NCBI GenBank assembly: GCA_016188215.1 | Contig: JACPIF010000001.1 | Coordinates: 5,923-69,922 of the forward strand | Direction of reading: 5' to 3' | DNA: 64,000 nt | Origin: Candidatus Woesearchaeota archaeon | Lineage (GTDB): Archaea; Nanobdellota; Nanobdellia; Woesearchaeales; JACPIF01 | In this document: in pieces, positions 1 to 64,000 of the stretch | Position numbering within the stretch: position 1 is the first letter of the stretch | How the letters are laid out: each line of letters starts with the position of its first letter | The notes under the pieces: generated by a model | The model's database searches: none | Seen by the model: only the letters and a program-made list of their open reading frames with translations | Told to the model about the DNA's origin: nothing | Program-made: the position numbers and the translations under genes

Positions 1-711
1 TACCAGTATAATAGTCATAATATTCCCCCGATGCCGCCCGGATAACTCCTCTAAAAATATTTACGGGTAAATCCCATAGATTTTTCCCAATAACACCAAG
101 TCCTTTTGTAAACCTATCATACCCCTGGTAAATTGTCTTGAATGTGTCAACAGGAATAATCGCCTTTGCAAGCCCTAGGTCATTTCCTAATGTAGTCATT
201 ATGGTGGGAAATCCAATAACAAGCCACGCTGTGATATACAGTATCAAAGCAATTTTAGTTGTCCTTGTGCCTCCTGTTAACATCAGGAATAGCGGCCATG
301 CTGGTATGAATGTAACCAAGAAAATAAATGTCTCAGTACCCGTTATGATGTTAAGCCAAGGGAATGAAGCAGCATACGGAATTAAAAACATCCATAGCGA
401 TAAGGCTAAAGGCAGTTTTGCTGCTCCAAAGTCTAGAGTGGCTGCCCCCCTGTTAAACACGACCAACCAAGCATATATGGTCAATACAAAATAAAGGAAA
501 AACCTAACGGCGAACGCTTGATAGCCTGTTATTACATCAATTAAATGTACAACTATTGTGACGAATAACAAGACGTTAACGCCTGACATAAATCTTGCAG
601 TTCCAGAGATAGCGGATCCACCTGCCGAGCCACCTACTGCAATCGTTGTCATCAAACCAGAACCCAATCTCTTCATACCTCTACCCGTAGCAGCAATTCC
701 CCTCCCAGTCA
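1..711 (-). CDS. Hypothetical polytopic membrane protein, partial (runs off the window start)
   Basis: Reverse-strand reading frame open from an ATG at about 711 to position 1. The hydrophobic, TM-rich translation (…LLFVTIVVHLIDVITGYQAF…) is not in the ORF track because it is truncated. The 138..494(+) ORF is its antisense shadow. Confidence 0.4.
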
Positions 712-919
712 TACTTAAAGCCTGAGCAGCCCTTACCCTCCTGTACTCTTTTGCGGCCTAAAGTCAAGTCTTCCCTCTTTCTACGCGCCTCTTCAGCCCT
801 TGCAGCAGCCTGCTCCTTATTAAAATAATTCTGAATCCAGTCTCTTGCAGCCATAATACCTCTTTACACCAATACGGAAGAATACAGCATTTAAACCTTA
901 CTCCTCATCGCTCAGCAGC

Positions 920-2089
920 TTAGTTCTTCTTAATGGTAACATTCAGCTCAACTATATACAGGGTCTCCTTCGGGATGATCTCTATGAAGTTATTGCCTTC
1001 CTCAACAAACCCGTCAATGTTCCTGGTAAAAACAGGCTTTTCCTGGTCTATCCTGAACTTGTGGCCGTTGACGCTCACGTCAGCCGCCTTTGTCTCCTTG
1101 TCATCAACGAAGCGCATGGCCATGATCACATCTTTCCTGTTTTCAGTCACATTGATAAAATCGCTTTCATTAAGCTCAAAGAAGTATACTGCTGACCGGG
1201 TCTTCTTGAAATCAATATCCAGCCTTATCTGCTCTATGCTGTAGCTGCCCCTGGATGACCTGAATGCAAGGCTGTTGCTGCCGTCATTCAACATATCCTC
1301 ATTGATGTCCAGCATCACAGGATCATCACAAACAGGGACAGATGAATAGACATTACGGTTATTGAGCAGGACTTCCAATGATCCAAGACTTGCCACACTG
1401 CTGCAGAAAGGTATGAAGCGAAGCTGCGACCTTTCTATATTAGTCAGCTCTGCATTAGTCACTACAAAAGAATTCTGGCTCTTTTGGCGGCTTATGTCAG
1501 TGACATCCCCTATAACCTTAATATCTTCAAGGCTGTACTCATTGGTGCGCCAGAATTTCCAGCCGACGCTGCTCGCTGAGAATTCAAGCTGATTAGCATC
1601 CTTGAGAAGCTCCTTGCGCAATTCTATAGGCTCAATAGCCCCTGCTGCCCCGTATTCAAGAATTGTTTCGCCGTTCAGCTTTATTATAAGATCACCCTTA
1701 GCCTTTTTTATTGAAAAAGAAAGGAATACGTTATCAGTATTCTTAATATCAGGTATGGAGAACTCAGCTGCCTTATCTTTCTCATCAAAGATACCATTCC
1801 TTACCGTGAAAGGAGCAAACTTTGCCAGCAGCTGCGATTCAACTGATTCCAGGAGATTGACATTTGGAAAGTCAATGTCACGCTTATCATCTTCCCTAAA
1901 AGAAAGCGTGCCGGGGAACTCTTCAAGGAGCGTTGAAATATTAACCCTCTTAGAGATTGGCCTGCTTCCTGAATCGCCATTGTCTTCAAGCAGGGCTTCA
2001 CGCTCTTCAGGAGGCAATATTACTATATAGAGCACAATGAGCAGCAGGATGATAAGGACTAGGGTATGGGCCTGCGCTTTCTTTCTCAT
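920..2089 (-). CDS. Hypothetical membrane-anchored protein (N-terminal TM helix plus a large extracytoplasmic domain)
   Basis: 389-aa ORF. The N-terminal LVLIILLLIVLYIVIL is a single TM or signal anchor. No recognisable catalytic motif. Confidence 0.45.
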   Translation of the reverse strand: MRKKAQAHTLVLIILLLIVLYIVILPPEEREALLEDNGDSGSRPISKRVNISTLLEEFPGTLSFREDDKRDIDFPNVNLLESVESQLLAKFAPFTVRNGIFDEKDKAAEFSIPDIKNTDNVFLSFSIKKAKGDLIIKLNGETILEYGAAGAIEPIELRKELLKDANQLEFSASSVGWKFWRTNEYSLEDIKVIGDVTDISRQKSQNSFVVTNAELTNIERSQLRFIPFCSSVASLGSLEVLLNNRNVYSSVPVCDDPVMLDINEDMLNDGSNSLAFRSSRGSYSIEQIRLDIDFKKTRSAVYFFELNESDFINVTENRKDVIMAMRFVDDKETKAADVSVNGHKFRIDQEKPVFTRNIDGFVEEGNNFIEIIPKETLYIVELNVTIKKN

Positions 2090-2207
2090 ATTGACACCTT
2101 TTTGTATAGCTTTCCATTACTGTAAAAATTGCCTATATAAATGTTACTTTAGTTAAGGTTGCGGCAGCGACAATACCCTTAAATATACTGCAAGGATAGT
2201 ATGCTGC

Positions 2208-3259
2208 ATGCAAAAGCTGTACAGCAACCTGAAGCAGGGCGAGATAAAGGTAAGGGTGACTAATCCTGATGACCTGTGGAGCCTGTCCCAGATCATAGAG
2301 CAGGGAGATACCATCAAAGGCATAACAACCAGAAAGATCAAGATGGGAGATGCAGGGGAGTCTGTAAAGAAAACAATGTTTATTACAATTCTTGCTGAAT
2401 CTGTGGAGTTTCACGAGTACCAGAATTCGCTGAGAGTTTCAGGCAAGGTGCTTGAGGCACCGGAGGATGTGCCAAAGGGGTCTTACCATACTATAAACGT
2501 GGAGCAGGATAGTGTAGTGAGCATCGTCAAGGGGCACTGGGCAAAATACCAGCTTGACAGGCTGCATGAGGCTCTGGAAGAGCAGCCACAGGCATTGATA
2601 TGCGTGTTTGACAGGGAGTATGCATACTTTGCCCTGCTAAAGAAATACAAGTATGAGCTGCTACTCGAGCTGCATGGAACTGTGCAGAAAAAAGAGGATG
2701 CAACCAAAGTCACCTCAAACTTCTACCAGCAAATAATAGGTCATCTGAAGGAATATAGCGAGCGCTACAATACTGCAGCCATTATCCTTGCAAGCCCGGC
2801 ATTCTGGCGGGAATACCTCATGGAAGAGCTCAAGGATGAGGCGCTGAAGAAAAGATACGGCTGGCAAGCTGCTCCTCTGCAACAGTGAATGCGATAGAAG
2901 AAGTCATCAAGAGCAATGAAGTCAAGGAGCTCCTGAAAAAAGATAGAGTGACACAGGAATCAAAAATTATAGAGGAGCTCTTCAGGGAGATTGCAAAAGA
3001 TGCACTGGCTGCCTATGGGCTGGAGGATACCGGAGAGGCTGTAGAGGCAGGGGCTGTGCGAAGCCTGCTCATCGCAGATTCCCTAATAAAAAAGATGAGG
3101 CAGGAAGGAAGCTACAACAGGCTTGAAAGGCTTATGAAAAAGGCTGAATCAATGCAGGGAGAGGTAATATTGATAAGCGCGGCGCATGAATCTGGCAAGA
3201 AGCTTGAGGGATTGGGAGGTATTGCCGCACTCCTGCGGTACAAGTTCAAGTATCATTGA
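2208..3259 (+). pseudogene. pelA: Pelota/Dom34 (mRNA surveillance, eRF1-like) split into 2208..2888 and 2885..3259 by a frameshift
   Basis: ORF1 begins MQKLYSNLKQGEIKVRVTNPDDLWSLSQIIEQGD (Pelota N-domain). ORF2 has the Pelota C-domain (AYGLEDTGEAVEAGAVRSLLIAD…GGIAALLRYKF). The +1 frame is open from 2840 and reads …EEKIRLASCSSATVNAIEEV, which bridges the two parts. The shift maps to an AAAA run at 2850-2853. Confidence 0.75.
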
Positions 3260-3386
3260 ATGTCAGAATTCCACCATTCTAAGTCCTAAAAGAAATTTCG
3301 TTCTTAACATTAAACTGCCAATGAGCAACCCACATACCCTTGCCCCGCCACCCGCCCACTACTTATCATCATTTTACTTCTGAACA

Positions 3387-4784
3387 CTATTTCTTTCCAA
3401 TCCGACTGATTAATGCAGCCATTGCCTTTGCGGATTTGCGGACGTCATTGTAGTCAGGAATCCCGTTCTCCTCAAGGTAGCGGAAGCTTGATTTGGTGAA
3501 CTTGCCGCCCATGTACGTGCAGATAATCGGTTTGCCAGGATGCTTCTGTTTTGCAGCTATCACTATCTTAGCATCTTCCAACGCCTCAGTCATTGTCTGC
3601 AGGGTCTGTATGACAATCAGGCCGGCAATATAATCCTGCGCCAGCAAGATATCCAATGCAGCTTTGTAGCGGACAGGAAGCGCATCGCCTACAATATCCA
3701 ATGGATTTGCACGGGAATATGCAGGGTGCATGACTCCTGAACGGTCAAGCTCTTTTATGGTTGCCTTGTCAAGCTCTACAAGATTAATGCCAAATTCTGA
3801 GCAATAATCTGCACACAAAACACCTGGCCCGCCGCCGTTTGTGACAATGGCAATAGCATTCTTTTTCGGCACAGGCTGGGTTGCAAACACCTTGGCAATG
3901 TCAAACATTTCCTCAACGCTCTCAGCCAGCACGACGCCAGCTTGACGAAATGCAGCTTTATAGATATCATAGTCTCCTGCAAGGTTTCCGGTATGCGAGC
4001 TGATAGCTTTTACCCCGCGAAGTGTCTTGCCAGCCTTTAGCACTATAATTGGCTTTTTCTTGCTGACAGAGCCGGCTACCTTCAGGAATCTTCTGCCATC
4101 ACGTATTGACTCAATGTAAAGTGCTATCACTTTTGTTTCCAAGTCTTCTGCAAAATATTCTATGAAATCAGACACATCCCTGTCAGCTGAGTTTCCAAGG
4201 CTTACTATACTGCTGAATCCATAGCTCTCCTCAATTGCCCAGTCAATGATAGAATCTGCTAAGGCGCCTGATTGAGACACAAATGCAACATTTCCTTTAG
4301 GTGGCATGCTCGGTGCAAAGCTTGCATTCAGATGAGTGGATGTACGGATGATGCCCAGGCAGTTTGGGCCTATGAGCGGGATTTTGGCTCTCCTCAGTTT
4401 CTTTACAATACGCTCCTGGGATTCCCTGCCCTGCGCGCTGAATTCTGCGAAGCCTGCAGAAATTATTATGACACCTTTTACCCTTTTTTTGATGCATGCA
4501 TCAACCTGATCTTCAACTAGAGGGGCAGGCGTCGCTATGATTGCCAGGTCAATCTGTTCCTTCACCTGAGCAAGGATGCGGTGGCAGCTGGCCCCAAGTA
4601 TCTTGTCGGCAAAAGGGTTTACCAGGAATACCTTTCCTAAGAATGGCGCACAGTAGCGGCAGCGCATGACACAGCCTTCCAGCAAGTTTTTTGCCAGGCC
4701 ATATCCTACACTTTTAGGATCCCTTGAAGCCCCAATTAGTGCGATAGTCCTCGGATTGAATAGAGAGCTTAAACCTTGGCTCAT
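3387..4784 (-). CDS. acdA: Acetyl-CoA synthetase (ADP-forming) alpha subunit, CoA-binding/ligase-CoA domains
   Basis: 465 aa with LIGPNCLGI and NVAFVSQSGAL motifs typical of the NDP-forming acyl-CoA synthetase alpha subunit. 4-nt overlap with the upstream beta gene. Confidence 0.75.
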   Translation of the reverse strand: MSQGLSSLFNPRTIALIGASRDPKSVGYGLAKNLLEGCVMRCRYCAPFLGKVFLVNPFADKILGASCHRILAQVKEQIDLAIIATPAPLVEDQVDACIKKRVKGVIIISAGFAEFSAQGRESQERIVKKLRRAKIPLIGPNCLGIIRTSTHLNASFAPSMPPKGNVAFVSQSGALADSIIDWAIEESYGFSSIVSLGNSADRDVSDFIEYFAEDLETKVIALYIESIRDGRRFLKVAGSVSKKKPIIVLKAGKTLRGVKAISSHTGNLAGDYDIYKAAFRQAGVVLAESVEEMFDIAKVFATQPVPKKNAIAIVTNGGGPGVLCADYCSEFGINLVELDKATIKELDRSGVMHPAYSRANPLDIVGDALPVRYKAALDILLAQDYIAGLIVIQTLQTMTEALEDAKIVIAAKQKHPGKPIICTYMGGKFTKSSFRYLEENGIPDYNDVRKSAKAMAALISRIGKK

Positions 4785-5398
4785 AGCAGCATCCTCACAT
4801 CAACAATATGGCATCCATCTTCATTGATAAGTATAGGGTTAAAGTCAAGCTCCTTTACTGCCTCTTTTTCCATGAGCCTTGCCACTCTGCTTATGATATC
4901 AGCCAGCTGATTTTTGTGGTGCATATCCAAGGGTATTGGAATCTCTTGTATCATCTCAAGCGCCTGGCTTGCAGTAATAGGGCAAATTCTAATAGCAGTC
5001 TGCCTGAGCGCTTCGGCATAAATTCCTCCAAAACCAAACAAGACAATAGGGCCGAATGAGGCATCCTGCTTGCCGCCAACTATGATTTCAAATCCGTCAA
5101 CCTGCGGCTGCAGAACCAGCTCAAACCTTGTGATGTGATGCTCATGGATAATTTCAAGCATGCTTTTGTGGGCTGCAACTAAACCAGGCTCATCCCTGAT
5201 ACCTGTAATGACGGCCCCTGCCATGCTTTTATGGAGAATCTCCCGGGCATAGAGCTTGAGGACGCAGGGGTAGCCTATTTTTACTGCCTGCCTTTTTAGC
5301 GCTGGAAAATCCTTATTGGACGCACTTGCAAAAATGATTGGCTTGAGCCTGTATCTTTTCAGCAGCCCAACACTTCCTTTAAAATCCATCACCCTCAT
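4781..5398 (-). CDS. acdB: Acetyl-CoA synthetase (ADP-forming) beta subunit (ATP-grasp)
   Basis: 205 aa with an ATP-grasp-like sequence (YPCVLKL…GGIYAE). Operonic with the alpha subunit. Confidence 0.65.
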   Translation of the reverse strand: MRVMDFKGSVGLLKRYRLKPIIFASASNKDFPALKRQAVKIGYPCVLKLYAREILHKSMAGAVITGIRDEPGLVAAHKSMLEIIHEHHITRFELVLQPQVDGFEIIVGGKQDASFGPIVLFGFGGIYAEALRQTAIRICPITASQALEMIQEIPIPLDMHHKNQLADIISRVARLMEKEAVKELDFNPILINEDGCHIVDVRMLL

Positions 5399-5528
5399 TT
5401 TATAGCATAATAATTGTCCTACATTTTAAAAGCTACTCAAAAGCTGCCTTATTGACACCTTTTAGCAATATTTATATAGAAGTAATACTATAGTAGTATA
5501 ACTCCTTAGTGGGAACTAAGTGTTATGA

Positions 5529-5567
5529 GTAGTAGATAATTAAGGCGAACTGCCTATTATATACTAC
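5529..5567. promoter_or_regulatory. Candidate operator palindrome in the acdB/trmB divergent intergenic region
   Basis: GTAGTAGATAAT-N15-ATTATATACTAC (12-bp arms, one mismatch). Related half-sites TAGTAGTATAAC (5491) and ATAGTAGTTG (5592). Also a CTTAGT-gggaa-ACTAAG hairpin at 5505-5521. Confidence 0.3.
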
Positions 5568-5656
5568 AATGTGGCAACCGCAACATATTAATAGTAGTTG
5601 TGTTTTGCCATCAATCAATAACAAAAAAGTATTGTTTCCAAAAAGGGGTGGAAGCT

Positions 5657-6481
5657 ATGATTGTAAAAGAAGAATTTTTGAGCAAATTAAGGCGGTATTT
5701 CTCGCTGAACCTTTATGAAGTAAAAATATGGACTGCACTGCTCTCCCGCGGCGTGAGCACAGCAGGCGAACTTTCTGACATAGCCAATGTGCCAAGGAGC
5801 AGAAGCTATGATGTCTTAGAAAGCCTTGAAAAGAAAGGATTTGTTGTCATGAAGCTGGGCAAGCCAATAAAGTATATTGCAGTGGCACCGCAGGAAGTAG
5901 TAGAGCGCGTCAAGAAAAACATGGCTGCTGAAGCTGAGGAACGGATTGGAAGGCTTGAAAAGCTTAAGGAGACTGACATCCTGGGCGAATTGAGCATGCT
6001 GCATAAGCAGGGCGTTGAGCTTGTTGAGCCTAGCGACCTCTCCGGATCACTCAGGGGAAGGCATAATCTCTATAATCATCTTGAGCTACTTATCAGGAAT
6101 GCCGAGGAATCTGTGGTAATCATGACCACTACACAAGGCCTGATGCGGAAAGTAGAGGGGCTCAAGCCAGTATTTGAAAAGCTTAAGAAGCGCGGAGTGA
6201 AGATCAAGATTGCAGCGCCATTGACCAAGGAAGCTGCAGCTGCCATAAAGGATATATCAGAGGTTGCGGAAGTCAGGCATACAACCAATAAGTCGCGGTT
6301 TACCATTGTAGACGGCAAGGAGCTGCTGTTCATGGTCCTGGATGACAAGGATGTGCATCCGACTTATGACGTGGGCATCTGGGTCAATACACCATTTTTT
6401 GCCAAATCACTGAATGACCTGTTTGAATTAGCATGGAAACAGATGAAGCCTGCAGAAGACGTCATCAAGGTTAAAGTTTAG
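5657..6481 (+). CDS. trmB: TrmB-family transcriptional regulator
   Basis: N-terminal wHTH YEVKIWTALLSRGVSTAGELSDIANVPRSRSYDVLESLEKKGFV with a TrmB-like C-terminal domain. SD-like GGGGTGG lies 6 nt before the ATG at 5657. The track ORF begins at 5600 but 5657 is the likely start. Confidence 0.7.
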   Translation: MIVKEEFLSKLRRYFSLNLYEVKIWTALLSRGVSTAGELSDIANVPRSRSYDVLESLEKKGFVVMKLGKPIKYIAVAPQEVVERVKKNMAAEAEERIGRLEKLKETDILGELSMLHKQGVELVEPSDLSGSLRGRHNLYNHLELLIRNAEESVVIMTTTQGLMRKVEGLKPVFEKLKKRGVKIKIAAPLTKEAAAAIKDISEVAEVRHTTNKSRFTIVDGKELLFMVLDDKDVHPTYDVGIWVNTPFFAKSLNDLFELAWKQMKPAEDVIKVKV

Positions 6482-6588
6482 GCGGTGCTAGAAATGATGC
6501 GTAAGGATACTGCGGGCTTTCCAGATTTTTCTTTTACCTTTTTTTGCTAGCCCTGCTAGCTTCTAATCTTTTCAAACTTACAAATTTA

Positions 6589-6682
6589 TTGAAAATTCAT
6601 GCTAAAGCAAGGGGTTTTAAACCCATGAATTTCAATCCCGCAAACTTGCCTCGTGATTGATAGGCAAGTTTGCGTTATTTTT
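6589..6682 (+). terminator. Tandem hairpins plus T-tract between trmB and pheS
   Basis: TTGAAAATTCATG…CATGAATTTCAA (11-bp stem, 23-nt loop). Then GCAAACTTGCC-tcgtgattgata-GGCAAGTTTGC (11-bp perfect stem) followed by GTTATTTTT. Confidence 0.4.
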
Positions 6683-6756
6683 AGCAGAGCTATAAATCAG
6701 AACTGGAGAACTGGTAAGATTTTTAAAAGGGTTACACATAACATCATTAGCGCACT

Positions 6757-8289
6757 ATGGACATTGAAAAAATAATTGACGGCCTGCATCCCCTGGAACG
6801 GAAGGTTCTGGCAGCACTCAGGACAGAGCTTGATTTTGACAGGCTTGCAAAGAAAAGCAAGCTTAAAGATGTTGAACTAGCCCGCGCCCTAGTCTGGATG
6901 GAGGGCAAAGGCATTGTGAAGCTGCAGGAACAGAGTAGCACATTCATAGAGCCTGCTGAAAACGGAAAGCGATATCTTGCAGAAGGGCTGCCGGAGCGGA
7001 GGTTGCTGAAAGCGCTTGAAAGGGAGCATACCCTGCCTCAGCTGCAGCATGCAACGCAACTCACCGATGATGAGATTTCTGTCTCTATCGGCATACTGAA
7101 AAAGAAACAGGCAATCACAGTGCGAAAGGATGCTGAGCTCAAAATAGCGCGGACCGCGACAGGAAATGAATATATGCGCAAGAAATTCATAGAAGAGACT
7201 TTCCTGAAAGAATTGCCGCTGAAGCTAGCAGGGCTTAGCGCCGAGCAGGCATTTGCCTATGAAGAACTGAAGAAGAGGAAGGCGATTGTAACAACTGTTA
7301 CAATAAAGAAACAGGAGATTACAGTTACTGAGCTTGGAAAAAGGCTGCTTGTGAAAGATGTCAAGCAGCAGCAAGAATATCTTGAAACACTTACGCCTGA
7401 GATGCTCAAAACAGGCTCATGGAAAAACAAGAGATTCAGGACTTTTGACATCGCGGCGCCTGTCCCAAGGATTTACCCTGGAAAGAGGCATTTCACCAAC
7501 CAGGCTGTTGAATATGCGCGCAGGATATGGCTGGATCTCGGATTCAGCGAGATGCACGGGAGGCTGCTGCATACGTCGTTTTGGAATTTTGATGCGCTAT
7601 TCACAGCGCAGGACCATCCTGTGAGAGATATGCAGGATACGTTCTTCATCAAGGATCCTGAAAAAGGAAAATTGCCTGATAAGGAACTAGTAAAGAGAAC
7701 CAAAACAGTGCATGAAAATGGCTGGACGACCGGCAGCACAGGATGGCGTTATGCCTGGAGAGAGGAAGAATCCAAAAAGAATGTGCTGCGGACGCATACC
7801 ACGGTTCTCAGCGCCAGGACAATCGCCGCACTCAAGGAGTCAGACCTGCCTGCAAAATTCTTTGCCATTGGCAAATGCTTCAGGAACGAGACGTTGGACT
7901 GGAGCCACCTGTTTGAATTTGACCAGGTGGAAGGAATTGTTGTGGATCCTGATGCCAACTTCAAGCACCTAATCGGTTACCTCAAGAACTTCTTTTTGAA
8001 GATGGGGTATAAGGCTGTGAGGGTGCGTCCTGCTTATTTTCCCTATACTGAAATGAGCGCAGAGGTTGATGTGCTGCACCCCGTGCATAACAAGTGGATT
8101 GAGCTCGCCGGCTCTGGAATTTTCAGGCCGGAGGTCGTCAAGCCGCTGCTGGGGAAAGATGTGCCTGTCATTGCATGGGGCCTTGGGTTTCCCAGGACAA
8201 TTGCAGAATACTACAAGATAACCGATATCAGGGACCTGTACAGGAATGACCTGCGGCAGCTGCGGGAGATGAAACTGTGGATGAAATAA
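6757..8289 (+). CDS. pheS: Phenylalanyl-tRNA synthetase alpha subunit (archaeal type)
   Basis: 510 aa with class II aaRS motifs (FRNETLDWSHLFEFDQVEG) and an N-terminal wHTH extension. Confidence 0.85.
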   Translation: MDIEKIIDGLHPLERKVLAALRTELDFDRLAKKSKLKDVELARALVWMEGKGIVKLQEQSSTFIEPAENGKRYLAEGLPERRLLKALEREHTLPQLQHATQLTDDEISVSIGILKKKQAITVRKDAELKIARTATGNEYMRKKFIEETFLKELPLKLAGLSAEQAFAYEELKKRKAIVTTVTIKKQEITVTELGKRLLVKDVKQQQEYLETLTPEMLKTGSWKNKRFRTFDIAAPVPRIYPGKRHFTNQAVEYARRIWLDLGFSEMHGRLLHTSFWNFDALFTAQDHPVRDMQDTFFIKDPEKGKLPDKELVKRTKTVHENGWTTGSTGWRYAWREEESKKNVLRTHTTVLSARTIAALKESDLPAKFFAIGKCFRNETLDWSHLFEFDQVEGIVVDPDANFKHLIGYLKNFFLKMGYKAVRVRPAYFPYTEMSAEVDVLHPVHNKWIELAGSGIFRPEVVKPLLGKDVPVIAWGLGFPRTIAEYYKITDIRDLYRNDLRQLREMKLWMK

Positions 8290-8374
8290 TAAAAACTACA
8301 GAAAGAGAGGATTACGGGATTTATGGAATTCATATTTATACTAGTCATACACTGTATACGGTGAACTGTGAACC

Positions 8375-10057
8375 ATGCCGAGCGTTAAGCTGAACAAAGA
8401 TGTGTTTGAGAAGCTAGTGGGCAAGAAACTGCCTCTTGAGAAGCTCAAGGATAGGATCAGCTATCTTGGAACTGATCTTGAGAAGATTGAAGGCAATGAG
8501 ATACACGTAGAAGTGTTTCCAAACAGGCCGGATATGCTTTCTGAGCAGGGGTTCGCAAGAGCATTCAGCGCATTCATAGGACAGAAGCCAGGGCTCCGCA
8601 ATTATTCTGCAAAAAAAGCAGGGCATAAGCTCATAGTTGAGAAATCACTCCCAAAAGAATGGCCGTTTGCTTTTGCATGCGTTATCAAGGGGCTAACTTT
8701 CACTGATGAGCGCATCCGGGAAGTCATACAGCTGCAGGAAAAGCTTGGTGTCACGCTTCTCCGCAGAAGGAAAAAAGGAGGTATTGGGCTTTACCCGCTT
8801 GAAAAAATATCTTTCCCAATCAAGTTCAAAGGCATGGATCCTGACGCAATTAAGTTCCAGCCGCTTGAGTACCCTGATGTTATCACGGGCCGCGAAATAC
8901 TTTCCCTGCATCCAACAGGAAGAGAATATGCGCATATTGTGGAAGGATGGGACAGGCTCCCTGTTTTTGTAGACAACAAGGGAATAATCATGTCAATGCC
9001 GCCTATCATAAATTCACATACAGTCGGGAAGATAGATGAAACTACACAGAATATCTTCTTGGAAATAACAGGCAATGATTTCTTTACGCTCCAGACAGCG
9101 CTTTCCGTTATGGCTACTTCACTTGCCGACATGGGCGGAATAATTTACTCAATTGACTGCGTGCAGCAGGACGGGAAAGCTCTTGAGATGCCGAATCTTG
9201 CACCAAGGGAAATGCGGCTTGACCTTGCTTACTGCAACAAGCTGCTTGGGCTGAATCTGAAACAACAGGATGCCAAGAAACTTTTGGAGCGCATGGGGTA
9301 TGGATTCCATAATGGGAATAAAGAAAATAACGGAAATTGCGGGAAGGTCCTTGTACCTGCTTACCGGTATGATATACTGCATCAAATAGACTTGGTTGAA
9401 GATATAGCAATTGCCTATGGCTATGAGAATTTTACTGCAGAGATACCAAGCATAAGCACTATCGGCAATGAGGATGCCTTCTACAGGTTCAGGGAGCGCA
9501 TTGCCACACTGCTGACCGGCCTCGGGTATATGGAGGCAGCAACTTATCACCTTGGCAGCCATGATATAAACAGAAAGATGCAGCATGAGGTTGAGATGAT
9601 TGAGCTCGCAGGCTCAAAATCCCAGGATTATTCATTCCTGAGGGCCTGGCTGCTTCCCAACATGCTGAAAGTATTGAGCGAGAATACTGATAACGCGTAT
9701 CCGCAGGATATCTTTGAGATGGGCATTGTGTTCAGGAAAAATACAGCAGAAGAAACCAATGTTGAGGAGACCTGGAAGCTTGCTGTTGCCTTGAGCCACG
9801 GAAAGGCAAACTATACGCATATCAAGCAGGTGCTTGAAACCATTGCTAGCCACCTTGAACTGCGGCCAGAGCTTGAGGAGCTGGAGCATTCATCGTTCAT
9901 ACCCGGCAGGGGGGCATCAATCAGCGTAAAAGGGAAGAAAGTAGGGTTTATGGGTGAAGTGCAACCTGTAGTGCTCGGCAACTGGAACCTTGAGATGCCG
10001 GCAGTCTGTCTGGAAATCAATCTGAATATATTGTATATGCTCTTCCTTGAATCATAG
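8375..10057 (+). CDS. pheT: Phenylalanyl-tRNA synthetase beta subunit (archaeal type)
   Basis: 560 aa. N-terminus MPSVKLNKDVFEKLVGKKLPLEKLKDRISYLGTDLEKIEGNEIHVEVFPNRPDM is characteristic of archaeal PheT (B3/4 domain). Confidence 0.85.
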   Translation: MPSVKLNKDVFEKLVGKKLPLEKLKDRISYLGTDLEKIEGNEIHVEVFPNRPDMLSEQGFARAFSAFIGQKPGLRNYSAKKAGHKLIVEKSLPKEWPFAFACVIKGLTFTDERIREVIQLQEKLGVTLLRRRKKGGIGLYPLEKISFPIKFKGMDPDAIKFQPLEYPDVITGREILSLHPTGREYAHIVEGWDRLPVFVDNKGIIMSMPPIINSHTVGKIDETTQNIFLEITGNDFFTLQTALSVMATSLADMGGIIYSIDCVQQDGKALEMPNLAPREMRLDLAYCNKLLGLNLKQQDAKKLLERMGYGFHNGNKENNGNCGKVLVPAYRYDILHQIDLVEDIAIAYGYENFTAEIPSISTIGNEDAFYRFRERIATLLTGLGYMEAATYHLGSHDINRKMQHEVEMIELAGSKSQDYSFLRAWLLPNMLKVLSENTDNAYPQDIFEMGIVFRKNTAEETNVEETWKLAVALSHGKANYTHIKQVLETIASHLELRPELEELEHSSFIPGRGASISVKGKKVGFMGEVQPVVLGNWNLEMPAVCLEINLNILYMLFLES

Positions 10058-10135
10058 GGGTAGAAGAAAAATCCCGAAAAAATTTGTTTGCTGACTTGAT
10101 GTCAGTTCTAATTCATTTCTTTTCCTTAGCCACTT

Positions 10136-10456
10136 TCACTTCTTTTGTTTTTTAGAGTCAATTTTATGGTGAATTGGATTTTCCTGCGTTGCAGCCTGCT
10201 GCTTTTCAGCCTTCGGCTTCCTCTCCTTGATATCAATGCCTATCGCCTTGAAGGCGGCCCTGACTTCTTCACTAGAAGCATTTTTTTTTATGTCAAGCTT
10301 TGTTGATAATGGCTCAAGATGCACAAGATTGCTGCGCTTTCTTCTTGTTTCCCCATCAACAATGACAAAGTTCTTGTCAAGCAAGTCAACTATGACGCAC
10401 TTCCTCCCAGCATCCCTGCCTGCAGTCTTTATGCATATCCTTCCAATCTCTATCAT
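10136..10456 (-). CDS. rpl14e: Ribosomal protein L14e (KOW)
   Basis: GRICIKTAGRDAGRKCVIV motif. It lies at the conserved archaeal position downstream of L34e. Confidence 0.8.
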   Translation of the reverse strand: MIEIGRICIKTAGRDAGRKCVIVDLLDKNFVIVDGETRRKRSNLVHLEPLSTKLDIKKNASSEEVRAAFKAIGIDIKERKPKAEKQQAATQENPIHHKIDSKKQKK

Positions 10457-10725
10457 GGCTGCCTCCTCACCTGCTCAACAATCGTGCGGCGCATGCAGGC
10501 CGCGCAGAGCATGCCACCATAAGGGCGCTCCGGCCTTCTTGAGCTTTTGGCTGTCTTGCCCTGCATTGAAGGGCGAAGCCTCGTCGTGCCTTTCAGCACA
10601 TCTCCGCACTGCGCACAGTGCGCTGCCTTCGGCTTCCGGCGGGTATAATGGACTACTGTCCTGCTTCCAGGTGTGCGCGTATATACCCTGCGCATTGATC
10701 TTGATTTTTGTTTTCCAGATACCAT
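10453..10725 (-). CDS. rpl34e: Ribosomal protein L34e
   Basis: 90 aa, basic, with a C4 zinc ribbon (CAQCG…CAAC). Confidence 0.8.
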   Translation of the reverse strand: MVSGKQKSRSMRRVYTRTPGSRTVVHYTRRKPKAAHCAQCGDVLKGTTRLRPSMQGKTAKSSRRPERPYGGMLCAACMRRTIVEQVRRQP

Positions 10726-10838
10726 TTTTTATTGAAAATTCATTTGAAACAAATTTTTGCCAGTTTTTGAGAATAACTAGTGATTTAAAAACCTTTGCAC
10801 AGCCCTGCACAGCCTTTCAGCAAGCCTAATGGCAGTCT

Positions 10839-11582
10839 TCAATGTAGCTTCAGGATACGCTTCAGGCCCAGGCTGAACGCTATTGATGAGATTATATATA
10901 AGGCAAGCCAGCCAGGATGCCATGAAAAAACCTTAAAGCTGCCCAGAGGCATCATCTTCCTGTGACCAACTATAATTTTTTCTGCTATCCCGTCATTAAT
11001 CTCTTTTTCAGGCTTTTCATACTTGTGCAGCCCTGAAACAAGAACATCCTTTTGGTACACCTTATCATCATGCTTGAATTCAAGCACATACGACCCTTCT
11101 TCCTGCGGCATGATAATCCAGGTTACTTCAGGCTGGACCGGCTGCAATCTTTCACCATTTAGCATGAATGATGGAGGCACGACCAGCTCAACAGTGCCGT
11201 TTGCACCTGCACTGAATACAATAGTTACATTGAAATCAACACCGGGTAGAAGCGGCTCATATGCATAGTGCGAGCCAAGCCATGTAAAGATGAGAAGCAG
11301 CGGAATGAGCGTGAATAAGGTCGGTTTTAGAGATTTCATCATGTACTGCATATTAGCTTCCATCGCTTTCTTCTGCGATTCAATCATCTTTTTTGGATCC
11401 CCTTTATGCTCCTTCATCTTCTGCTGATGCGCCCTGATTTCGTCGCGCAAGCCTTTCATAATAACCTGATCAGTAGTGTACTTATAGACAAGAGTCGCGA
11501 CTAACGAGACAAAGAGAGATATTATCAGCAAACCAAGTGCGGGGTGCAATGCAAGCAATGGGTCAAGTATTGTAAATGCCAT
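10839..11582 (-). CDS. DUF106-family membrane protein (archaeal YidC/Oxa1/EMC3-like insertase homologue) carrying an inserted ~110-aa loop domain
   Basis: Topology TM1, coiled coil, TM2, then TM3. Located between secY and rpl34e, where DUF106 sits in archaea. Confidence 0.5.
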   Translation of the reverse strand: MAFTILDPLLALHPALGLLIISLFVSLVATLVYKYTTDQVIMKGLRDEIRAHQQKMKEHKGDPKKMIESQKKAMEANMQYMMKSLKPTLFTLIPLLLIFTWLGSHYAYEPLLPGVDFNVTIVFSAGANGTVELVVPPSFMLNGERLQPVQPEVTWIIMPQEEGSYVLEFKHDDKVYQKDVLVSGLHKYEKPEKEINDGIAEKIIVGHRKMMPLGSFKVFSWHPGWLALYIISSIAFSLGLKRILKLH

Positions 11583-11586
11583 AGTT

Positions 11587-12978
11587 TTATCCTTCCATAA
11601 ATCTTCTCAGTGCAGGATGCATATCCATCATATGCTGCTGCGCAATGTCCTCGTACAACTTGTAAATAATCATGACAGTAAGCAAAATGCCAGTGCCGTT
11701 GCTGAGTGCGCCAGAAAGGTCTGCAATTGCGGCGAGAAAACCTACTGTGAGGGCTCCCATAACTGTTAGAGGTTTAATATAACGGTCAAGCATCCGTTCC
11801 ATTATTCTTTCATCCTTCCTGAATCCCGGGATTTGCAAGCCTGAATTCATAATCTGCTTTGCCTGGCTCCGTGCGTCCATGCCGGCAGTCTGCACCCAGA
11901 ACCATGAGAAAAGGACAGAACCTCCCATGAGGAATAATATATAGACAATAGAGTGTGCAATATCTATCCCCTGAATGCTTCCAATAATAGTTCCTGACAC
12001 AATATTTGGAGGAGACAACCACGCAACTAATCCGGATTCAGGGGTATTTCCGGCAAAACTTCCTAAAATTGGCCAACCATAGTTCTGCAGCAGACGGGCC
12101 CATAATTGGATGTTTGCAATTAGAGCAGCTACGAGGATAACTGGAATATTGCTCGTATAGATAAAATTAAGAGGCCAGCGGATACCATAGCCGCGAACCC
12201 TGCCAAATGATAAAGGAATCTCTACTTTCATACTCTGCGCATAAACTGCAAATACAAAAACAAGAATTGTAGCCATCACTGCCGCAAACATTAAAACAGC
12301 TGTTTGAGGGTCTCCTGCGGCAAGGGATTGGACCAGTGCAGGAATGGCGCCAGTTGCAATATTCGGGTTTGTGGGGCTGGGGAATGGCGAAAGCGCACGG
12401 ATGACTATCTGTTCAGAGACATTGGCTGCTATAAACAGGGAAATGCCTGAGCCAAAGCCCCATTTGCTGACGACCTCGTCCATGAACATGATCAGTATGC
12501 CACCCAGGATAAGCTGGAATATCATGAGCAGCTCAAGCTGCAGGTATAGTGAACTGCCTGCTAGCTCTGCTGCAGGGGCAAGGCCACCCATGAAGACATA
12601 TATGCCGGCCTCAAAGATGATGAAGACGATGGATAGCAATTTCTGCGTGCCCTGGAATTTCTTCTTGCCTTCAGTGCTCTGCAGGTCAAATTTTACCAGG
12701 CCGGAGCCGTTAAGGAGCTGCAGGACTATAGATGCGGTCACAATGGGGCCAATACCAAGAGATATGATGCTGCCGAACCGAGCGCCTAAAATAATAGAGA
12801 GAAACTCAAACCGCTGCAAAGAATTCTGGCTCAGGCCGAATAATGGGACCAGGCCTAGAATGAAAAAAAGGCTTAAGACAATTAATGTCCACTTAAGCTT
12901 TTCCTTAAACGAAAGGCGGCGTTGGCTTGGGCTGCTTACTTCCGGCAGATTGTTTATCAGTGTCTGGAAAAAGCCCAT
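11587..12978 (-). CDS. secY: Preprotein translocase subunit SecY
   Basis: 463 aa, 10-TM protein following L15 in the canonical order. Confidence 0.9.
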   Translation of the reverse strand: MGFFQTLINNLPEVSSPSQRRLSFKEKLKWTLIVLSLFFILGLVPLFGLSQNSLQRFEFLSIILGARFGSIISLGIGPIVTASIVLQLLNGSGLVKFDLQSTEGKKKFQGTQKLLSIVFIIFEAGIYVFMGGLAPAAELAGSSLYLQLELLMIFQLILGGILIMFMDEVVSKWGFGSGISLFIAANVSEQIVIRALSPFPSPTNPNIATGAIPALVQSLAAGDPQTAVLMFAAVMATILVFVFAVYAQSMKVEIPLSFGRVRGYGIRWPLNFIYTSNIPVILVAALIANIQLWARLLQNYGWPILGSFAGNTPESGLVAWLSPPNIVSGTIIGSIQGIDIAHSIVYILFLMGGSVLFSWFWVQTAGMDARSQAKQIMNSGLQIPGFRKDERIMERMLDRYIKPLTVMGALTVGFLAAIADLSGALSNGTGILLTVMIIYKLYEDIAQQHMMDMHPALRRFMEG

Positions 12979-12995
12979 TGTTTTTATTTTAAAAC

Positions 12996-13442
12996 CTATT
13001 CCTTGAGCGTAACTTTGCCACCTGCCTGCTGCACCGCTTCAATAGCTCCCTGTGAAGCGTACTTTACGGTAATATTAAGTTTCCTGGTGACCTTGCCTGA
13101 GCCAAGGAGCTTATTGTAGCCTGCCTTGCCAAGGTCCATCGAGCAGCCCTGCGCATCTTTGGTGGCTGCCTGCCTTGCCACCAGCATGTCTACTTTCTCA
13201 TCAAGTTCCCGCACATTAATAACCTGCATCTTTTCCCGCGCACCATGGCGATGGAATCCATGTTTGCCAAAGTAATCTGCATCTTTCCAGATGCTAGGCT
13301 TCTTGGAATCCGCCCGCTTTCCAGTGCCAGACATGCCAGCGCCACCCTTGTGGCCTGAGCCCCTTCGCTTTTTCATGGAGCCGCCGCCATGAGTCTTGGA
13401 ACCACGCATCCTCACTGATTTCCTGCGCTTATGGACTACCAT
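12996..13442 (-). CDS. rpl15: Ribosomal protein uL15
   Basis: Gly/Lys-rich N-terminus (HGGGSMKKRRGSGHKGGAGMSGTGKR). Confidence 0.85.
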   Translation of the reverse strand: MVVHKRRKSVRMRGSKTHGGGSMKKRRGSGHKGGAGMSGTGKRADSKKPSIWKDADYFGKHGFHRHGAREKMQVINVRELDEKVDMLVARQAATKDAQGCSMDLGKAGYNKLLGSGKVTRKLNITVKYASQGAIEAVQQAGGKVTLKE

Positions 13443-13898
13443 TTATAGCATCCTCCTGATAAGGTCATTAATCTTATTGCCGCGGTAGCCGAGCGAGCCT
13501 GCTTTACTGAAAGGAGCTTTAATGCCCCGTCTGCCAAGACCGCCCTGCGGCGAGTTTAGCCTGAAGAATCTTTTACCCTGCCCACGCTTATCCTGGAGCT
13601 CCTTGAGCATAGCAGCATCAATCTCGCCCCAGGTGACATGGTCCTTTACCTTCTCAACCATACCCAGGTATGCCGCATTTTTAGGTATAACAACGCAAAA
13701 ATTGCGCTTGTACAGGCCAAGCATCTGCATGGTATGCTCAAACTCTGTCTTGATCGTGACATTGCCCCTGAGCCGGATGACTGCAATTTTATCTTTCTTA
13801 TCTTTCCCTGCTGCTTTTTCAGGTTCTGTGTTTTGTGCCTGATGAGCTACAACCTGCGCAACAATCTGCACTTGTTTTGCCTGCTTTGCTACGCTCAT
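13443..13898 (-). CDS. rpl30: Ribosomal protein uL30
   Basis: Carries the IAVIRLRGNVTIK motif in the core, with an N-terminal extension. Confidence 0.8.
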   Translation of the reverse strand: MSVAKQAKQVQIVAQVVAHQAQNTEPEKAAGKDKKDKIAVIRLRGNVTIKTEFEHTMQMLGLYKRNFCVVIPKNAAYLGMVEKVKDHVTWGEIDAAMLKELQDKRGQGKRFFRLNSPQGGLGRRGIKAPFSKAGSLGYRGNKINDLIRRML

Positions 13899-14707
13899 GC
13901 TACCCTCCTCACCCTGCCTTCAGTAATGCCCAAACTTGCAGACACGTCCTTAGGTACTTTAGTTGAGGTCAGCTGCTGCAACGCTTCCATGCAGGCACTG
14001 ATCAAATTAATTTTAGTTCCTGCCTTTCCAAGCGTCTTGGACCAAACATCCCTGATGCCGGCAAGGCGCAATATTTTCTGGCACTCTTTCTCCACCTTTA
14101 ATCCAGTGCCTTTCGGAGCAGGTATCAGCTCAATCTGCACGCTGCCGCATTTTCCACTAACCTTGAACGGGATAGAATGAGCCTCACGGCAGCCGCATTC
14201 CCAGCTCCCGCATCCGCGCCTGATTTTTATGATACTGATTTTTGCATTTCTCAGCGCTTTCTCACGCGCAGGAACAGTTTCCTTGCTCTTGCCGTATCCA
14301 ATGCCAACGTATCCGTCCTTATTGCCGACCACGGCGATAGTAGCAAACTTAGGCTTGTTGCCTTCCATAGTCTTCTTCTGAGTCTGCTTAAAAACCCGGC
14401 GCTGCCCGCCACCAAATTTCCCCTTTGATTGTCCAATCAAGAGCAGATCCATTTCAACATCAGGAAGCAGGATATCTGCAATCTCAGGCTCCAGGAAAGC
14501 CATGCCCTTGTCAAGGATATCATCTATGCGCTTGATTTCACCTGACTTGATCCTCCTTCCGAGCTCAGTTTTCGGATTCCATGATGCCACATCAAAGCTT
14601 GACTTAATGATTGCCTCTTCAGGAACTTCTTCAATAGGCTCAACGAGCTCAACAACAGGCTCCTCTACTTTCTTTTTCCTTGCTACTGGTTTAGGTTTAC
14701 TTGCCAT
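13895..14707 (-). CDS. rps5: Ribosomal protein uS5
   Basis: S5 core GYVGIGYGKSKETVPAREKALRNAKISIIKIRRGCGSWEC, with an N-terminal extension. Confidence 0.85.
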   Translation of the reverse strand: MASKPKPVARKKKVEEPVVELVEPIEEVPEEAIIKSSFDVASWNPKTELGRRIKSGEIKRIDDILDKGMAFLEPEIADILLPDVEMDLLLIGQSKGKFGGGQRRVFKQTQKKTMEGNKPKFATIAVVGNKDGYVGIGYGKSKETVPAREKALRNAKISIIKIRRGCGSWECGCREAHSIPFKVSGKCGSVQIELIPAPKGTGLKVEKECQKILRLAGIRDVWSKTLGKAGTKINLISACMEALQQLTSTKVPKDVSASLGITEGRVRRVA

Positions 14708-15284
14708 ATGCAGCCTCTATGCTTTTCTTGACAGCTTCGACATTCTTTGCCACATCTTCAGGCGCTATGCCATTCTTCAGGTACATGCTGAAATACCTGT
14801 CATATCTCTGCTTGTCTTTCTGCAGCACCTGCGCATATTTTGCCAGGATGCTGCCATTTATAGCATGATCGTTCGGGAGCATTTCAGGCGAGACCGGAAC
14901 AGAAATGCCTGCATCAATAGCACCTTTTGCAACAGCGTACACCTTTGACCCTTTCACTGAGGGTTGCAGGCCAATATCAAGGATTGCCTGCTTCACTTTA
15001 CTTTTCTGAGCTTTCTTGCCCAACAGATAGCCTACAAGGTATGCTGCGGGAATATTGCCGGTGTTTGCCTTCCAGCCAAGCTTTTTCAGCTCTTCACTTG
15101 CGGCAGACACCTTGACCAGATCGCCATCCTCGTTATATTCAACGAGCTGCGCGTACATGTGCTTTAAGGATTTGCGGACCACTAATCTTGTTTTCTCTGA
15201 CAGGAGTATCTTCAGGCGCTTCCTATAATTAGTCTTGCCTTCCCGCTTTCTCCTGTAATGGATTGTTTTTATCTGCTTAAGCAT
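14697..15284 (-). CDS. rpl18: Ribosomal protein uL18
   Basis: HYRRKREGKTNYRKRLKIL signature. Confidence 0.85.
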   Translation of the reverse strand: MLKQIKTIHYRRKREGKTNYRKRLKILLSEKTRLVVRKSLKHMYAQLVEYNEDGDLVKVSAASEELKKLGWKANTGNIPAAYLVGYLLGKKAQKSKVKQAILDIGLQPSVKGSKVYAVAKGAIDAGISVPVSPEMLPNDHAINGSILAKYAQVLQKDKQRYDRYFSMYLKNGIAPEDVAKNVEAVKKSIEAAYGK

Positions 15285-15741
15285 TGCTACCCTTCCCCTT
15301 CTTCAGGCCATGCTCTTCAATATAGAGCAGTATGTGGCGCCTGCTCCTGAAAAAGCCGCCGCCGGCCTTATGGTATAAATCACGATATACATCCTTGCTG
15401 ATGACATCCCTGCCGAGCAAGATGCGCAAGACCATGCGCTGGAGCCTGATCCTGGATATCCATGCAGTCTTGCCATGGTTGCGCACATTACCTGTTCCTT
15501 TCCGTGAGCCAGTCCCACGTTGCCTGCCTTTCCGCCTCTGAGCCTTATTATGCCTGATTCTGCCGCGCGAGGTGCCCTGTTTTGGTTCAATGACAATAAG
15601 ACCTTCTTTAATCAAACTCCTGATATCTGATTTAGTTATAGCTTCCTTTATCTCAGAGAGGTGCTCCTGGCTGAACTTCACCCTGTTAGGTGAGCAATTC
15701 CCGACATACGCCGCCAATCTCCTCTGTACCGTAAGCTGCAT
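15277..15741 (-). CDS. rpl19e: Ribosomal protein L19e
   Basis: RLAAYVGNCSPNRVKF plus RHNKAQRRKGRQRGTGSRKG. Confidence 0.85.
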   Translation of the reverse strand: MQLTVQRRLAAYVGNCSPNRVKFSQEHLSEIKEAITKSDIRSLIKEGLIVIEPKQGTSRGRIRHNKAQRRKGRQRGTGSRKGTGNVRNHGKTAWISRIRLQRMVLRILLGRDVISKDVYRDLYHKAGGGFFRSRRHILLYIEEHGLKKGKGSNA

Positions 15742-15743
15742 TG

Positions 15744-16373
15744 TTATTTCTCCTGCCTGGTCAATACCTTGTCAAGCTGCTTCTTATCCTGCTGCTTTTT
15801 TGATTCATCCTGCGATGCATCCTGCCTTTCCGCCTCTGTTGATTTTTTGTCTGCCCTATCTCCAGCAAATTTTTCTTCAGCGCTGGCAGCCCCAACATCC
15901 TTGGCATTCTTACCTTCAGCCTTCTTCACTTCAGGCGCAGGCTTAACTTTAGCAGATTTCCTCTGCTTTAGCTTCTCTTCCACAACCTTCCTGTATCCAT
16001 TCTGGTCAATATTGATAATAGAGATGCCGCGCTCATTTGCCTTGTCAACCAGCAGCAATTTTTTCCGCATGCCAACTGATCGCGCAATGACAGCTGCCTG
16101 CGTTTCCGCATTAAGCTGCATGAGTTCAGCGAGCGAGGATATTGTCACCATCTGCAAACCTTTCCCGGACAAGCCGCGGACACTTGACGGGGACTTGTAG
16201 CCTTTTGAAACAAGCGCCCGATAGCCTTTGAACTTGTGGCGCATCTTTGAATGCAATCCTTTCGGCCTCCTCCATTTCTGCGGCAAGCGCTTTACCTTAT
16301 GGGCGTCCTGCCTAAGGAAATCAGGTTTCCTTGTCTTCATTGCCTTCCGCAATCCTAGGAGCTTATCCATCAT
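15744..16373 (-). CDS. rpl32e: Ribosomal protein L32e with a ~75-aa Lys/Glu/Ala-rich C-terminal tail
   Basis: L32e core (DFLRQDAHKVKRLPQKWRRPKG…) followed by low-complexity KPAPEVKKAEGKNAK…KKQQDKKQ. Confidence 0.8.
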   Translation of the reverse strand: MMDKLLGLRKAMKTRKPDFLRQDAHKVKRLPQKWRRPKGLHSKMRHKFKGYRALVSKGYKSPSSVRGLSGKGLQMVTISSLAELMQLNAETQAAVIARSVGMRKKLLLVDKANERGISIINIDQNGYRKVVEEKLKQRKSAKVKPAPEVKKAEGKNAKDVGAASAEEKFAGDRADKKSTEAERQDASQDESKKQQDKKQLDKVLTRQEK

Positions 16374-16936
16374 ATCCCCTTACCATCCTTGTCAATGATG
16401 TAAATGCCGTCCTGAAAAATGCGCTTGTCATATGCTGCGCGCCTAGTTATAGCTTCAATCGCGGCAGCAGTCTGGCCAGCACTTTCCTTGCTTGAGCTTT
16501 CCACAATGATATGGTCGCCTTCAACCTTGACTTTTACGTTGCCGGAAAGGACAAGCGTTCTGGGTATCTTCTCGCCAAGGAAATTCTTGACGCTGAATTC
16601 GTTCTTATTGACCGCGACACTCATCGGAAAATGGCCAGAGCAGATTTTAAGCTTGTATACATGGCCCTGCGTAACTCCCCTGAATATGTTCCTGATGTGC
16701 GCCTTGAGCGAGCCGATAAGCTTGCGCTCACGTTTTGTGTCGCGCGGCGCAGTAAACACAAGTGAGGAGCCTTCAATAGCAGCCTGGACAGTAGCGGTGC
16801 GCAATGCACGCGATTCTGCAGCAGCAGATTTTCCTGTTACGGTGATGACGCCATTCGCAACGCTAACAGAAACTCCTTGGGGGATTTCAATAGCATCCCG
16901 GATTCCCTGCCTCACTTGCTTTTTCTCCTGCGCCAT
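16370..16936 (-). CDS. rpl6: Ribosomal protein uL6
   Basis: 188 aa with the two-domain L6 pattern and conserved position. Confidence 0.85.
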   Translation of the reverse strand: MAQEKKQVRQGIRDAIEIPQGVSVSVANGVITVTGKSAAAESRALRTATVQAAIEGSSLVFTAPRDTKRERKLIGSLKAHIRNIFRGVTQGHVYKLKICSGHFPMSVAVNKNEFSVKNFLGEKIPRTLVLSGNVKVKVEGDHIIVESSSKESAGQTAAAIEAITRRAAYDKRIFQDGIYIIDKDGKGI

Positions 16937-16948
16937 GTGTTTGTAGTT

Positions 16949-17338
16949 CTAATACACATATGCAACCAATCTTCCCCCTACGTGCTTCTTCTTTGCGTCA
17001 TACTGAGTCATAAGCCCCTGCTGCGTTGATACCACGAGGATGCCGAAATCCTTTGCGAGCAGGTAACGCTTCTCAAACTTCTCAAAATCATCCTTCTTTA
17101 CGGCATACCGCGGCTTGATTGAGCCGCACTTGTTAAGTTTGCCTAACAGATTTATCTTGAGGTATCCGCCTTTCCTGTTAGTGATGAGCTCAACATCACC
17201 TATATAATGGTGCGAGTGCAGCAGCTTCAATATGCCCACTAGCAATTTGGAAGCAGGCCTCACGGTACATTCCTTGCTGCCCCTCTGCTCTGCATTCAAC
17301 AGTTTTGATAATCCGGCTGAAACCAAGTCATTCATCAT
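16949..17338 (-). CDS. rps8: Ribosomal protein uS8
   Basis: 129 aa with S8-like sequence (…GDVELITNRKGGYLKINL…) in the conserved position. Confidence 0.85.
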   Translation of the reverse strand: MMNDLVSAGLSKLLNAEQRGSKECTVRPASKLLVGILKLLHSHHYIGDVELITNRKGGYLKINLLGKLNKCGSIKPRYAVKKDDFEKFEKRYLLAKDFGILVVSTQQGLMTQYDAKKKHVGGRLVAYVY

Positions 17339-17347
17339 AGTACACCT

Positions 17348-17578
17348 TTAGCTATATTTCTTGAAGCCCAGCTCCAGGGCCTTCTCGCGGAAGCACTGCC
17401 TGCAAAGGTCAATGCCATACTGCCCGATGTGGCCCCCGGTGCGACCGCAGCGCTTGCATTTCTTCAGGTTGAAGCCACAGCTCCTTGATTTGGGAGTGTT
17501 ATGCTTAAGGAACTTCTGCATAATCGCAGGCTTGCCTCTCAGCTGCTTGAGCATCTTCTTGTGCGAGCTGGTTGTCAT
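17348..17578 (-). CDS. rps14: Ribosomal protein uS14 (zinc-binding type)
   Basis: 76 aa with [29 protein letters not shown]. Confidence 0.8.
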
Positions 17579-18124
17579 CTAATATTCATCCTCCATAATT
17601 GCTACGTTGAAATTCTGCTTCATGAATTCAATTGCCTCTTCCTTGCTGATAATGTGGCTGCCGTGCAATGGTCTTGACATGATCCTGCGCTTCTTGATCC
17701 TATAGCCTGGACGCTCCAGCGTGATGCAGACCTGCAGACCTATGATGCCGATGGCAGGATCGTATTTTGCGTTCGGGATGTCAATATATTCCCTGATACC
17801 GAATGCAATGTTCCCGTAACGGTCAATCTGTGCAGCTTTTAGCTTGTTGTCAACTGCTGAAAGCAGCCTTGGCACTATCTCCATTGCTTGCGCTTTTCTA
17901 AGAGTCAGCTTGCAGCCTATCGGAAGGCCAGGGCGGATGCTCCATTCGGGGATTCGCTTGGTGGTAAATGTCTTTACCGGCGTCAGGCCTGTAATCATCT
18001 TGAGGAGCTGCATGCCTTTCTCCAACTTTGCCTGATCAGCGCCTGCACCTATGTTCAAGGTTACTTTCTCTATCCTGATACGCTTCATGACCTGTTCCAT
18101 CTTATTTATCAGCCTTAGCATCAA
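17579..18124 (-). CDS. rpl5: Ribosomal protein uL5
   Basis: 181 aa in the conserved position between S4e and S14. Confidence 0.85.
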   Translation of the reverse strand: MMLRLINKMEQVMKRIRIEKVTLNIGAGADQAKLEKGMQLLKMITGLTPVKTFTTKRIPEWSIRPGLPIGCKLTLRKAQAMEIVPRLLSAVDNKLKAAQIDRYGNIAFGIREYIDIPNAKYDPAIGIIGLQVCITLERPGYRIKKRRIMSRPLHGSHIISKEEAIEFMKQNFNVAIMEDEY

Positions 18125-18797
18125 TCACATCAACCTGTATAGCGCTCTTGCCCTTGCCCAGCACGAATGCATAGGCTTTCGGCATTAGGAAAGTGTGCGC
18201 ATCACTCTTGCATACCAATCCGCTGTCTGAAATGCTCTCAACAATACCTATTGAGCCGAGGTGCTTACCTTTCGTTATATACACTGCAGCCCCACGCTCA
18301 AGCCTGAGCTGCTGCACAATCTTCTGGTCCGGAACTTCCAGCAGGAGCGTATCGCCTACCTTTGAGCTGTTGTCCCCGAACAGGTTCTTGCCATCGTGCA
18401 GGTTCAACTGGACTTTTCCAGCTACCATCGTCTTCCCGATTATCTTACAGGGCTTAAGATTGGCATCTGCAACTTTCATAGCGGCAATCTTGCCCTGCCT
18501 GTTGAGATGCATGCGATAGTTTTCCTTTATTTTTGGAATCGTGATGACATCAAACAAGCCGACAATCCTCTTGTGGTCCTTTACCCTCCTGCCGTCAACC
18601 AGTAACTCTTCAGTATGCAGCAGCCTCTTGACCTCTCTGGCGGTGTCTGCAAAGTGCAGCAGTTCACGCAGCACTACCAGCAGCGGCAGACCCTGCTCAG
18701 CAGGATGGCTGCCTCGCGGCTTTACAATAAAAGTTATGCCCTTTCGCTTGATGGGCCATGTCTTAGGCGCGCTTATGCGCACTAGGTGCCTGCTCAT
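18102..18797 (-). CDS. rps4e: Ribosomal protein S4e
   Basis: N-terminus MSRHLVRISAPKTWPIKRKGITFIVKPRGSHPAE. Confidence 0.85.
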   Translation of the reverse strand: MSRHLVRISAPKTWPIKRKGITFIVKPRGSHPAEQGLPLLVVLRELLHFADTAREVKRLLHTEELLVDGRRVKDHKRIVGLFDVITIPKIKENYRMHLNRQGKIAAMKVADANLKPCKIIGKTMVAGKVQLNLHDGKNLFGDNSSKVGDTLLLEVPDQKIVQQLRLERGAAVYITKGKHLGSIGIVESISDSGLVCKSDAHTFLMPKAYAFVLGKGKSAIQVDVIDAKADK

Positions 18798-19177
18798 TGT
18801 TTCCTCGCCAGAGATGCAACACGCTCCTTGTCGTCTGTCACTATATCCAGTATTGTTATATTGCTCGGATGCAAGCCAACAGGCGACTTGCTGCCGTCTT
18901 TCTTTATCCTGTCAATGCCTTCCAGGTAGACTAGCTCACGCCGCACATCAACCCTACTTACCTTTGCAGTCTTGTCCTTGAACGAGCCGCGCTCTACCTT
19001 GACCCTGTCGCCTTTCCTGACCACTGCTGAGCGCTTGCTATATTTCTTCCTTAGCTCCTTGCTCAGGTGAGCTGCCATGAATTTGCGCTTTAGATGCAGC
19101 GGCGCGTTGTAGCGGTACTTACGCTGCTTCCTTCGCTGCGAGCTTTCAATCCATTTTGCTGAAAATCGCTTTTCCAT
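18794..19177 (-). CDS. rpl24: Ribosomal protein uL24 (KOW)
   Basis: VRKGDRVKVERGSFKDKTAKVSRVD. Confidence 0.85.
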   Translation of the reverse strand: MEKRFSAKWIESSQRRKQRKYRYNAPLHLKRKFMAAHLSKELRKKYSKRSAVVRKGDRVKVERGSFKDKTAKVSRVDVRRELVYLEGIDRIKKDGSKSPVGLHPSNITILDIVTDDKERVASLARKQ

Positions 19178-19212
19178 TGTTATTTTTTAATTGTTCTTGC
19201 TCATCCTTGTTC

Positions 19213-19614
19213 TTACACTACGATACTTGCCAGCTTGGCAATTCCAGGATACCTGTCGCACACTTCTTTTGCGACCGCACCTTTCAGGATAGTCCCCTTA
19301 GGATTCCCCTTGTCGTCTTTCAACACGATAGCTGCATTGTCTGCGAATTTCACGCGCATGCCATCAGGACGCCTGAACTCCTTCTTCTGCCGTGCAATGA
19401 CTGCAAAGACAACCTGTTTCCTCATGTCAGGCCGGCCTCGCTTGACTGATGCCATGATCATGTCACCAATGCCTGCCGAAGGCTTCCTGCCCTTCACAGT
19501 CTTCTGGTTGAACACTGCAGTGATCTTGATGCTCTTTGCCCCTGAATTGTCGCATGTATCAACCCATGCCCCCAACGGAAGGGCTCTCGGAATGCTTGCC
19601 TTAACTGCCTGCAT
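19213..19614 (-). CDS. rpl14: Ribosomal protein uL14
   Basis: 133 aa with L14 signature and position. Confidence 0.85.
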   Translation of the reverse strand: MQAVKASIPRALPLGAWVDTCDNSGAKSIKITAVFNQKTVKGRKPSAGIGDMIMASVKRGRPDMRKQVVFAVIARQKKEFRRPDGMRVKFADNAAIVLKDDKGNPKGTILKGAVAKEVCDRYPGIAKLASIVV

Positions 19615-20048
19615 TATGCCTCACCTTCTTTCTCTTCTCCTGGAAAACCTTTGACAGCCTGCTTTACCTTGCCCTCTGCCTTCAGCTCCTGCTTCTGCGC
19701 AAAAAGGATATCCTGCCCAATCTTCTGGACGACTACAAAATGCTTGGTCTTGGATAGCGGCCTGCATTCATGGATCCTGACCAAGTCGCCAATCTTTGCG
19801 GCAATGCATGATGGGTTGTGCACTCTGATGCGGCTTCTCCTTTTCTCGTACCGCTCATACTTTGGAATAAAGATCCTGCGCCCCCATTCAACAGTTGCAG
19901 ACTTATGGACATCTGCAGCCACCACTACTCCCGTGAATGACTGGCCCCTTACCTTCAGGCTGCCGTGGAACGGACACTTCTTGTCAGTGCACGATTCCTT
20001 TGGCGGCTGAACCTTGATTCCGATACTTTTGGTTACTGTTTTTGCCAT
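19614..20048 (-). CDS. rps17: Ribosomal protein uS17. The track ORF runs to 20150, but the likely start is MAKTVTK at 20048.
   Basis: S17 OB-fold core (GSLKVRGQSFTGVVV…IHECRPLSKTKHFVV). The upstream 34 codons overlap GC-rich repeat copy A and look non-coding. Confidence 0.75.
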   Translation of the reverse strand: MAKTVTKSIGIKVQPPKESCTDKKCPFHGSLKVRGQSFTGVVVAADVHKSATVEWGRRIFIPKYERYEKRRSRIRVHNPSCIAAKIGDLVRIHECRPLSKTKHFVVVQKIGQDILFAQKQELKAEGKVKQAVKGFPGEEKEGEA

Positions 20049-20069
20049 TTTTATTTTATGAAATTTTGA

Positions 20070-20150
20070 TTTTGACTTACTTTGCACCGCGCTACGCGCG
20101 GATGCGCTCAGGTGAACCTTCGCGCACTGTACTAGTCCTGCGGACAGCAC
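20070..20150. repeat. GC-rich modular hairpin repeat, copy A, between rnp1 and rps17
   Basis: tttactt-TGCACCGCGCTaCGCGCGGATgCGCTCagg-tgaa-cctTCGCGCACTGT. Two stem-loops: CCGCGC/GCGCGG and GCGCTCAGG/CCTTCGCGC. Confidence 0.6.
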
Positions 20151-20156
20151 ATCTCA

Positions 20157-20399
20157 CTACTTCTTCATGCGCTCATCCACCCTGCCGAGCAATTCCGCTC
20201 CAGGGATGGTGAGCTCTTGATTGTTCATCTTAAGTGTTATTGTTACATCTTTCTTCTGGATAGCTTTCCTGCCCTTGCTTGTCTGCAGGGTCAGCATGTC
20301 CCTTGTGTCAAGCAGCACAATTCCCTGCAATCCGATAAGGGAGCTGTTTGCTGCAGCAACTACGCTGATTTCCCTGCCAACCAATGCGTGCCTGAACAT
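20157..20399 (-). CDS. rnp1: RNase P protein component 1 (Rpp29/Pop4-like)
   Basis: 80-aa Sm-like barrel protein at the conserved L29 to S17 junction of archaeal r-protein clusters. Confidence 0.6.
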   Translation of the reverse strand: MFRHALVGREISVVAAANSSLIGLQGIVLLDTRDMLTLQTSKGRKAIQKKDVTITLKMNNQELTIPGAELLGRVDERMKK

Positions 20400-20419
20400 T
20401 TTAGCCTTGACATATCGCG

Positions 20420-20728
20420 CTAACGGACATCAATCCTGTCTGACGGGAAGCCCATCTTCACCAGGATATCCTTGACGCGAAGCTTATGCACTCCCTGGAG
20501 CTCAATCACGTTGCCCTTTGCCGTGCCGCCGCAAGCAAGCTTTGACTTCAGGCTCTTCAGCAGATCCTTGAGGTCAACTTCCTTGTGGTCAATCCCAGTC
20601 ACGACGGTGTAGTTCTTGCCAAATTTCTTGCGCTCAATGCTGATGACGATGCGCTGAGCTTCCTTGGCAATAGTCTCGCACATGCAGAGCTCTTTGGGCA
20701 GGCCGCATTTCGGACATATTTCGTTCAT
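20420..20728 (-). CDS. sui1: Translation initiation factor SUI1 (aIF1)
   Basis: 102 aa with an N-terminal zinc knuckle (CPKCGLPKELCMC) and a SUI1 fold (GGTAKGNVIELQGVHKLRVKDIL). Confidence 0.75.
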   Translation of the reverse strand: MNEICPKCGLPKELCMCETIAKEAQRIVISIERKKFGKNYTVVTGIDHKEVDLKDLLKSLKSKLACGGTAKGNVIELQGVHKLRVKDILVKMGFPSDRIDVR

Positions 20729-20937
20729 ACGTTTGGTGTTCCTCCTTTTCGTGCGTGCAGCTGCTGGAGCATGCGCGCTATAGATTTTTTCGTGCCCTTG
20801 ATCTGGCTTGGATTCTTGGCAACAGTTCCCGTAGCTGCCTGCGTGTTGAGCTTCATCAGCTCCAGGCGCAGCTCTTCAAGCTTGGCCCTCAGTTCAGCCT
20901 CCGGCATTGCCTTGAGTTCCTTATTTTTGAGCTTCAT
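20725..20937 (-). CDS. rpl29: Ribosomal protein uL29. The track ORF extends to 21060 and overlaps the S3 3-prime end.
   Basis: Core MKLKNKELKAMPEAELRAKLEELRLELMKL. The upstream extension is arginine-rich and overlaps S3, so it is probably not translated. Confidence 0.7.
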   Translation of the reverse strand: MKLKNKELKAMPEAELRAKLEELRLELMKLNTQAATGTVAKNPSQIKGTKKSIARMLQQLHARKGGTPNV

Positions 20938-21670
20938 CTTGTTTCTTCTTCCTCGTGCGTTTTGGCTTTGCTTCTTTATTTTCTTTGGATTCTTTTGCCT
21001 CAGCCGCATCTGCCGCAGGCTCTTCCTTTGATGCAGACCCTGGCTCAGCAATCTCTTCAACTATCTCCTCTTTCTGCTTCAGGATTTCAATATCGTCAGG
21101 CAGCTTGATGTCAGGCGGCATGATCCTTACCTGTATGCCAACAGTCCCTGTCTTCAGCTGGGCTGCTGCATAGGCTGTGCGCACTCCGCTTATTGCAATA
21201 TCTCCGCATTTCTTCAGGTAGCCCTGGTAAAACCGCCAGCTTTTCGCCCGAGCGCTGGGGATCTTACCTGAAACTTTTATCTCAACACCCAATGCGCCAG
21301 CGCCCATGACATCACCCATAGTCTTGTGGCCAATGCCCTTGAATTTTGAAGTTCCGAATCGTTCCAGGCTTGAGGCTATCCTCTCTGAAATTATCTGCGG
21401 ATCAAGGTTAGGATTTGAGACATCTGAAAGCTCAATCTGCGGATTTTCCAGGTTGAAGCGTTTCTTCAGGACCCTTGTCAAATTTTTGATGCTCTCGCCT
21501 TTCTTGCCGACAACCATTCCGGGCTTTGTGGCATATACTACAATCTTCTCTCCCAGGGGAGTCTTAAACATCCTGGTATGGCTGACTCCTGCCCGCCTCA
21601 TGCTTTCCGCAACGAACTCCTGCACAAGGACTTCTTTCATCTTCTGTGATATGAATCGCTTTTCAATCAT
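20921..21670 (-). CDS. rps3: Ribosomal protein uS3 (KH) with an Ala/Glu/Lys-rich C-terminal tail
   Basis: KH and S3-C domains, followed by the tail SKEEPAADAAEAKESKENKEAKPKRTRKKK. Confidence 0.85.
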   Translation of the reverse strand: MIEKRFISQKMKEVLVQEFVAESMRRAGVSHTRMFKTPLGEKIVVYATKPGMVVGKKGESIKNLTRVLKKRFNLENPQIELSDVSNPNLDPQIISERIASSLERFGTSKFKGIGHKTMGDVMGAGALGVEIKVSGKIPSARAKSWRFYQGYLKKCGDIAISGVRTAYAAAQLKTGTVGIQVRIMPPDIKLPDDIEILKQKEEIVEEIAEPGSASKEEPAADAAEAKESKENKEAKPKRTRKKKQDEAQK

Positions 21671-22164
21671 GGTTTTTGAGCCTGCACCTGCTTATTATCC
21701 TTTAGTCGTGATTCCTTCTTGGATTTCTTAACCTCAGCTTCCTGGACAATTATCTCAACATGCGCCTTCCTCATCTTACGGCCTCGCTGCCTGCCGAACC
21801 TGAACGGTCTTGGAGCAAGCTTGGCGCATGCGTGCACAATCACTAGGTTGTTGACATTAAGACCCTTGAATTGCGCATTTGCCTCAGCATTCTCAACTAC
21901 TTTCTTGATCTCTGCCGCAGCCTTTACAGGATAGCGGCCTGCAGCCATGCCCGGCTTGTGGCCTATATTCTTGTTGAATCTGGTAAAAGGGACTGCCAGC
22001 TCGGTTTCCTGCACCTTGTCCAGCATGAGCTTAACTTTCTGCACGCTCTTATGCTTCACGAACTCGCAGATCTCGCGGCTGTGCTTCATGCTGATAGGCA
22101 GGCTTACGCCAACTGCCTTTGCCATGGTCGCCTGGTTGTAGTCCTGCATTGAGTATTTATACAT
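21667..22164 (-). CDS. rpl22: Ribosomal protein uL22
   Basis: Signature and position. Confidence 0.85.
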   Translation of the reverse strand: MYKYSMQDYNQATMAKAVGVSLPISMKHSREICEFVKHKSVQKVKLMLDKVQETELAVPFTRFNKNIGHKPGMAAGRYPVKAAAEIKKVVENAEANAQFKGLNVNNLVIVHACAKLAPRPFRFGRQRGRKMRKAHVEIIVQEAEVKKSKKESRLKDNKQVQAQKP

Positions 22165-22178
22165 CGTTAGTTCCTCAT

Positions 22179-22562
22179 TTACCTCACTGAAATGCTTGCC
22201 GAGCTCCTTGTTGCCCCTACTCCTGGAGCTGAATGCGCAATCCTTTTCCTCGTCATGGCAAATTCGCCAAGGTAATGGCCGAGCATCTCGCCTTCTATTA
22301 ATACAGGCTGGAAGCCGTTGCCCTTGTATACCTTAATAGTCATGCCGATCATCTGCGGCATGATGAGCATGTCGCGGCAGTGAGTCTCAATATTACCCTT
22401 GCCTTTGTTGATCTTTGCCAGTAATTTCTGCTGGGCAGGAGTGAAGCCTCGCTTCAGTGACCTGCGCTGTCGCGCCGGGAGGAGATGCATGAATTCCTGC
22501 AATGACATCTTCTTAAGATCCTCAACAGTCTTGCCGCGATAGGTAAATTCTTTCTTTGCCAT
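22179..22562 (-). CDS. rps19: Ribosomal protein uS19
   Basis: Signature and position. Confidence 0.85.
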
Positions 22563-22605
22563 TGTGCTTTATGTTAACTGTTTGTTACTGTTTATTATGC
22601 TCAGT

Positions 22606-23316
22606 TTACCTTCTTCCAGTCCTACTTGGAGCTATCTTCCCGACTTTCCTGCCAGGAGGATCATTCCTTGCTGATTGCGTCGGCCTTCCCTTTACGTGCG
22701 AGCTCTTGCCCCCGAATGGGTGATCGACTGCATTCTGGGAAACTCCTGAAACTGTTGGATACATGCGATTCCTTGCCTTGAATGCGTAATGCTTCCTGCC
22801 TGCTTTGAGGAATGGCTTCTCCTGCCTGCCGCCTGCTGCAAGGATGCCGATGCCAACCCTGCATTCCGGCAGGAACATCTTTGTTTTCTTGCTCGGCAAT
22901 TCAACCAGGACGCCTGCAACAGTATGGCTTATGACCCTTGAAAAAGTGCCTGCTGACCTGCAAAATTTGCCGCCATCGCCAGGCTGGCTTTCTATATTAT
23001 ATACCAAAGTGCCTTCAGGAACATCTTTCAAAGGAACTGTGTTGCCTGGGTTAATTGGTGCATTCTGGCCTGTCATGACTTCATCGCCGACACGTATGCC
23101 TTCAGGAGCCAGCATGTAGCTTGTCTCTCCATTTTGATAGCGGACTTGAGCTAAAGGAGCATAATGGCCAGGGCAATGGACAATGTCCATGACTTTGCCA
23201 ACTAGCTGCGTGTTGGTGAGCTTTGCATGCTTTACAGACCCCAGGAACCTGTGGCCCGGGCTCTTGTAAGTAAGGCTTCCCTTTCCACGAGCCTGCTGCA
23301 ATAATGTTTTTCCCAT
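22606..23316 (-). CDS. rpl2: Ribosomal protein uL2
   Basis: 236 aa. Conserved L2 C-terminal region (HPFGGKSSH…). Confidence 0.9.
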   Translation of the reverse strand: MGKTLLQQARGKGSLTYKSPGHRFLGSVKHAKLTNTQLVGKVMDIVHCPGHYAPLAQVRYQNGETSYMLAPEGIRVGDEVMTGQNAPINPGNTVPLKDVPEGTLVYNIESQPGDGGKFCRSAGTFSRVISHTVAGVLVELPSKKTKMFLPECRVGIGILAAGGRQEKPFLKAGRKHYAFKARNRMYPTVSGVSQNAVDHPFGGKSSHVKGRPTQSARNDPPGRKVGKIAPSRTGRR

Positions 23317-23325
23317 TTTTGTTCC

Positions 23326-23583
23326 TTACATGACTCCTAGTTTTGTTGCAATATCAATAGCAGGAGTGTCCTTGCTGAATCTCACGAATGCGCGCTTCTC
23401 GCCGTGCTGCAGCTGAGTGTTGACAGCTTCTATCTTCACCTTGAACATTGACTCCAAGGCAGCTTTAATCTCAAGCTTCTTTGCCTTCTTGTCCACTACA
23501 AATACCAGCTTGTTCTCTGATTCCATCAGGCGGATGGATTTTTCAGTCGTTAATGGATATTTGATTATCTGGAAGCTGTCCAT
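23326..23583 (-). CDS. rpl23: Ribosomal protein uL23
   Basis: 85 aa in the conserved position. Confidence 0.8.
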   Translation of the reverse strand: MDSFQIIKYPLTTEKSIRLMESENKLVFVVDKKAKKLEIKAALESMFKVKIEAVNTQLQHGEKRAFVRFSKDTPAIDIATKLGVM

Positions 23584-23584
23584 T

Positions 23585-24412
23585 TTATTTGACGACCTCC
23601 GGCTTCATCGTGAATAGCTGCTCTTTTTCCATGACATCTAAAGCATGCTCGGTGAATAACGTTAATCTGCCAATGTGGCCGCCCGGTGCCAATAATTCTG
23701 AATTAAGGTGCCTGACCTCAACAACATCAATGCCGGGAACATTCCGCGCGGATTTGAGGAGGTTGCAATCTGCGCCGACAACAAGCAATGGACCAGTTCT
23801 CCTTCGGTATTTCCTGCCTCTCATCTTTCCTTTTCCAGCCCGCACTTTTGCATAATCTGCATGCTGCAATTCCTGTGCCAAGCCTAACGATGCAAGAGCA
23901 GCCTCAATTTCTTTTGTCTTGCTGATAGATTCAAAACTATTATCCAGTATGAATGGGTACAATTCAGGGATGACATGATTTCTTTGCTTCACAATATCCT
24001 TGAGGATAGTTGCTGACAATGCGCTTCTTAGCGCTTTTCTTCTCTCTTGTATGTTGATCTTTTCCCACCATATCTTTTGCGCTTTAGGAGGATGCGCACG
24101 CCTGCCGCCGCGCATGCCGGGAGCAAATGCGCCGACCCATGACATTCTGGTTCCACGCCTTGACATTATCTTCCTGGGGACCCTTGAGATGCCTAATCCG
24201 TAAGCTCCACGGTAATCCCTGCGACGCCTGCTAAGCTTGGCAGAGGCACGCTTGCCGGCTCCAGGCGACGCGCCATATGGCTGCCGGGTGTGGCTTTGAA
24301 TTGCAAGCACTGCACGCTTCACTAAATCAGGCCTTATAGGCTCGCTGAATTGTGCAGGAAGGTCGCGCTTCTTGGTTTCTTGTTTTGTTGCGGTGATAAT
24401 TGCGAGTTTCAT
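23585..24412 (-). CDS. rpl4: Ribosomal protein uL4
   Basis: 275 aa with an L4 core. Confidence 0.85.
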   Translation of the reverse strand: MKLAIITATKQETKKRDLPAQFSEPIRPDLVKRAVLAIQSHTRQPYGASPGAGKRASAKLSRRRRDYRGAYGLGISRVPRKIMSRRGTRMSWVGAFAPGMRGGRRAHPPKAQKIWWEKINIQERRKALRSALSATILKDIVKQRNHVIPELYPFILDNSFESISKTKEIEAALASLGLAQELQHADYAKVRAGKGKMRGRKYRRRTGPLLVVGADCNLLKSARNVPGIDVVEVRHLNSELLAPGGHIGRLTLFTEHALDVMEKEQLFTMKPEVVK

Positions 24413-24428
24413 GTTTTGTTTGCATTGC

Positions 24429-25382
24429 TTATTGCTTGCTCTCCAAGGATATGTAGTTGATTGGGCTTGCGTCCCTGAACTTTGGATTAGGGCGGATGGG
24501 CATGTTCAGCCTGATTAATCGCTTCTGCGGGCCTGCAATACCGCCCTTGATCATTACGTATGGGTTTTTTAGAGCTCCAAAATGGAGCCAACCGCCTTTC
24601 ATGGCTAATTCATCGTGCTTTCCTATCTTGAGGATCTGCTTGTTGTACTCAGTCCTGGTATGGTAGCCCATCTTGCCTGCGTGAGCAACCCGATACATGG
24701 TCTGCCCCTGCCCCTGCCAGCCGCCTAATGAGCCTGGGTTGCGGATTGATTTTTCTGACTTGTGCTGCCTCCTTGCAATGCCAAACCTTTTCATAGGGCC
24801 CTGGAAACCTTTGCCTGCGGTGACTGCGTGGATATCAACCTGGGCGCCGTCCTTGAAAACTTCTGTTATCAGAAGCTCTTTGCCTAGCTTCTCCTGGGCG
24901 AATTTCAGCTTGTCTTCCTTCTTTCCGCCGATGCCAAGCTCAAAGATTTCCGGCTTCTTTTTGCCGATGCCTGTTAAATGAGGCTGCGTATGCGCCAATA
25001 ACCTGATATCGTCATAGCTTTCAGGAATGGTTGCTTTCTTGTTTTTTGGAAGCTTGAGAGTTTTTGACAAATGCTTATCGAGGTTATCTGAGAAAATCTG
25101 AGAAAGAGAAACTGTGTTTTTATAGAAGCGCAAACCAAAAATCCTGAGCGGCGGGCACTCAATGATGGACACTGGAATTGAGATCTGCTGGTTTTTGGTC
25201 ATTGAATGCTGGCGGTTGTCAGTTGCTATAACATGAGTCATGCCAACCTTGTAGCCGGCGAAGCCTAATGGCTTTACATCCTTGACAGGAGCCCAAGTGC
25301 GGACTCTAGCTGTCTCGTTCCTTGCCCTTACCCTGGGCCAAAACTGCATGCTTCCATGTCGCGGCCATCTTATATTCGGCAT
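24429..25382 (-). CDS. rpl3: Ribosomal protein uL3
   Basis: 317 aa. N-terminus MPNIRWPRHGSMQFWPRVRA… First gene of the operon. Confidence 0.9.
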   Translation of the reverse strand: MPNIRWPRHGSMQFWPRVRARNETARVRTWAPVKDVKPLGFAGYKVGMTHVIATDNRQHSMTKNQQISIPVSIIECPPLRIFGLRFYKNTVSLSQIFSDNLDKHLSKTLKLPKNKKATIPESYDDIRLLAHTQPHLTGIGKKKPEIFELGIGGKKEDKLKFAQEKLGKELLITEVFKDGAQVDIHAVTAGKGFQGPMKRFGIARRQHKSEKSIRNPGSLGGWQGQGQTMYRVAHAGKMGYHTRTEYNKQILKIGKHDELAMKGGWLHFGALKNPYVMIKGGIAGPQKRLIRLNMPIRPNPKFRDASPINYISLESKQ

Positions 25383-25435
25383 TGATTCCTCTCTCTACAT
25401 CTTTGTGAATGAACGTGATGTTGCCATCACCCAAA

Positions 25436-25452
25436 AGCCTTTTTATACAGAA
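25436..25452 (-). promoter_or_regulatory. Candidate TATA box (minus-strand GTATAAAAAGG) and 5-prime UTR hairpin for the L3 operon
   Basis: AT-rich TATA-like element about 60 nt upstream of the L3 ATG. A perfect GTGATG/CATCAC palindrome at 25415-25430 lies between it and an AGAGGA Shine-Dalgarno. Confidence 0.3.
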
Positions 25453-25548
25453 ATCCCTGTAAGAACACTTGACGCGTACTGATCCAAGATTTCCTTATCA
25501 GGCTTGTCTCTTGCTATGGGGCATACCTTTGTAAAACCCCAATACAGA

Positions 25549-25566
25549 GGAAATGCGCACATTTCC
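25549..25566. repeat. GGAAATGC-NN-GCATTTCC hairpin module (third copy, standalone)
   Basis: ggaaatgcgcacatttcc. The same 8-bp stem occurs in copies C (45706) and D (49724). Confidence 0.5.
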
Positions 25567-25705
25567 TAGTCTTGAAAATCTTTGATTTTCAATACAGCCT
25601 TATTACGGGCTATAACTTGGTTTTGGAATGGCAGGGGATTTATAAAGGTTGCGGTGGGTTGTCCAATGAAAAAGCCTGTATTCACGTTTAAACTGTGATT
25701 TACCG

Positions 25706-25739
25706 CACTGGTCACTGGACAGGTGCAGACGTGAGCTAT
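25706..25739 (+). repeat. 34-nt motif CACTGGTCACTGGACAGRTG…CGTGAGNTAT, copy 1
   Basis: cactggtcactggacaggtgcagacgtgagctat, about 200 nt upstream of the Panacea cassette. Confidence 0.55.
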
Positions 25740-25941
25740 TTAAGTTCATTCCTGCTTTTTCCCCATTACAGAGGATAAATTTTAATACTAGTATTTTAAT
25801 ATTAAAATACTATGACGAAGTTACAGCATACAGGTAAACAATTTTACTTGAATATTCCCAAAGAGCATATCAGAAAATTAAACTGGAAAAAAGGAGACGA
25901 AATTTACATCACTAAAGATCCTATTAAGGACGTATTGTATT

Positions 25942-26514
25942 TTGAAAAAATGCCAGGAAGGAAAAAAAATGGAAGATGAAATTTCAATTGCCGAGAAATA
26001 TTTAATCCTTTTATTAGGAGTAGAAGATAAACCTATACCTAGTGAATTATATCTCCAGAAAGAAATTTTCGTTTTATCTCAATTTAGGCCAAAAATTCAA
26101 TCTATTTTTAACTTTCAGAAACACTATAAAGGTCCATATTCTCAACTAATAAGCGAAATAGTAGATGCACCGATTTACCATCCAGGCGCATTTGAAAAGA
26201 TTAATGAAAAAATAGTTATTACTAAGAATGGTAAAAATCAATATAGAGAGATTCTGGAAGAATATAGTAAAAACAACGAATTCAATACTTTAATCTCAAG
26301 TTTAATCTTTATTAGAAGACTTTATGAAAAATTAGATCAAGAACAATTACTTTTCTTGATATATACTAGTTATCCAAATTATATAGAATTTTCTAATATT
26401 TCTGATAAATTGCTAAAGGATAATCAAGTTAGATTGAGAATTAGTAGAGAGCTATTCCAAAAAGGCATTATTACTGAAGAAAGGTTTTTAGAATTAAAAG
26501 ATGATCAAAAATGA
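25942..26514 (+). CDS. Panacea/SocA-like (DUF4065) domain protein, putative antitoxin-like component
   Basis: ISIAEKYLILLL … LYLQKEIFVLSQ … FQKHYKGPYSQLI matches the Panacea hallmarks (LqKllY and GPv spacing). About 28-30% GC, far below the flanks. 4-nt overlap with the next ORF. Confidence 0.5.
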   Translation: MKKCQEGKKMEDEISIAEKYLILLLGVEDKPIPSELYLQKEIFVLSQFRPKIQSIFNFQKHYKGPYSQLISEIVDAPIYHPGAFEKINEKIVITKNGKNQYREILEEYSKNNEFNTLISSLIFIRRLYEKLDQEQLLFLIYTSYPNYIEFSNISDKLLKDNQVRLRISRELFQKGIITEERFLELKDDQK

Positions 26515-27050
26515 AAGACTTAGTTGCCGACTCAAGTTTTTATCTATGTTTCTTGGAAGATATTTGCAGCCCTTCTGATTTGGTTGCCATCATTGATAAT
26601 TTTAGGGCCCATTTAACTCCTTTAATTCATAAAGAAATTAAGAGATCAATCAATTTCTCATCAATAGATCAGCATGCTAATATTAATATTTTCTCAACAC
26701 CAAGTTTCAATATAGGTGAATTAGTTAAACCCTTCTTTTCAAAGAAGGAAATATCAAAGGGAGAACACGAAATTGTTGTGGCCGCATATTTTATTTATAA
26801 CACTAATAGAGATATTATAATAATTATTGATGAGAAAGGACCCAGGCAATTTATAATCAATCATTTGCCGGAATTAATACCTTTCCTTACTGGGACCGTT
26901 GGTATGGTTGGATCATGTTATTATACCTTTGCCATAATGGATAAACAGAAAACTTTAAATTTATTGGACCAAATAGGGTCTTCTAGATTTAGAGTAACTC
27001 AAAAAATATTAAATGAAATAAAAGAGAAGGTTGTGAACCACCGTGACTAA
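26511..27050 (+). CDS. Hypothetical protein, possible PIN-like nuclease (candidate toxin partner)
   Basis: The N-terminal LVADSSFYLCFLED and later GEHE / IIIDEKG / AIMDK acidic positions have PIN-like spacing. AT-rich. 8-nt overlap with the next ORF. Confidence 0.3.
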   Translation: MKDLVADSSFYLCFLEDICSPSDLVAIIDNFRAHLTPLIHKEIKRSINFSSIDQHANINIFSTPSFNIGELVKPFFSKKEISKGEHEIVVAAYFIYNTNRDIIIIIDEKGPRQFIINHLPELIPFLTGTVGMVGSCYYTFAIMDKQKTLNLLDQIGSSRFRVTQKILNEIKEKVVNHRD

Positions 27051-28170
27051 AATCCAAATTAAAGAAGTTATTGAAGACAAAACATCCGATTTCAATATTA
27101 AACGATATAAACTTTCAGGATTAACTTTGGATGAGCCGATAAAGACTTTTGATATTTCTTTAACTACAAATGGTCTGTTTAACGGTATTAAAATTAAGAA
27201 TAAGGTTCTTGAAAAACGAAAATCAATAAGACATTTTGAAACAATTAAGAAAGTTATAGAAGAAGATGATGATAAAATTATTAATCAATTCTTTGGAAAA
27301 GCACAATGGGCAGCAGGATATCCCTCCTTGATTAATGTAACTTTTGATTTTAATCCTTATAACTTTGTTAATAAAATGGAATCAATTGCTTCGTTTTTTG
27401 ATTATTATTATACTTATTCCAAAGATTTACTATTTGTACCAAATATTCGCTACAAGAAGTCAAATAACATTATAATAGATCTCGCAAATTATAAGAAATT
27501 TGTTGATGAAGTCTATAATCTATTAAATAAAAAAAATTCAAAACCAATTTTTGTACCTATATCACTAAGATTTCCTATAAAATATTATGAAGATTTAATA
27601 AAACATTATAAGAAAAAAGACTATCTTTATTTCTGGTTTGATTTTGAAGGGAAGCCCATAAATGAAGCAATAGCTGGAAGAATAAGGAGTATTAATTCAC
27701 TTATAAGAGAGCAAGGGCTGTTTAAACAATCTATAACCTATTTTACTAATATTAAGCGAGAAATTTTATCTAACATCAAAGACTTGGATAGTCCAGCATC
27801 CGATATCCTAGCAACTGTAATTGGAGCAAATATTACAGGAGTTAATAGGGAACCATTAAGATTTTTTGAATCAGGTGTTGAAGTTCCAGATCCAAATGAG
27901 ATTTGGAAACATAAGGCTAGAAATTTTGATAAAGATTCTTATTACTATGTCAAGAAAAAAGGGCCTGTGGAAAAAAAGAATGAAAATTTTACAAATAATA
28001 GTATTGTATTGAATGAAGAGCTTAGTAACCAAAGCGAGTATTTTTCAAAGAAATTAGAAATTAGAAATTATCTTTTAAAGAAAAGGATGTTAAATGAGTA
28101 CCAAAATGGTAATTTCTTAAGAAGGATTACAAATTCTGGTAGACAGGCTGGATTGAGTAGCTTCTTCTAA
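27043..28170 (+). CDS. Hypothetical 375-aa protein (third gene of the AT-rich cassette)
   Basis: No recognisable motif. Very low GC and Lys/Asn/Ile-rich. Its stop abuts the stop of the convergent rhomboid gene with zero spacing. Confidence 0.45.
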   Translation: MTKIQIKEVIEDKTSDFNIKRYKLSGLTLDEPIKTFDISLTTNGLFNGIKIKNKVLEKRKSIRHFETIKKVIEEDDDKIINQFFGKAQWAAGYPSLINVTFDFNPYNFVNKMESIASFFDYYYTYSKDLLFVPNIRYKKSNNIIIDLANYKKFVDEVYNLLNKKNSKPIFVPISLRFPIKYYEDLIKHYKKKDYLYFWFDFEGKPINEAIAGRIRSINSLIREQGLFKQSITYFTNIKREILSNIKDLDSPASDILATVIGANITGVNREPLRFFESGVEVPDPNEIWKHKARNFDKDSYYYVKKKGPVEKKNENFTNNSIVLNEELSNQSEYFSKKLEIRNYLLKKRMLNEYQNGNFLRRITNSGRQAGLSSFF

Positions 28171-28809
28171 TTATCTCCTAACAACCTCCATCCTAACCAA
28201 AACCCACATCACCACATACCCGAATACAAAGCCGCCGACATGGGCCCAGAATGCGATGCCTGCTCCTGTGCTGTCGAATAAGGAGAAGCTGCCCAATATG
28301 AGCTGCAAGATGAACCAGAAGCCTATCATGTAAACTGCTGAAATTTGGTGGAATCCAAACCTGCCTGCTACATGGATTTTGACATGGGGAAACAGCGCCA
28401 AATATGCTCCCAGGATTCCAGAGATGGCTCCTGATGCTCCAATTGTAGGGATATCGCTGCCTATATTAGTAAGATAATGCAATAAAGTTGCGGCAATGCC
28501 TGACAATATATAGAATACAATGAAGTAGAGCCTGCCGAGCCTGTCCTCAACATTGTCTCCAAATGTCCACATATACCACATGTTGCCGAAGATATGCTCA
28601 ATGCCTCCATGGAGGAACATTGAGGTGAATACTGTCAGCAGGGCAGGATGCAGCGGAGTAAAGCCAAATGTGCTTATAACCTGCTCAAAGTCAGTCAAGC
28701 TGTAGAGAAATACAAGCACGTTGACAGCTATGAGCGTGACGGTGACAAAGGGAAACTTTTCCCTGGGATTCTCATCCTTGTAGGGGAAGAATTGCGCTTT
28801 TTTGTCCAT
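28171..28809 (-). CDS. Rhomboid family intramembrane serine protease
   Basis: GASGAISGILGAYL (GxSG) and AHVGGFVFG (catalytic His), with 6 TM helices. Confidence 0.8.
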   Translation of the reverse strand: MDKKAQFFPYKDENPREKFPFVTVTLIAVNVLVFLYSLTDFEQVISTFGFTPLHPALLTVFTSMFLHGGIEHIFGNMWYMWTFGDNVEDRLGRLYFIVFYILSGIAATLLHYLTNIGSDIPTIGASGAISGILGAYLALFPHVKIHVAGRFGFHQISAVYMIGFWFILQLILGSFSLFDSTGAGIAFWAHVGGFVFGYVVMWVLVRMEVVRR

Positions 28810-28821
28810 TTTTGTTAGTTT

Positions 28822-28952
28822 TTACTTATACTAATTTGGACGGCTTCGCCGCCATGCGCTTCGCGCACTGCAATATGTCCCCCGATTTGCTGTAAAATAC
28901 GATTCGGGGGACTCCTCGCACCCCGGAGCGAACCTTTAGGTGAGCGACTACT
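28822..28952. repeat. GC-rich modular hairpin repeat, copy B, between priSL and the rhomboid gene
   Basis: Shares tttactt, CTTCGCGCACTG, a GTCCCCCG…CGGGGGAC 8-bp stem with a TTGCTGTAAAA loop, and TCGCACCCCGGAGC with copies C and D. Confidence 0.6.
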
Positions 28953-28955
28953 TTG

Positions 28956-30278
28956 CTAGTTATTAGTATTGTCTACCTTCTCTTTCTTTACTCTTTTCTT
29001 TGTCGGTATAGCAGTCAACTTAACTTTCTTTAAGGTATACTGGGCAGGATTACGTATCTTCTGGCAGAAATTGTCAGGCTTGCACACGCCAATATCAATC
29101 ATGTATGCCTTATTGTCGCAGTTGGGAGGCGGCATCTTCTTTCGCTGCAGTTTATGATACTTCAATTGGCCGAGGATATAGTTCTCCCTTAACGGCTCTG
29201 CATTCTTCTCGTTCCACGCCCTGACAATATTTTCCATCTCTTCATAGCTGTAGCCGACAGATGAAAGGAAGTTAAGCAAAACAAATAATGCGCGCTTCTT
29301 GCCGTCACTTAACCCATCCAAAATAAGCTTGATGCAAGGCGGGAAATATTCTGCTGAGATTGCCTCTGAAGGGATCTCAAACTGCTTCTCTGTCTTCTCA
29401 GGCTGCTTTGCGCTCTGCTCAAATGAGGTGTCAAATGCATCCAGAAGCAACCTTCTGGCTTCCCCCCTTACAGCATTCCTGTCAATGAAGCTGCCTTTCA
29501 CTATAACATTCTCAGGAGCAGCCATTGATTTCTGGAACTGCAATACCCGCATAGGATCAACAGGTATGGAGACAAGCCATGATTTTTCGTTCAAAGTGTA
29601 GGGCATCCTGTACAAATGCCGGGATGAGATAAGGACAGTGTCTATGTCAAGCAAAGAAAATGGGTTAAGCTGGTTATTGATGACCAGCTCCTTGTAGCCC
29701 TTTCCCGTGAGCTTCTGTATATCTTCAAAGGAGTATGCGTTGAGAATTGCCTGCATTAATTCATCTTTTATCTTTTCCTTTAGCCTTGCAGCAATCTGCC
29801 TAGGGCCTTCAGGGAACAGGTCTTTGGTCAAATTTTTGCCAACCCTGTCAGGAAAGCTTTCAAAAGGAATGCCGATATGGAAACCGTTGCCGCCTGAGAA
29901 CTTTAAGGAGACACTCCTGATGCCTTCCAGCTTTAATCTTTTGCAGATAATGAAAGCGGCTATCTTGGAGAATTCAACGTGCTTGGTGTCAATGTCCAGG
30001 AGCAAATCCCAGCCTATGCGTAATGCGTCCAGCTCTTTTCTTTTTAGGTTTGGGCTTAAAGCTAATGGATTGCTCCATAATTCTTCAGAAGCATGAAAAC
30101 TGGTGGCGCCTTCCTTGGCAAGCTCAAACACATCCCTTGGATACTGCAGGATATCCGGCCTTTTTCCGAAACCAGACTCGCCGAACTTCACAGCAACTTC
30201 TCTATTGGCTGCGTTCTGGAAAATAGCTTCCTGGACCTCTTTCCTAGAGTAATACTGCAGTATGAGCCTGGCATCCAT
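28956..30278 (-). CDS. priSL: Fused DNA primase: PriS catalytic domain plus PriL C-terminal Fe-S domain
   Basis: N-terminal PriS-like core (LLDIDTKH, SFHxS). The C-terminal FPPCIKLIL…PPNCDNK…GVCKPDNFC resembles the PriL-CTD 4Fe-4S cluster ligands. Confidence 0.6.
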   Translation of the reverse strand: MDARLILQYYSRKEVQEAIFQNAANREVAVKFGESGFGKRPDILQYPRDVFELAKEGATSFHASEELWSNPLALSPNLKRKELDALRIGWDLLLDIDTKHVEFSKIAAFIICKRLKLEGIRSVSLKFSGGNGFHIGIPFESFPDRVGKNLTKDLFPEGPRQIAARLKEKIKDELMQAILNAYSFEDIQKLTGKGYKELVINNQLNPFSLLDIDTVLISSRHLYRMPYTLNEKSWLVSIPVDPMRVLQFQKSMAAPENVIVKGSFIDRNAVRGEARRLLLDAFDTSFEQSAKQPEKTEKQFEIPSEAISAEYFPPCIKLILDGLSDGKKRALFVLLNFLSSVGYSYEEMENIVRAWNEKNAEPLRENYILGQLKYHKLQRKKMPPPNCDNKAYMIDIGVCKPDNFCQKIRNPAQYTLKKVKLTAIPTKKRVKKEKVDNTNN

Positions 30279-30370
30279 ATGGCTGTGGAATTGGTTTGGG
30301 TATTAAAAGGTTCTACTCTTAACGTGCGCTAAGATTTATATAGTCTGGAACATATACTATATGATAATGA

Positions 30371-33064
30371 TTGAGAGGGCAGAGTATGAAGATTATTTTA
30401 CCTATCATAATTATTTTTGTCTTAACAGTACTTAGTGCAAGCTATGTCTTTAGTGTTTCTTCACCTTACATAAAAGGATTTGTTTATGATAATTCCCTTC
30501 CTGACGAACCAAGATACAAGTATGTTTGCTTCAATACAAATGATAAAACTTATAGCATGAATATCACTCATGATTCTATGAGTTTTCAATGCTCCATAGT
30601 TAATGTTTCTGACACCCTAATTAGAGTTTTATGTGACAGCAGACATGATGGCAATGGGGATGGTAAATGCCAGAGCGGTGAATCCTGCATTGGCTATAGT
30701 TTCTACTCTGACAGGTATAATGTTGTAGATACAGATGGCGCATTTTCTTTTGATCCACCAGCTAGCTGGACTAGTATTCTTGATGAGAATGGCTATATGC
30801 ATTATAGCTACCTAATTGACATATGGGTATTTCGCAACACTGGACTAGACGAGTTAGTTGTAACACAACAGAGTGGCAGTGTATGTCCTGCTCCTAGAAT
30901 TGTAAATTACAATATCTATAATACCACAAATGAGAGTGGTCAAAATGTTGTAACCATTGGAATTAATACAGATCTTGATGGCTCATGTAAATTGTCGAAC
31001 CAATCCGGTACAGCATTTGAGAATATGATTTCTTTTAATGTGACTGGAGCAAATAGACATAACTATAGTTTTGTTCCTGAAGAGAATCGCAATTATACTT
31101 TCTACGCCAAGTGTAATAATTCAATAGGTAATATAAATAGCGAAGAGTCAAAAATTACATTTCTATTTGAATCAAGCAAGCCAGTTTTCTCATTTAATGA
31201 ATCTAAAATAAATATCTCTACTAACCTTACTATTGGGCTTTTTGCTCCGTTTTCTGACTATGGTTTTGGGTTTGCTGTAAATACAAGCTGTGAAATCTGT
31301 ATAGCTTCTGATAGAATTTGTGACACTGAATGGACGACTCAAGATGTAATAACAAATTACTCAAATGATTATTTAAGCGGTAATTGCTCTTATTCCTGGA
31401 ACAATTCAAATAACACAGATGCGCATTATAATGTAAGTTTCAGAATAAATGATATTTTAGGAAATAAAGGCATTGCTTCTAAACAAATTACTCTGGACAG
31501 GTATCCTCCTGAATTTAGGTTATACGACCCTTGGGACAATAAAGTGTTCACAGTAAATAATTCACAGATTGGCACAAATTTAACTACAGACGTGACTTTC
31601 TACTATGATGTACATGATTTAACTTCTATAGCAAATTGCTCATTAAAAATTAATGGGAAGGTAAATGCAACAAATACAACTGCTGGAGGAGGCTTCCACA
31701 AGTTTAGAGTAGATTTTCCAACAAATTTTGAAGGAGCAAAGAGTTTTAACTGGAGCATAAATTGTGCCGATGTTTTCGGATCTGAACTTATAGGTCAAAC
31801 AAGGAAATTTACTTTTATAGTGCTAGGAAATTTCTCAGGGGAAACTACTGATTTGAGTGCCGTGAATTTGTCTTATATACCTAATTTAACCTTTGAAGAA
31901 TCAAACTTAGGAAAGATCAAATTTATGGATATCATTAATTTAAGTAATGCATCTTTAAATCTCAATGATTATATAAAAATTTCCACATATAGAATAGAAA
32001 TAAACAGTGATGCCCTGCCTGCCCTCAACAAACCAGCTACATTATATATGTATAATGTTACCTACAGCAATCCCCGTATTATACGAGATGGAGAAGTGTG
32101 CCCCTCTGCTATCTGCGCCATTGTAAATGTCTCAAATGGGACTGTCATCTTTAATGTCACCCAATTTAGCACATATACCCTAGAAGAGACACCAGCTTCT
32201 TCTGATCCTTCTGACCCATCCACTCCAAGCGATGAAGGCGATTCAGGAGGCGGAAGTGGAGGAGATTCTAGCAGTGGAGGGTCTTCTGGTGGCTCAGGAG
32301 GAGGTTCCTCTGGCAGTGGTGGCGGCGGGGGAGGCGGTGGTGGAGGGGGCGGGAGCTCAAGCGGAAGCACTTCACCAGGAATGAAGGCCGAGCGGTTTTA
32401 TGACATTGTAAAACCAGATACGCCTATTGTTTTTACTGTTAGAAATGATGAACTTGCTGTGACTAAAATCACTATTAATCCAGCAATTCAGAGAGAAAAT
32501 GTAAATATTATGGTAGAGAAGATAGTGAATGAAACGAAAGTAACTCTACAGCTTCCAAACACGCTACAATACCTTAATTTAAGTGTTACAAATCTTGAAG
32601 ATACTTCTATTCAGGCCGCTTCATTTGAGTTTAAAATAGGCAAAACTTGGTTAGTTGATAGAAATTTTGAAAGTACAGACGTTGCGATGAAAAGATTCAA
32701 AGATGGGGTATGGGGCAATCTACCGACTTCTATAGTTAATGAATCCCAATATGATTACTCTTACATAGCATCCACTCCAGGATTCTCAATTTTCGCTATA
32801 ACTGCTGAAAAGCAAAAAGAGAAGGTAAGTCAAGAACCAACTCAAATTATGAAAGAAGAAAATATAGCCTTTCAATCCGTTGAACCAGTTGCCGAGGATG
32901 TCAATAATACGAATGTCAAAGACGAAAACCTTATTACTGGTTCAGCTGTAACAATTCCTGCAGAACAAGCCCATTTAAGATATACTTGGTTATTAATCCC
33001 TGCTATAGCAGTTTCACTAGGTTTACTTTATCTTTATAGGAAATATACAAAAAAGAAAAAATAA
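30371..33064 (+). CDS. Large secreted surface (S-layer-like) glycoprotein with a poly-Gly/Ser linker and C-terminal TM anchor
   Basis: Signal peptide MKIILPIIIIFVLTVLSASYVFS. More than 50 N-x-S/T sequons. A G/S run of about 60 aa at 32230-32390. C-terminal TM LLIPAIAVSLGLLYLY plus RKYTKKKK. Confidence 0.6.
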   Translation: MRGQSMKIILPIIIIFVLTVLSASYVFSVSSPYIKGFVYDNSLPDEPRYKYVCFNTNDKTYSMNITHDSMSFQCSIVNVSDTLIRVLCDSRHDGNGDGKCQSGESCIGYSFYSDRYNVVDTDGAFSFDPPASWTSILDENGYMHYSYLIDIWVFRNTGLDELVVTQQSGSVCPAPRIVNYNIYNTTNESGQNVVTIGINTDLDGSCKLSNQSGTAFENMISFNVTGANRHNYSFVPEENRNYTFYAKCNNSIGNINSEESKITFLFESSKPVFSFNESKINISTNLTIGLFAPFSDYGFGFAVNTSCEICIASDRICDTEWTTQDVITNYSNDYLSGNCSYSWNNSNNTDAHYNVSFRINDILGNKGIASKQITLDRYPPEFRLYDPWDNKVFTVNNSQIGTNLTTDVTFYYDVHDLTSIANCSLKINGKVNATNTTAGGGFHKFRVDFPTNFEGAKSFNWSINCADVFGSELIGQTRKFTFIVLGNFSGETTDLSAVNLSYIPNLTFEESNLGKIKFMDIINLSNASLNLNDYIKISTYRIEINSDALPALNKPATLYMYNVTYSNPRIIRDGEVCPSAICAIVNVSNGTVIFNVTQFSTYTLEETPASSDPSDPSTPSDEGDSGGGSGGDSSSGGSSGGSGGGSSGSGGGGGGGGGGGGSSSGSTSPGMKAERFYDIVKPDTPIVFTVRNDELAVTKITINPAIQRENVNIMVEKIVNETKVTLQLPNTLQYLNLSVTNLEDTSIQAASFEFKIGKTWLVDRNFESTDVAMKRFKDGVWGNLPTSIVNESQYDYSYIASTPGFSIFAITAEKQKEKVSQEPTQIMKEENIAFQSVEPVAEDVNNTNVKDENLITGSAVTIPAEQAHLRYTWLLIPAIAVSLGLLYLYRKYTKKKK

Positions 33065-33217
33065 ATCCGAACCAGACAAAGAGGTGTTGTGGTGTGTTGG
33101 TTGAGATTTTCCAGTCCGGATTATAAGCTATGGTGTTTGTATAAGATATTTGTAGCAAGCTTTTTAAAATAGCTTATGTAACCTATATCCAGACTTGGAA
33201 TCCATACATATGTAAAA

Positions 33218-33886
33218 ATGGCAATAACACTACAGAACCCGCCGTTATTCTATACTATAGACACTGCACTGCAGCTCGTATCCATGCTTATAGCGCTTTT
33301 AATCGTTGGATTCGGCTATAAAGCCTATAGGTTCACCAAGGATAAGCGATACTATTACTACTCAGTCGCCTTTGCCCTCATCGCAGCTGCGTTCTTTGTC
33401 AAGGCACTTTCCAATGTCATCATCTACTATATCGTGCCTTCCCCCGCAGCCAATTTCCTGCCGGTATTCAACTGGGGCATCTTTGCATACAGAATCCTCA
33501 TGATGCTTGCCTTCACAGGCATTATGCTCATGACCTTAAAGATAACTGACAGGAGGGTTGTATTATTGCTTTTGGTGTTTGCACTGTTCTCAGCGATCGC
33601 CTCAGAAGACCATAATACAGCTTTTTACATACTTTATATCATCATCCTGGGAGCAACATCTACGCAGCTCTACCTCAACTACAAGCTCAAGAAATCAAGG
33701 CTTGGGCTGGCAACCTTTGGCATCTTTGCCATGCTTACCGTGGCGCAGGCACTGTTCCTTGCGCTGATCCTGGACTTTTACTTTAAGATAGGCCTGGGAG
33801 CATTGCTGTACTACGCAGGGCAGGCATTCCAGATAACCAGCTTCCTGCTCCTGTTTTATGTCATGATACGCATCTCCAGACGATAA
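33218..33886 (+). CDS. Hypothetical 6-TM membrane protein
   Basis: Hydrophobic periodicity only. Confidence 0.4.
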   Translation: MAITLQNPPLFYTIDTALQLVSMLIALLIVGFGYKAYRFTKDKRYYYYSVAFALIAAAFFVKALSNVIIYYIVPSPAANFLPVFNWGIFAYRILMMLAFTGIMLMTLKITDRRVVLLLLVFALFSAIASEDHNTAFYILYIIILGATSTQLYLNYKLKKSRLGLATFGIFAMLTVAQALFLALILDFYFKIGLGALLYYAGQAFQITSFLLLFYVMIRISRR

Positions 33887-33889
33887 AAG

Positions 33890-34162
33890 ATGGCTGAACG
33901 AAGAGATAGGATAACCATCATCTATGACATCCTCTCAGCTATTGCTGCGAAGAGCGGCAGGATCAAGCCAACACATTTACTGTATAAGTCTAATCTTTCC
34001 CATATCAGCATGAAGAAGTACATTGAGGAGCTTAAGGGGAAGAAGCTGATAGATGAAGAGCATGTAAAGGAGCATCTGTTCTATAAATTGACTGATGAAG
34101 GCATAAAGTTCCTGAATGATTACAAGAAGATAAGAGAGTTTACCGAGAGCTTTGGATTGTGA
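33890..34162 (+). CDS. Small winged-helix DNA-binding protein
   Basis: 90 aa with a wHTH-like sequence (ITIIYDILSAIAAKSGRIKPTHLLYKSNLSHISMKKYIEELKGKKLI). Confidence 0.45.
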   Translation: MAERRDRITIIYDILSAIAAKSGRIKPTHLLYKSNLSHISMKKYIEELKGKKLIDEEHVKEHLFYKLTDEGIKFLNDYKKIREFTESFGL

Positions 34163-34219
34163 TCACCTTAATTTTCTTTTGAAGCTAAATTTAAATAGTG
34201 CCTTAATTTCAAGCAACTT

Positions 34220-34912
34220 ATGAACGAGCTTCCCGCATCAGATATTTATGAGCAAGAGTTCAAGTATATGCCTTGGGGAACACTGATAGAGAGGGTTCTA
34301 GACCTGATATCCACAACAGTTCCACGCAACGGAAGCGCCCTTGACCTCATGTGCGGGCCAGGGTACTTGCTCGGAAAAATCAGGGAAAGGAGAAGGGACA
34401 TGTTTCTTGAGGGCATAGATATAAGCAAAGAATTCATCGGGCATGCAATAGGCAGATACCCTACAATCAAATTCGGCGTTGCAGATGTAATGGGCTGGAA
34501 TTCCACAAGAGGATATGACCTGGTTACATGCACTGGAGGCATCCACCACCTCCCCTATGAGCAGCAGGCAAGGTTCTTGGAGAAGGTAAAAGGCTTGCTA
34601 AAGCCAAACGGATTAGGCATTCTTGCAGATCCATATATAGATCATTATGAAAGTGAGGAAGAAAGGAAATTGGGTGCTGCGCGGCTTGGATATGAGTATC
34701 TTGCGGCCACAATGAGAAATGGGGCACCACCGGCAATAGTAAAAGCGGCCATAGATATCTTAGATAATGATGTAAGGGGAAAAGAATTTAAAACTTCAAT
34801 CAGAAGGATGAAACCAATAATGGGCAGTGTCTTCTCAAGCCTTGAAGTGCACAAGACATGGCCTGAAACAGATTCTGATTATGGGGAATATTACTTAGTT
34901 GTTAGAAAATGA
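34220..34912 (+). CDS. Class I SAM-dependent methyltransferase
   Basis: Motif I LDLMCGPGYLL and motif II VTCTGGIHHL. Confidence 0.65.
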   Translation: MNELPASDIYEQEFKYMPWGTLIERVLDLISTTVPRNGSALDLMCGPGYLLGKIRERRRDMFLEGIDISKEFIGHAIGRYPTIKFGVADVMGWNSTRGYDLVTCTGGIHHLPYEQQARFLEKVKGLLKPNGLGILADPYIDHYESEEERKLGAARLGYEYLAATMRNGAPPAIVKAAIDILDNDVRGKEFKTSIRRMKPIMGSVFSSLEVHKTWPETDSDYGEYYLVVRK

Positions 34913-34922
34913 ATGACCAATA

Positions 34923-35324
34923 TTGGCAACATTTTTAAATATTGAAGTTCCAGTCTGCTTTCAGATGCACATCGCAAGAGAACTTGAACAGTGGCTACAA
35001 GGATTGCGTGCATCAGATGAATTCATAATCGTTGAAGGCAAGAAGGACAAGGAAGCTTTAGAGCGGCAAGGCATTACAAATATCCTGATTCTCAACAAGA
35101 AGCCGCTTTATCAATTGGTGGAAGAGCTTTCATCTGAGCGCAAGAACGTCGTGATATTGACTGATCTGGACAGGAAAGGCCGGGAGCTGTACGGGAAACT
35201 GAACAATGGGCTTAAGAAGCACGGGGTCAAGGTAAATGACAAGCCACGCAACTTTTTGTTCAAAAGGACTAAATTAAGACAGATAGAAGGGCTGACGACT
35301 TATTTGCAGACTATACTGCAGTAA
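34923..35324 (+). CDS. Small Toprim-domain protein
   Basis: IIVEGKKDKEAL … VVILTDLDRKGREL (Toprim E and DxD). Confidence 0.55.
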   Translation: MATFLNIEVPVCFQMHIARELEQWLQGLRASDEFIIVEGKKDKEALERQGITNILILNKKPLYQLVEELSSERKNVVILTDLDRKGRELYGKLNNGLKKHGVKVNDKPRNFLFKRTKLRQIEGLTTYLQTILQ

Positions 35325-35366
35325 TAATACATAAGATTTTTAAACAAAAATTTCTTTCATGCAGAA

Positions 35367-35918
35367 ATGGCAATGCAATCTCTGCAGAAACTAAAGACTG
35401 GAGACAAAGCTCCCAACTTTAACTTAAAAGGCATAGATGGAAAATATTATGGTTTGCAGGATTTTAAGGATGCTAAAGCTTTGCTAGTGGTATTTATGTG
35501 CAACCATTGCCCTTATGTAAAGGCTAAACTGGAAACTATAAAGAATCTGCAGTCTAAGTATAAGGATAAAGGACTAGTCTTAGTAGGAATTAATTCTAAT
35601 GAATCAGAGAATTATCCTGAAGACAGCTTTGAGGGAATGGTGGAAACTGCTAAAGATAAGGATTTTAATTTTATTTACCTGCATGATGAAACACAGGCAG
35701 TAGCCAATGCTTACGGTGCTTCATGCACTCCAGACCCTTTTTTGTTTGATAACCAGCAGAAGTTAGTTTATCATGGAAGGTTTGATGATGCCTTAGAGCC
35801 TGGGCAAAAGGCGACACAGCATGATATGGAAGAAGCTGTTGTGGCAGTATCGCAAGGAAAAAAGCCTAAGCATGAGTTCCTTTATTCTCTAGGATGCTCT
35901 ATTAAGTGGAAAAGCTAG
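35367..35918 (+). CDS. Thioredoxin-fold thiol-disulfide oxidoreductase (AhpC/TSA-like)
   Basis: LLVVFMCNHCPYVKA (CxxC-type active site). Confidence 0.6.
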   Translation: MAMQSLQKLKTGDKAPNFNLKGIDGKYYGLQDFKDAKALLVVFMCNHCPYVKAKLETIKNLQSKYKDKGLVLVGINSNESENYPEDSFEGMVETAKDKDFNFIYLHDETQAVANAYGASCTPDPFLFDNQQKLVYHGRFDDALEPGQKATQHDMEEAVVAVSQGKKPKHEFLYSLGCSIKWKS

Positions 35919-35963
35919 TAATAAAACATTAAACTTTTAAACACAAAATATTTACCAAGAGCT

Positions 35964-36806
35964 ATGGCAATTAAAAACCAGATTAAAACTGTTCTGCTGC
36001 TTGGAATTTTAACAGGCATCCTGCTAGTTATAGGGCAATTCCTAGGAGGCAATACCGGATTAATCATCGCGCTTGTCATTTCTTTAGCATTGAACTTCAG
36101 CATGTACTGGTTTTCTGACAGGATAGCTTTGTTCATATATAGGGCAAAGCCGGCTGATCCTAAGCAGTATAGGGAGCTGCATAATTTAGTAGCTGATACG
36201 GCAAAGCTGTCTGGGATTCCAAAGCCAAGGGTGTATATTATCCCTTCTGAACAAAGTAATGCCTTCGCATGTGGAAGAAACCCTAAAAACGCCTCAGTTG
36301 CCTTTACACAGGGCATACTTAAATTGATGACAAAAGAAGAACTGCAAGGCGTTACAGCCCATGAAATCTCCCATGTTAAGAATAGGGATGTTCTTATTTC
36401 AACCATAGCTGCTTCTATAGCAGGTATCATCTCCTATATTGCAATGATGGTGAGATGGGGTCCTTTGTTTAATAGTGATGAAGAAGGTGTCAACCCCCTA
36501 TATTACATCATAATTGGGATATTAACTCCTATTATTGCCATGCTTATCCAGCTTGCCATCTCAAGAAGTAGGGAATATTTCGCAGATGAGAGTGGAGCTA
36601 AGCTATTACGCAATAGTGAAGGATTAGCTACAGCCCTTCAGAAACTGGAAAGTGATACTAAAAAGACCCCCATGAGGCTTGGAAGTCCCAGTACGGCGCA
36701 CCTCTTTATAGCAAATCCTTTTAGAGGTCAATTTCTTATGAGCCTTTTATCCACCCATCCCAATACTCAATCCAGAGTGGAACGCTTAAGAAAGATAAAA
36801 TTCTGA
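35964..36806 (+). CDS. htpX: HtpX-like M48 zinc metalloprotease
   Basis: TAHEISHVKNRD (HExxH), 4 TM helices and a C-terminal STHPNTQSRV. Confidence 0.8.
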   Translation: MAIKNQIKTVLLLGILTGILLVIGQFLGGNTGLIIALVISLALNFSMYWFSDRIALFIYRAKPADPKQYRELHNLVADTAKLSGIPKPRVYIIPSEQSNAFACGRNPKNASVAFTQGILKLMTKEELQGVTAHEISHVKNRDVLISTIAASIAGIISYIAMMVRWGPLFNSDEEGVNPLYYIIIGILTPIIAMLIQLAISRSREYFADESGAKLLRNSEGLATALQKLESDTKKTPMRLGSPSTAHLFIANPFRGQFLMSLLSTHPNTQSRVERLRKIKF

Positions 36807-36808
36807 AC

Positions 36809-36842
36809 CACTGGTCACTGGACAGATGTGCGCGTGAGATAT
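36809..36842 (+). repeat. 34-nt motif CACTGGTCACTGGACAGRTG…CGTGAGNTAT, copy 2
   Basis: cactggtcactggacagatgtgcgcgtgagatat, starting 3 nt after the htpX stop and about 90-140 nt upstream of the LAGLIDADG-like gene. Confidence 0.55.
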
Positions 36843-36931
36843 ATAAAGGCTAACCTCTCCCATTGATTAACTCATTCAATATAAATCCCACTAGGATGTG
36901 TTCAGCTTTCAAATTATGATTTCCAATTCTC

Positions 36932-38095
36932 GTGAAATCATTTACAAAGCTTCACATAATTAAAAAGACGGTGATTTACATGAATTCGCTTAATCAAATC
37001 AAAATTAGAGAGTTCCACATTAATCAATTTCCCACTGATAGAATATTCATTTCTTTAAACGAGAGTTTTCATAGAGAACTCTTTTCCATGATAAATATTA
37101 AAAATTATGAAAATTTGAATAAATCAACTTTTAAGCAATGGAAAAATAGAAGGCATTTTATTCCACTCTGGGTTATCATTAAGCTGCAGGAAACTTCACC
37201 ATATTCTATAGAAGACTTTGAAAGAAATATTATCGCGTATAAGGGTCCTAGTACCTCTGCTGTGATCGATAACCCATGTTTGCCTTTACTGGAGGATGAA
37301 AGACTACTGCGTGCTGTGGCCCACTTATTAGGAGACGGATTTGTAGGAGGCGGCTTTGGCAGTAAGTTGCCTCAAGGGAAGCAACACTCAGAATTTAGAA
37401 ACTTTGCTCCGGAACTTTTGGACAGTTTCCATAGAGATTTATCGGTATTTGGAAATGTTCCTGTAACTAAAAATTATCAGCACGGTTCTTTAGTAATACC
37501 CAATTCTATAGGGTATATCTTATGTCATCTTTATAGGATAAAGTTTGACACATTTAATTCACGAGTGCCAGAAGTATTTTTTAATCTTCCTAAAGAGTTG
37601 GTAGCACAATTCTTACGCGCCTTTGCAGATGATGAAGCACACGTTTTTGATAGTTCTATTGAGTATTATTCATGTAATAAGGATCTATTGCAAGATGTAC
37701 TATCTTTAATGAATTCACATTTTCCAGAGATTAAGACTTCTGGAATTAAAGCCAATATTAAAGCAGGAAGAAATACAAAGTATTCATTTTCAGTTTATAG
37801 CAAATCTCAAGAATTGTACCTGAATCATATAGGATTTGACCACAATCAAAAAACAAAAGATTTAACATTTAATCTAAGTCGCAATAAAAATAGAAAATAC
37901 AACAAAAATTCTCGCGATATAATTCTGGATTTATTAGCAAATAATACTTTATCTGCAAAGGAACTCTCTAGAATTACGAATATCACTCATGTACAAGTTT
38001 TGGCTTATCTTAAAGAACTTAAGGAACAAAGAAAGGTAAAAATTATTGAAAAAGTACATTGGGCTAATCGATGGACTTCTAAATTATCTCAATAA
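36932..38095 (+). CDS. Free-standing LAGLIDADG-like protein with C-terminal wHTH (possible homing-endonuclease relic)
   Basis: Two motifs about 100 aa apart: VAHLLGDGFVGG and FLRAFADDEAHV. C-terminal HTH LSAKELSRITNITHVQVLAYLKEL. Low GC. Confidence 0.4.
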   Translation: MKSFTKLHIIKKTVIYMNSLNQIKIREFHINQFPTDRIFISLNESFHRELFSMINIKNYENLNKSTFKQWKNRRHFIPLWVIIKLQETSPYSIEDFERNIIAYKGPSTSAVIDNPCLPLLEDERLLRAVAHLLGDGFVGGGFGSKLPQGKQHSEFRNFAPELLDSFHRDLSVFGNVPVTKNYQHGSLVIPNSIGYILCHLYRIKFDTFNSRVPEVFFNLPKELVAQFLRAFADDEAHVFDSSIEYYSCNKDLLQDVLSLMNSHFPEIKTSGIKANIKAGRNTKYSFSVYSKSQELYLNHIGFDHNQKTKDLTFNLSRNKNRKYNKNSRDIILDLLANNTLSAKELSRITNITHVQVLAYLKELKEQRKVKIIEKVHWANRWTSKLSQ

Positions 38096-38476
38096 AGATT
38101 CTTTATATTCACTCTCTTCCCTAACTTTTGCAACATAATCCCGAACATAATTCTCGTAGTCTGGATGTCTATTTCTAATCTTTGATTTAGCTAAAGTACT
38201 AGACCCCACAATTATTATTATAGGTATAAATAACCATATATAAAGGAAAATAGGACGACCATCCATTACTGATCCTATAAATGGTATATTTAATAATCCA
38301 ACCAACATGAAAATTATTGCTACTATAACCCAAAATCTTACTTTCTTTTGTAAGAATGATCTATTTGCATCCCTCAATAATCTACTTTCAGAATATTCGT
38401 TAGAATAATTTCTATGTTGCCAACAATATTTGTACCCACTTTTAATGCCCTTTCCGCAAACTACACATTCCTTCAT
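38084..38476 (-). CDS. Zinc-ribbon membrane protein
   Basis: N-terminal CVVCGKGIKSGYKYCWQH, then two TM helices. Confidence 0.4.
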   Translation of the reverse strand: MKECVVCGKGIKSGYKYCWQHRNYSNEYSESRLLRDANRSFLQKKVRFWVIVAIIFMLVGLLNIPFIGSVMDGRPIFLYIWLFIPIIIIVGSSTLAKSKIRNRHPDYENYVRDYVAKVREESEYKESLLR

Positions 38477-38488
38477 TTTTATGGAAGA

Positions 38489-38683
38489 TTAATTCTTTTT
38501 ACTTCCTATAGCCATTACAGCTATTCCTATTACAAAAATTAGAGCAAATATTCCAAATTTTATAGTTATGAAATATGCAATAATATCTTTATAGCTTGTA
38601 ATTTGTCTAGTTAATATGGGATAGAAAGCTCCTAAAATACCGATAAGAACAATTACAAGCCCTATAATCCTTTTTGTTTCCAT
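38489..38683 (-). CDS. Small two-TM membrane protein
   Basis: 64-aa hydrophobic ORF. Low confidence. Confidence 0.25.
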   Translation of the reverse strand: METKRIIGLVIVLIGILGAFYPILTRQITSYKDIIAYFITIKFGIFALIFVIGIAVMAIGSKKN

Positions 38684-38730
38684 AGGAATCCTAATAATAG
38701 TAGAAAGAATTTGTTATATAAGTCTTTCTC

Positions 38731-40926
38731 TTAATTCTCCTTATACTCGCCATCAACCACATTCCTAATATCCTCAGCCTTCTTTGGGCCGATCTTCTCT
38801 ACGTTCTGCAGATCTTCAACAGAGGCGTTCATCACGTTTTTCACAGATTTGAACTCCTTGAGCAGGGGCTTGCTGAGGATTGGCCCGATTCCAGGCAGCG
38901 CTGAAATAATATATTCCTGCAGTTCCTTGAGGGACATGGGCTTGTCCGCATGCTGTGAGAAATCATTGGTGAAATCAGATTGCTCACGCTTTGCAATGAT
39001 AGCTATCAATGATGCAGTCTCCTTGCTGTTCCTTGTTGATATAATAGGAACACCAAAACTTACTGCTATTGTAGCCAGCATGCCGCGTATAGCATTAGGA
39101 TGCACGTTCCGGATGCCATAAATGTCCTCGTCCCCTTCAATAATCAATATAGGCCTTTCAAATGAGTATTTGATATCCTTCACCTGCTGCAGCAGCCTGC
39201 CGTCAATAATGGAATTTACAAAATCCTCAACATTTTTTATTTCAATGCCAACCCTGGATGAGGCGACATAGTCAGCAGTATTCAGCTTCTCAAGCTTTAT
39301 GGCGATGCCCTGCTCCATCAAATCCCTGAGAATGCCTGAGCCTTTCTCCCTGTAATCTGCAAATACAACTATCTCCTTGCTCTTCTTCATGTATGCAGTC
39401 AGTGATTCAGGCTTGTCCATTATTATCTTGCTCTTGAGCTGCTGCAAGGTGCGGTGCATCCTGCTTTCCTTGTTCCTCGCAACCCAATGATATGCCTCAT
39501 CACGCGTATGGGCTGTCATTAATATAATTACCCTTCCTTTTTCCTGGCGTCCAGTGCGGCCCCTTCGCTGGATAGTGCGTATGGCAGACGGAATAGGCTC
39601 AAAAAATATGACGAGGTCAACGCTCGGGATGTCAAGCCCTTCCTCACCGATTGAGGTGCACACCAATATGTTGAAATCGTCTGCCCTGAACTCATCCAGG
39701 ATCCTGCGCTGCTCCTTCTGGCTCATTCCAGTCTCATTTTTCTTCATCTGCCCGACAAATAGCTTTGCCTTTGCACCTTCAATTTTATTGAGCTCAGCCA
39801 CAATCTGCGAGCCGGAGTCACGGTACTGCGTGAACACAATTAGCTTGCGCTCCTGCGCAGCCTCTTCAGCAACAATCTTCTTCAGCTCAGTCAGCTTGGG
39901 ATGCTCAACATTCTCCTCATACAGTGCTTTTGCCAGGATAAAGGCGCTCTTGAAATTAATGTCCTTTGCAAGGTTCTTTACGGCTTTCACCTTGCTCCTT
40001 GCACTTTCTGCAAATAATCTGTCCATGTAACGGTATACTGACTGGATACCCTGCGTCTCAAGCAGCTCAAGTGCATGCTGCGCCTTCACAACTTCTGCCA
40101 ATAATGAAAGGGATTTTAGCAGGTTGAAATCCTTGTTGCCCTTGATGAATTCTTTCCGTAGAGCAGCCTGCAACTCCAGGATGTCTTTCTTGCCTGCATT
40201 CATCACATTGTATTTAATATAGCCGAAGTGCTTCAATTGGCTTATCTTTGCCTGCAGGCATTCCTTCAGGTTTTTCTGAACGCCCTTGAATGCTTCAGGA
40301 AATTCAACCTTTACCCATTGGACGTCAATATCCTGGATATATGGCTTAACGTCAGGATCATCATATGTCCTCACTTCAATATCCTCAATGAAAAGACCCT
40401 TGCAGACCTCTGTGATCTTTTCCAAATCGCTGCCAGGGGATGCTGTCAATGCGACAATCCTAGGATAACGCGCAACCTTCATGTACTGCTTTGCGATAAA
40501 ACCATATGCATATTCTCCGACTGCCCTGTGAGCCTCATCAAAACCGAGCAAGGCAACATCTTCCAATGATATTTTCCTTGAGATGATATCGTTCTCAAGG
40601 CCCTGTGGCGTGCTGAAAATAATCTGCGCCTTTTTCCAGAGCTGCTCACGCTTCTCCGGCGCAACATTTCCCGTAAAGACAGCCATAGCTTCAGGAAGAA
40701 TATCAAAGTGCCTGAGGAAGACAGCATAATACTGGTCAATAAGCGGCTTGGTTGGGCCGAGCAGCAATATCTTGGAGTTAGGGAACCGCTTCAACCTATC
40801 TGCTGCAAGCATGAGGAAAATGTTAGTCTTGCCCATTCCAGTGGGCAGAACAACTAATGTATTCTTTTCTGCGCATGTCCCCAGGATGGTTTCCTGGTAT
40901 AATCTTGGCTGGAAATCTTTTATCAT
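38731..40926 (-). CDS. hef: Hef-like helicase-nuclease (SF2 helicase plus ERCC4/XPF nuclease plus HhH2)
   Basis: LPTGMGKT (Walker A), DEAH-like box, helicase C, ERCC4 ILIIEGDEDIYGIRNV…, and a terminal HhH pair LPGIGPILSKPLL. Confidence 0.8.
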   Translation of the reverse strand: MIKDFQPRLYQETILGTCAEKNTLVVLPTGMGKTNIFLMLAADRLKRFPNSKILLLGPTKPLIDQYYAVFLRHFDILPEAMAVFTGNVAPEKREQLWKKAQIIFSTPQGLENDIISRKISLEDVALLGFDEAHRAVGEYAYGFIAKQYMKVARYPRIVALTASPGSDLEKITEVCKGLFIEDIEVRTYDDPDVKPYIQDIDVQWVKVEFPEAFKGVQKNLKECLQAKISQLKHFGYIKYNVMNAGKKDILELQAALRKEFIKGNKDFNLLKSLSLLAEVVKAQHALELLETQGIQSVYRYMDRLFAESARSKVKAVKNLAKDINFKSAFILAKALYEENVEHPKLTELKKIVAEEAAQERKLIVFTQYRDSGSQIVAELNKIEGAKAKLFVGQMKKNETGMSQKEQRRILDEFRADDFNILVCTSIGEEGLDIPSVDLVIFFEPIPSAIRTIQRRGRTGRQEKGRVIILMTAHTRDEAYHWVARNKESRMHRTLQQLKSKIIMDKPESLTAYMKKSKEIVVFADYREKGSGILRDLMEQGIAIKLEKLNTADYVASSRVGIEIKNVEDFVNSIIDGRLLQQVKDIKYSFERPILIIEGDEDIYGIRNVHPNAIRGMLATIAVSFGVPIISTRNSKETASLIAIIAKREQSDFTNDFSQHADKPMSLKELQEYIISALPGIGPILSKPLLKEFKSVKNVMNASVEDLQNVEKIGPKKAEDIRNVVDGEYKEN

Positions 40927-40962
40927 GATGCCGGAAAAGAATGCGTGGTATAAATAGTTTAG

Positions 40963-41565
40963 CTAGTAATCATGCCCTGGGCAGATGTGCCTTGGATTGT
41001 ACTTTGCAAGCTTCATCAAAGATTCAGGCATCTTCTCAGGCATTGATGTCGGAAGGTCTGTCCTGCCAAGCAGCTTTTTCCGGAAAATGGTATCCCCAGT
41101 AAAGAGGACGCTTTCCTTCTCGTACCAGAAACAAACACTGCCTGCGGTATGGCCTGGAGTGTCTATGATTTCAAGCTCTGAATCCGCTGGAAACGGATTG
41201 AGGTGAACGGCGAACTTCTCAGCGATGTCTGGATTAAGGGTAGCGGCATCCTTATTCTTATTGAATGCGTCTATCTCAACTGCTGACGCATGGAATTCTG
41301 CATTAGGAAAAAGATCAAAATTGCCGATATGGTCGTAGTGAAGATGGGTGAAGAACACCTTTTTAACTTGGGCAGGGTCAATTATTTTCCCTAAGAACTG
41401 CTCAACAACATTCCTTTCTGAGCGGTCGCCTGCATCAATCACCACGATTTCAGAATTTAATTTGATAATATAAATATTAGAGTTGGCCCTTAATTTGGTG
41501 ACTGAGGCACTAATATTCTGTAGTGGAGATATAGCCCTGATCATGGAGGTAGTACCCGATTGCAT
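40963..41565 (-). CDS. Metallo-beta-lactamase fold hydrolase
   Basis: THLHYDHIGN and a TPGHTAGS motif. Confidence 0.65.
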   Translation of the reverse strand: MQSGTTSMIRAISPLQNISASVTKLRANSNIYIIKLNSEIVVIDAGDRSERNVVEQFLGKIIDPAQVKKVFFTHLHYDHIGNFDLFPNAEFHASAVEIDAFNKNKDAATLNPDIAEKFAVHLNPFPADSELEIIDTPGHTAGSVCFWYEKESVLFTGDTIFRKKLLGRTDLPTSMPEKMPESLMKLAKYNPRHICPGHDY

Positions 41566-41851
41566 TCCCTACTATGAACAGCAGGATAATAATCTTTGTA
41601 TCACCGTATGCAGCCCCGATTGCAAAGCCGACGATAAAGCCAACCAGTACCAAAATCCAAGTGAACTTGAGGTGGTGCTTGTAGCGGAAGAGAAGCCTGC
41701 CGCCCATCAAGCCGCCGCAGAATACAATCAGGTAGCTGATTAAGGCAGAGGTGACAAGGGTTGAAATGAGAAAGCCAGCTACCAAAAGCAGGAATGCCAG
41801 TATCTCTACCCAATCCTCCCACAAGCTTACTGCTCCTTTTTTGGATATCAT
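41510..41851 (-). CDS. Small membrane protein (likely start MISKKGAVS, not the track start at 41974)
   Basis: Three TM helices. The track ORF overlaps the upstream gene by 122 nt, and the internal ATG gives a 4-nt stop-start overlap. Confidence 0.35.
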   Translation of the reverse strand: MISKKGAVSLWEDWVEILAFLLLVAGFLISTLVTSALISYLIVFCGGLMGGRLLFRYKHHLKFTWILVLVGFIVGFAIGAAYGDTKIIILLFIVGNAIGYYLHDQGYISTTEY

Positions 41852-41852
41852 G

Positions 41853-42653
41853 CTAAATCCCAGGGGGACGCGGCAAGCCGAACCCCTCCCATGCATCCTT
41901 TTCAAAGACAATATAGTAGACGAGCCAGAATCCTGCGCCGATAAGCAATGCGTAAATGTACGAGAAGACTCCAAAGAATTTTACTAAAGCTGCGTATCCG
42001 GTGACAGAGCCGGCAATGAAGACGTACATAAGGCGCGACTGGAAAAAGATTCGGCTTCCATCCAAAGGAGGTATAGGCAATAGGTTATAGGCAGCATAAA
42101 CCCAGCACAGGAAAAAAAATTCATTGATTAGAGCATGGTTGACAAATGGCATGCCTGCAAAGACGTATAAGTCTAATGTCTTGACCAAAGTGCCAAGGAA
42201 AATTACTGAGAGCGGGCCTGCAAGGGAGGTGAGGCTGAATGCAAGCGTATTAGTGCCATACCTGAAATAGCCTAGGCGATGGACAGTCATGTGGTGGATG
42301 AAGACACCTGAAAAGCCCAGGAACCATACGTTGCCATTGGATACCAATACAAGTATTAACCCCAACACTATGCCGAACCACCAGAGCTTGTGCTCAGCCC
42401 TGAAACCTGAATGAAGAGCAGCTATCCGCTGGCCGCTCACATGCGTCAAGATAATCGCTGCCATTATCAGCAGGGCTTTAATGAAATTCTTTATGCCTAT
42501 CAGGAAATCAAAAGAATCATCACCCCAGCGCTTGAATGAGACAATAAAGGCAGCCGCCAGAATCATGATTATTATTGCCACGAGCTCGTTATGGCTGAAT
42601 CGGTAGTAGCGCTTTACCTTGTCTATAGTATCGCTTATCGGATAAATAGCCAT
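41853..42653 (-). CDS. Site-2-protease (M50)-like membrane protein lacking an obvious HExxH
   Basis: Strong M50 motif-2 NLLPIPPLDGSRIF in a polytopic membrane context. No canonical HExxH found. Confidence 0.4.
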   Translation of the reverse strand: MAIYPISDTIDKVKRYYRFSHNELVAIIIMILAAAFIVSFKRWGDDSFDFLIGIKNFIKALLIMAAIILTHVSGQRIAALHSGFRAEHKLWWFGIVLGLILVLVSNGNVWFLGFSGVFIHHMTVHRLGYFRYGTNTLAFSLTSLAGPLSVIFLGTLVKTLDLYVFAGMPFVNHALINEFFFLCWVYAAYNLLPIPPLDGSRIFFQSRLMYVFIAGSVTGYAALVKFFGVFSYIYALLIGAGFWLVYYIVFEKDAWEGFGLPRPPGI

Positions 42654-42700
42654 GCCAAGAATCTTGGGATTGCAGTATTTAAGAGTTTCTGCTGTAAAGA

Positions 42701-43372
42701 TCAGAAGATGCCAAAGTGGTCATATATTATCTTCCTGATTCCTTTGACATGGGCTGCGCCAACAATAACTGCAACTTTATTTCCTTTATTTGATTCAAGC
42801 AGCTTTATTACTTTCCGGGCCATGTAGGAATTGCGTTCAGTCACCAATGTTGTATAAATCCCTGGGTAGCGCTGCTTAAGGATGGCCATGAGATGCCCTA
42901 TAATCTTATCTTCAGGCACTTTGGTAAGGTCAATGGCCATGCCTTTACCGAACAACCCTTTTATGATGTCTGCAGCGAAATGCCACTTCTCTTTCCAGGT
43001 AATGCTTCTTGAAAGCCTCTTGAGAGTGATGCCGATGGGCTGGTCAATGAGCTCAATATGGAGCTTGCGGCCTTTTGCGAGCTTGTAGGCCTCCAGCATG
43101 TCACTTCCAGGCTGGATGCCTACTATTCTGCCAAGCCTGTTCTGAGCATACATTGCAATAAGCGCAAACAGGTAGCCTTTAATTCCTATGTCACGCATGT
43201 CCCTTAGCCTAAGCTTCTCCTTCGTCTTATAGAGCAATGAATCTAACCTGGCTGGGTCAAGCTCCAAGCAAACAATGTCTGGCTTAAACGCGTCCAGCTT
43301 ATGCCTAATCTCCTTAATGCTGGAAGCTGCAATATGAGATGTCCCTATAATCATCATATCATTTTTATCCAT
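42701..43372 (-). CDS. TraB/PrgY-family protein
   Basis: MMIIGTSHIAASSIKEI…DIVCLELDPARL matches the TraB family N-terminus. Confidence 0.55.
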   Translation of the reverse strand: MDKNDMMIIGTSHIAASSIKEIRHKLDAFKPDIVCLELDPARLDSLLYKTKEKLRLRDMRDIGIKGYLFALIAMYAQNRLGRIVGIQPGSDMLEAYKLAKGRKLHIELIDQPIGITLKRLSRSITWKEKWHFAADIIKGLFGKGMAIDLTKVPEDKIIGHLMAILKQRYPGIYTTLVTERNSYMARKVIKLLESNKGNKVAVIVGAAHVKGIRKIIYDHFGIF

Positions 43373-43436
43373 TCAGGAATGATAAAATGAAAATCTTTAT
43401 ATATACCTACCCTCAGGAAATAGCTTAAGGTAGTGA

Positions 43437-43727
43437 TTGCAAGGAGGTAGGACAATGCTGAAGCTGAAGAAGATATCTGAAACGTATGATATGAAAGTGT
43501 TTACTGATTCTGGGGAATACTTCGGAGATGTTGAGGAGAGCATATTGACCAGCAACAAAGTGTTCGGCTGGCGAGTTCGTGCAACCAAGAACTCGTTCCT
43601 GTCAAAAGTGCTTGGCTCTGCAAAGGGCGTTATCGTGCCGCACCAGCTTGTAAAGTCAGTTGGCGACATCATGATTATCAGCAAAGCAGCTGTACCAAGC
43701 TATAACCCTGAGGATGAGGAAGAGTAG
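43437..43727 (+). CDS. PRC-barrel domain protein
   Basis: 96 aa with a PRC-like sequence and an acidic tail. Confidence 0.4.
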   Translation: MQGGRTMLKLKKISETYDMKVFTDSGEYFGDVEESILTSNKVFGWRVRATKNSFLSKVLGSAKGVIVPHQLVKSVGDIMIISKAAVPSYNPEDEEE

Positions 43728-43761
43728 GGATAGCTTTTTATTTATTCCTTAGTTTTCTTTC

Positions 43762-44538
43762 TTGATGCAGAAACTCTTTATTAAAAATAGAAGCGGTAAA
43801 AGAATAGCTCTTATTCTTGATACAGTTGCTGACCAGAAAGGCGTTGTCTTCATTGCACACGGTAGAGGTGGCTTTAAGGAACAGGAGCATATTAACGCTT
43901 TTTCAGAGGCATTTAAACAGGCTTGGTATTCTACCATTAGGTGGGATGCGCGCAACACAGTCGGAGAATCCGAAGGCCTTATGGAAGATGTCACTATCAC
44001 AAGCTACTATGAGGACCTTGTAGATGTTATCTCCTGGGCAAAGTTACAGCCTTGGTACCAAGAGCCATTCATACTTTGCGGACATAGCCTAGGAGGCATT
44101 ATTGCTATACTATATGCAGAGAAGTTCAGAGAGAAGGTGAAGGCACTTGCACCAATATCTACTGTTGTGTCCTGGTCCTTGAGCAAGGAAACATTTGACA
44201 GCAAACTTCTAGAAAACTGGGAAAATGTTGGATATTACAATGAAGAAAGCAAATCCACTCCCGGTTTAATAAGAAAAATGAAATGGGCATACATCGCTGA
44301 CAGGACGGGGTATGACGTCCTGAAGGAAGCTTCTGCACTGATTATGCCTGTTTTACTTATAGTAGGAGAAAACGATCATTCTACGCCGCTCGAGCATCAA
44401 CAGATACTCTACGAGGCAATTCCCCATACTAAAAAAGAATTACACATTATTAAAGGAGCAGAACACACTTTCAGAGAGAAAAAACATCTTGAAGAGATAA
44501 AGGATATTATCTTAAAATTTGTCAAATCCATAGATTAA
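43762..44538 (+). CDS. Alpha/beta hydrolase (esterase/lipase-like)
   Basis: Nucleophile elbow CGHSLGG. HG oxyanion FIAHGRGG. Confidence 0.65.
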   Translation: MMQKLFIKNRSGKRIALILDTVADQKGVVFIAHGRGGFKEQEHINAFSEAFKQAWYSTIRWDARNTVGESEGLMEDVTITSYYEDLVDVISWAKLQPWYQEPFILCGHSLGGIIAILYAEKFREKVKALAPISTVVSWSLSKETFDSKLLENWENVGYYNEESKSTPGLIRKMKWAYIADRTGYDVLKEASALIMPVLLIVGENDHSTPLEHQQILYEAIPHTKKELHIIKGAEHTFREKKHLEEIKDIILKFVKSID

Positions 44539-44579
44539 TTCAAAAACTTTAAAACTAGTTCCATTTTAACTCCTCTCAT

Positions 44580-44682
44580 ACGGTAGTGGTCTAGTGGTAT
44601 GATTCGAGCTTCCCAAGGTGGGCTGCGTTATCCAACCGCTAGGAGTCAGCTTGCGATGCGGGTTCGATTCCCGCCTACCGTA
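44580..44682 (+). tRNA. tRNA-Gly (anticodon CCC) with a ~32-nt intron at the canonical 37/38 position
   Basis: Acceptor ACGGTAG/CTACCGT. T-arm GCGGG-TTCGATT-CCCGC. Anticodon arm CGAGC-TTCCCA|intron|A-GCTTG. 103 nt total, about 71 nt after intron removal. CCA not encoded. Confidence 0.65.
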
Positions 44683-44689
44683 CTTTATC

Positions 44690-45109
44690 ATGGAGCTGCT
44701 GCAATTCATAACAAATAGAATCTTCCTTTCTGTCCTGATAGCCTGGCTCTCCGCATTCTTGCTGAAGCTGGCATTGAACTCCAGGCAGAAAGGGTTTAGC
44801 ATTAAGCTGATATATGCTACTGGAGGGATGCCAAGCTCACATAGTGCCTTTGTTACTGCGCTCTCGCTTGCCGTCGGCCTCTCAGAAGGATTCGCTTCCC
44901 CGCTGTTTATTGTGGCCTTATTGCTGAGTGTCGTGTTCATCCATGACGCAATCAATATCAGGAGGCGCACGGATTTAAAGCTGCAGGAGATATGCAAAGG
45001 GGTAAAGATAAAGCTTACTGATGTGACTCCATTAGGACATTCAATTGCAGAGGCGGCAAGCGGCATGGCCATCGGGATAGCAGCATCGCTTGCGGTCTTT
45101 TTGCTATAG
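44690..45109 (+). CDS. DUF212/PAP2-like small membrane protein
   Basis: GGMPSSHSAFVTALSLAVG motif. Likely start MELLQF at 44690, because the track start 44618 overlaps the tRNA. Confidence 0.5.
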   Translation: MELLQFITNRIFLSVLIAWLSAFLLKLALNSRQKGFSIKLIYATGGMPSSHSAFVTALSLAVGLSEGFASPLFIVALLLSVVFIHDAINIRRRTDLKLQEICKGVKIKLTDVTPLGHSIAEAASGMAIGIAASLAVFLL

Positions 45110-45559
45110 AGACTCTATTGCCTCCAGATTTTCCTTTAACTCAGCCTCGTCCAATGTGGCAACTGTGTCAAACATGGCCTGCAGGCCGCGCTTCAGCGAG
45201 GCTTCATCTGAAACACGGTGGTGGATTGCAGGGGATACTATCCATTTGTGGTCTGCTTCTGAGAACGGGTTTATGAAGAACAGCTTAAGATTGGGGAATC
45301 TTATGAAATGCTCCCAGCTGTCAAGGAGCACTTTGAAATTCTTGTGCGAGTTAAATACGATGATATCGATGAAATCTTGAGAGGGCTGCTCATTGAACTC
45401 TTCCAGGCTGCCTAAGGGCATTATCTGCTCCTCATGGTCCTTGTACTTCAGGATGACTACATCTTTTCCCTGCTCAACAGATACTATATTCCGTGCAACA
45501 ATATCCTTGTTCCTGAAATATTGTACTGCCCATTCTTTTAGGTATGTATGGATGTCCAT
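45104..45559 (-). CDS. Hypothetical protein
   Basis: 151-aa ORF with no motif recognised. Confidence 0.35.
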   Translation of the reverse strand: MDIHTYLKEWAVQYFRNKDIVARNIVSVEQGKDVVILKYKDHEEQIMPLGSLEEFNEQPSQDFIDIIVFNSHKNFKVLLDSWEHFIRFPNLKLFFINPFSEADHKWIVSPAIHHRVSDEASLKRGLQAMFDTVATLDEAELKENLEAIESL

Positions 45560-45649
45560 AGCTTGCTTTTACCATGTCATTTTGTTTATATACTTTTTTC
45601 TTTGGAGAGATATAGACGATTAGCAAGCTAGAAATTACTATAACTTGCA

Positions 45650-45782
45650 TGACGAGCGCGAAATGCGCGCTACAAAATCACGGAAACTTTTGTTTCCGGG
45701 ACTCGGAAATGCAAGCATTTCCTTTGTGTCCCCGAGTGATTGCTGTGAAGCCTGAAATTCGGGGACTGTTCACAGTCCAGTT
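45650..45782. repeat. GC-rich modular hairpin repeat, copy C, upstream of tgt
   Basis: AGCGCG-aaat-GCGCGCT, CGGAAAC-tttt-GTTTCCG, GGAAATGCaaGCATTTCC, GTCCCCGAG…TTGCTGTGAA…ATTCGGGGAC, and an inverted ACTGTTCACAGT. Confidence 0.6.
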
Positions 45783-45876
45783 TAGGTTTACCTCAACTGG
45801 TTCCCTGCTCATTGTCATGTTGTTTTATAATAACACAACCACAAACTTTTAATGCGATTGCTTAACCCTGCACCCC

Positions 45877-46983
45877 ATGTTTGAAATCACGGCAAAGGAG
45901 GGAGCAGCCAGAACAGGAATCTTGCATACTGCGCACGGCTCTTTTGAGACGCCTTTTTTCATGCCGGTTGCGACGAAGGGAGCAGTCAAGCATATGAGCC
46001 AGGAGCTGCTGGAGCAGAGCAAGACAAGGGTATTCATCTCAAATGCATTGGTGTTATACTTTACTAATTTTGATGCGGTAAGAGCTGCTGGAATCCATGG
46101 ATTCATGAACTGGAAGCACGGCATCTTTACAGACTCCGGCGGGTTCCAGATTCTTAGAGAAGGTTTTCTCTTGAGTATATCTGAGATAGGCGTCAGGTAC
46201 AGAAGCCCTTTTGACGGGAGCAGAATGCTGCTGAAACCGGAACAGGCAATAGATATCCAAAACAAATTAGGAGCGGATGTGATTATGGCTTTGGATGATG
46301 TGCCCGATTACGCGAAATATGGCAATGATTTTGAGAAGGTTAAGCTGGCGACTGAGCGGACGTACAGGTGGGCTGAGCGATGCAAAAAAGCGCACAGACA
46401 AAAGGGGCAGCTCCTGTTTGGAATCTGCCAGGGCGGCATTTTCCCGGAACTTAGGAAGGAAAGCGCAAAAGCTATTGCCGAGCTTGGCCTTGATGGCGTA
46501 GCGCTGGGCGGGCTATCAATAGGTGAGTCAAAAGAGACTATGCATGCAATGGCACAGCTAAGCATTTCCCGGATACCTGAAGATAAACCAAGATATTTGA
46601 TGGGCCTTGGAAGCCCTGAAGACATGCTTGAGGCGATTGAGCTTGGAATTGATATCTTTGACAGCGCATTTCCAACACAAAATGCACGGCACGGGACACT
46701 GTTCACATCTGCAGGAAAAGTCAGGATAGGGAAGCAGCAGTATAAAGCGCAACTTGTGCCTTTGGATGCTGCATGCAGCTGTTTTGTTTGCAGGAATTAT
46801 ACAAAGGCGTATCTGCACCACCTCTTCAGGAGCGCAGAGCCGTTAGCCAAGACACTGCTATCGTTTCATAATATATACTTCATACAAGAGCTGCTGGAGC
46901 AAGCCAGGATTGCTATCAGGCAGGGGAAATTCTCCAAGTTCAAAAGTGAGTTCCTGCGCGGCTATAAGGCTAAAGAGCCTTAA
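45877..46983 (+). CDS. tgt: tRNA-guanine transglycosylase, catalytic domain only (no PUA domain)
   Basis: TIM-barrel TGT motifs (ALGGLSIGESKE, MGLGSPEDM) and a zinc site CSCFVCRNY…H. Confidence 0.75.
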   Translation: MFEITAKEGAARTGILHTAHGSFETPFFMPVATKGAVKHMSQELLEQSKTRVFISNALVLYFTNFDAVRAAGIHGFMNWKHGIFTDSGGFQILREGFLLSISEIGVRYRSPFDGSRMLLKPEQAIDIQNKLGADVIMALDDVPDYAKYGNDFEKVKLATERTYRWAERCKKAHRQKGQLLFGICQGGIFPELRKESAKAIAELGLDGVALGGLSIGESKETMHAMAQLSISRIPEDKPRYLMGLGSPEDMLEAIELGIDIFDSAFPTQNARHGTLFTSAGKVRIGKQQYKAQLVPLDAACSCFVCRNYTKAYLHHLFRSAEPLAKTLLSFHNIYFIQELLEQARIAIRQGKFSKFKSEFLRGYKAKEP

Positions 46984-47135
46984 TTTGGCCTTATAGAGGC
47001 TATAAAAGCCCTTAAATAAGCTTTAATATTTCTAATCGTAAGATTTATATATCAGTATACTAAAACGTATACAGAAATACATAGAAATATATAAAGAGAG
47101 CTATCTGCTCTATACTAATACTAAACAAAAAGAAG

Positions 47136-47885
47136 GTGAATGCCATGGCAGTTGAAAGCGAGATAATCCATAAGATGGTGTACGACATTGTTGAGAAGAA
47201 CCGCGACATGATAGACGTGAAGGGCCCGAGCCTGGACAATTTCAAGAAGATTGTTCCAACCTTGATTGACAAGGGGATTGATAATATCAATTTCTCAATG
47301 TTCAGCGAGGATATGCGCCGGGGATTGTTGAATGCGCTGGGTGATGAATACCTGAAGAAGGGAAGGATTAACGAGGCCATCAAAGCCTATATTCTTGCAG
47401 GAAACCGGAAGAAACTTACTACAATAGGAGAGGATTATGAAGCAGTAGGCTTGTTCAGCAACGCAATTGATGCCTATAGGCTTGCGGACAACAAGGAGAA
47501 GCTTGAGCATGTCGGCGACAAGTGCCTTGAGGAAGGGCATATCATTGATGCAATCAAAGCGTTCAAGAGCGTGAGCGCTACCGAAAAATTAGTCAGAGTG
47601 GGGGAAGACTGCATGCACAAGGAAAAGTGGGAATATGCAATTGAGGTATTCAGCGCGATAGATAACAAGCAGAAGCTGGCTGAGCTTGGCGATAAATGCC
47701 TATCTGATAGGCAGATAGCATTAGCTGCCAAGGCGTACGAGCTGGCTGCTGACAAGTCAAGGTTATCTGCGCTCGGCGATACGTGCCTTAGAGAAGGCCT
47801 TGTCCAGGCTGCATTGAAAGCCTATACACTTGCCGGCAATGAGATGATGGTGCAGTTCATCAAGGAGAATTTCGTTAACAAGTAA
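47136..47885 (+). CDS. Internal-repeat protein (six ~27-aa helical repeats)
   Basis: Repeats fit the pattern A(I/L)KAYxLAxNxxKLxxLGDKCL. Confidence 0.4.
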   Translation: MNAMAVESEIIHKMVYDIVEKNRDMIDVKGPSLDNFKKIVPTLIDKGIDNINFSMFSEDMRRGLLNALGDEYLKKGRINEAIKAYILAGNRKKLTTIGEDYEAVGLFSNAIDAYRLADNKEKLEHVGDKCLEEGHIIDAIKAFKSVSATEKLVRVGEDCMHKEKWEYAIEVFSAIDNKQKLAELGDKCLSDRQIALAAKAYELAADKSRLSALGDTCLREGLVQAALKAYTLAGNEMMVQFIKENFVNK

Positions 47886-47911
47886 TCACAGCAACACTCA
47901 GAGGTGAATTT

Positions 47912-48373
47912 ATGGTAGACAGCAGATTCAGCGAATTGGTAAAAGAGCTCGGCACAGAGCCTATGAAGATAGAAGTAAAAGAGCTTAGAGACGATAAGCC
48001 TGTTTCTCGTGATATCCTGCAGCAAAAACAGATTGAGCTGATGGTTGAGATGGCTGTCAAGAAGCTTGAGCTAAAGCTTGATGCATTGCGAGAGGAAATT
48101 GTTTCTGTTAAAAAAGAAGTTGAGCATGTAAAGGCAAGGCCTGCCCAGGTAGCGCAGCCAAGTCAAGTCCAATCTCAAATGCAGGATTCTATAAAAGTTC
48201 CGGATAATATCCCCGTAGAAGGTTTCATGCAGGTAAAGGCTCCCTCCAGGGATCCGATGAGTTCTACTGCAGAGCATTCTAAAGGAGAAGGCACGCAAGT
48301 GCATCCAAGGCTTGGAAACTACAAGACAGAAGATGTCTCTGTTGAGAAGTTCTTCAATTTCGGGAGAAAGTAA
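47912..48373 (+). CDS. Hypothetical coiled-coil protein
   Basis: 153-aa ORF, SD-less, separated by a short gap from the repeat protein. Confidence 0.35.
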   Translation: MVDSRFSELVKELGTEPMKIEVKELRDDKPVSRDILQQKQIELMVEMAVKKLELKLDALREEIVSVKKEVEHVKARPAQVAQPSQVQSQMQDSIKVPDNIPVEGFMQVKAPSRDPMSSTAEHSKGEGTQVHPRLGNYKTEDVSVEKFFNFGRK

Positions 48374-48395
48374 GAATTTAGCTATAAGCTATAAA

Positions 48396-48752
48396 TTAGG
48401 CATAACGTATCATATCTGCACTTAAACCTTCTGAGTGGTCTAACTGATCTTCTCTAACAACCACAGTAACCCCAATCGCTGGAAAATTTGCTGCATAAGC
48501 TCTTTGCAATCTTTCAGCAAAAGCTTCTTGGATTTTTCCTCTAACTGTAAAAATATCTATTTCTCTTACCCTTGGATGATATCTTACAATAAGAGGTCCA
48601 TACCCGCTTGGTTTAAGATGGACTTCACCACCATTGGGAAAAGCAGGATTAATCTCTTTCACATCAACAGAATCGATAGGAAACAATCTTTTTATAGTTG
48701 GCCTATCTGCCAATTCTCTAGCAACTTTTGCAAGGTCACTAATTTGAAACAT
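48396..48752 (-). CDS. Hypothetical protein
   Basis: 118-aa ORF between the coiled-coil gene and PCNA. Confidence 0.35.
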   Translation of the reverse strand: MFQISDLAKVARELADRPTIKRLFPIDSVDVKEINPAFPNGGEVHLKPSGYGPLIVRYHPRVREIDIFTVRGKIQEAFAERLQRAYAANFPAIGVTVVVREDQLDHSEGLSADMIRYA

Positions 48753-48767
48753 TTTTACAGTTTACTC

Positions 48768-49511
48768 CTAATCATTCTCCACCCTCGGAGCGAGGATAAA
48801 TGCCAGCTGCAACTTATCAACCAGATTGTATTCCAGCTTTAGAGGATAATCCTTGTTCATGCGGATTATCACGTTGTCTGTCAATTTAGCCGCGGAGATC
48901 ATCTTCTTGAGGTATTCAATTGAATATTTCGCCCTTACTTTGTCGTCTGCATCAAACTCAATCTTTGTCTCATCATCTGCCTTGACCTCTATCTTTGCCT
49001 GGCTTAAATCGCCCTCTCCCATTATAGTAAAGCGCTTTGGCTCCACTACAAAGCTGACTGATTCTGCAACTATATCAGCATCTTCAATTGCTTCGCTTAA
49101 TATTGCAGAGGAGGTAGTGATGCTTACCGGGAATTTCAGCTCAGGGATTTTCTGCTCCTTTTCTTCCAAGTCAATTATCGGCAATGAAAATGAGCGCAGG
49201 GTGCCGCCTTTCATTACAATGTCAAGCTTGTTATCGCCTATTTCCAGTGAAAGCATGTCTTCCGGCTTAACACGCCTAAGGATCTGCTTGAGGTTGCTCA
49301 GGTTGATGGCAATCTCCATCTCCTTGTCAATGTTGTATTCAGTAAAGCATGAAGAAAGCAAATTGAACATGACCATGGCAACATTTGCAGGGTCCATAGC
49401 TACAAGCTGCATGGAATTCTTGCCTATCCTGAACCTGCCTTCAGTAACTAGATCTGAGATAATGGAAACACTCTCTTTCAAAAAGCGCGGCTCTGCCAAT
49501 GTCAAACGCAT
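48768..49511 (-). CDS. pcn: DNA polymerase sliding clamp PCNA
   Basis: 247 aa with PCNA two-domain pattern (…SMQLVAMDPANVAMVMFNL…). Confidence 0.8.
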   Translation of the reverse strand: MRLTLAEPRFLKESVSIISDLVTEGRFRIGKNSMQLVAMDPANVAMVMFNLLSSCFTEYNIDKEMEIAINLSNLKQILRRVKPEDMLSLEIGDNKLDIVMKGGTLRSFSLPIIDLEEKEQKIPELKFPVSITTSSAILSEAIEDADIVAESVSFVVEPKRFTIMGEGDLSQAKIEVKADDETKIEFDADDKVRAKYSIEYLKKMISAAKLTDNVIIRMNKDYPLKLEYNLVDKLQLAFILAPRVEND

Positions 49512-49597
49512 ACTTCAACCCCCTATCACCTGTTCTCTGTAGGCTCCCTGTATAAATAAGCAGTATTTAATGCTTTTGCTTTCTCTGTGTCTTTGTC

Positions 49598-49800
49598 ATT
49601 TACTTACTAACGTGCAGTGCACCGCTTCGCGGACAGCGCTCGGATAAATCCTCGCGCACTGTGAACAGTTCCCGAACCACAATACACAGTGAATCATCGA
49701 AAATCCGTGATTTTCGAGGCTAGGAAATGCCCGCATTTCCTTTGATTCGGGGACCCAATCGCACCCCGGAGCCGAGGTTAATCTCGGCGACTAATTTCCC
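49598..49800. repeat. GC-rich modular hairpin repeat, copy D, between pcn and rnj
   Basis: catttactt…TGCACCGCttCGCGG…GCGCTCgga-taaa-tccTCGCGCACTGTGAACAGT, plus GGAAATGCccGCATTTCC, GATTCGGGGAC and TCGCACCCCGGAGC. Confidence 0.6.
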
Positions 49801-49820
49801 CATTATAGTTATTTCCTAAT

Positions 49821-51158
49821 TTAACTCAAGGTGATGCGCTGGCCATCCTTGAGAAGATGGATTGTTGCATTCGGCATGTAGCCCATTTCAGACGCAAGGT
49901 CAGAAGCAGCACGCAGCATCAAGGGAGTGCCATGCGCCGGGATAATATGCTTCGGCTTGACTATGTTTATCATGTCCCGCAAATCTTCCCTGGCAGCGTG
50001 ACCGGAGACGTGGATATCCTTGAAGATGCGGACCTTTGCCTGCCGCAGCTTCTCCTCTATAATCTCGCGGTTCCTGATATTGGTCTCAGTCGGGATAACT
50101 TTGCATGAGAAAATGACGTGGTCATCCGGCCTGAAATTGAAGTGCAGCTCCCGGTTGAGCATTTTTGATAGAATGGACGTCTGCTCGCCTTGGTGACCAG
50201 TCACCACAACCAGGAATTTATTGCGGTGGCGCTCAACCTCTTTCAGCTTCCTCTTAATATGCCTTGAATAGCGGATGATCTCTATGCCCTTGAAATCCAT
50301 GACGCCGCTGGATGCAGATGCCCTTGTATATTTCTCAAGGCTCCTGCCAAGGAAAAGGATGCGGCGATTCAACTTCTTCCCGCACTCAATGATGGATTTC
50401 AACCTGGCTATGTGAGATGAGAAAGTGGTCACAACAATTGCATTATCCTTTGACTTTGTGCCAAGTAAAACATCCTTGAGCATCTGCCTAGCTACACCTT
50501 CAGAAGGTGTCTTGATAGCGATGTTGGCATTAGTTGAGTCAAGGATCAATGCCAAGACCCCATGCCTGCCAAGCTCCTCAAGCCGCTTCAGGTTTGTCTT
50601 CTTGCCAACAATAGGAGAACGGTCAAACTTGAAATCAACTGCATAGAGAATAATGCCGTATGGGGTATGGAGGGCAATGACTGCAGTCTGCGGAGTGGAA
50701 TGGGTTATATGCACCAATTCAACTGTAATTGCATCTGAGACCTTATACTTGGAATTCGGATGGACTGTCTTGATAGGATTCCTTAATTGGAGCTTTTCCT
50801 CCTCAACAATTGTCTTGATGACTGCTGTTGTAAATGGAGTCCCTATCAATGGGGCATGGAAGCGGTTGCTTAAGAAAGGGATGGCGCCTACGTGGTCAAG
50901 GTGAGCATGGCTTGGAATAATCGCTTTAACCTGCTGCTGCCAATCTTCAATCGGCTCAAGATTTGGGATGGCGCCAACTTTAGTCAATTCATCAACATCA
51001 ACCTTGACAATATCCTCGTTCTCCGTGTAACGGATGTAATGCTCAAGATGCAGGCCCATGTCAAGGATAACGACTTCATTGTCTATCTTGATAGCAGTGC
51101 AATTCCTGCCTATATCTGAATATCCGCCGACTGCTGTTATCTGGATTGCCATTGTCAA
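49821..51158 (-). CDS. rnj: beta-CASP/MBL ribonuclease, archaeal RNase J-like
   Basis: HSHAHLDHVGAIPFL and a beta-CASP region. 445 aa with no KH domains, so RNase J-like rather than aCPSF1. Confidence 0.7.
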   Translation of the reverse strand: MTMAIQITAVGGYSDIGRNCTAIKIDNEVVILDMGLHLEHYIRYTENEDIVKVDVDELTKVGAIPNLEPIEDWQQQVKAIIPSHAHLDHVGAIPFLSNRFHAPLIGTPFTTAVIKTIVEEEKLQLRNPIKTVHPNSKYKVSDAITVELVHITHSTPQTAVIALHTPYGIILYAVDFKFDRSPIVGKKTNLKRLEELGRHGVLALILDSTNANIAIKTPSEGVARQMLKDVLLGTKSKDNAIVVTTFSSHIARLKSIIECGKKLNRRILFLGRSLEKYTRASASSGVMDFKGIEIIRYSRHIKRKLKEVERHRNKFLVVVTGHQGEQTSILSKMLNRELHFNFRPDDHVIFSCKVIPTETNIRNREIIEEKLRQAKVRIFKDIHVSGHAAREDLRDMINIVKPKHIIPAHGTPLMLRAASDLASEMGYMPNATIHLLKDGQRITLS

Positions 51159-51191
51159 ATGTTAATTTTAAATCAAAATGTAATTTACTTG

Positions 51192-51345
51192 CCTTTGCTA
51201 ATTTGCACCGCGCTGCGCGCGGATAGCGCTCGCCTAAAGTCGAGCGCACTGTGAACAGTCCGCCGTTATCGATGCACATCTGATGTTGGCGGACTCCCGT
51301 AACCACGGAGGTGACATTTATGTCACCGACTACCATGCTCGTTAC
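51192..51345. repeat. GC-rich modular hairpin repeat, copy E, between rnj and the tRNA
   Basis: aatttactt…TGCACCGCGCTgCGCGCGGATaGCGCTCG-cctaaagt-CGAGCGCACTGTGAACAGT, then CCGCC…GGCGG, and the perfect palindrome GGTGACATttATGTCACC. Confidence 0.6.
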
Positions 51346-51370
51346 CGTTGCATGCTCAATTACTATTAAA

Positions 51371-51477
51371 TGCGGGGAGCAGGTTTCGAACCTGCGTAGG
51401 CACTTAGCCATTAGCTCTTGAGGCTAACCCGTAAAGCCTTCCTTTTTAGGGGAATTTGGCCACTCCGGCATCCCCGC
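51371..51477 (-). tRNA. tRNA-like gene, 107 nt, probably intron-containing. Isotype unresolved.
   Basis: Minus-strand acceptor GCGGGGA/TCCCCGC plus discriminator A. T-arm GCAGG-TTCGAAA-CCTGC. D-arm GGAG-TGGCCAAA-TTCC with a 4-nt 8/9 spacer. About 32 nt in excess of a standard tRNA. Confidence 0.5.
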
Positions 51478-51527
51478 GCAGGAATGCTGATTACAGCTTT
51501 ATTTAAAAAGCTTATCCACGCTTTGGT

Positions 51528-51890
51528 CTAAGAAAGCTTGTTCAGCCTGCCTTCAATAAAACTGAGTTCCTGCTCAAGCTTCTCTATTTCATTCAATTCC
51601 TTTTTAGAAATCTTATTCTTGGCCTGCTTTTTGGTTTCTTGTATAGGGATGCGCTCAGGCAGCTTTAAGCCTGCTTTAGGGAACTGCGCCTTTAGATCCG
51701 TGTTCAGCTTGTCTATCTCCTCAAAGATGTGCCTTAACTCAAGGGTAAGCTTTACCTTCTCTTCCCTGATAGGCTTTAATTCCTCATACCGCTGTAGCTG
51801 GCGTATGATCTCCTTGGCGCATTCCAGGGTGCTTTTTCTGGCCTGCACTGGCTCAGGAATGCCTACAAAAAGGCTGTAATCCTCAGCCAT
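51528..51890 (-). CDS. Coiled-coil protein
   Basis: 120 aa, heptad-rich, last of three tandem coiled-coil genes. Confidence 0.4.
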   Translation of the reverse strand: MAEDYSLFVGIPEPVQARKSTLECAKEIIRQLQRYEELKPIREEKVKLTLELRHIFEEIDKLNTDLKAQFPKAGLKLPERIPIQETKKQAKNKISKKELNEIEKLEQELSFIEGRLNKLS

Positions 51891-51892
51891 CT

Positions 51893-52126
51893 TCAGAATC
51901 CCTCTGGCTCATAGAGGTTGTCATCAATCTCGCCCAACTTCTTTTCTATCTCAGCCAGGCCGGACTGCCAACTTGACAGCTCGGCATCTTCCTGCTGCTT
52001 TAACTGATTAACCTTTTCCAGGGTCTTCTTGGCCTGCTCTATCTTTAATTTCAGGAGCTCAATAATCTCGCGGATATCCTTGTACTCTTCTATCTTGATG
52101 AATACTGGCATGTTTTTGTCTTTCAT
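51893..52126 (-). CDS. Small coiled-coil protein, paralogous to the C-domain of 52136..52657
   Basis: MPVFIKIEEYKDIREIIELLKLKIEQAKK resembles VPVFVKIDEYRNILENINTIRNKIKESD in the neighbour. Confidence 0.4.
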   Translation of the reverse strand: MKDKNMPVFIKIEEYKDIREIIELLKLKIEQAKKTLEKVNQLKQQEDAELSSWQSGLAEIEKKLGEIDDNLYEPEGF

Positions 52127-52135
52127 AAAAACACC

Positions 52136-52657
52136 TTACGACTTTACCTTATCCTCAAAAACTACCTTGTCTATGTAGAGCAGCTTGCGCTGCATCTCCT
52201 CAAGATCCTCGCGCCATTTCTCAAACTCAGCCTCTACCTTTGTGCGGAGGTCGCCTAAAGCCTCAACTACGTAATCACTTTCCTTGATCTTGTTCCTTAT
52301 TGTATTAATATTTTCAAGTATGTTGCGGTACTCATCAATCTTGACAAACACCGGAACATCTTTTTTTGGGATAGTCTCAGGAACAGGTATTTGTTTGGGC
52401 TCATCGGTTTTCACTTGTAATTCCTGCTTTGGCATGACTTCTAAAGGAGGCAAGGGGAATTCCTCATTCTCTAGAGAAGGTATCTCGTAGCTCTTTGGCT
52501 CTGGAACTTCTGTGTTCTCTATAGGCGGCAAATCCGGTAATGGAGGAAGCGTTAGATCGCCCTGCGGCATATCCTGCTGCTCAAGAAGCTCAGGAGGCGG
52601 AGGAGGCGGTAAATCAATCTCTTTCTGCTTCCTCTTGAAAATATCAAGTACCCCCAT
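52136..52657 (-). CDS. Proline-rich plus coiled-coil protein
   Basis: Pro-rich N-terminal half (PPPPPPELL…LPPLPDLPP) followed by the same PVFxKIxEY module as the neighbouring gene. Confidence 0.4.
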   Translation of the reverse strand: MGVLDIFKRKQKEIDLPPPPPPELLEQQDMPQGDLTLPPLPDLPPIENTEVPEPKSYEIPSLENEEFPLPPLEVMPKQELQVKTDEPKQIPVPETIPKKDVPVFVKIDEYRNILENINTIRNKIKESDYVVEALGDLRTKVEAEFEKWREDLEEMQRKLLYIDKVVFEDKVKS

Positions 52658-52729
52658 TTATGCCCCTTTTCACATGAAACTGTGTGAATACTAGAAGTAT
52701 TGAGAAGGATATTATAAAGCTTTTTGGTG

Positions 52730-54118
52730 TTATCTGCTAGTAGCAAAAGATTCTTTACCAAGACCCCTTCCGCCAAAACATTTTATACAGTAGAAATCAT
52801 TAGGAGCAGGAGCAACCTGTAACATCCCATTAAGGCTTAGATATCCCAAGCTTGTTGCACTAAGATGTTCTCTTATAGCTTCAGTATCACTATTCAATCT
52901 ATAAGCCAAAAGTTTCTCTTTGACCGGGGTATCTATACCTAAATCACAAATATCTATATAAGGTGGGGATGCAATTCTTACATGCACCTCAAGTGCTCCA
53001 GTCTCAAACAACTGCTTGACAATTCTTGGCATTGTTGTGCCCCTTACTATTGAATCATCAACAAGCACAATCCTTTTACCCCTTATCTTTTCAGAGTCTG
53101 GAACCAATTTCATATCTACACCTTTTTCTCTATCCTCCTGGTCATACATTTGAAACGTTCTTTTTACCAAAGAGTTATAAATAAACCCAGAAGGCTCAAA
53201 ACGTATTCCAGATTGTGCTGCATATCCCTGACTGGCTCTCATCCCTGACATAAGTACAGGCACTACAATATCTGCTTCAGCAGGATGCTCAATCGCGAGC
53301 TGCATGCCAGTATGCTCTCTGAACTTGCCTACTGAAGAACCTTCGAAGATGTAGCTGTCTGGTCTGCTCATATAAACTAAATCAAAAACACACCGGTATC
53401 TTTCTTTAGGCTCAAACAATTGTGTTTTCCTAACTTTCTTTTCATCAATAATAATCATCTGACCCGGTTTAATATCATCACAGTATTCAACACCTGTCCT
53501 TTTAAAAGGACTTGTTTCTGAGGCTATTACCCATCCTCCATTCCCCTTTATCTTTCCCAAGCATAACGGCCTGTTTTCATGAGGATCCCGTATTGCAATA
53601 AGCTTACCTTCACCAGCTAAAATAAGTGAATATGATCCGTAAATCTCTGAAGAACCCTCAATGTATTCCAAAGCATCTGCTATTCTTCTTTCAAGAGTGC
53701 CTTTGTTTGACATTTTTATCATTTCAAATAGTAGACGAGAATCACTAAAACCCTTATCCTTCACAGCAGAAAAGAGCGTGTCCATGACATTAGAGGAAAA
53801 ATTTAATTGACCATTGTGCGCAAGGGCGAATTCTTCATTGTGAATAGGCTGCAAATTCTCAGTCGGAGATTTTCCATCTGCATTGGGTTCTACAGTAGTA
53901 TACCTTGTATGGCCAACAGCAATTGTACCATTTAATCCCGCTATTATATCTCTGTTAAAAACTTCTGTAACTGCACCAGGACCTTTGTGCGATTTAACTA
54001 ATCCATCCACAAGAGCAGCTAAACCAGCACCTTGCGGACCCCTATGGTAAAGGTCAACCAGCATATTAAAAGCTATAAAAGAAGCATCATGACTACTAAC
54101 CCCAACCACACCACACAT
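52730..54118 (-). CDS. purF: Amidophosphoribosyltransferase (class II GATase plus PRTase)
   Basis: N-terminal MCGVVGV (Ntn-Cys). PRTase motif IVLVDDSIVRGTTM. Confidence 0.7.
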   Translation of the reverse strand: MCGVVGVSSHDASFIAFNMLVDLYHRGPQGAGLAALVDGLVKSHKGPGAVTEVFNRDIIAGLNGTIAVGHTRYTTVEPNADGKSPTENLQPIHNEEFALAHNGQLNFSSNVMDTLFSAVKDKGFSDSRLLFEMIKMSNKGTLERRIADALEYIEGSSEIYGSYSLILAGEGKLIAIRDPHENRPLCLGKIKGNGGWVIASETSPFKRTGVEYCDDIKPGQMIIIDEKKVRKTQLFEPKERYRCVFDLVYMSRPDSYIFEGSSVGKFREHTGMQLAIEHPAEADIVVPVLMSGMRASQGYAAQSGIRFEPSGFIYNSLVKRTFQMYDQEDREKGVDMKLVPDSEKIRGKRIVLVDDSIVRGTTMPRIVKQLFETGALEVHVRIASPPYIDICDLGIDTPVKEKLLAYRLNSDTEAIREHLSATSLGYLSLNGMLQVAPAPNDFYCIKCFGGRGLGKESFATSR

Positions 54119-54337
54119 GATATTTTAACGGGTTAAAAGGCGGGGGTATAAATTGATTTCGGAAAAATCAGGGCAATTGTGTAATTTTCCCTCTTTGCTT
54201 TGAAGATAAACACAAACATTTATAAAGAAAATATGTTCCCGGAAGTTGGTACTTCTGAGATTGCCTTAGGCAGTGTTATTTGATTCTGCCGTCGTGGTAT
54301 AGCCTGCGGTTGCACAATCTATTTAAATGAGCGCTTA

Positions 54338-55426
54338 TTGTTCTCTTTTTTTAGGATGCTGGACACAAGTAAAGCTGCACAATTAGTTCTTGATGATGGC
54401 TCTGTTTTTCCCGGCATATCCTTCGGCGCTGACAAATCTGTTTCAGGCGAAGTCGTGTTCAATACAGGAATGACAGGGTATCCTGAATCTTTTACCGATC
54501 CTTCTTACAGAGGGCAGATCCTTGTCCTGACATACCCCTTGATAGGAAACTACGGTGTGCCTGGAATTGACAAGGAGCATAACCTGCTGAAATTTTTTGA
54601 ATCTGACAAGGTCCATATCCGCGCACTGATAATATCTGACTACTCAAACAACCACAACCACTGGAATTCCCGGAAAAGCCTGGCTGCATGGCTGCAGGAG
54701 CATAACATCCCTGCGCTGCATGGCATTGACACAAGAAGCCTGACGCAGAAATTAAGGGAGAAGGGCGTGATGCTGGGCAAGCTGGTGAATGGAACTGACG
54801 TGAGGCTTGAGGACCCAAACAAAAGAAATCTTGTTGATGAGGTCAGCATAGAGCGAAAGCAGATTTATGAGGCAGGGAAAAAGAGAGTACTGCTGATTGA
54901 CTGCGGAGTCAAGTACAGCATAATAAGGAATTTATTGGCGCGGAATGTGACCGTAATCAGGGTGCCGTGGGATTATGATTACAGCAGGGAGCGCTATGAT
55001 GGAATTGTGATCTCTAATGGGCCAGGGGATCCAAAGATGTGCAAGGCAACTATAGAAAATGTCAGGCAGTCAATAAAAGAAAAGATTCCAATCCTTGGCA
55101 TCTGCCTGGGCAACCAGATCCTTGCATTGGCAGCAGGCGCAAACACCTACAAGCTCAAGTACGGGCATAGAAGCCAGAACCAGCCATGCATTGACCTGGA
55201 AACAGGGAGGTGCTACATAACCTCGCAGAATCATGGGTATGCAGTTGACACAAAGTCACTTGGAAAGGACTGGAAGCCCTGGTTTGTGAATGCGAATGAT
55301 AATACGAATGAGGGGATGCGGCACAAGAGGCTGCCGTTCATGAGCTGTCAATTTCACCCAGAAGCGTATCCAGGGCCAGTTGATACAAACTTTATTTTTG
55401 ACAGGTTTTTGAGGATGGTGAAATGA
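54338..55426 (+). CDS. carA: Carbamoyl-phosphate synthase small (glutaminase) subunit
   Basis: CarA N-domain plus class I GATase (GICLGNQ, HGYAV). Confidence 0.85.
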   Translation: MFSFFRMLDTSKAAQLVLDDGSVFPGISFGADKSVSGEVVFNTGMTGYPESFTDPSYRGQILVLTYPLIGNYGVPGIDKEHNLLKFFESDKVHIRALIISDYSNNHNHWNSRKSLAAWLQEHNIPALHGIDTRSLTQKLREKGVMLGKLVNGTDVRLEDPNKRNLVDEVSIERKQIYEAGKKRVLLIDCGVKYSIIRNLLARNVTVIRVPWDYDYSRERYDGIVISNGPGDPKMCKATIENVRQSIKEKIPILGICLGNQILALAAGANTYKLKYGHRSQNQPCIDLETGRCYITSQNHGYAVDTKSLGKDWKPWFVNANDNTNEGMRHKRLPFMSCQFHPEAYPGPVDTNFIFDRFLRMVK

Positions 55427-55427
55427 A

Positions 55428-55937
55428 ATGAGACAAGAATATGTGTACCATGTTGATGAAAACGATAAGGTACTTGGAAAAGTGACCAGGAAGGAGATGC
55501 GCGAGAAGAATCTTCTTCATAGGAGCACCTTCATTCTCGTCTTCAATACGAAAGGCGAGCTTTTGGTTCATAAAAGGACCATGACAAAAGATATTTTCCC
55601 TGGTTACTATGCCTTATGCGTAGGAGGAACTGTCTCGTATGGTGAAAAGTATGAAGAATCAGCATATAGAGAAGCACAGGAAGAGATTGGAGCTCAAGAT
55701 GCAGATTTGAAATTCTTATTCAAATTTAAGTTTGATAATCCAAAAATAACACGAGTATATGGCTATGTATTCTCTCTTATCTACAACAGGCCGTTGAAAT
55801 TGCAAAAAGAAGAACTCGCCTATGCAACATTTATGCCAATCAAAGAAGTTAAAGAACTGATGAAAAAAGAAAGCGTATGTCCTGATGATATAGAAATATT
55901 CAACAAATATCTCAAAGAGTTCCATGGCAAAAAATAA
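55428..55937 (+). CDS. Nudix hydrolase embedded between carA and carB
   Basis: Nudix box CVGGTVSYGEKYEESAYREAQEEIGA. 1-nt gap after carA and 14-nt overlap with carB. Confidence 0.65.
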   Translation: MRQEYVYHVDENDKVLGKVTRKEMREKNLLHRSTFILVFNTKGELLVHKRTMTKDIFPGYYALCVGGTVSYGEKYEESAYREAQEEIGAQDADLKFLFKFKFDNPKITRVYGYVFSLIYNRPLKLQKEELAYATFMPIKEVKELMKKESVCPDDIEIFNKYLKEFHGKK

Positions 55938-58900
55938 ACAAAAGCCAAAAATCAACAAGCCGAAGAAAGTCCTAATCCTAGGATCAGGGGCATTGAAAAT
56001 AGGTGAGGCGGGGGAATTCGATTATTCTGGAAGCCAATGCCTCAAGGCGCTGAAGGAAGAGGGAATTAAAACTGTACTGGTAAATCCGAACATAGCAACT
56101 ATCCAGACCAGCGAAGGGATGGCAGACACGGTTTATTTCCTGCCTGTAACCCCTTATTTCGTTGAAAAAATCATCAAGAAAGAAAGGCCGGATGCAATCC
56201 TGCTTGGATTTGGCGGGCAGACTGCCCTGAACTGCGGCCTGGAGCTGGATGCGCAGGGCATCCTAAAGAAATACAATGTCAAGGTGCTCGGCACTTCAAT
56301 AAAGGCTATCAGGCTGACTGAAGACAGGAAGCTATTCTCGGAATTCCTTAAAAGCATAGATGTAAAGACTCCGAAAAGCAGGACTGCAACAAATATTGAA
56401 CAGGCCTCACAAGTTGCGCAAAAGCTTGGTTATCCTATAATGGTGCGCTCCGGATTCGCGCTCGGTGGCCTTGGATCAGGCGTTGCCAGGAACCAGGAAG
56501 GGCTCAAGCTGCTTGCGGCAAAGGCATTAGCCTATTCTAAACAGATACTTGTAGAGGAATACCTGCACGGCTGGAAAGAGATAGAGTACGAGGTTGTCAG
56601 GGACAGCAAGGACAACTGCATCACAGTCTGCAACATGGAGAATTTTGATCCGATGGGAATACATACAGGGGAGAGCATAGTTGTAGCGCCCTCGCAGACG
56701 CTGACGAACCATGAATACCATAAACTGCGCCAAATCTCCATACACGTCATCCGCAGTCTAGGCATTGTGGGAGAGTGCAACATACAGTTTGCGTTTGACC
56801 CGCATTCAGAAGATTATAGGGTGATAGAAGTTAATGCAAGGCTTTCGCGCTCATCTGCGCTTGCATCCAAGGCAACAGGATACCCGCTCGCGTTCATCGC
56901 TGCAAAGCTTGCGCTAGGCTATTCTTTGAGCGAGCTTGACAATTCAATCACCAAGAAAACAAAAGCATGCTTTGAGCCTGCGCTTGACTATGTGGTGCTC
57001 AAGATACCCAGGTGGGACATGCAGAAGTTCAGGGAGGTTGATACAAAGATAGGGAGCGAGATGAAATCAGTAGGGGAAGTAATGGCCATCGGCAGGAAGT
57101 TTGAAGAAGTCCTGCAGAAGGCGCTGCGCATGCTTTCCATCGGGGTTGAGGGATTGGCATGCAATGCGCTGCAGTTTGACGATCTGGAGCACGAACTTGA
57201 GAATCCTACTGATAGGAGAATATTTGCTATTGCGCAGGCCTTCAAGGAAGGGATGCCTGTTGATGCAATCTATGCACTCTCACGGATTGACAAGTGGTTC
57301 CTGTACAAGATCAAGCATATCGTGGACATGGAGCACAACCTCAAGATGTACAGCCTGAGCAAAGAGCTATTGCTCAAGGCAAAGCAGCTGGGCTTCTCTG
57401 ACAATCAGATTGCGCTGCTAAAGGGAAAATCAGAGCTTGAGATAAGGCAGCAGCGGAAACAGCTCGGTGTCATGCCTTTTGTCAGGCAAATAGACACGCT
57501 GGGAGCCGAGTATCCTGCATCCACTAATTACCTCTACATGACATATAACTCCGGGCAGCATGATGCACTGCCATTGAAGCAGAAGGCTGCCATAGTTCTT
57601 GGCTCAGGAGCATACCGCATCGGAAGCTCGGTTGAATTCGACTGGTGCTGCGTCAATGCAGTGCTCACGCTACAACAGCTAGGCTACAAGACCATCATGA
57701 TAAATTATAATCCCGAGACTGTCTCAACGGACTATGACATCTGCGACAAGCTGTATTTTGAAGAGCTGAGCCTTGAGCGCGTGCTTGACATCTACGAGTA
57801 TGAGCAGCCATCAGGAGTCATCGTATCAATGGGAGGGCAGATACCAAATAATATTGCCCTGAAGCTGCACAATCAAAATGTCAAGATATTCGGGACAAGC
57901 CCCGTCAATATTGACCGGGCAGAAGACAGGCATAAATTCTCACAGCTTATGGATACACTTCATATTGAGCAGCCTGCCTGGAAAGAGGTGACAACTGTAG
58001 AGGATGCAAAGCGGTTTGCAGAGACCGTCGGCTATCCTTTGCTGGTGAGGCCAAGCTATGTACTAAGCGGCTCAGCCATGAGCGTCGTGTTTGAGGAAAA
58101 AAGGCTGATTGAGTATATCAAGAAGGCAGCCGACATCTCACGGGAGCATCCTGTCGTCATAACAAAGTTCATTGAGAATGCGAAGGAGATTGAGATAGAC
58201 GCGGTTGCGAACAAGGGAGCATTGGCGGCGTATGCCATTACAGAGCATATTGAAAATGCAGGAGTGCATTCAGGCGATGCAACCTTGGTGCTGCCTGCGC
58301 AGCGGCTGTACGCAGAAACAGCCAGGAAAATACTGGATTACTCATCAAAGATAGCGCAGTCGCTGCAGATTACTGGGCCGTTCAATATGCAATTCCTTGC
58401 CATAGACAATGATGTCAAGATCATAGAATGCAACCTTCGCGCATCCCGCAGCTTCCCGTTTGTGTCAAAAGTCATGAAGCGTAACTTCATTGACATTGCA
58501 ACCAAGACCATGCTCGGCAAGCCCATTCCTCCTTTCAAGAATGGGAAATTAAGCTATGTGGGCGTCAAGGCACCGCAATTCTCATTTACCAGGCTCAAGG
58601 GGGCAGATCCCGTGCTCGGTGTGGAGATGTCTTCTACCGGCGAGGTAGGATGCCTTGGGAAGGATTTGAACGAGGCGTTCCTAAAAGCCATACTTGCGGT
58701 CGGCTTCCGCCTGCCTAAGAAAACTGTGCTGCTGTCAACCGGACCACTTAAAACAAAACTGCACCTACTTGAGGCGTGCACGCATTTCAAGGAGCTCGGA
58801 TTCACGCTGCTTGCGACTGAAGGCACGCACAAGTTCCTCAAAGAGCACAGGATACCTGCAACAAGGGTATACTGGCCGCTTGACAAGAAGCAGCCGAATG

Positions 58901-59118
58901 TCATGCAATTCCTTGAATCAGGCAGCGTTGACCTGGTGATCAACATACCTAAAAGCTCTGAGAAGATAGAGCTTGACAATGACTATATTATCAGGAGGAT
59001 GGCAATTGACCGTAATATACCATTGCTGACAAATGAGCAGATAACAAGGCAGTTCGCGCATGCACTTGCAACAGTCAAGCCGGAGCAGCTTGAGATCAAG
59101 AGCTGGCAGGAGTACTAG
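55924..59118 (+). CDS. carB: Carbamoyl-phosphate synthase large subunit
   Basis: 1064 aa with two ATP-grasp halves and an MGS-like domain. Confidence 0.9.
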   Translation: MAKNKQKPKINKPKKVLILGSGALKIGEAGEFDYSGSQCLKALKEEGIKTVLVNPNIATIQTSEGMADTVYFLPVTPYFVEKIIKKERPDAILLGFGGQTALNCGLELDAQGILKKYNVKVLGTSIKAIRLTEDRKLFSEFLKSIDVKTPKSRTATNIEQASQVAQKLGYPIMVRSGFALGGLGSGVARNQEGLKLLAAKALAYSKQILVEEYLHGWKEIEYEVVRDSKDNCITVCNMENFDPMGIHTGESIVVAPSQTLTNHEYHKLRQISIHVIRSLGIVGECNIQFAFDPHSEDYRVIEVNARLSRSSALASKATGYPLAFIAAKLALGYSLSELDNSITKKTKACFEPALDYVVLKIPRWDMQKFREVDTKIGSEMKSVGEVMAIGRKFEEVLQKALRMLSIGVEGLACNALQFDDLEHELENPTDRRIFAIAQAFKEGMPVDAIYALSRIDKWFLYKIKHIVDMEHNLKMYSLSKELLLKAKQLGFSDNQIALLKGKSELEIRQQRKQLGVMPFVRQIDTLGAEYPASTNYLYMTYNSGQHDALPLKQKAAIVLGSGAYRIGSSVEFDWCCVNAVLTLQQLGYKTIMINYNPETVSTDYDICDKLYFEELSLERVLDIYEYEQPSGVIVSMGGQIPNNIALKLHNQNVKIFGTSPVNIDRAEDRHKFSQLMDTLHIEQPAWKEVTTVEDAKRFAETVGYPLLVRPSYVLSGSAMSVVFEEKRLIEYIKKAADISREHPVVITKFIENAKEIEIDAVANKGALAAYAITEHIENAGVHSGDATLVLPAQRLYAETARKILDYSSKIAQSLQITGPFNMQFLAIDNDVKIIECNLRASRSFPFVSKVMKRNFIDIATKTMLGKPIPPFKNGKLSYVGVKAPQFSFTRLKGADPVLGVEMSSTGEVGCLGKDLNEAFLKAILAVGFRLPKKTVLLSTGPLKTKLHLLEACTHFKELGFTLLATEGTHKFLKEHRIPATRVYWPLDKKQPNVMQFLESGSVDLVINIPKSSEKIELDNDYIIRRMAIDRNIPLLTNEQITRQFAHALATVKPEQLEIKSWQEY

Positions 59119-60075
<957 letters not shown>

Positions 60076-60186
60076 ATTGATATGAAACAACAAAACCAAA
60101 AAAAAGCAAAGCTTTTTGGGTCCCGAAAACTCAGTTTTCGTGGAATTAAAAATTTTTGGGTTCCAAAAAAGCACGGAGGTGTTTTT

Positions 60187-60639
60187 TTGAAAGAGTATAA
60201 GATAAGCGCGATAAGCGAAGGGACAGTGATTGACCATATCACGCCGGAGGCAACGTTCAAGGTTATTGAGATCCTGAACCTGGACAAGAGGCCGGACCTC
60301 ATCATATCTGTCGGCAATAATATGAGCAGCAAGCAAATCGGGAAGAAAGGCATCATTAAGATAAGCGGCAGCTTCCTTGGGGCAGATGATGCAAATAAGA
60401 TAGCGCTCATTGCGCCAAATGCAACCCTCAACATCATCAAGAATTTCAAGGTCACTGAAAAAAAGCAGCTCAAGATACCTGAAAAGATTGAGGGTATCGT
60501 GAAATGTTTTAATCCGAACTGCATAACGAATGTTGAGCGCGTACCGACTAAGTTTACCGTCACCTCACGTGACCCATTAAAGTTGCTCTGTGCATATTGC
60601 GAGCGGCGCATGAAGCGGGAGGATATCATATTGCTATGA
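60187..60639 (+). CDS. pyrI: Aspartate carbamoyltransferase regulatory subunit (probable TTG start)
   Basis: LKEYKISAISEGTVIDHI matches the PyrI N-terminus. SD GGAGGTG lies 6 nt before an in-frame TTG at 60187. C-terminal zinc domain CxxC…CxxC. The track ORF starts at 60082 and is unlikely to be translated from there. Confidence 0.7.
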   Translation: MKEYKISAISEGTVIDHITPEATFKVIEILNLDKRPDLIISVGNNMSSKQIGKKGIIKISGSFLGADDANKIALIAPNATLNIIKNFKVTEKKQLKIPEKIEGIVKCFNPNCITNVERVPTKFTVTSRDPLKLLCAYCERRMKREDIILL

Positions 60640-61577
60640 GCAGTCACATATCAACGAAAGCAGCAATAGCAGGCATAACTATAGAGCCGTGCATCTTCAA
60701 TGCAGCCGGGCCGCTCTGCGTGACCAAAGAAGAATTAGAGGCTATAGGCAGCTCGCATTCAGGGGCAATCATGACAAAGTCATGCACGTTTGAGCCGCGG
60801 CCAGGAAATCCGGAGCCCAGGTATTACGAAGATGCGCTTGGATCCATCAATTCAATGGGGCTTCCAAACCTTGGCTACATGAAGTATGCAGAATTCTCTT
60901 CAGAGATGAAGAAGTACAGGAAACCATATATCGTGAGTGTTGCTGGGCTAAGCCTGCAGGATAATATTGAGATTGTCAAATATCTGGGGCAGTTCAAGGA
61001 TATAGATGCGATTGAGCTGAATCTGAGCTGTCCAAATGTGATAGGAAAGCCGCAGGTGGCTTATGACTTTGATGCTTCAGATGAGATGCTGCGGGAGGTG
61101 CTCAAGGTAAACAAACATGTCCTTGGCGTCAAACTATCGCCATACTTTGATTTTGCGCATTTCCAGCAGATGGCAGGTGTCCTAAAGAAGCATAAGCTCG
61201 CGTTTGTGAGCTGCGTGAATAGCCTGGGAGAAGGATTGTTCATTGATGCTGATGCCGAGCAGGTTGCCATCAAGCCAAAGGGAGGGTTTGGCGGAATCGG
61301 CGGTGATTATATCAAGCCGACTGCACTTGCAAATGTCAGGAAATTTTACGAGCTGCTTGACAGGAAAGTCCCGATTGTAGGCGTTGGAGGAATCAAGTCC
61401 GGCAGGGACGCATTTGAGTTTATCCTGGCAGGCGCAACAGCTGTGCAGATAGGCACTGAGTTCATGCGATCAGGCACAGCCTGCTTTGCAAGGGTTGATG
61501 CTGAATTAAAGGCCTTAATGAAGGAAAAGGGCTATAGCACACTTGATGATTTTAGAGGCAAGCTTAAAGTACTCTGA
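60637..61577 (+). CDS. pyrD: Dihydroorotate dehydrogenase (class 1, no pyrK partner in the window)
   Basis: MSSHISTKAAIAGITIEPCIFNAAGP…. TIM-barrel DHOD motifs. Start-stop overlap with pyrI. Confidence 0.8.
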
Positions 61578-61592
61578 TAATTATTTACTCTT

Positions 61593-62909
61593 ATGGCTAG
61601 TTCGCTTCTCATTAAACACTGCAGGATTCTTGACCGCGGGAAACTGAAAGAGAGCCATATTTTCATCAGGCAAGGGAAGATTAAGAGCATAGGAAAGGCT
61701 GAGAGAGCGCAGAAGACAATAGAGGCAGAAGGCAATATAGTAATTCCCGGGCTCATAGACTGCCATGTGCATTTCAGGCAGCCTGGAGGCGAGCAAAAAG
61801 AGGATTTCTACAGCGGCAGCCGGGCAGCTGCGAAAGGGGGCATTACAAGCATTTTTGACATGCCTAATACAAACCCTGCGACAACTACCCTAGCTGCATT
61901 AAAGCAGAAGCGGGAACTGGCAAAACGGCACTGCATCGTGAATTATGGACTGCATTTCGGCGCAACTCCTGATAATGCAGATATGGTTCGGAAAGCAGAT
62001 ACAAAATCTGTAAAGATATACATGGGCTCTTCTACGGGAAACCTTTTGGTGAATACCCCTGAGGCGCTCGCAAGGATATTCATGGCGGCTAAACAGTCAG
62101 GGAAAGTATGCATGGTGCATGCTGAGGATGAGGAATGCTTGCGAAACCTGAAGGAGATGTACAAGGAGCAGACTGCTAATCATGCTGAGGCAGAGCTTCA
62201 TACTAAAATAAGGGACAGCAGTTGTGCAGCAAAAGCTATAAAAGATGCTCTGCGGCTGCAGGCCAAAATCGGCAATAAACTTTACTTTTGCCATACCAGC
62301 ACCAAGGAGGAGATGGCACTATTGCGGAAGGCAAAGCAGCGCTCCACAAAGGTTTTCTGCGAGGTGACGCCGCATCACCTGTTCCTTGACGTCAGAGCTT
62401 ACCGGAAGTACGGGAATTTTGTGAAAGTGAATCCGCCGCTTAGGCATGCTGAGGACAGGGAAGCGCTATGGAAAGGCATTGCAGACGGGACTGTTGATAC
62501 CATATCTACAGACCACGCGCCGCACCTGCCTGAGGAGAAAGGGCAGGGCTACTGGGATGCCCCATCAGGAATGCCTGGTGTGGAGACCATGCTGCCGCTG
62601 CTGCTGGATGCTGTCAATAAAGGTAAGCTGAGCCTTACAAAGGTAGTGGAGCTCACTGCATGGAATCCTGCAAAGATATTCGGCATAGTGAATAAAGGAT
62701 ATATTAAAGTAGGATATGATGCGGATTTAGTGTTGGCTGACATGAATCTGAGCACAAGGCTGGAATCAATAGAAAGCAAATCAAAATGGAGCCCGTTCCA
62801 GGACATGATCCTGCAGGGATGGCCTGTCGTTACAATTATAAATGGTGATATAGCATATTACCGCGGGGCATTGTACAACACAAGAGGAAAGCCGGTAGCT
62901 TTTGCATGA
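61593..62909 (+). CDS. pyrC: Dihydroorotase
   Basis: DCHVHFRQPG metal-binding motif and an amidohydrolase fold. Confidence 0.85.
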   Translation: MASSLLIKHCRILDRGKLKESHIFIRQGKIKSIGKAERAQKTIEAEGNIVIPGLIDCHVHFRQPGGEQKEDFYSGSRAAAKGGITSIFDMPNTNPATTTLAALKQKRELAKRHCIVNYGLHFGATPDNADMVRKADTKSVKIYMGSSTGNLLVNTPEALARIFMAAKQSGKVCMVHAEDEECLRNLKEMYKEQTANHAEAELHTKIRDSSCAAKAIKDALRLQAKIGNKLYFCHTSTKEEMALLRKAKQRSTKVFCEVTPHHLFLDVRAYRKYGNFVKVNPPLRHAEDREALWKGIADGTVDTISTDHAPHLPEEKGQGYWDAPSGMPGVETMLPLLLDAVNKGKLSLTKVVELTAWNPAKIFGIVNKGYIKVGYDADLVLADMNLSTRLESIESKSKWSPFQDMILQGWPVVTIINGDIAYYRGALYNTRGKPVAFA

Positions 62910-63873
62910 CATGGCAGACAAAACCAGGATAATATTGAAGGAGATTGTGAAGCAGATATATGCAATGCGGAGATCATTGCAGCGCGAAAAAAAGGTTGAT
63001 ACGTGGTGGCAAAAGACCCTCACCTTAAAGCAATTTGTTGAAACTGAGGGATTGAAGCAGGCATATACAGCATCATTCTACAACCTGGTTAAGCAAAAGC
63101 CACGGATACGGCAGGATATTGTCGCCAAGCAGAAGTATATTACAGATAGCGAGTTCAGGCGGGGCAAGACTGTGTTTGAGCTGCTCACAGCGCAATGGAA
63201 TTTTGTGGAGCAGATGCTGGAACTTATTGAAGGCAATATTGCCCTGATAAAAGGACTGCAGCAGGCTGAGCATGGCAACATAAAAAGCCAAATGGTAATC
63301 CATTTACAGCAGATAGCGAGATTCCAGGAGTTGAGGAAGATGCTATATGGCAAGGAATATAAGTACTTGTCAAGGATTTTCAAGACAGAGAAGCGCATCA
63401 ATGTAGCTGAGATTGCCCTGAACAAAAAAGAGCTGCAGCGCGAAAAGCTTGAGATCATGGCGTTCATAAGGGCTGTTGACCTGCTCAAGAGGCTGCAGAT
63501 ACACCTGAACTATCAGTTTAAGTACATTGATGCGATTGAGAATTATTATATATCGGTGGAGGAGCATGCCACAAAATCCGAGATGCGTGAGATGGTAAGC
63601 GAGGAACGGGAGCTGGAGGAGGCTGAGGCAGGCCATAAGCTCAAGTCAATGCTGCCGGTAGTCATCAATATCACTTCACTTGTAAAATTGTTTGCGCACA
63701 ATTCCAGCGAGGAGATGCGGCATGTGCACACGCTTGAAGCCCTATTCAAAGGCCAGCGATCCAAGAATATCAAGCTGATAAGCCTTACAAAAAAAGAATT
63801 ATCGCTGGAGCAGCTGGAGAAATCATACGAAACTGCGCTGAAGCATGTGATCAGGGAGATCAGGCATGGATGA
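62902..63873 (+). CDS. Hypothetical all-helical protein inside the pyr operon
   Basis: 323 aa, coiled-coil rich, overlapping pyrC at its start and pyrE at its end. Not PyrF-like. Confidence 0.4.
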
Positions 63874-64000
63874 TGCAGCCAGCATAAGCAAAATACTGCT
63901 GGAAATCAAGGCAGTTACCCTTAACCCGGGAAAACCGTACACCTTTGTATCTGGCATAAGGAGCCCTATCTATTGCGATAATAGGCTGATCCTCAGCTAT
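63866..64000 (+). CDS. pyrE: Orotate phosphoribosyltransferase, partial (runs off the window end)
   Basis: [40 protein letters not shown]. Confidence 0.7.

What the first reader, a model, noticed from the sequence alone, without database searches (positions are those of the whole stretch)
20070..20150. Dispersed family of GC-rich modular hairpin repeats at operon boundaries, with compensatory stem changes
Related elements sit at 20070-20150, 28822-28952, 45650-45782, 49598-49800 and 51192-51345. All are in the same orientation on the plus strand, and all are intergenic and immediately upstream of minus-strand gene starts or operon junctions (rnp1|rps17, priSL|rhomboid, pcn|rnj, rnj|tRNA, upstream of tgt). 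Shared modules are tttactt-TGCACCGCGCTnCGCGCGG (6-bp stem), GCGCTC-N-GAGCGC (AGG/CCT in A, GGA/TCC in D, CG…CG in E: the base pairs covary), CGCGCACTGTGAACAGT, GGAAATGCnnGCATTTCC, GTCCCC(C)GA…TTGCTGTRAA…TCGGGG(G)AC and TCGCACCCCGGAGC. Covariation that preserves pairing argues for a structured RNA or protein-bound DNA hairpins, not random similarity. Copy A splits the classical S10-like and spc-like halves of the r-protein cluster. Possible roles are a terminator or insulator, a transcription-factor site, a MITE-like mobile element or an sRNA family.
Basis: seen in the sequence. Interest (0 to 1): 0.75.

Follow-up and report, generated by a model that had tools for sequence, protein, structure and literature searches.

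The report
Mosaic palindromic repeat family, DPANN archaeon
Five intergenic spots (plus a sixth fragment) in this Woesearchaeota genome carry copies of one family of GC-rich, hairpin-forming repeated DNA that behaves like selfish REP/BIME- or MITE-type elements, a known kind of element and not a new RNA or regulatory system.

Summary
A (20070-20150), B (28822-28955), C (45650-45800), D (49598-49800) and E (51192-51345) are related far beyond chance: each is re-found in leave-one-out HMM searches at E=2e-3 to 4e-12, with no false hits. A sixth fragment, F, lies at 25546-25595. The host is a 'Ca. Woesearchaeota' (DPANN) MAG.

Read towards the downstream gene, the modules follow one order: (G/T)TAGTC, an 18-nt variable hairpin, TCCGGGGTGCGA, a GTCC...GGAC hairpin, TGTTCACAGT, hairpin 2, hairpin 1, then TGCAAA(T/G)TAG..AAGTAAAT.

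The evidence favours DNA-level mobile mosaic repeats over a structured RNA:
- Stems are almost purely Watson-Crick (192 WC, 1 G:T).
- Hairpin loops and modules occur flipped.
- A two-hairpin module is nested inside a loop of D.
- Sites A and D are empty in related genomes.
- Short-read contigs of the same strain break inside A, D and E. The break arithmetic implies an identical 34-nt module elsewhere in the genome.

There is no Rfam match, no oligo-T terminator, no terminal inverted repeat and no transposase in the window. Genome-wide copy number and the mobilising enzyme could not be determined. This is a new member of a known kind, of modest interest.

The parts
20070..20150 (-). Element A. 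Truncated copy holding the 3' half only: GTCC-tgc-GGAC hairpin (20129-20150), hairpin 2 TGCGC..GCGCA (20103-20126), hairpin 1 CCGCGC-tac-GCGCGG (20087-20101), and the tail TGCAAAGTAAGTC. It lies between the rnp1 stop codon and the rps17 start.
   Evidence: The site has only a 22-29 nt spacer in relatives L034 and L035. Logan contigs of the same strain end at 20116, inside it.
28822..28955 (-). Element B. Full-length copy with a short hairpin 2. Order: GTAGTC, 18-nt hairpin, TCCGGGGTGCGA, GTCCCCCGA..TCGGGGGAC hairpin, ATATTGCAGT, TGCGC-gaa-GCGCA, GGCGGC..GCCGTCC, AAATTAG..AAGTAAAA. It abuts the stop codon of the primase gene and lies upstream of the rhomboid gene start.
   Evidence: Logan contigs of 12-20 kb run through it unbroken.
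45650..45800 (+). Element C. Rearranged copy whose core (GTCCCCGA..TCGGGGAC, TGTTCACAGT, hp2-like CCAGTT-T-AGGT-tt-ACCT-C-AACTGG) reads on the plus strand towards TGT. It also carries an F-type two-hairpin module (45681-45722) and a GTAG-tagged GCGCG hairpin (45655-45672).
49598..49800 (-). Element D. Full-length copy between the RNase J stop codon and the conserved PCNA promoter.
   Evidence: About 248 nt are present here but absent from the same junction in L006, L029 and L031.
49694..49743 (-). F-type two-hairpin module (TCGAAAATC hairpin + GGAAATGC hairpin), nested in the loop of D's GTCC hairpin.
49636..49669 (.). 34-nt segment of D (hairpin 2 + ACTGTGAACAGT). From contig-overlap arithmetic it must occur identically at another locus, outside the window, in the same samples.
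   Evidence: L002 ends at 49665 and L038 starts at 49640. The overlap of 26 = 60 - r gives r = 34 for k = 31. No 31-mer is repeated inside the window.
51192..51345 (-). Element E. The most complete copy, lying between a tRNA gene and the RNase J start.
   Evidence: Logan contig L038 ends at 51255, inside it. The same junction carries diverged hairpin mosaics in L006, L029 and L009.
25546..25595 (+). Element F. Solitary two-hairpin module (AGGAAATG-cgca-CATTTCCT, TAGTC, TTGAAAATC-ttt-GATTTTCAA) upstream of the rpl3 operon, inverted relative to the copy inside D.

Best explanation
These are copies of a lineage-specific family of non-coding mosaic palindromic repeats: selfish DNA of the REP/BIME or MITE type, in a Woesearchaeota (DPANN) chromosome.

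Shown:
- Each copy is a string of short hairpin modules joined by conserved spacers in a canonical order.
- Copies sit between the stop codon (or tRNA end) of one gene and the promoter or start of the next, always pointing the same end at the downstream gene.
- Modules are exchanged, truncated, flipped and nested between copies.
- Two of the sites (A and D) are unoccupied in related genomes.
- At least some modules recur identically outside the window.

Inferred:
- The family spreads and reshuffles as DNA. Most likely single-stranded hairpins are recognised next to a (G/T)TAG-TC tag by a trans-acting enzyme encoded elsewhere in the genome, by analogy with IS200/IS605 and RAYT enzymes.
- Pairing-preserving changes come from the need for a DNA hairpin, from template-switch correction of quasi-palindromes, or from both. 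They do not come from selection on an RNA fold.
- The insertions are tolerated because they carry no oligo-T terminator and leave the downstream promoter or start intact, so they are probably co-transcribed.
- Any host effect, such as REP-like protection of the upstream mRNA 3' end, would be secondary.
For: - Relatedness beyond chance.
- Canonical module order with fixed-length variable hairpins.
- Stems are almost purely Watson-Crick: 192 WC, 1 G:T, 14 mismatches, with no strand bias.
- Flipped units. The GTCC-hairpin loop of D is inverted relative to B and C. ACTGTGAACAGT appears as ACTGTTCACAGT in C. F is the inverse of the module inside D.
- Nested insertion of a 50-nt two-hairpin module in a hairpin loop of D.
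- Empty sites. At the rnj|pcn junction in L006, L029 and L031 the stop codon is followed directly by the conserved promoter GAAAAGCAAAAACATTAAATA. The rnp1|rps17 spacer is 22-29 nt in L034 and L035, against 108 nt here.
- A relative (L009) has a different 16-bp-arm inverted repeat, flanked by a 10-11 bp direct repeat, at the D site. Small palindromic insertions with target duplication therefore occur in this lineage.
- Same-strain Logan contigs, one of them seen in six samples, break inside A, D and E. The 26-nt overlap of the two D-flanking contigs implies an identical 34-nt module at another locus. No 31-mer is repeated inside the window.
- TAGTC is about 7-fold enriched in the elements, each time directly 5' of a hairpin.
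- A published census reports a Woesearchaeal genome among the most MITE-dense archaeal genomes, at 105 per Mb (PMC11602168). The density here is about 6 per 64 kb.
Against: - No transposase of any family was found among about 30 window ORFs scanned against Pfam.
- There are no terminal inverted repeats.
- There is no clean target-site duplication. The similar (T/A)GCAAA(T/G)TAG-like motifs at both ends are no more alike within a copy than between copies.
- Genome-wide copy number is unknown. Exact-pattern scans of GTDB representative genomes, JGI metagenomes and IMG/VR gave only chance hits. A six-frame translated search of the protein database gave nothing.
- Copies in the window are quite diverged, with the longest shared exact word 22 nt. 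Recent bursts are therefore not visible here.
- The orientation towards the downstream gene in 5 of 5 copies, and the conserved spacers with variable stems, would also fit a selected cis-acting element.
- The E site is occupied in four related genomes, which could mean function rather than an insertion hot spot.
Confidence: 0.6

Rival explanations
1. Selected cis-acting RNA structures in the inter-cistronic or untranslated regions. The hairpin strings would be transcribed with the flanking genes and act as barriers to exonucleases or as processing sites. That would uncouple the stability or expression of neighbouring genes, whatever the elements' origin.
For: - All five copies have the same polarity relative to the downstream gene.
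- Spacers are conserved while stems vary but stay paired.
- Folds are more stable than shuffles, z = -1.6 to -5.
- The tRNA|rnj junction carries a hairpin mosaic in four related genomes, with one compensatory A:T to G:C change between L006 and L029.
- There is no oligo-T, so read-through transcription is expected.
Against: - Only 1 G:T among about 190 pairs, and no strand asymmetry.
- Hairpins and loops occur flipped, which an RNA read from one strand would not tolerate neutrally.
- Both strands fold about equally well.
- Sites A and D are empty in relatives, so the structures are not needed at these junctions.
- The L009 copy at the E site has lost an arm.
- No Rfam match.
- The RNAalifold consensus is weak: -10.3 kcal/mol with a covariation term of +1.5.
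Confidence: 0.2
2. Arrays of palindromic DNA binding sites for a dimeric transcription factor or chromatin protein, placed just upstream of promoters.
For: - Perfect short palindromes with 2-4 nt centres, such as GGAAATGC-aa-GCATTTCC and GGTGACAT-tt-ATGTCACC.
- Location directly upstream of BRE/TATA-like sequence: TGCAAATTA.. in the elements and in the relatives' rnj promoters.
- Watson-Crick-only symmetry.
Against: - The palindromes at equivalent positions have different sequences in different copies. One protein would not read them all.
- D sits more than 60 nt upstream of the conserved PCNA promoter, and relatives lack it.
- A lies inside a ribosomal-protein operon where relatives have no promoter region.
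Confidence: 0.08
3. A family of independently transcribed small RNA genes.
For: - Multi-hairpin units of 80-200 nt in intergenic DNA.
- AT-rich, TATA-like sequence lies next to several copies on both strands.
Against: - There is no promoter-like motif at a constant distance on either strand (reading).
- No terminator T-run follows the elements.
- Truncated, rearranged and nested copies exist.
- There are no G:U pairs.
- There is no Rfam match.
- B abuts a stop codon directly.
Confidence: 0.07

Closest known systems
REP sequences and BIMEs (bacterial interspersed mosaic elements) with their RAYT transposases
   Same: - Short GC-rich extragenic palindromes.
- Clustered into mosaic units with conserved linkers, lying between genes and often just after a stop codon.
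- Sub-families keep the palindrome through complementary substitutions (PMC2817692, PMC3733652).
- A GTAG tag, separated from the stem by two unpaired bases, precedes the first hairpin in B and E (TTAG in D). This resembles the GTAG-1/2 REP classes (PMC3733652).
   Different: - The host is an archaeon. The surveys read here report REP and RAYT families in bacterial phyla only.
- Each element combines several different hairpins in a fixed order, not one REP in alternating orientations.
- Most hairpins carry no GTAG tag.
- No RAYT or other Y1 transposase was seen, although only 64 kb could be examined.
- Copy number is unknown.
Prokaryotic MITEs, including the high MITE density reported for a Woesearchaeal genome (PMC11602168)
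   Same: - Small non-coding intergenic repeats with strong secondary structure.
- Presence/absence differences between related genomes, nested copies, and a density of about one per 10 kb.
- A relative (L009) shows a textbook miniature inverted repeat with a 10-11 bp target duplication at one of the same junctions.
   Different: - The window's elements have no terminal inverted repeats and no clear target-site duplication.
- No related autonomous IS was found.
GC clusters of yeast mitochondrial DNA, and BOX/RUP-type modular repeats of Streptococcus (recalled from general knowledge; only the title of PMC4478555 was seen)
   Same: - GC-rich palindromic modules scattered in AT-richer intergenic DNA.
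- Modular build from a few box types with a variable number and order.
- Mobile behaviour without an obvious transposase of their own.
   Different: Unrelated hosts and sequences. The resemblance is of kind only and was not tested here.
IS200/IS605-type ends and their miniature derivatives (PATEs) in archaea (own knowledge)
   Same: - Sub-terminal hairpins rather than terminal inverted repeats.
- Similar short motifs at the left flank and at the right end: xTAG|TC ... TTAG|.
- Insertion without target duplication.
- Strong orientation bias.
   Different: - No tnpA or tnpB is present in the window.
- Cleavage motifs are only guessed from five copies.
- There are far more internal hairpins than a pair of IS ends would give.

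Membership tests
REP/BIME | Short (20-40 bp) imperfect palindromes, extragenic, GC-rich | tested here: met
   Hairpins have 4-9 bp stems and 2-23 nt loops, all lie between genes, and the elements are 49-56% GC against 44.5% for the window.
REP/BIME | Conserved GTAG (or CGTC) tag at one end of the palindrome | tested here: inconclusive
   GTAG-TC precedes the first hairpin in B and E, and TTAG-TC in D. GTAG abuts the GCGCG hairpin in C. TAGTC is about 7-fold enriched in the elements. Most other hairpins (hp1, hp2, the GTCC hairpin) have no such tag.
REP/BIME | High copy number (tens to hundreds per genome) | not testable with these tools
   The MAG is absent from the scanned collections. Only indirect evidence exists for copies outside the window.
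REP/BIME | Cognate RAYT (Y1 transposase) gene flanked by the repeats | not testable with these tools
   About 30 window ORFs showed no Y1_Tnp or OrfB_IS605 domain. The rest of the genome is unavailable.
REP/BIME | Clusters made of the same REP in alternating orientation with defined linkers | tested here: not met
   Clusters consist of different hairpins in a fixed order. Only occasional units are flipped.
MITE | Terminal inverted repeats | tested here: not met
   Terminal 35-nt inverted-match scores equal the shuffle median for all five elements.
MITE | Target-site duplication flanking each copy | tested here: inconclusive
   Both ends carry (T/A)GCAAA(T/G)TAG-like motifs, but these match only 5-7 of 10 positions within a copy, no better than between copies (reading).
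MITE | Presence/absence of copies at orthologous sites in related genomes | tested here: met
   The D site is empty in L006, L029 and L031. The A site is empty in L034 and L035.
MITE | Sequence-related autonomous insertion sequence supplying the transposase | not testable with these tools
   None is present in the window.
Known structured RNA family (Rfam) | Match to a curated covariance model | tested here: not met
   The only gathering-level hit in the window is a tRNA. Nothing overlaps the elements at E<=10 in window 49450-51600 or in L006.
Structured RNA in general | Strand-specific pairing signal (G:U pairs, one strand folding better) and a consensus fold with covariation support | tested here: not met
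   There is 1 G:T among about 190 pairs. Plus- and minus-strand energies are similar. The RNAalifold covariation term is +1.5. The sample is small, at 3-5 copies.
Archaeal intrinsic terminator | Oligo-T run (five or more T) on the transcribed strand at or after the structure | tested here: not met
   No run of five or more T occurs on the minus strand within 40 nt of any element. On the plus strand such runs lie only before A and B, not after them.

The most novel reading that the evidence does not exclude
The family could be the first REP/RAYT-like, single-strand hairpin transposition system in DPANN archaea. Alternatively it could be a domesticated portable junction cassette whose gene-proximal end (TGCAAA(T/G)TAG..AAGTAAAT) supplies a BRE/TATA-like promoter. 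In that case insertions would split compact operons, such as the ribosomal-protein cluster at rnp1|rps17, into separately expressed units.
Probability: 0.12. Interest if true: 0.6.

Novelty: new member of a known kind. Interest (0 to 1): 0.3.

Why it matters
DPANN archaea have very small, compact genomes and are not usually thought of as hosts for proliferating repeats. A mosaic palindromic family at about one copy per 10 kb, inserted even inside the ribosomal-protein operon, shows that selfish intergenic DNA can persist there. It also explains why short-read assemblies of this organism fragment at these spots.

Practically, the elements are good strain markers and a warning for MAG binning and assembly. 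Biologically, the point would rise in interest only if a cognate transposase, or an effect on the expression of neighbouring genes, were shown.

Tried and rejected
1. Genome-wide copies.
- An exact-pattern scan of GTDB representative genomes with hp1-tail + hp2 + GCGCACTGT gave 11 hits, all chance matches in high-GC bacteria.
- A stricter pattern in JGI metagenomes gave 5 hits in contigs of 67-74% GC, all chance.
I underestimated the chance background in high-GC genomes.
- Four IMG/VR scans gave nothing real.

2. A concatenated six-frame translation of all elements was searched against the 5.8-billion-protein database, to catch spurious ORF calls over other copies. No hit reached E<=10.

3. 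Rfam gave nothing on the elements, in gathering mode and in permissive mode.

4. nhmmer with the element model against about 100 kb of related Woesearchaeota loci gave no homologous copies. The relatives' mosaics have the same style but different sequences.

5. RNAalifold on the MAFFT alignment recovered only the 18-nt hairpin. Other stems were mis-registered by the alignment, so I counted pairs on hand-registered arms instead. I did not build a covariance model, because no further sequence of this genome was available to search.

6. One look-up was lost to a wrong RNase J start codon.

7. A link between the two-hairpin insertion in the L009 tRNA gene and the F-type module showed no sequence similarity.

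8. The terminator, terminal-inverted-repeat and chance-similarity readings were rejected.

Full report
**Host and setting.** PCNA (48768-49511, minus strand) and S17 (19614-20048, minus strand) are 100% identical to NCBI proteins named 'Candidatus Woesearchaeota archaeon', on a 158-kb contig. The window is 44.5% GC. The nearest relatives that could be fetched are about 34% GC. They are L006 from GCA_964602245.1, L009/L010/L011, L029/L030 and L031, with PCNA at 83-87% identity.

- Shared stretches: A/E 22 of 23 nt, D/E 35 of 42 nt, C/D 28 of 34 nt, B/D 14 of 14 nt.
- In leave-one-out nhmmer searches of the 64-kb window the omitted element is always the top non-training hit. E-values are A 2.9e-6, B 2.3e-8, D 4.7e-9, E 3.5e-12 and C 1.6e-3. 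Nothing unrelated scores below E about 2.
It is the reverse complement of D 49694-49743.
- Other intergenic gaps of 60 nt or more are either short unlisted genes or unrelated sequence.

**Anatomy.** The reading direction is towards the downstream gene. That is the minus strand for A, B, D and E, and the plus strand for the core of C. B, D and E are colinear:
- (G/T)TAGTC
- a variable hairpin of exactly 18 nt (three different sequences)
- TCCGGGGTGCGA (TCCGTGGTTACGG in E)
- a GTCC...GGAC hairpin with a variable distal stem and loop
- TGTTCACAGT
- hairpin 2 (GCGC-GA-nnnn..nnnn-GA-GCGC, always 12 nt between GCGCTC and GCGCAC on the plus strand)
- hairpin 1 (CCGCGC..GCGCGG)
- TGCAAA(T/G)TAG...AAGTAAAT

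The other copies depart from this order.
- A is the 3' half only.
- C has the GTCC hairpin, TGTTCACAGT and an hp2-like hairpin reading towards TGT on the opposite strand.
- D carries a 50-nt two-hairpin module inside the loop of its GTCC hairpin. C has the same module beside that hairpin, and F is the module alone.
- The loop of D's GTCC hairpin is inverted relative to B and C.

'Same orientation on the plus strand' is therefore wrong. All five do point the same end at a downstream gene start.

**DNA or RNA?** Several results point to DNA.
- On hand-registered arms the stems contain 192 Watson-Crick pairs, 1 G:T and 14 mismatches. Own arms pair at 85-100%, against 54-85% for arms swapped between copies.
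- Pairing-preserving change is therefore real, for example in 4 of 7 pairs of the 18-nt hairpin. There is no wobble signal, and the few asymmetric mismatches favour different strands.
- Both strands fold about equally well.
- The alignment-wide RNAalifold consensus is weak, with no covariation bonus.
- No Rfam family matches, even at E<=10.
- No run of five or more T follows the hairpins in either reading direction. Established knowledge is that archaeal intrinsic termination needs oligo-T, so this argues against a terminator.
- Complementary substitutions that keep the palindrome are described for REP/BIME DNA repeats (PMC2817692, PMC3733652). Covariation alone therefore does not argue for RNA.

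**Evidence for gain and loss.**
- At the rnj|pcn junction of L006, L029 and L031 the stop codon is followed directly by the conserved promoter-like GAAAAGCAAAAACATTAAATA. The window has about 248 extra nt (element D) between the two.
- L009 has, at the same place, an unrelated inverted repeat with 16-bp arms, flanked by a 10-11 bp direct repeat.
- The rnp1|rps17 spacer is 22-29 nt in L034 and L035, against 108 nt here.
- The closest S17 relative (L033, 88% amino-acid identity) has GC-rich sequence ending in TGCAAATGAAAAATAAAC 51 nt upstream of S17, and its contig stops there.
- The tRNA|rnj junction (E) carries hairpin mosaics in L006 and L029. These two are alignable with each other, with one compensatory A:T to G:C change in the GTCC hairpin. 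L009 carries a decayed one. All differ in sequence from E except for the GTCCGCC..GGCGGAC unit.
- L006 has a second copy of its own family next to another tRNA gene.
- The style of element is thus lineage-wide, the sequences turn over, and occupancy differs between genomes.

**Copies outside the window.** Direct scans failed, because the MAG is not in the searchable DNA collections. Logan (k=31) contigs of the same strain give an indirect answer.
- They end at 20116 inside A, at 49665 and 49640 inside D, and at 51255 inside E. One of these contigs was seen in six samples.
- Contigs run unbroken through B, C and F.
- The two contigs flanking D overlap by 26 nt. For a segment of length r repeated with different flanks, the flanking unitigs overlap by 2(k-1) - r. 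This gives r = 34, that is 49636-49669, which is exactly hairpin 2 plus ACTGTGAACAGT.
- No 31-mer occurs twice in the window, so the second copy lies elsewhere in the genome or in a co-occurring close relative. This is an inference from graph behaviour, not a sighting.

**Mechanism.** The best-supported reading is selfish mosaic palindromic DNA of the REP/BIME or MITE kind (confidence 0.6).
- Shown: relatedness, modular shuffling, inversion, nesting, site polymorphism, and the absence of RNA-family, terminator and TIR features.
- Inferred: spread through hairpin-forming single strands recognised beside a (G/T)TAG-TC tag by an enzyme encoded elsewhere; tolerance through read-through transcription; and a possible REP-like effect on mRNA ends. 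TAGTC is about 7-fold enriched and always lies 5' of a hairpin.
- Against: no transposase in the window, no TIR, no clean target duplication, and unknown copy number.
- Rivals: selected cis-acting RNA structure (0.2), protein-binding palindrome arrays (0.08), sRNA genes (0.07).

**Novelty.** MITE-type repeats are common in prokaryotes. A census already lists a Woesearchaeal genome among the most MITE-dense archaeal genomes, at 105 per Mb (PMC11602168). REP surveys cover bacteria (PMC3733652, PMC2817692). This family appears undescribed, but it is a new member of a known kind. Interest is 0.3.

Noticed in passing
window 25706-25743 and 36809-36846: A 38-nt direct repeat (CACTGGTCACTGGACAG..., 82% identical) occurs twice, 11 kb apart. 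Each copy lies 90-200 nt upstream of a plus-strand ORF with no clear family. The second ORF, 36932-38095, has weak LAGLIDADG_3 and HTH_24 hits. It could be a shared promoter or operator, or the ends of an inserted segment.
   Followed up: no
window 25942-28170 and 30371-33064: These stretches are 28% and 35% GC inside a 44.5% GC window. They encode ORFs of 190, 179, 375 and 897 aa with no Pfam match. They may be foreign or fast-evolving DNA next to the ribosomal-protein cluster.
   Followed up: partly
window 51371-51469 (-); L006 8329-8442; L009 8130-8320: An intron-containing tRNA gene is missed by ARAGORN and scores below the Rfam gathering threshold (20 bits). The L009 orthologue carries four insertions relative to L006. 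The first is two adjacent 8-bp hairpins flanked by CAAT/CCAAT. It shows no sequence similarity to the F-type module.
   Followed up: partly
window 6593-6674: Two long perfect hairpins (9-bp and 13-bp stems) are followed by TTATTTTT, between two plus-strand genes. This looks like a terminator and is unrelated in sequence to the repeat family.
   Followed up: no
L009 9863-9935 (also L010, L011, L012): A perfect inverted repeat with 16-bp arms is flanked by a 10-11 bp direct repeat, (C)ATGAAAAGCA, at the rnj|pcn junction. It is absent from L006, L029 and L031, so it is a textbook miniature insertion with target duplication in a relative.
   Followed up: partly
window 28956-30278 (-): A single 440-aa ORF matches both the small-subunit primase domain (residues 119-241, just below the cut-off) and the large-subunit domain (residues 269-409). 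It appears to be a fused PriS-PriL primase.
   Followed up: no
whole window versus L006, L009: The window genome is about 10 percentage points richer in GC than its nearest fetched relatives (44.5% against 34%), despite 83-87% PCNA identity and conserved gene order.
   Followed up: no
L033 460-545: The closest S17 relative has a 73-nt S17|L14 spacer holding a CCGAG-tttt-CTCGG hairpin, where the window has no spacer at all. Occupied junctions in the ribosomal-protein operon therefore differ between relatives.
   Followed up: no

What the first reader, a model, noticed from the sequence alone, without database searches (positions are those of the whole stretch)
25706..25739. Identically oriented 34-nt motif upstream of two low-GC, mobile-looking genes
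cactggtcactggacagRtg…cgtgagNtat occurs at 25706-25739 and 36809-36842 (28 of 34 identical). Copy 1 precedes the Panacea cassette. Copy 2 starts 3 nt after the htpX stop and precedes the low-GC LAGLIDADG-like gene. The motif contains an internal direct repeat CACTGG-T-CACTGG. It could be an attachment or insertion hotspot, a shared promoter or operator for acquired genes, or the terminal repeats of a rearrangement-prone segment.
Basis: seen in the sequence. Interest (0 to 1): 0.55.

Follow-up and report, generated by a model that had tools for sequence, protein, structure and literature searches.

The report
Shared promoter box in Woesearchaeota genomes
The two repeats are copies of a conserved promoter element of uncultivated Woesearchaeota archaea, most likely a docking site for an unidentified regulator, found in front of DNA-replication, DNA-repair and selfish-nuclease genes in many genomes.

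Summary
The two copies (25706-25743 and 36809-36846) match at 31 of 38 positions, and the first 17 nt are identical. No randomised window reached this score.

The window is from a Woesearchaeota (DPANN) archaeon. Each copy sits 10-11 nt upstream of an archaeal TATA box.

The same 20-mer, CACTGG-N-CACTGG-N-CAGNTG, occurs in at least 54 non-redundant loci from DPANN-type MAGs and metagenomes. It always has the same spacing to a TATA box, and a start codon usually follows about 30 nt later, as expected for leaderless mRNAs.

The core is one 9-nt unit, CACTGGACA. A single unit at the same distance from the TATA box is kept in orthologous promoters of the htpX-adjacent LAGLIDADG/wHTH gene across genomes only about 55-60% identical in protein. 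It also precedes Hef and primase genes. The window copies are a tandem-doubled form.

Downstream genes are mostly DNA-transaction genes: MCM, Hel308-like helicase, nucleases, recombinases, DinD/Bro-N, ORF6N, YhcG and toxin-antitoxin modules.

It is therefore a promoter-proximal regulatory box, probably a transcription-factor site. It is not an attachment site, terminal repeat or RNA. The binding protein is unknown. The box resembles the Orc1/Cdc6 ORB core.

"Acquired genes only" does not.

The parts
25706..25725 (+). Copy 1 of the box: two tandem units plus a third half-degenerate heptad, CACTGGT-CACTGGA-CAGGTG.
   Evidence: The same 20-mer occurs in 54 non-redundant loci elsewhere.
25726..25744 (+). 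GC-rich spacer and BRE region (cagacgtgagc) followed by the TATA-like box TATTTAAG (25737-25744).
   Evidence: One search shows the same spacer-plus-TATA layout in all true instances. One search gives 22-24 nt from the proximal unit to the TATA box. The promoter function is inferred.
25659..25668 (-). Auxiliary-like unit, TTGTCCAATG. Its reverse complement CATTGGACAA has one mismatch to CACTGGACA. It lies 38 nt upstream of copy 1, at the edge of the DNA that relatives lack.
   Evidence: exact auxiliary units lie 42-112 nt upstream in about a third of the loci. One search gives the boundary against the conserved rpl3 promoter. This unit is a weak match.
25639..25646 (-). TATA box (TTTATAAA) of the divergent rpl3 ribosomal-protein operon promoter, ACCGCAACCTTTATAAA. 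It is conserved in relatives and marks the end of the conserved DNA next to cassette 1.
   Evidence: window compared with L152 and L154.
25784..25809 (+). Two overlapping palindromes, AATACTAGTATT and TATTTTAATATTAAAATA, between the predicted transcription start and the first gene. They may be a second operator for the AbrB/MazE-like protein.
   Evidence: Read directly. The function is inferred.
25812..28170 (+). Low-GC four-gene cassette: a 55-aa AbrB/MazE-like protein, then proteins of 181 aa (ATG at 25969; the listed ORF starts at a TTG, 25942), 179 aa and 375 aa with no family assignment. The cassette is absent from relatives.
   Evidence: Absence between rhomboid and rpl3 in L152 and L154.
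36809..36828 (+). Copy 2 of the box: CACTGGT-CACTGGA-CAGATG.
   Evidence: Orthologous promoters carry a single CACTGGACA at the same place.
36829..36846 (+). GC-rich spacer and BRE region (tgcgcgtgag) followed by the TATA box ATATATAA (36839-36846).
36916..36941 (+). Inverted repeat ATGATTTC-N10-GAAATCAT in the leader of the LAGLIDADG/wHTH gene. It is kept, with changes on both arms, in L143 and L156.
   Evidence: The function is unknown.
36980..38095 (+). Gene for a 371-aa protein with an N-terminal domain, a double LAGLIDADG nuclease fold and a C-terminal winged helix. It forms a conserved pair with htpX in Woesearchaeota.
   Evidence: (invariant D119, G120 and D217-D218-E219).
40973..40981 (-). 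Degenerate unit CCCAGGGCA in the Hef promoter, 16 nt upstream of TATTTATA (40949-40956). The same position holds CCCTGGACA in L149 and a perfect CACTGGACA in L156 and L157.

Best explanation
The repeat is a promoter-proximal regulatory box of Woesearchaeota and related DPANN archaea.

Anatomy (shown). The core unit is (C)CACTGGACA. Its first base lies 22-25 nt upstream of the first base of a TATA box, which places it just upstream of the BRE. In the window both promoters carry a tandem-doubled form: two units offset by 7 nt, followed by CAGRTG and a GC-rich stretch.

Mechanism (inferred). I infer that a sequence-specific DNA-binding protein occupies the unit or units. It may bind cooperatively with auxiliary units 40-110 nt further upstream. 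From that position it would control recruitment of TBP and TFB, and so transcription of the downstream gene. A site upstream of the BRE favours activation over repression.

Regulon (shown as an association). The box defines a set of promoters dominated by DNA-transaction genes. These include replication and repair genes (MCM, Hef, PriL, a Hel308-like helicase, a radical-SAM/HhH repair protein, PD-(D/E)XK and RNase-H-like nucleases). They also include resident selfish or defence-like genes (LAGLIDADG nucleases, XerA-like recombinases, TnpB, DinD/Bro-N, ORF6N, RhuM, YhcG, and PIN/TumE/AbrB toxin-antitoxin modules).

What is shown and what is not. The conserved sequence, geometry, distribution and downstream gene content are shown. 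Protein binding, the sign of regulation and the inducing signal are inferred. The binding protein is unknown. The two leads are an Orc1/Cdc6-family protein, because the unit with its T-rich 5' flank resembles the ORB core TTTCCACTGGAA, and the LAGLIDADG/wHTH protein, whose own promoter carries the box in all six promoters examined.
For: 1. The pair is not a chance match.

2. A scan of one genome per species for CACTGGTCACTGGACAGNTG gave 17 hits. Sixteen are in Woesearchaeota-, Nanoarchaeota- or other archaeon-labelled MAGs, including two probably mis-binned contigs. All sixteen are followed 9-14 nt later by a TATA box. The one Erwinia hit has no TATA box.

Hits with the TATA layout carry T/A/C/G at position 7 and A/T at position 14. 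About 75 hits without a TATA box look like chance.

4. In 54 non-redundant promoters the proximal unit lies 22-24 nt from the TATA box, and the commonest TATA-to-start-codon distance is 29-31 nt, as in leaderless archaeal mRNAs. Positions that the search did not force are also biased: C at -1 and CGCG or CGGA at +21 to +24.

5. There is conservation that does not depend on how the loci were found. In L155, L156 and L157 the orthologous htpX-to-LAGLIDADG/wHTH intergenic region keeps only CACTGGACA and the TATA box, although neighbouring proteins are only 52-62% identical. L162 has the same architecture built from variant units, ACTAGACA and AGTAGACA, in four places within one promoter.

6. Single-unit promoters also precede Hef in L156 and L157 and PriL in L155. 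The Hef site is decayed in L149 (CCCTGGACA) and in the window (CCCAGGGCA).

7. Exact auxiliary units lie 42-112 nt upstream in about 18 of 54 promoters: 20 sites found against about 1.3 expected over both strands.

8. Downstream gene content was read.

9. On the candidate binding proteins: in L017 and L083 the box lies just downstream of an Orc1/Cdc6 gene, and in L068 it lies between TBP and MCM. The published archaeal ORB consensus is CTTCCAGTGGAAACGAAAGGGGT, with variants such as GTTCCACTGGAAAC (PMC4153887). The motif's flank often reads TTTCCACTGG. In Sulfolobus, Orc1-2 binds a promoter motif and drives the DNA-damage response (PMC6061795), which is a precedent.
Against: No transcription start site, expression data or binding data exist for any of these uncultivated organisms.

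The double form is almost all-or-none. In 391 kb of motif-bearing loci only one copy had 1-4 mismatches. That is unusual for a transcription-factor site and could point to recent spread of a mobile promoter module.

Identical upstream modules occur in front of unrelated genes, and the reverse also occurs.

The functional classification of the downstream genes was partly done by eye, and many are unannotated small ORFs.

The ORB resemblance covers 8-11 nt only. The G-rich ORB element is absent, and no Orc1/Cdc6 gene lies in the window.

The window genome has the LAGLIDADG/wHTH gene, yet its Hef site has decayed. This weakens that protein as the candidate regulator.
Confidence: 0.8

Rival explanations
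1. The box is the end of a mobile gene cassette or a site-specific recombination site (att- or integron-like). Accessory genes would be inserted or exchanged there, and the promoter would simply travel with them.
For: Both window copies sit at the 5' edge of DNA that the closest relative lacks. Pairs of loci share the upstream module but not the gene, or the gene but not the upstream DNA, with the break near the motif. XerA-like tyrosine recombinase genes lie directly downstream of the box in L016, L032 and probably L071. Some auxiliary units form inverted pairs about 60 nt upstream. Degenerate copies of the double form are nearly absent.
Against: The spacing to the TATA box and the start codon is fixed, which a recombination site does not need. 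Neither window segment has a second site or repeat at its far end. There are no arrays. No integrase lies near either window copy. The LAGLIDADG/wHTH gene and its box are in the same place in six genomes, and the gene has diverged about as much as its neighbours, so this copy was inherited vertically. Single units also precede core genes, Hef and PriL.
Confidence: 0.1
2. The units are true origin-recognition boxes. They would mark replication origins, chromosomal or of integrated elements, and would not be transcriptional control sites.
For: The unit with its flank resembles the ORB core. In L017 and L083 the box lies next to an Orc1/Cdc6 gene. L017 has five units within 5 kb, together with an integrase.
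Against: A single MAG carries up to four dispersed copies. Every copy is locked to a TATA box and a downstream gene. At the window copies there are no clustered inverted ORBs flanking an AT-rich unwinding element. The G-rich ORB element is absent. No Orc1/Cdc6 gene was found in the window, though only the larger non-ribosomal ORFs were scanned.
Confidence: 0.05
3. The repeat encodes, or lies within, a structured RNA such as an sRNA, a riboswitch-like leader or a terminator.
For: One of four folded strands (copy 1, + strand) folds somewhat better than shuffles, z = -2.3.
Against: The two copies do not share a predicted structure, and the other three folds are no better than shuffles. No Rfam family matches at E <= 0.1 anywhere in 25300-37100. 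The box lies upstream of the TATA box, so it is outside the predicted transcript.
Confidence: 0.02
4. The two window copies match by chance.
For: A single exact 17-mer repeat in 64 kb is not very rare. About 0.1-0.2 are expected, by my own estimate.
Against: The extended match beats all 60 randomisations. The same sequence recurs in dozens of unrelated contigs in the same promoter context.
Confidence: 0.01

Closest known systems
Upstream activating or operator sites of archaeal transcription factors bound just upstream of the BRE/TATA (for example Ptr2 sites in Methanocaldococcus and the TFB-RF1 site in Pyrococcus; named from my own knowledge)
   Same: A short specific sequence lies immediately upstream of the BRE/TATA at a fixed distance. 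It is shared by several unlinked promoters and is sometimes accompanied by further upstream sites.
   Different: The sequence, the lineage and the gene set differ. No binding protein is known here. The tandem 7-nt offset of the units is unusual.
Sulfolobales DNA-damage-response element (ANTTTC) bound by the Orc1/Cdc6 paralogue Orc1-2 (PMC6061795)
   Same: It is a promoter motif shared by genes of DNA repair and DNA transfer. It shows that an initiator-family protein can act as a global regulator, and the box here resembles the ORB core.
   Different: The sequence is unrelated. The Sulfolobus motif lies 23-55 bp upstream of the ATG, not upstream of the BRE. Binding by Orc1/Cdc6 is only a lead here.
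Archaeal origin recognition box (ORB or mini-ORB), consensus CTTCCAGTGGAAACGAAAGGGGT (PMC4153887, Table 2)
   Same: It shares CCACTGGA, and often TTTCCACTGG, with the unit and its 5' flank. Two loci have the box next to an Orc1/Cdc6 gene.
   Different: After the shared CCACTGGA the box continues with CA, where the ORB continues with AA(A/G). It has no G-rich element, is dispersed, is tied to TATA boxes, and is not arranged as inverted pairs around an unwinding element.
Heptad-repeat operators of ribbon-helix-helix repressors, such as the omega protein of plasmid pSM19035 (from my own knowledge)
   Same: Seven-bp units occur in tandem, and also in direct or inverted orientation at auxiliary sites. 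At least two units occur at the strongest sites.
   Different: That system is bacterial and the sequence differs. Here a single unit seems to be enough at orthologous promoters. No ribbon-helix-helix protein is linked to the box.
WhiA, a bacterial transcription factor built from a degenerate LAGLIDADG fold plus a helix-turn-helix domain
   Same: The gene downstream of copy 2 encodes a LAGLIDADG fold plus a winged helix. Its promoter always carries the box, so autoregulation is conceivable. WhiA appears among the fold matches.
   Different: The catalytic acidic residues are invariant here, whereas WhiA has lost them (from my own knowledge). The best fold matches are active intein homing endonucleases and I-DmoI.

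Membership tests
Archaeal promoter-proximal transcription-factor binding site (cis-regulatory box) | Fixed position relative to the BRE/TATA and the start of the gene | tested here: met
   The proximal unit lies 22-24 nt from the TATA box in 46 of 54 promoters. The commonest TATA-to-start-codon distance is 29-31 nt. Single-unit orthologues show 23-25 nt.
Archaeal promoter-proximal transcription-factor binding site (cis-regulatory box) | Conserved at orthologous promoters while the surrounding intergenic DNA diverges | tested here: met
   The htpX-to-LAGLIDADG/wHTH promoters of the window, L155, L156, L157 and L143 keep only the unit and the TATA box. L162 keeps the architecture with variant units.
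Archaeal promoter-proximal transcription-factor binding site (cis-regulatory box) | Present at several unlinked promoters of one genome (a regulon) | tested here: met
   There are two copies in the window. Four contigs of MAG JAGVIO01, three of DUFX01 and two of JAYVHA01 carry it. L155, L156 and L157 have two promoters each.
Archaeal promoter-proximal transcription-factor binding site (cis-regulatory box) | A protein binds it and changes transcription | not testable with these tools
   There are no cultures, no binding data and no expression data.
Origin recognition box (Orc1/Cdc6 site) | Match to the ORB consensus, including the G-rich element | tested here: inconclusive
   The box shares 8-11 nt of the dyad core. 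No GGGGT element follows it.
Origin recognition box (Orc1/Cdc6 site) | Clustered, often inverted, around an AT-rich region next to orc1/cdc6 | tested here: not met
   This is not the case at either window copy. No Orc1/Cdc6 gene was found in the window; only the larger non-ribosomal ORFs were scanned. Only L017 and L083 have the box beside an Orc1/Cdc6 gene.
Site-specific recombination site (att, attC or dif-like) | A partner site at the other end of the inserted DNA, or arrays of sites | tested here: not met
   There is no related sequence at 28170 or at 38700-38730. Apart from the window, which has two, each locus holds one double box, and degenerate copies are nearly absent.
Site-specific recombination site (att, attC or dif-like) | Adjacent recombinase | tested here: not met
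   None lies near the window copies. About 4 of 54 loci have a recombinase, and there it is the gene driven by the box.
Transposon or MITE terminal repeat | Terminal inverted repeats with target-site duplication bounding a discrete element | tested here: not met
   The two window copies are direct repeats 11 kb apart and flank conserved syntenic genes. No inverted partner bounds either low-GC segment.
Known RNA family (Rfam) | Covariance-model match | tested here: not met
   There is no match at E <= 0.1 in 25300-37100. There is no shared fold.
Sulfolobales DNA-damage-response element | ANTTTC hexamer between the TATA region and the start codon | tested here: not met
   The sequence and the position differ. 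The relation is an analogy only.

The most novel reading that the evidence does not exclude
The box is an ORB-derived promoter element. Through it, a DNA-replication initiator-family protein (Orc1/Cdc6), or alternatively a domesticated LAGLIDADG-winged-helix protein, would coordinate replication and repair genes together with resident selfish nucleases and toxin-antitoxin modules. That would be a DNA-damage or cell-cycle regulon, described from sequence alone, in uncultivated DPANN archaea.
Probability: 0.25. Interest if true: 0.7.

Novelty: new member of a known kind. Interest (0 to 1): 0.5.

Why it matters
As far as I know, gene regulation in DPANN archaea is almost unexplored, because these organisms are rarely cultured. 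Full-text searches for the sequence and for DPANN or Woesearchaeota promoter motifs found nothing relevant.

A sharply defined box with fixed promoter geometry has several uses:

- It gives a way to annotate promoters in these genomes.
- It defines a candidate regulon linking replication and repair genes with selfish nucleases and toxin-antitoxin modules.
- It provides a 26-bp probe for finding the regulator by DNA-affinity or DAP-seq experiments with recombinant proteins.
- It corrects the impression that the htpX-adjacent LAGLIDADG gene is a recent mobile insertion. The gene is a conserved, probably catalytically active nuclease with a conserved promoter.

Tried and rejected
1. A viral-contig scan for the 17-mer gave two hits. 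Both lie in unrelated contexts without a TATA box and are chance.

2. RNA explanations were rejected. The Rfam gathering scan of the whole window found one tRNA elsewhere. The E-value scan around both copies found nothing. Folding of both strands of both copies gave no shared structure.

3. A tRNA-fragment attachment site was rejected. ARAGORN found no tRNA in the window, and the only Rfam tRNA is at 44580.

4. I searched 391 kb of motif-bearing loci for degenerate double boxes. Only one was found, so I could not build a graded weight matrix for the double form.

5. I looked for a recurrent, divergently transcribed regulator gene upstream of the box. None exists, and most upstream genes run in the same direction and are unrelated to each other.

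6. tblastn with the LAGLIDADG/wHTH protein and with Orc1/Cdc6 against all fetched loci gave no general co-location with the box.

7. I tested for lower GC downstream of the box as a general rule. The effect is weak: mean -1.8 points, p = 0.06.

8. A recurrent 95-aa protein encoded downstream of the box (four loci) got no assignment from Pfam, NCBIfam or PDB sequence search.

9. PHROGs gave nothing useful for the window cassette proteins.

10. The promoter and terminator scanner was not used, because it models bacterial sigma-70 promoters.

Full report
**1. The observation**

The repeat finder extends the match to 38 nt at 82% identity, 25706-25743 against 36809-36846. The first 17 nt, CACTGGTCACTGGACAG, are identical. 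They occur nowhere else in the window, even when three mismatches are allowed. The ungapped score of the pair is 24. Sixty first-order randomisations of the window gave best scores of 16-21. The pair is therefore real.

**2. The organism and the local context**

The window is archaeal. It carries a ribosomal-protein operon (rpl3 and rpl4 at 23585-25382 on the minus strand), a primase large subunit, Hef, PCNA and other archaeal genes. NCBI names the HtpX and rhomboid proteins as coming from a Candidatus Woesearchaeota archaeon.

Each copy is followed, after a GC-rich 10-11 nt, by a sequence that fits an archaeal TATA box. These are TATTTAAG at 25737 and ATATATAA at 36839.

**3. The same element in other genomes**

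- The scan of one genome per species for CACTGGTCACTGGACAGNTG returned 17 hits. Sixteen lie in MAGs labelled Woesearchaeota, Nanoarchaeota or 'archaeon'. This count includes one 'Methanosarcinales' contig and one 'Buchananbacteria' contig, which are probably mis-binned.
- All sixteen are followed 9-14 nt later by a TATA box. The remaining hit, in Erwinia, has none and is about what chance predicts.
- Some MAGs carry the element on two to four different contigs.
About 45 have the spacer-plus-TATA layout. The rest have no TATA box and look like chance hits.
- In the true instances position 7 is T, A, C or G and position 14 is A or T. The element is therefore CACTGG-N-CACTGG-N-CAGNTG.
- Viral contigs gave only two chance hits.
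- The literature searches found nothing on this sequence or on promoter motifs in these lineages.

**4. Promoter geometry**

I analysed 54 non-redundant instances.

- The proximal unit starts 22 or 24 nt upstream of the best TATA octamer in 46 cases.
- The commonest distance from the TATA box to the first start codon is 29-31 nt. By established knowledge of archaeal promoters, this is what leaderless mRNAs starting about 25 nt downstream of the TATA box would give.
- Positions that the search pattern did not fix are also biased. Position -1 is C in 30 of 54 cases, and +21 to +24 read CGCG or CGGA. The conserved element is therefore about 26 bp long.
- The two window promoters differ in having longer leaders. 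The start codon lies about 75 nt from the TATA box at copy 1, and 93 nt (GTG) or 141 nt (ATG) at copy 2. Both leaders contain palindromes of their own.

**5. The core unit and evidence free of search bias**

All of the instances above were found because they match the pattern, so they cannot by themselves show conservation. Orthologous promoters give an independent test.

- The gene after copy 2 encodes a 371-aa protein. It has 49 homologues at about 30-65% identity, and all that carry a source name are named Woesearchaeota or Nanoarchaeota.
- The gene lies directly after htpX in six genomes: the window, L155, L156, L157, L162 and a JGI contig. In the window, L155, L156 and L157 it lies between htpX and Hef.
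- Its protein identity to the window (58-61%) is similar to that of the neighbouring HtpX (52-62%) and Hef (55-58%). This pattern indicates vertical inheritance.
- In L155, L156 and L157 the short intergenic region after htpX keeps only two things in common with the window: a single CACTGGACA and a TATA box 23-25 nt after its start.
- L143, a metagenome contig whose leader resembles the window's, has the doubled form plus an inverted auxiliary pair.
- L162 has the same layout built from variant units: AGTAGACA-ACTAGACA-AGTG, then cgggtagag, then TTTATATA. It also has two more variant units upstream. Variant units in several places within one promoter are what co-evolution of a protein and its sites would produce.
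- Single units at the same spacing also precede Hef in L156 and L157 and the primase large subunit in L155.
- The Hef site reads CCCTGGACA in L149 and CCCAGGGCA in the window, at the same position. This looks like an old site that is decaying.

The core is therefore CACTGGACA. The window copies are a tandem-doubled form with a 7-nt offset.

**6. Auxiliary units**

Exact extra units occur 42-112 nt upstream of the main box in about 18 of 54 promoters, in either orientation and sometimes as inverted pairs. Twenty were found where about 1.3 are expected over both strands. Copy 1 has a one-mismatch unit (TTGTCCAATG, 25659-25668) at the matching place.

**7. What lies downstream**

Clustering and Pfam scans gave the following downstream genes:

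- DinD/Bro-N proteins: 5
- LAGLIDADG nucleases: 4 with Pfam support, plus L013, read by eye from its LIGDG motif (no Pfam hit)
- ORF6N proteins: 3
- XerA-like tyrosine recombinases: 3-4
- TumE-like proteins: 3
- RNase-H-like exonucleases: 2
- One each of a radical-SAM/HhH repair-type protein, YhcG (DUF1016), a Dna2/Cas4-like PD-(D/E)XK nuclease, TnpB, a PIN protein, RhuM, MCM, a Hel308-type helicase fragment and DUF763
- A recurrent unassigned 95-aa protein: 4
- Several zinc-ribbon and other small ORFs

About 29 of 48 have a tool-supported link to DNA transactions, mobile DNA or toxin-antitoxin systems. By my reading, the corresponding figure for the upstream neighbours is about 6 of 42. This classification is partly by eye. 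The upstream neighbours themselves include Orc1/Cdc6 (L017, L083) and TBP (Pfam), and PCNA and an RPA-like protein (read by eye).

**8. Comparison of loci with and without the downstream genes**

- The closest relative with long contigs (L149 and L152, GCA_964602245.1; Hef 76% identical) has the same gene order from rpl3 to beyond Hef. It lacks both copies.
- In that relative the htpX and Hef stop codons are 17 nt apart, and rhomboid and rpl3 are 300 nt apart.
- L158 also has a 17-nt htpX-Hef spacer.
- The four-gene cassette after copy 1 (27-29% GC) is specific to the window lineage. It starts beside the conserved rpl3 promoter ACCGCAACCTTTATAAA. Cassette 1 is therefore plausibly acquired.
- Given the distribution in section 5, the LAGLIDADG/wHTH gene is more simply explained as ancestral and lost in L149 and L158.
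- Neither window segment has a related sequence at its far end.
- The 11 kb between the copies is syntenic in the relatives, so the copies are not terminal repeats of a rearranging segment.

**9. Shuffling of modules**

Some pairs of loci share the upstream module but not the gene (L023, L109 and L124; L018 and L046; L016 and L143). Others share the gene but not the upstream DNA (L045 and L074; the DinD group). Degenerate copies of the double form are nearly absent. Both facts leave room for some spread of the promoter module by recombination or transfer. This is the main rival explanation.

**10. The gene after copy 2**

- The alignment shows that D119 and G120 of the first LAGLIDADG motif, and D217-D218-E219 of the second, are invariant.
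- The AlphaFold2 model is confident, with mean pLDDT 91.8.
- Its best structural matches are intein homing endonucleases and I-DmoI. WhiA ranks lower.
- The protein is therefore probably an active nuclease with an added winged helix, kept as a gene pair with htpX. Whether it also regulates genes cannot be decided here.

**11. Who binds the box**

No tool used here can show this. There are two leads.

First, the unit with its T-rich 5' flank often reads TTTCCACTGG(A/T)CA. This resembles the ORB core in its published forms, GTTCCACTGGAAAC and CTTCCAGTGGAAAC (PMC4153887). The box lies beside an Orc1/Cdc6 gene in two loci. An Orc1/Cdc6 paralogue is a proven promoter-binding regulator of the DNA-damage response in Sulfolobus (PMC6061795).

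Second, the LAGLIDADG/wHTH protein has the box in its own promoter in all six promoters examined.

Both are inferences. I rate Orc1/Cdc6 at about 0.25-0.3 and the LAGLIDADG/wHTH protein lower.

**12. Verdict**

The finding is real. It is best read as a conserved promoter-proximal regulatory box of Woesearchaeota, present here in tandem-doubled form in front of one acquired cassette and one conserved nuclease gene. It is a new member of a familiar kind of element. Its interest is moderate, because it defines a candidate DNA-transaction regulon in a lineage where regulation is almost unknown.

Noticed in passing
window 44580-44682 (+): Rfam calls a tRNA spanning 103 nt (50 bits), which probably contains an intron. 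ARAGORN did not report it.
   Followed up: partly
window ~51371-51478 (-): The sequence looks like a tRNA with an insertion: acceptor stem GCGGGGA/TCCCCGC and T arm GCAGG-TTCGAAA-CCTGC. Neither Rfam nor ARAGORN calls it.
   Followed up: partly
window 49628-49669 and 51218-51259; also 45693-45726/49711-49744 and 20078-20103/51199-51224: A second family of intergenic repeats. The 42-nt pair scores 28, above every shuffle. It contains GC-rich hairpins and lies upstream of the PCNA gene and an RNase J-like gene on the minus strand. No Rfam match.
   Followed up: partly
window 36916-36941 (+); L143 and L156 leaders: An inverted repeat, ATGATTTC-N10-GAAATCAT, lies in the leader of the LAGLIDADG/wHTH gene. 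L143 and L156 keep it with changes on both arms (ATGATTTT...AAAATCAT). It could be a second operator or an RNA hairpin.
   Followed up: partly
window 25784-25809 (+): Two overlapping perfect palindromes, AATACTAGTATT and TATTTTAATATTAAAATA, lie just upstream of the AbrB/MazE-like gene. They may be its autoregulatory operator.
   Followed up: no
window 35964-38095; L155, L156, L157, L162; JGI 3300072015 contig: htpX and the LAGLIDADG/wHTH nuclease gene form a conserved adjacent pair in six Woesearchaeota genomes. Two other genomes have a 17-nt htpX-Hef spacer instead.
   Followed up: yes
L017 (JAGVIO010000110.1), whole 5 kb: Five box units lie within 5 kb that also holds YhcG, a zinc-ribbon protein, a XerA-like recombinase and Orc1/Cdc6. 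This could be an integrated element or an origin region.
   Followed up: partly
L134, about 7.6 kb into the locus: The box precedes an ORF that holds only the C-terminal part of a Hel308-type helicase (Helicase_C and archaeal domain 4). The upstream ORF is an unrelated cysteine-rich protein, so the helicase gene may be split or truncated.
   Followed up: no
L021, L034, L111, L015: A recurrent protein of about 95 aa (motif ...SATVWKN...YRTVSLQRSYKDKDGNWQ...) is driven by the box. No Pfam, NCBIfam or PDB sequence match was found. In L021 it follows an RPA-like gene.
   Followed up: partly
window 33890-34162 (+): A 90-aa winged-helix protein matches the Sso10a chromatin-protein family (NCBIfam, E = 1e-15). 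It is conserved at this position in relatives.
   Followed up: no
L023, L109, L124, L046, L018 upstream regions: A conserved module of about 110 nt lies between an auxiliary unit and the main box. It contains the hairpin TTCCGGAAnCTTCCGG followed by a T-run, and a second hairpin CCGAAAAT-ATTTTCGG.
   Followed up: no

Follow-up and report, generated by a model that had tools for sequence, protein, structure and literature searches.

Defence and toxin-antitoxin systems have been charted much less fully in archaea than in bacteria, and the described systems closest to the locus considered here each resemble only a part of it. In one, an antitoxin-type UPF0175 (COG2886) gene is followed, in overlapping frame, by a gene for a PIN protein of the COG2405/DUF3368 type, and UPF0175 has been reported exclusively with such PIN proteins as partner (Makarova 2009, PMC2701414; Matelska 2017, PMC5499597). 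COG2405 members are reported to retain 2–5 acidic residues (PMC5499597), and the COG2405 systems of three components that have been described up to now have an HTH protein and a DUF955 protease. In PanAT an antitoxin-type domain with an LQK...GPYS-type motif is encoded directly upstream of its partner; Panacea swaps partners, and a third gene at a PanAT locus is usually an accessory of inconsistent occurrence (Kurata 2022, PMC8832971). The Panacea domain, DUF4065, has been reported to be homologous to the C-terminal domain of DarG, which binds and inhibits DarT (2026 paper, PMC13621843). Lastly, proteins with the tRNA-guanine transglycosylase (TGT) fold are already known in conflict systems, namely DpdA (the DNA preQ0 insertase of Dpd), Cap10 (type IV CBASS) and the BRC system. 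TGTs are marked by a zinc site, CxCx2Cx22H, and they and DpdA have three active-site aspartates serving as general acid/base, in base recognition and as nucleophile (PMC10164549).

The present locus is on a Woesearchaeota contig, in a 64-kb stretch that was analysed as a whole (the window), where three overlapping ORFs have the L3 operon on one side and a convergent rhomboid gene on the other (Table 1). The preliminary description of this DNA counted a three-gene cassette and overlooked a fourth gene, ORF0. It put the start of ORF1 at the TTG; public gene calls and homologue alignment make the ATG more likely. Otherwise its layout holds. ORF1 overlaps ORF2 by 4 nt and ORF2 overlaps ORF3 by 8 nt, with coordinates matching on the + strand, and to these is now added an 11-nt overlap of ORF0 with ORF1. 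ORF1, ORF2 and ORF3 are a translationally coupled core, and the cassette runs opposite to the neighbouring genes, with the ORF3 stop abutting, as had been said, that of the rhomboid gene at 28171.

Table 1. Genes of the cassette and the palindrome preceding them (positions within the window)
Feature	Position	Strand	Description
Palindrome	25790-25811		Perfect, 22 nt (11+11 nt, 100% complementary, no spacer), halves AGTATTTTAAT and ATTAAAATACT
ORF0	25812-25979	+	55 aa; small AbrB/SpoVT/MazE-type DNA-binding protein
ORF1	25969-26514 (TTG-start alternative 25942)	+	181 aa; antitoxin-type protein
ORF2	26511-27050	+	179 aa; PIN-fold, COG2405/DUF3368 type, presumed nuclease
ORF3	27043-28170	+	375 aa, GTG start; TGT-fold TIM barrel

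That this low-GC DNA is an insertion, foreign to its host, follows from its absence in relatives. The closest relative (L058) has the order primase, rhomboid, 624 bp, L3, with no cassette, i.e. an empty site, and ORF1, ORF2 and ORF3 are missing from all 80 related L3-anchored loci, that one included; the cassette is therefore not conserved at this position with normal GC, and the earlier proposal of an inserted, foreign segment is borne out. The L3-proximal DNA at ~25440-25660 is homologous to intergenic DNA of the cassette-free relative. The inserted segment is ~2.4 kb, with its left edge at ~25745-25790 and its right end at 28.17 kb. Its GC content is 0.24-0.31, and 0.283 for the module as a whole, against 0.45-0.54 in the flanking r-protein and rhomboid/primase regions, in keeping with the low value first noted. 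A repeat search at the cassette disclosed no flanking direct or inverted repeats, a scan there gave no tRNA genes or Rfam RNAs, and in the window no integrase gene adjoins it.

Nor is the cassette a peculiarity of this one genome: it is one copy of a horizontally mobile archaeal gene module, a conserved family with 54 loci among 185,579 species genomes. The distribution is rare, patchy and archaeal, the hosts including Nitrososphaeria, Bathyarchaeia, Methanomicrobia, Thermococci, Archaeoglobi, DPANN lineages and Asgard. ORF1-ORF2-ORF3 are co-linear and tightly packed at 47 of the 54 loci. Contig ends account for 5 of the 7 exceptions, and in the other 2 ORF3 is fragmented. ORF3 accompanies ORF1 and ORF2 wherever the contig permits, and vice versa, with reverse look-ups in agreement. 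The pairwise distances of the three genes correlate (rho 0.56-0.72, Mantel p<=5e-4), that of ORF1 with ORF3 being the highest (rho 0.72). The three co-evolve as a fixed set, and the early suspicion of more than two components was sound, with ORF0 a further one here. Such a fixed, co-evolving three-gene set is unlike the partner swapping of Panacea, and the invariant third gene, that for the TGT-fold protein, sets the module apart from UPF0175-COG2405 pairs. In most loci the module has lower GC than its flanks. Its neighbours vary, with restriction-modification genes, transposases and integrases recurring; there is no defence-island enrichment beyond ~6 of 47 loci, and in the sampled neighbourhoods no 7-deazaguanine synthesis genes were found with the module.

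ORF1 had been taken for a Panacea antitoxin bearing the hallmarks of that family. The motif, LQK...F...GPYS, is real and conserved and, as in PanAT, it is in an antitoxin-type domain directly upstream of the partner gene, but it scores with models of the DarG C-terminal domain and not with PF13274. That Panacea profile, on which the preliminary description had itself staked the assignment, has no match at E<=1 in ORF1 or its 8 close homologues, a further departure from PanAT. Among 57 distant relatives it matches 3, of which the strongest (9.4e-4, 20.5 bits) is still under the 25.7-bit cut-off, and one distant relative aligns to positions 1-105 of the 113 of SocA_Panacea (9e-4). With PADLOC models ORF1 weakly matches PDC-M19A at 2.8e-6 and DarG at 5e-5, the latter in its C-terminal part only (model positions 159-290 of 329), and in the ORF1 family DarG is matched by 48 of 52 members (best 4e-9) and PDC-M19A by 50 of 52. 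Compared with PDB sequences, the close-family profile gave only noise; the superfamily profile matched the DarG C-terminal domain (7yk3_B) at 1.1e-6, and it is this domain (PDB 7YK3) that is the best sequence-level match of the ORF1 N-domain. The larger superfamily to which ORF1 belongs has 473 representatives. On these profile matches the N-domain is homologous to the toxin-binding domain of DarG and, remotely, to Panacea.

The other end of ORF1 points to the UPF0175 lineage. Neither ORF1 nor its close family matches PF03683 (UPF0175); 40 of 57 distant relatives do so at residues ~148-195, several of them above the 27.9-bit cut-off, so that ORF1's wider family shares with the UPF0175-COG2405 pairs a genuine C-terminal UPF0175 domain. 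In the homologue alignment ORF1 ends where the HTH of UPF0175 would continue, and therefore only a remnant is left, in other words its C-terminal tail reads as a truncated or degenerate UPF0175 HTH. Unlike plain UPF0175 proteins, of which ORF1 is about twice the size, it has an extra DarG-CTD/Panacea-like N-domain, with the UPF0175 part being a short tail no longer scoring. A Panacea/DarG-CTD-like domain with a degenerate UPF0175 tail is, as judged from these alignments, a better-fitting account of ORF1 than Panacea. What stands of the initial claim is the antitoxin type, for which a neutralising role is inferred, and a remote link through the DarG C-terminal superfamily; membership of Pfam Panacea does not stand. 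The DarG C-terminal domain and UPF0175, both toxin-binding antitoxin domains, are the only ones to which ORF1 shows detectable homology.

Structure prediction from a 12-sequence alignment gives ORF2 a PIN fold, and the model is similar to 2mdt, which is listed as the COG2405 structure; in this, as in its place after an antitoxin-type gene, the locus is like the UPF0175-COG2405 pairs. Of the canonical acids D7 is at least 90% conserved and both E42 and D107 are 100% conserved; where the fourth acid is expected, judged by sequence position alone, there is an invariant threonine (T129). The invariance of E42 and D107 and near-invariance of D7 argue for a functional metal site, and since three of the four canonical PIN acids are kept ORF2 could also be a nucleic-acid binder rather than a nuclease. 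The PIN-like character noticed at the outset thus holds at the level of predicted structure and conserved acids, and we presume from the model a nuclease of the COG2405 type. Profile scans of ORF2, as proposed in the preliminary description, gave no match in Pfam (PF11848 included), nor in NCBIfam, PADLOC or PHROGs, and its family profile matched no PDB sequence. PF11848 is matched by 2 of 51 family members, at 8e-5 or weaker; of 12 homologues 7 have precomputed matches to it, the single one with its strength given being weak. Both ORF1 and ORF2, as scanned, fall below the Pfam thresholds of the families they are compared with.

ORF3, initially considered to have no recognisable domain and perhaps a new fold, is by two methods predicted to be a TIM barrel with the TGT fold, more like TGTs than like TIM barrels of other kinds, with modest TM-scores of 0.5-0.6. 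The structure prediction that had been suggested for it has in this way supplied a known fold, shared with bacterial TGT, QTRT1/QTRT2, archaeosine TGT, DpdA and Cap10. Besides the barrel there is an N-terminal beta-sheet. About 40 residues are at least 90% conserved, and many of these are polar and lie at the predicted strands of the barrel or immediately after them, which argues for enzymatic activity or for specific binding of a ligand; the modelled barrel has a strongly conserved polar pocket. Unlike members of the TGT superfamily, ORF3 has no detectable sequence similarity to it and no CxCx2Cx22H zinc site. ORF3 is devoid of cysteine, as are 21 of 83 family members, and no Cys column is conserved. 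In place of the three aspartates of TGT and DpdA only two invariant barrel aspartates, D200 and D254, are present in the family, and by the order of predicted strands these are not obviously on the strands of the TGT catalytic aspartates. Being zinc-less, with just two invariant barrel aspartates that by strand order have no obvious counterparts among the TGT catalytic ones, ORF3 can be credited with TGT-like chemistry only putatively. It has no Pfam, NCBIfam, PADLOC or PHROGs match; its family profile against PDB sequences gave noise, with no TGT found; and hhalign of the family against a genuine TGT adjoining the module at another locus (L006) returned a probability of 0.4%, therefore its catalytic residues are not mappable by sequence. 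No relatives of ORF3 were found on viral contigs.

Upstream of ORF1 is a gene of a different constancy. AbrB/MazE types and ribbon-helix-helix types are typical toxin-antitoxin regulators. ORF0 has weak, concordant matches to Pfam MazE_antitoxin (5.8e-4) and to NCBIfam doc_partner (4.4e-5) and AbrB (3.1e-4), from which it is probably an autoregulator or accessory antitoxin. Its start codon is directly abutted by the palindrome of Table 1, which is within an AT-rich, TATA-like stretch and is a candidate promoter/operator of the cassette. A small gene ending at the ORF1 start is present in ~20 of 47 related loci, i.e. under half; in some it is AbrB/MazE-like, in others wHTH-like or, on a reading of the sequences by eye, apparently ribbon-helix-helix-like. 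As far as these resemblances go the small DNA-binding gene is interchangeable among loci. AbrB-type and apparent ribbon-helix-helix regulators nearby, and a mainly archaeal occurrence, are shared with the UPF0175-COG2405 pairs.

What might such an assembly be for? The reading that we favour, with a probability of about one half, is that the segment came by horizontal transfer and makes up a self-contained conflict module, toxin-antitoxin-like and possibly antiviral, with the antitoxin-type ORF1, the PIN protein ORF2 and the TGT-fold ORF3 as its parts. Its effector would unite ORF2, as nuclease, with ORF3, as an enzyme that binds nucleic acid. Generic traits of type II toxin-antitoxin systems are present, namely small co-directional overlapping genes (the operon layout already remarked on), a patchy mobile distribution and a DNA-binding regulator. 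Given that no ORF3 relative was found on viral contigs and that no defence-island enrichment was seen past ~6 of 47 loci, an antiviral role is just one option. The toxicity, protein contacts, substrate and chemistry that we would propose are these. ORF0, perhaps together with ORF1, would repress the operon at the palindrome, and ORF1 would bind the effector and silence it, as the DarG C-terminal domain does DarT and as has been predicted for UPF0175 proteins and their COG2405 PIN partners. Loss or titration of ORF1, through loss of the element or infection, would be the trigger. The TGT-like pocket of ORF3 would bind nucleic acid and flip out a base, the likeliest target being tRNA because it is the substrate class common to TGTs and VapC-type PINs. 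ORF3 might then excise the flipped base, or present the substrate to the PIN nuclease ORF2, whose cut would lead to growth arrest.

A bolder step, which we regard as doubtful, is to see in ORF3 the founder of a functionally new branch of the TGT fold, an enzyme without zinc that serves a conflict system as its effector or sensor. It could act as a toxin by base excision or exchange in tRNA or DNA, or it could sense 7-deazaguanine-type bases in viral DNA and pass the substrate to the PIN nuclease.

A strict coupling of enzyme-like and nuclease-like genes would also fit a modifier and nuclease pair of restriction-modification-like logic, in which ORF3 protectively modifies a base of host tRNA or DNA, ORF2 cuts unmodified, foreign or new nucleic acid, and ORF0 and ORF1 are controllers and not antitoxins. 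The marking of self DNA is a known task of TGT-fold enzymes in the Dpd system and a proposed one in BRC systems, and Type IIG/IIL restriction-modification genes adjoin the module in several genomes. However, ORF3 is without the zinc site and a recognisable catalytic triad of base-exchanging TGTs, the sampled neighbourhoods are free of 7-deazaguanine synthesis genes, ORF1's detectable homologies are those of toxin-binding antitoxins, and PIN domains of the clade of ORF2 are known from toxin-antitoxin contexts (PMC5499597). We consider this explanation unlikely. A Dpd-like cluster as such is ruled out: the module has no DpdB/DpdC, in which, as in having no QueC-like or CD-NTase partner, it is unlike the known TGT-superfamily systems, and there are no deazaguanine genes nearby.

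Alternatively ORF1 and ORF2 might be the antitoxin and PIN toxin of an ordinary two-gene type II system, with ORF3 along as an accessory passenger that has no share in toxicity or neutralisation. UPF0175-COG2405 is after all an established predicted pair (PMC5499597; PMC2701414) and, as mentioned, Kurata et al. found third genes of PanAT loci to be usually inconsistent. ORF3 is anything but inconsistent: it is constant at every locus where the contig allows, overlaps ORF2, co-evolves with both other proteins, and is the largest of the three with many residues at least 90% conserved, making mere passenger status improbable.

The strict PanA-PanT arrangement first envisaged, of ORF1 as Panacea antitoxin, ORF3 as sole toxin with a novel fold and ORF2 as a non-catalytic PIN-like adaptor, draws on the remotely Panacea-like N-domain of ORF1, the loss of the fourth canonical acid from ORF2 and the best distance correlation being that between ORF1 and ORF3. 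It has little going for it once PF13274 goes unmatched by ORF1 or its family, the fold of ORF3 is TGT-like rather than novel and the near-complete conservation of three ORF2 acids speaks for a metal site. DarTG too is ruled out, with no DarT-like ADP-ribosyltransferase and no macrodomain among the cassette proteins; unlike in DarTG, the partners here are a PIN and a TGT-fold protein. Finally, a housekeeping operon that serves to modify tRNA or process RNA, by chance near ribosomal-protein genes, could be entertained from its adjoining the L3 operon and from the occurrence of TGT and PIN folds in enzymes that mature RNA, ArcTGT and NOB1 among them, but is exceedingly improbable and effectively ruled out by the empty-site result, the more so with GC ~20 points under the flanks, opposite transcription, and a rare, patchy distribution among variable neighbours.

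The conflict module that we favour is apparently undescribed so far: no description of it was found in PADLOC, Pfam or the searchable literature on TGT/DpdA, PIN, UPF0175/COG2405/COG2886, Panacea/DarG and archaeal dark matter, PADLOC has no complete match for it and Pfam no family for ORF3, its largest protein. It is a compact three- or four-gene module that spans most major archaeal lineages, and it joins a DarG-CTD/Panacea-type domain to the UPF0175 lineage, antitoxin families usually treated apart. If ORF3 acts on nucleic acids, it would be a small, possibly base-flipping enzyme and would give the TGT fold a role beyond tRNA modification, the DNA 7-deazaguanine insertion of DpdA and the protein conjugation of Cap10. 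Were the doubtful ORF3 branch to prove true, archaea would have in the module a toxin-antitoxin or defence system of a new kind, the first to couple a PIN nuclease obligately with a protein of transglycosylase fold under an antitoxin of the DarG-CTD/Panacea-like type. Being small, and cleanly missing from the corresponding site of a close relative, the module lends itself to straightforward experiments.

Two further features of the window deserve mention. Two repeats, a hairpin at 25549 and a 34-mer at 25706, which the preliminary description saw as bounding the cassette, are both there, but they recur elsewhere in the window and are dispersed genomic motifs rather than cassette boundaries: the 34-mer has a second copy 11 kb off at 36809 (82% identity), and the hairpin, GGAAATG-N4-CATTTCC, is found again at 45705 and 49723. 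In addition, the rest of the window is not all at 45-50% GC as was supposed, a second low-GC tract extending over 30.2-33.2 kb.

Four co-directional genes of low GC content (0.24–0.31 versus 0.45–0.54 on either flank) lie between the L3/L4 ribosomal-protein operon and a rhomboid gene, with overlaps of 11, 4 and 8 nt at the ORF0/ORF1, ORF1/ORF2 and ORF2/ORF3 junctions. The preliminary description had begun ORF1 at a TTG (25942) that lies 9 codons upstream of the ATG from which its length is counted here. A single study yielded several metagenome contigs with the same gene arrangement, which also occurs in an NCBI Candidatus Woesearchaeota MAG; there the three cassette proteins (ORF1–ORF3) are all annotated as hypothetical.

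Positions of the cassette genes, their neighbours and other features in the window
Feature	Coordinates	Strand	Remarks
L3 (L3/L4 operon)	start 25382	-	divergent from cassette
Hairpin GGAAATG-N4-CATTTCC	25549-25566, 45705-45722, 49723-49740		three copies
38-nt motif	25706-25743, 36809-36846		82% identical
Perfect 22-nt palindrome	25790-25811		adjoins ORF0 start
ORF0	25812-25979	+	55 aa
ORF1	25969-26514	+	181 aa counted from ATG
ORF2	26511-27050	+	179 aa
ORF3	27043-28170	+	375 aa, GTG start
Rhomboid gene	stop 28171	-	convergent with cassette
Rhomboid-primase spacer	28810-28955		146 nt, GC-rich
Gene for 897-aa protein	30371-33064	+	GC 0.31-0.39
tRNA	44580-44682	+	103 nt

The cassette is a proven insertion. 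With the L3 protein as bait 80 related metagenome loci were gathered and searched for the flanking genes and the cassette. In the closest relative (L058, its L3 70% identical) primase, rhomboid, a 624-bp spacer, L3 and L4 follow one another in one direction and the cassette is not found; the primase gene is ~200 bp from L3 in ~30 further loci, and homologues of ORF1, ORF2 and ORF3 are present in none of the 80. Alignment of the L3-proximal intergenic DNA (~25440–25660; ~5265–5500 in L058) with the L058 spacer indicates that the foreign DNA begins, on the left, at ~25745–25790, and the 3′ end of the rhomboid gene, when the sequence is read directly, is alignable with L058 up to its stop codon, which sets the right edge there. 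The insert ends showed neither a tRNA gene or Rfam RNA nor a target duplication or terminal inverted repeat. The aligned ~220 nt upstream of L3, which hold the blocks CCGCAACCTTTATAAA and CAAGCCTGA.AAGG.AATC, are conserved at the DNA level despite an L3 protein identity of only 70%; they probably serve the ribosomal-protein operon as promoter and leader, and may also encode a regulatory RNA. On the other side of the rhomboid gene, the spacer that separates it from primase (only 38 nt in L058) folds stably into a hairpin (-45.5 kcal/mol, z -2.6); Rfam gave no match to it.

Repeats had been thought to bound the cassette. The 34-mer and the hairpin in question are both real, but their copies are dispersed in the window and the boundary role falls away. 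The 34-mer at 25706 has a single other copy in the window (36809, 82% identity), and the 38-nt motif at both sites, CACTGGTCACTGGACAG...GCGTGAG.TAT.TAA, is ~70–90 nt upstream of a plus-strand ORF (ORF0 and an ORF at 36932, respectively). Since it terminates in a TATA-like box, the motif may serve both ORFs as a promoter or as a regulator site, in which case a host-type promoter element drives the foreign cassette. The hairpin is an intergenic element dispersed in this genome, with three copies where chance would give 0.01; those at 45.7 and 49.7 kb are embedded in longer 34-nt repeats and that at 25549 shows a 12-nt insertion compared with L058. The palindrome next to ORF0 is a plausible candidate operator.

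ORF3 has an unexpected fold. Its model, from an 83-sequence alignment, is very confident (pLDDT 94, pTM 0.92) and shows a (beta/alpha)8 barrel preceded by predicted N-terminal beta-strands and followed by C-terminal helices. Fold comparison gave scores of 20.0 with bacterial tRNA-guanine transglycosylase (TGT), 19.2 with QTRT2, 17.4 with archaeosine TGT, 14.9 with Cap10 of type IV CBASS, 14.5 with DpdA and 12.7 or less with generic TIM barrels, and an independent Foldseek search placed QTRT1/2, TGT and ArcTGT on top (E~1e-7, TM 0.5–0.6). ORF3 has zero matches in Pfam and NCBIfam, its family profile did not find TGT in the PDB, and hhalign of the family against a genuine TGT (that of locus L006) returned a probability of 0.4%. 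TGT and DpdA are defined by a CxCx2Cx22H zinc site together with three aspartates that are invariant in the active site (PMC10164549). Cysteine is absent from ORF3 and not conserved in its family, and the only invariant barrel aspartates there, D200 and D254, have by strand order no obvious placement on the aspartate-bearing strands of TGT. Some 40 positions are at least 90% conserved, many of them polar and at or just past predicted barrel strands (T100, N104, N134, K167, S174, D200, E202, T235, N236, R239, E240, S253, D254, N268, R269, E270, H290, K291, R293, Y300–302), a pattern such as would be expected if the protein were an enzyme or bound a ligand specifically. By its predicted structure, then, ORF3 belongs to the TGT superfamily, its active site having been remodelled, and TGT-like chemistry is possible.

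Sequence evidence for a PIN domain in ORF2 is thin, PF11848 being recorded for 7 of 12 homologues (the single strength shown is weak) and matched by 2 of 51 family members, at 8e-5 or weaker, so the protein was modelled (pLDDT 91.9). E42 and D107 never vary in the family and D7 is kept in at least 90% of it; an invariant T129 is, judged from sequence position, at the expected site of the fourth acidic residue. COG2405 proteins are reported with two to five acidic residues kept (PMC5499597), and a working metal site in ORF2 is plausible.

ORF1 had been called Panacea-like. A literal PF13274 match is lacking (none at E<=1 for ORF1 and eight close homologues), but the motif noticed is real and informative. 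PADLOC models matched by ORF1 are the C-terminal part of DarG (5e-5) and PDC-M19A (2.8e-6), which 48 and 50, respectively, of the 52 family members from syntenic loci also match. An exhaustive profile search yielded 473 representatives, and the profile with distant members included finds a DarG chain (PDB 7yk3_B, 1.1e-6) over the LQK...F...GPYS region; according to a 2026 paper (PMC13621843), DUF4065 proteins share homology with the helical antitoxin domain at the C-terminus of DarG, by which DarT is bound and inhibited. Among 57 distant relatives 40 have the Pfam UPF0175 domain at residues ~148–195, several above the gathering score, and one covers SocA_Panacea positions 1–105 of 113 (9e-4). 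As ORF1 aligns with distant relatives end to end and terminates shortly past the first UPF0175 helix, it is, at the level of sequence, a DarG-CTD/Panacea-like domain followed by a degenerate UPF0175 tail. Predicted to be an HTH antitoxin, UPF0175 (COG2886) is reported solely beside COG2405/DUF3368 PIN genes (PMC5499597; PMC2701414).

Preceding these, ORF0 has three weak, concordant matches to the AbrB/SpoVT/MazE superfamily. A small gene terminating at the ORF1 start is present in ~20 of 47 related loci, AbrB/MazE-like in some, wHTH in one and elsewhere, from a reading of the sequences and one marginal ParG match, ribbon-helix-helix-like in looks. Toxin-antitoxin operons typically contain small DNA-binding proteins of this interchangeable kind (PMC5499597).

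How far has the module travelled? ORF3 has 99 relatives among 5.8 billion protein clusters (E down to 1e-91), none named and none with a Pfam domain. When one genome was scanned for each species, 54 loci came to light; the hosts include Nitrososphaeria, Bathyarchaeia, Methanomicrobia (Methanoregula, Methanosarcinales), Thermococci, Archaeoglobi, Thermoplasmatales, many DPANN lineages and Asgard, together with a few bacterial-labelled MAGs (L007, L039, L042, L049, L056; Paceibacterota, Deltaproteobacteria, Gracilibacteria, Cloacimonadota) that reflect either inter-domain transfer or mis-binning; the Paceibacterota copy is on a 389-kb contig. No relative was found in the viral contigs searched. 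By family HMM search ORF1-ORF2-ORF3 are tightly packed in the same order in 47 of the 54, the seven exceptions being five loci truncated by a contig end and two with ORF3 fragments only, and reverse look-ups from one ORF2 and one ORF1 homologue returned the same layout (small gene, ~180, ~180 and ~400 aa). ORF3 is split or fragmentary in L037, L041, L044 and L046, with ORF1 and ORF2 also missing in L037 and L044; these look like decaying copies, as expected of a dispensable mobile module. Pairwise distances of the three proteins correlate across 43 loci (Spearman 0.56–0.72, Mantel p<=5e-4), for part of which a few deep clades may account, and this points to their travelling and diverging together.

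Module GC is below that of the flanks in most loci. Neighbours vary between genomes and housekeeping genes are numerous; the recurrent ones are Eco57I/MmeI-type restriction-modification enzymes (six proteins), DDE transposases (six) and integrases (four). A batch scan of neighbours gave six Eco57I/N6_Mtase and four MmeI-type methylase matches, not assigned to individual proteins; a ~1000-aa protein directly adjoins the module in several genomes (L016, L018, L028, L035, L046 and others), as does a phage-type integrase at L140:11-1309. Such neighbours hint at defence-island or mobile-element contexts. In a Nanoarchaeota MAG a genuine bacterial-type TGT gene (L006:3404-4618, minus strand; PF01702 at 9e-128; motifs TDSGGFQ, AFDEC, SFDCV, CxCxxC) is encoded on the other strand, 306 bp upstream from the module, a single case that may be coincidence.

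The apparent parts list (a swappable small DNA-binding protein, an antitoxin-type protein, a putative PIN nuclease and a predicted nucleic-acid-enzyme fold), the overlapping genes, low GC, insertion and patchy spread together argue for a mobile toxin-antitoxin-like or defence module, a reading to which we give a probability of about one half. ORF0, and perhaps ORF1 too, would repress the operon, and direct binding by ORF1 would keep inactive an effector made of ORF2 and ORF3. The TGT-like pocket of ORF3 would bind nucleic acid, and ORF3 would either remove a base or present the substrate for PIN cleavage. That substrate would most likely be tRNA, a tentative choice favoured by its being the class common to TGTs and VapC-type PINs. 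An alternative on restriction-modification lines, in which ORF3 protects by modification and the PIN protein acts as restriction nuclease, is improbable, and so to a like degree is a simple toxin-antitoxin pair of ORF1 and ORF2 that ORF3 accompanies as a passenger; strict co-occurrence, translational coupling and co-evolution speak against the latter. Less probable again is ORF3 as sole toxin with the PIN protein as adaptor, and a housekeeping operon is effectively excluded by the empty site.

Taken as a mobile toxin-antitoxin-like or defence module, the cassette has partial counterparts. The ORF1-ORF2 pair belongs, in variant form, to the predicted UPF0175-COG2405 toxin-antitoxin family, its antitoxin being extended by a DarG-CTD/Panacea-like domain. 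The three-component COG2405 systems described have an HTH protein and a DUF955 protease, whereas here there is a TGT-fold protein; TGT homologues occur in the Dpd system, type IV CBASS (Cap10) and a proposed BREX-related system, but in none are they paired with a PIN or an ORF1-type antitoxin. PADLOC 2.0 has no model matching ORF2 or ORF3, and no description of the module was found in a literature coverage that was incomplete, so that one may exist. What appears to be new in this proposed toxin-antitoxin or defence module is its obligatory extra component, together with an uncharacterised protein family; widespread, compact and testable, the module is centred on an unexpected fold, its function being inferred.

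Elsewhere in the window a second low-GC stretch codes for an 897-aa protein whose N-terminus is signal-like and whose C-terminus has a hydrophobic anchor; it also contains numerous N-x-S/T sites and a long run of Gly/Ser. The protein is probably located at the cell surface, and its gene may be a further acquisition. ARAGORN reports zero tRNAs in the whole window and Rfam one (50 bits), the length of which suggests an intron-containing archaeal tRNA.
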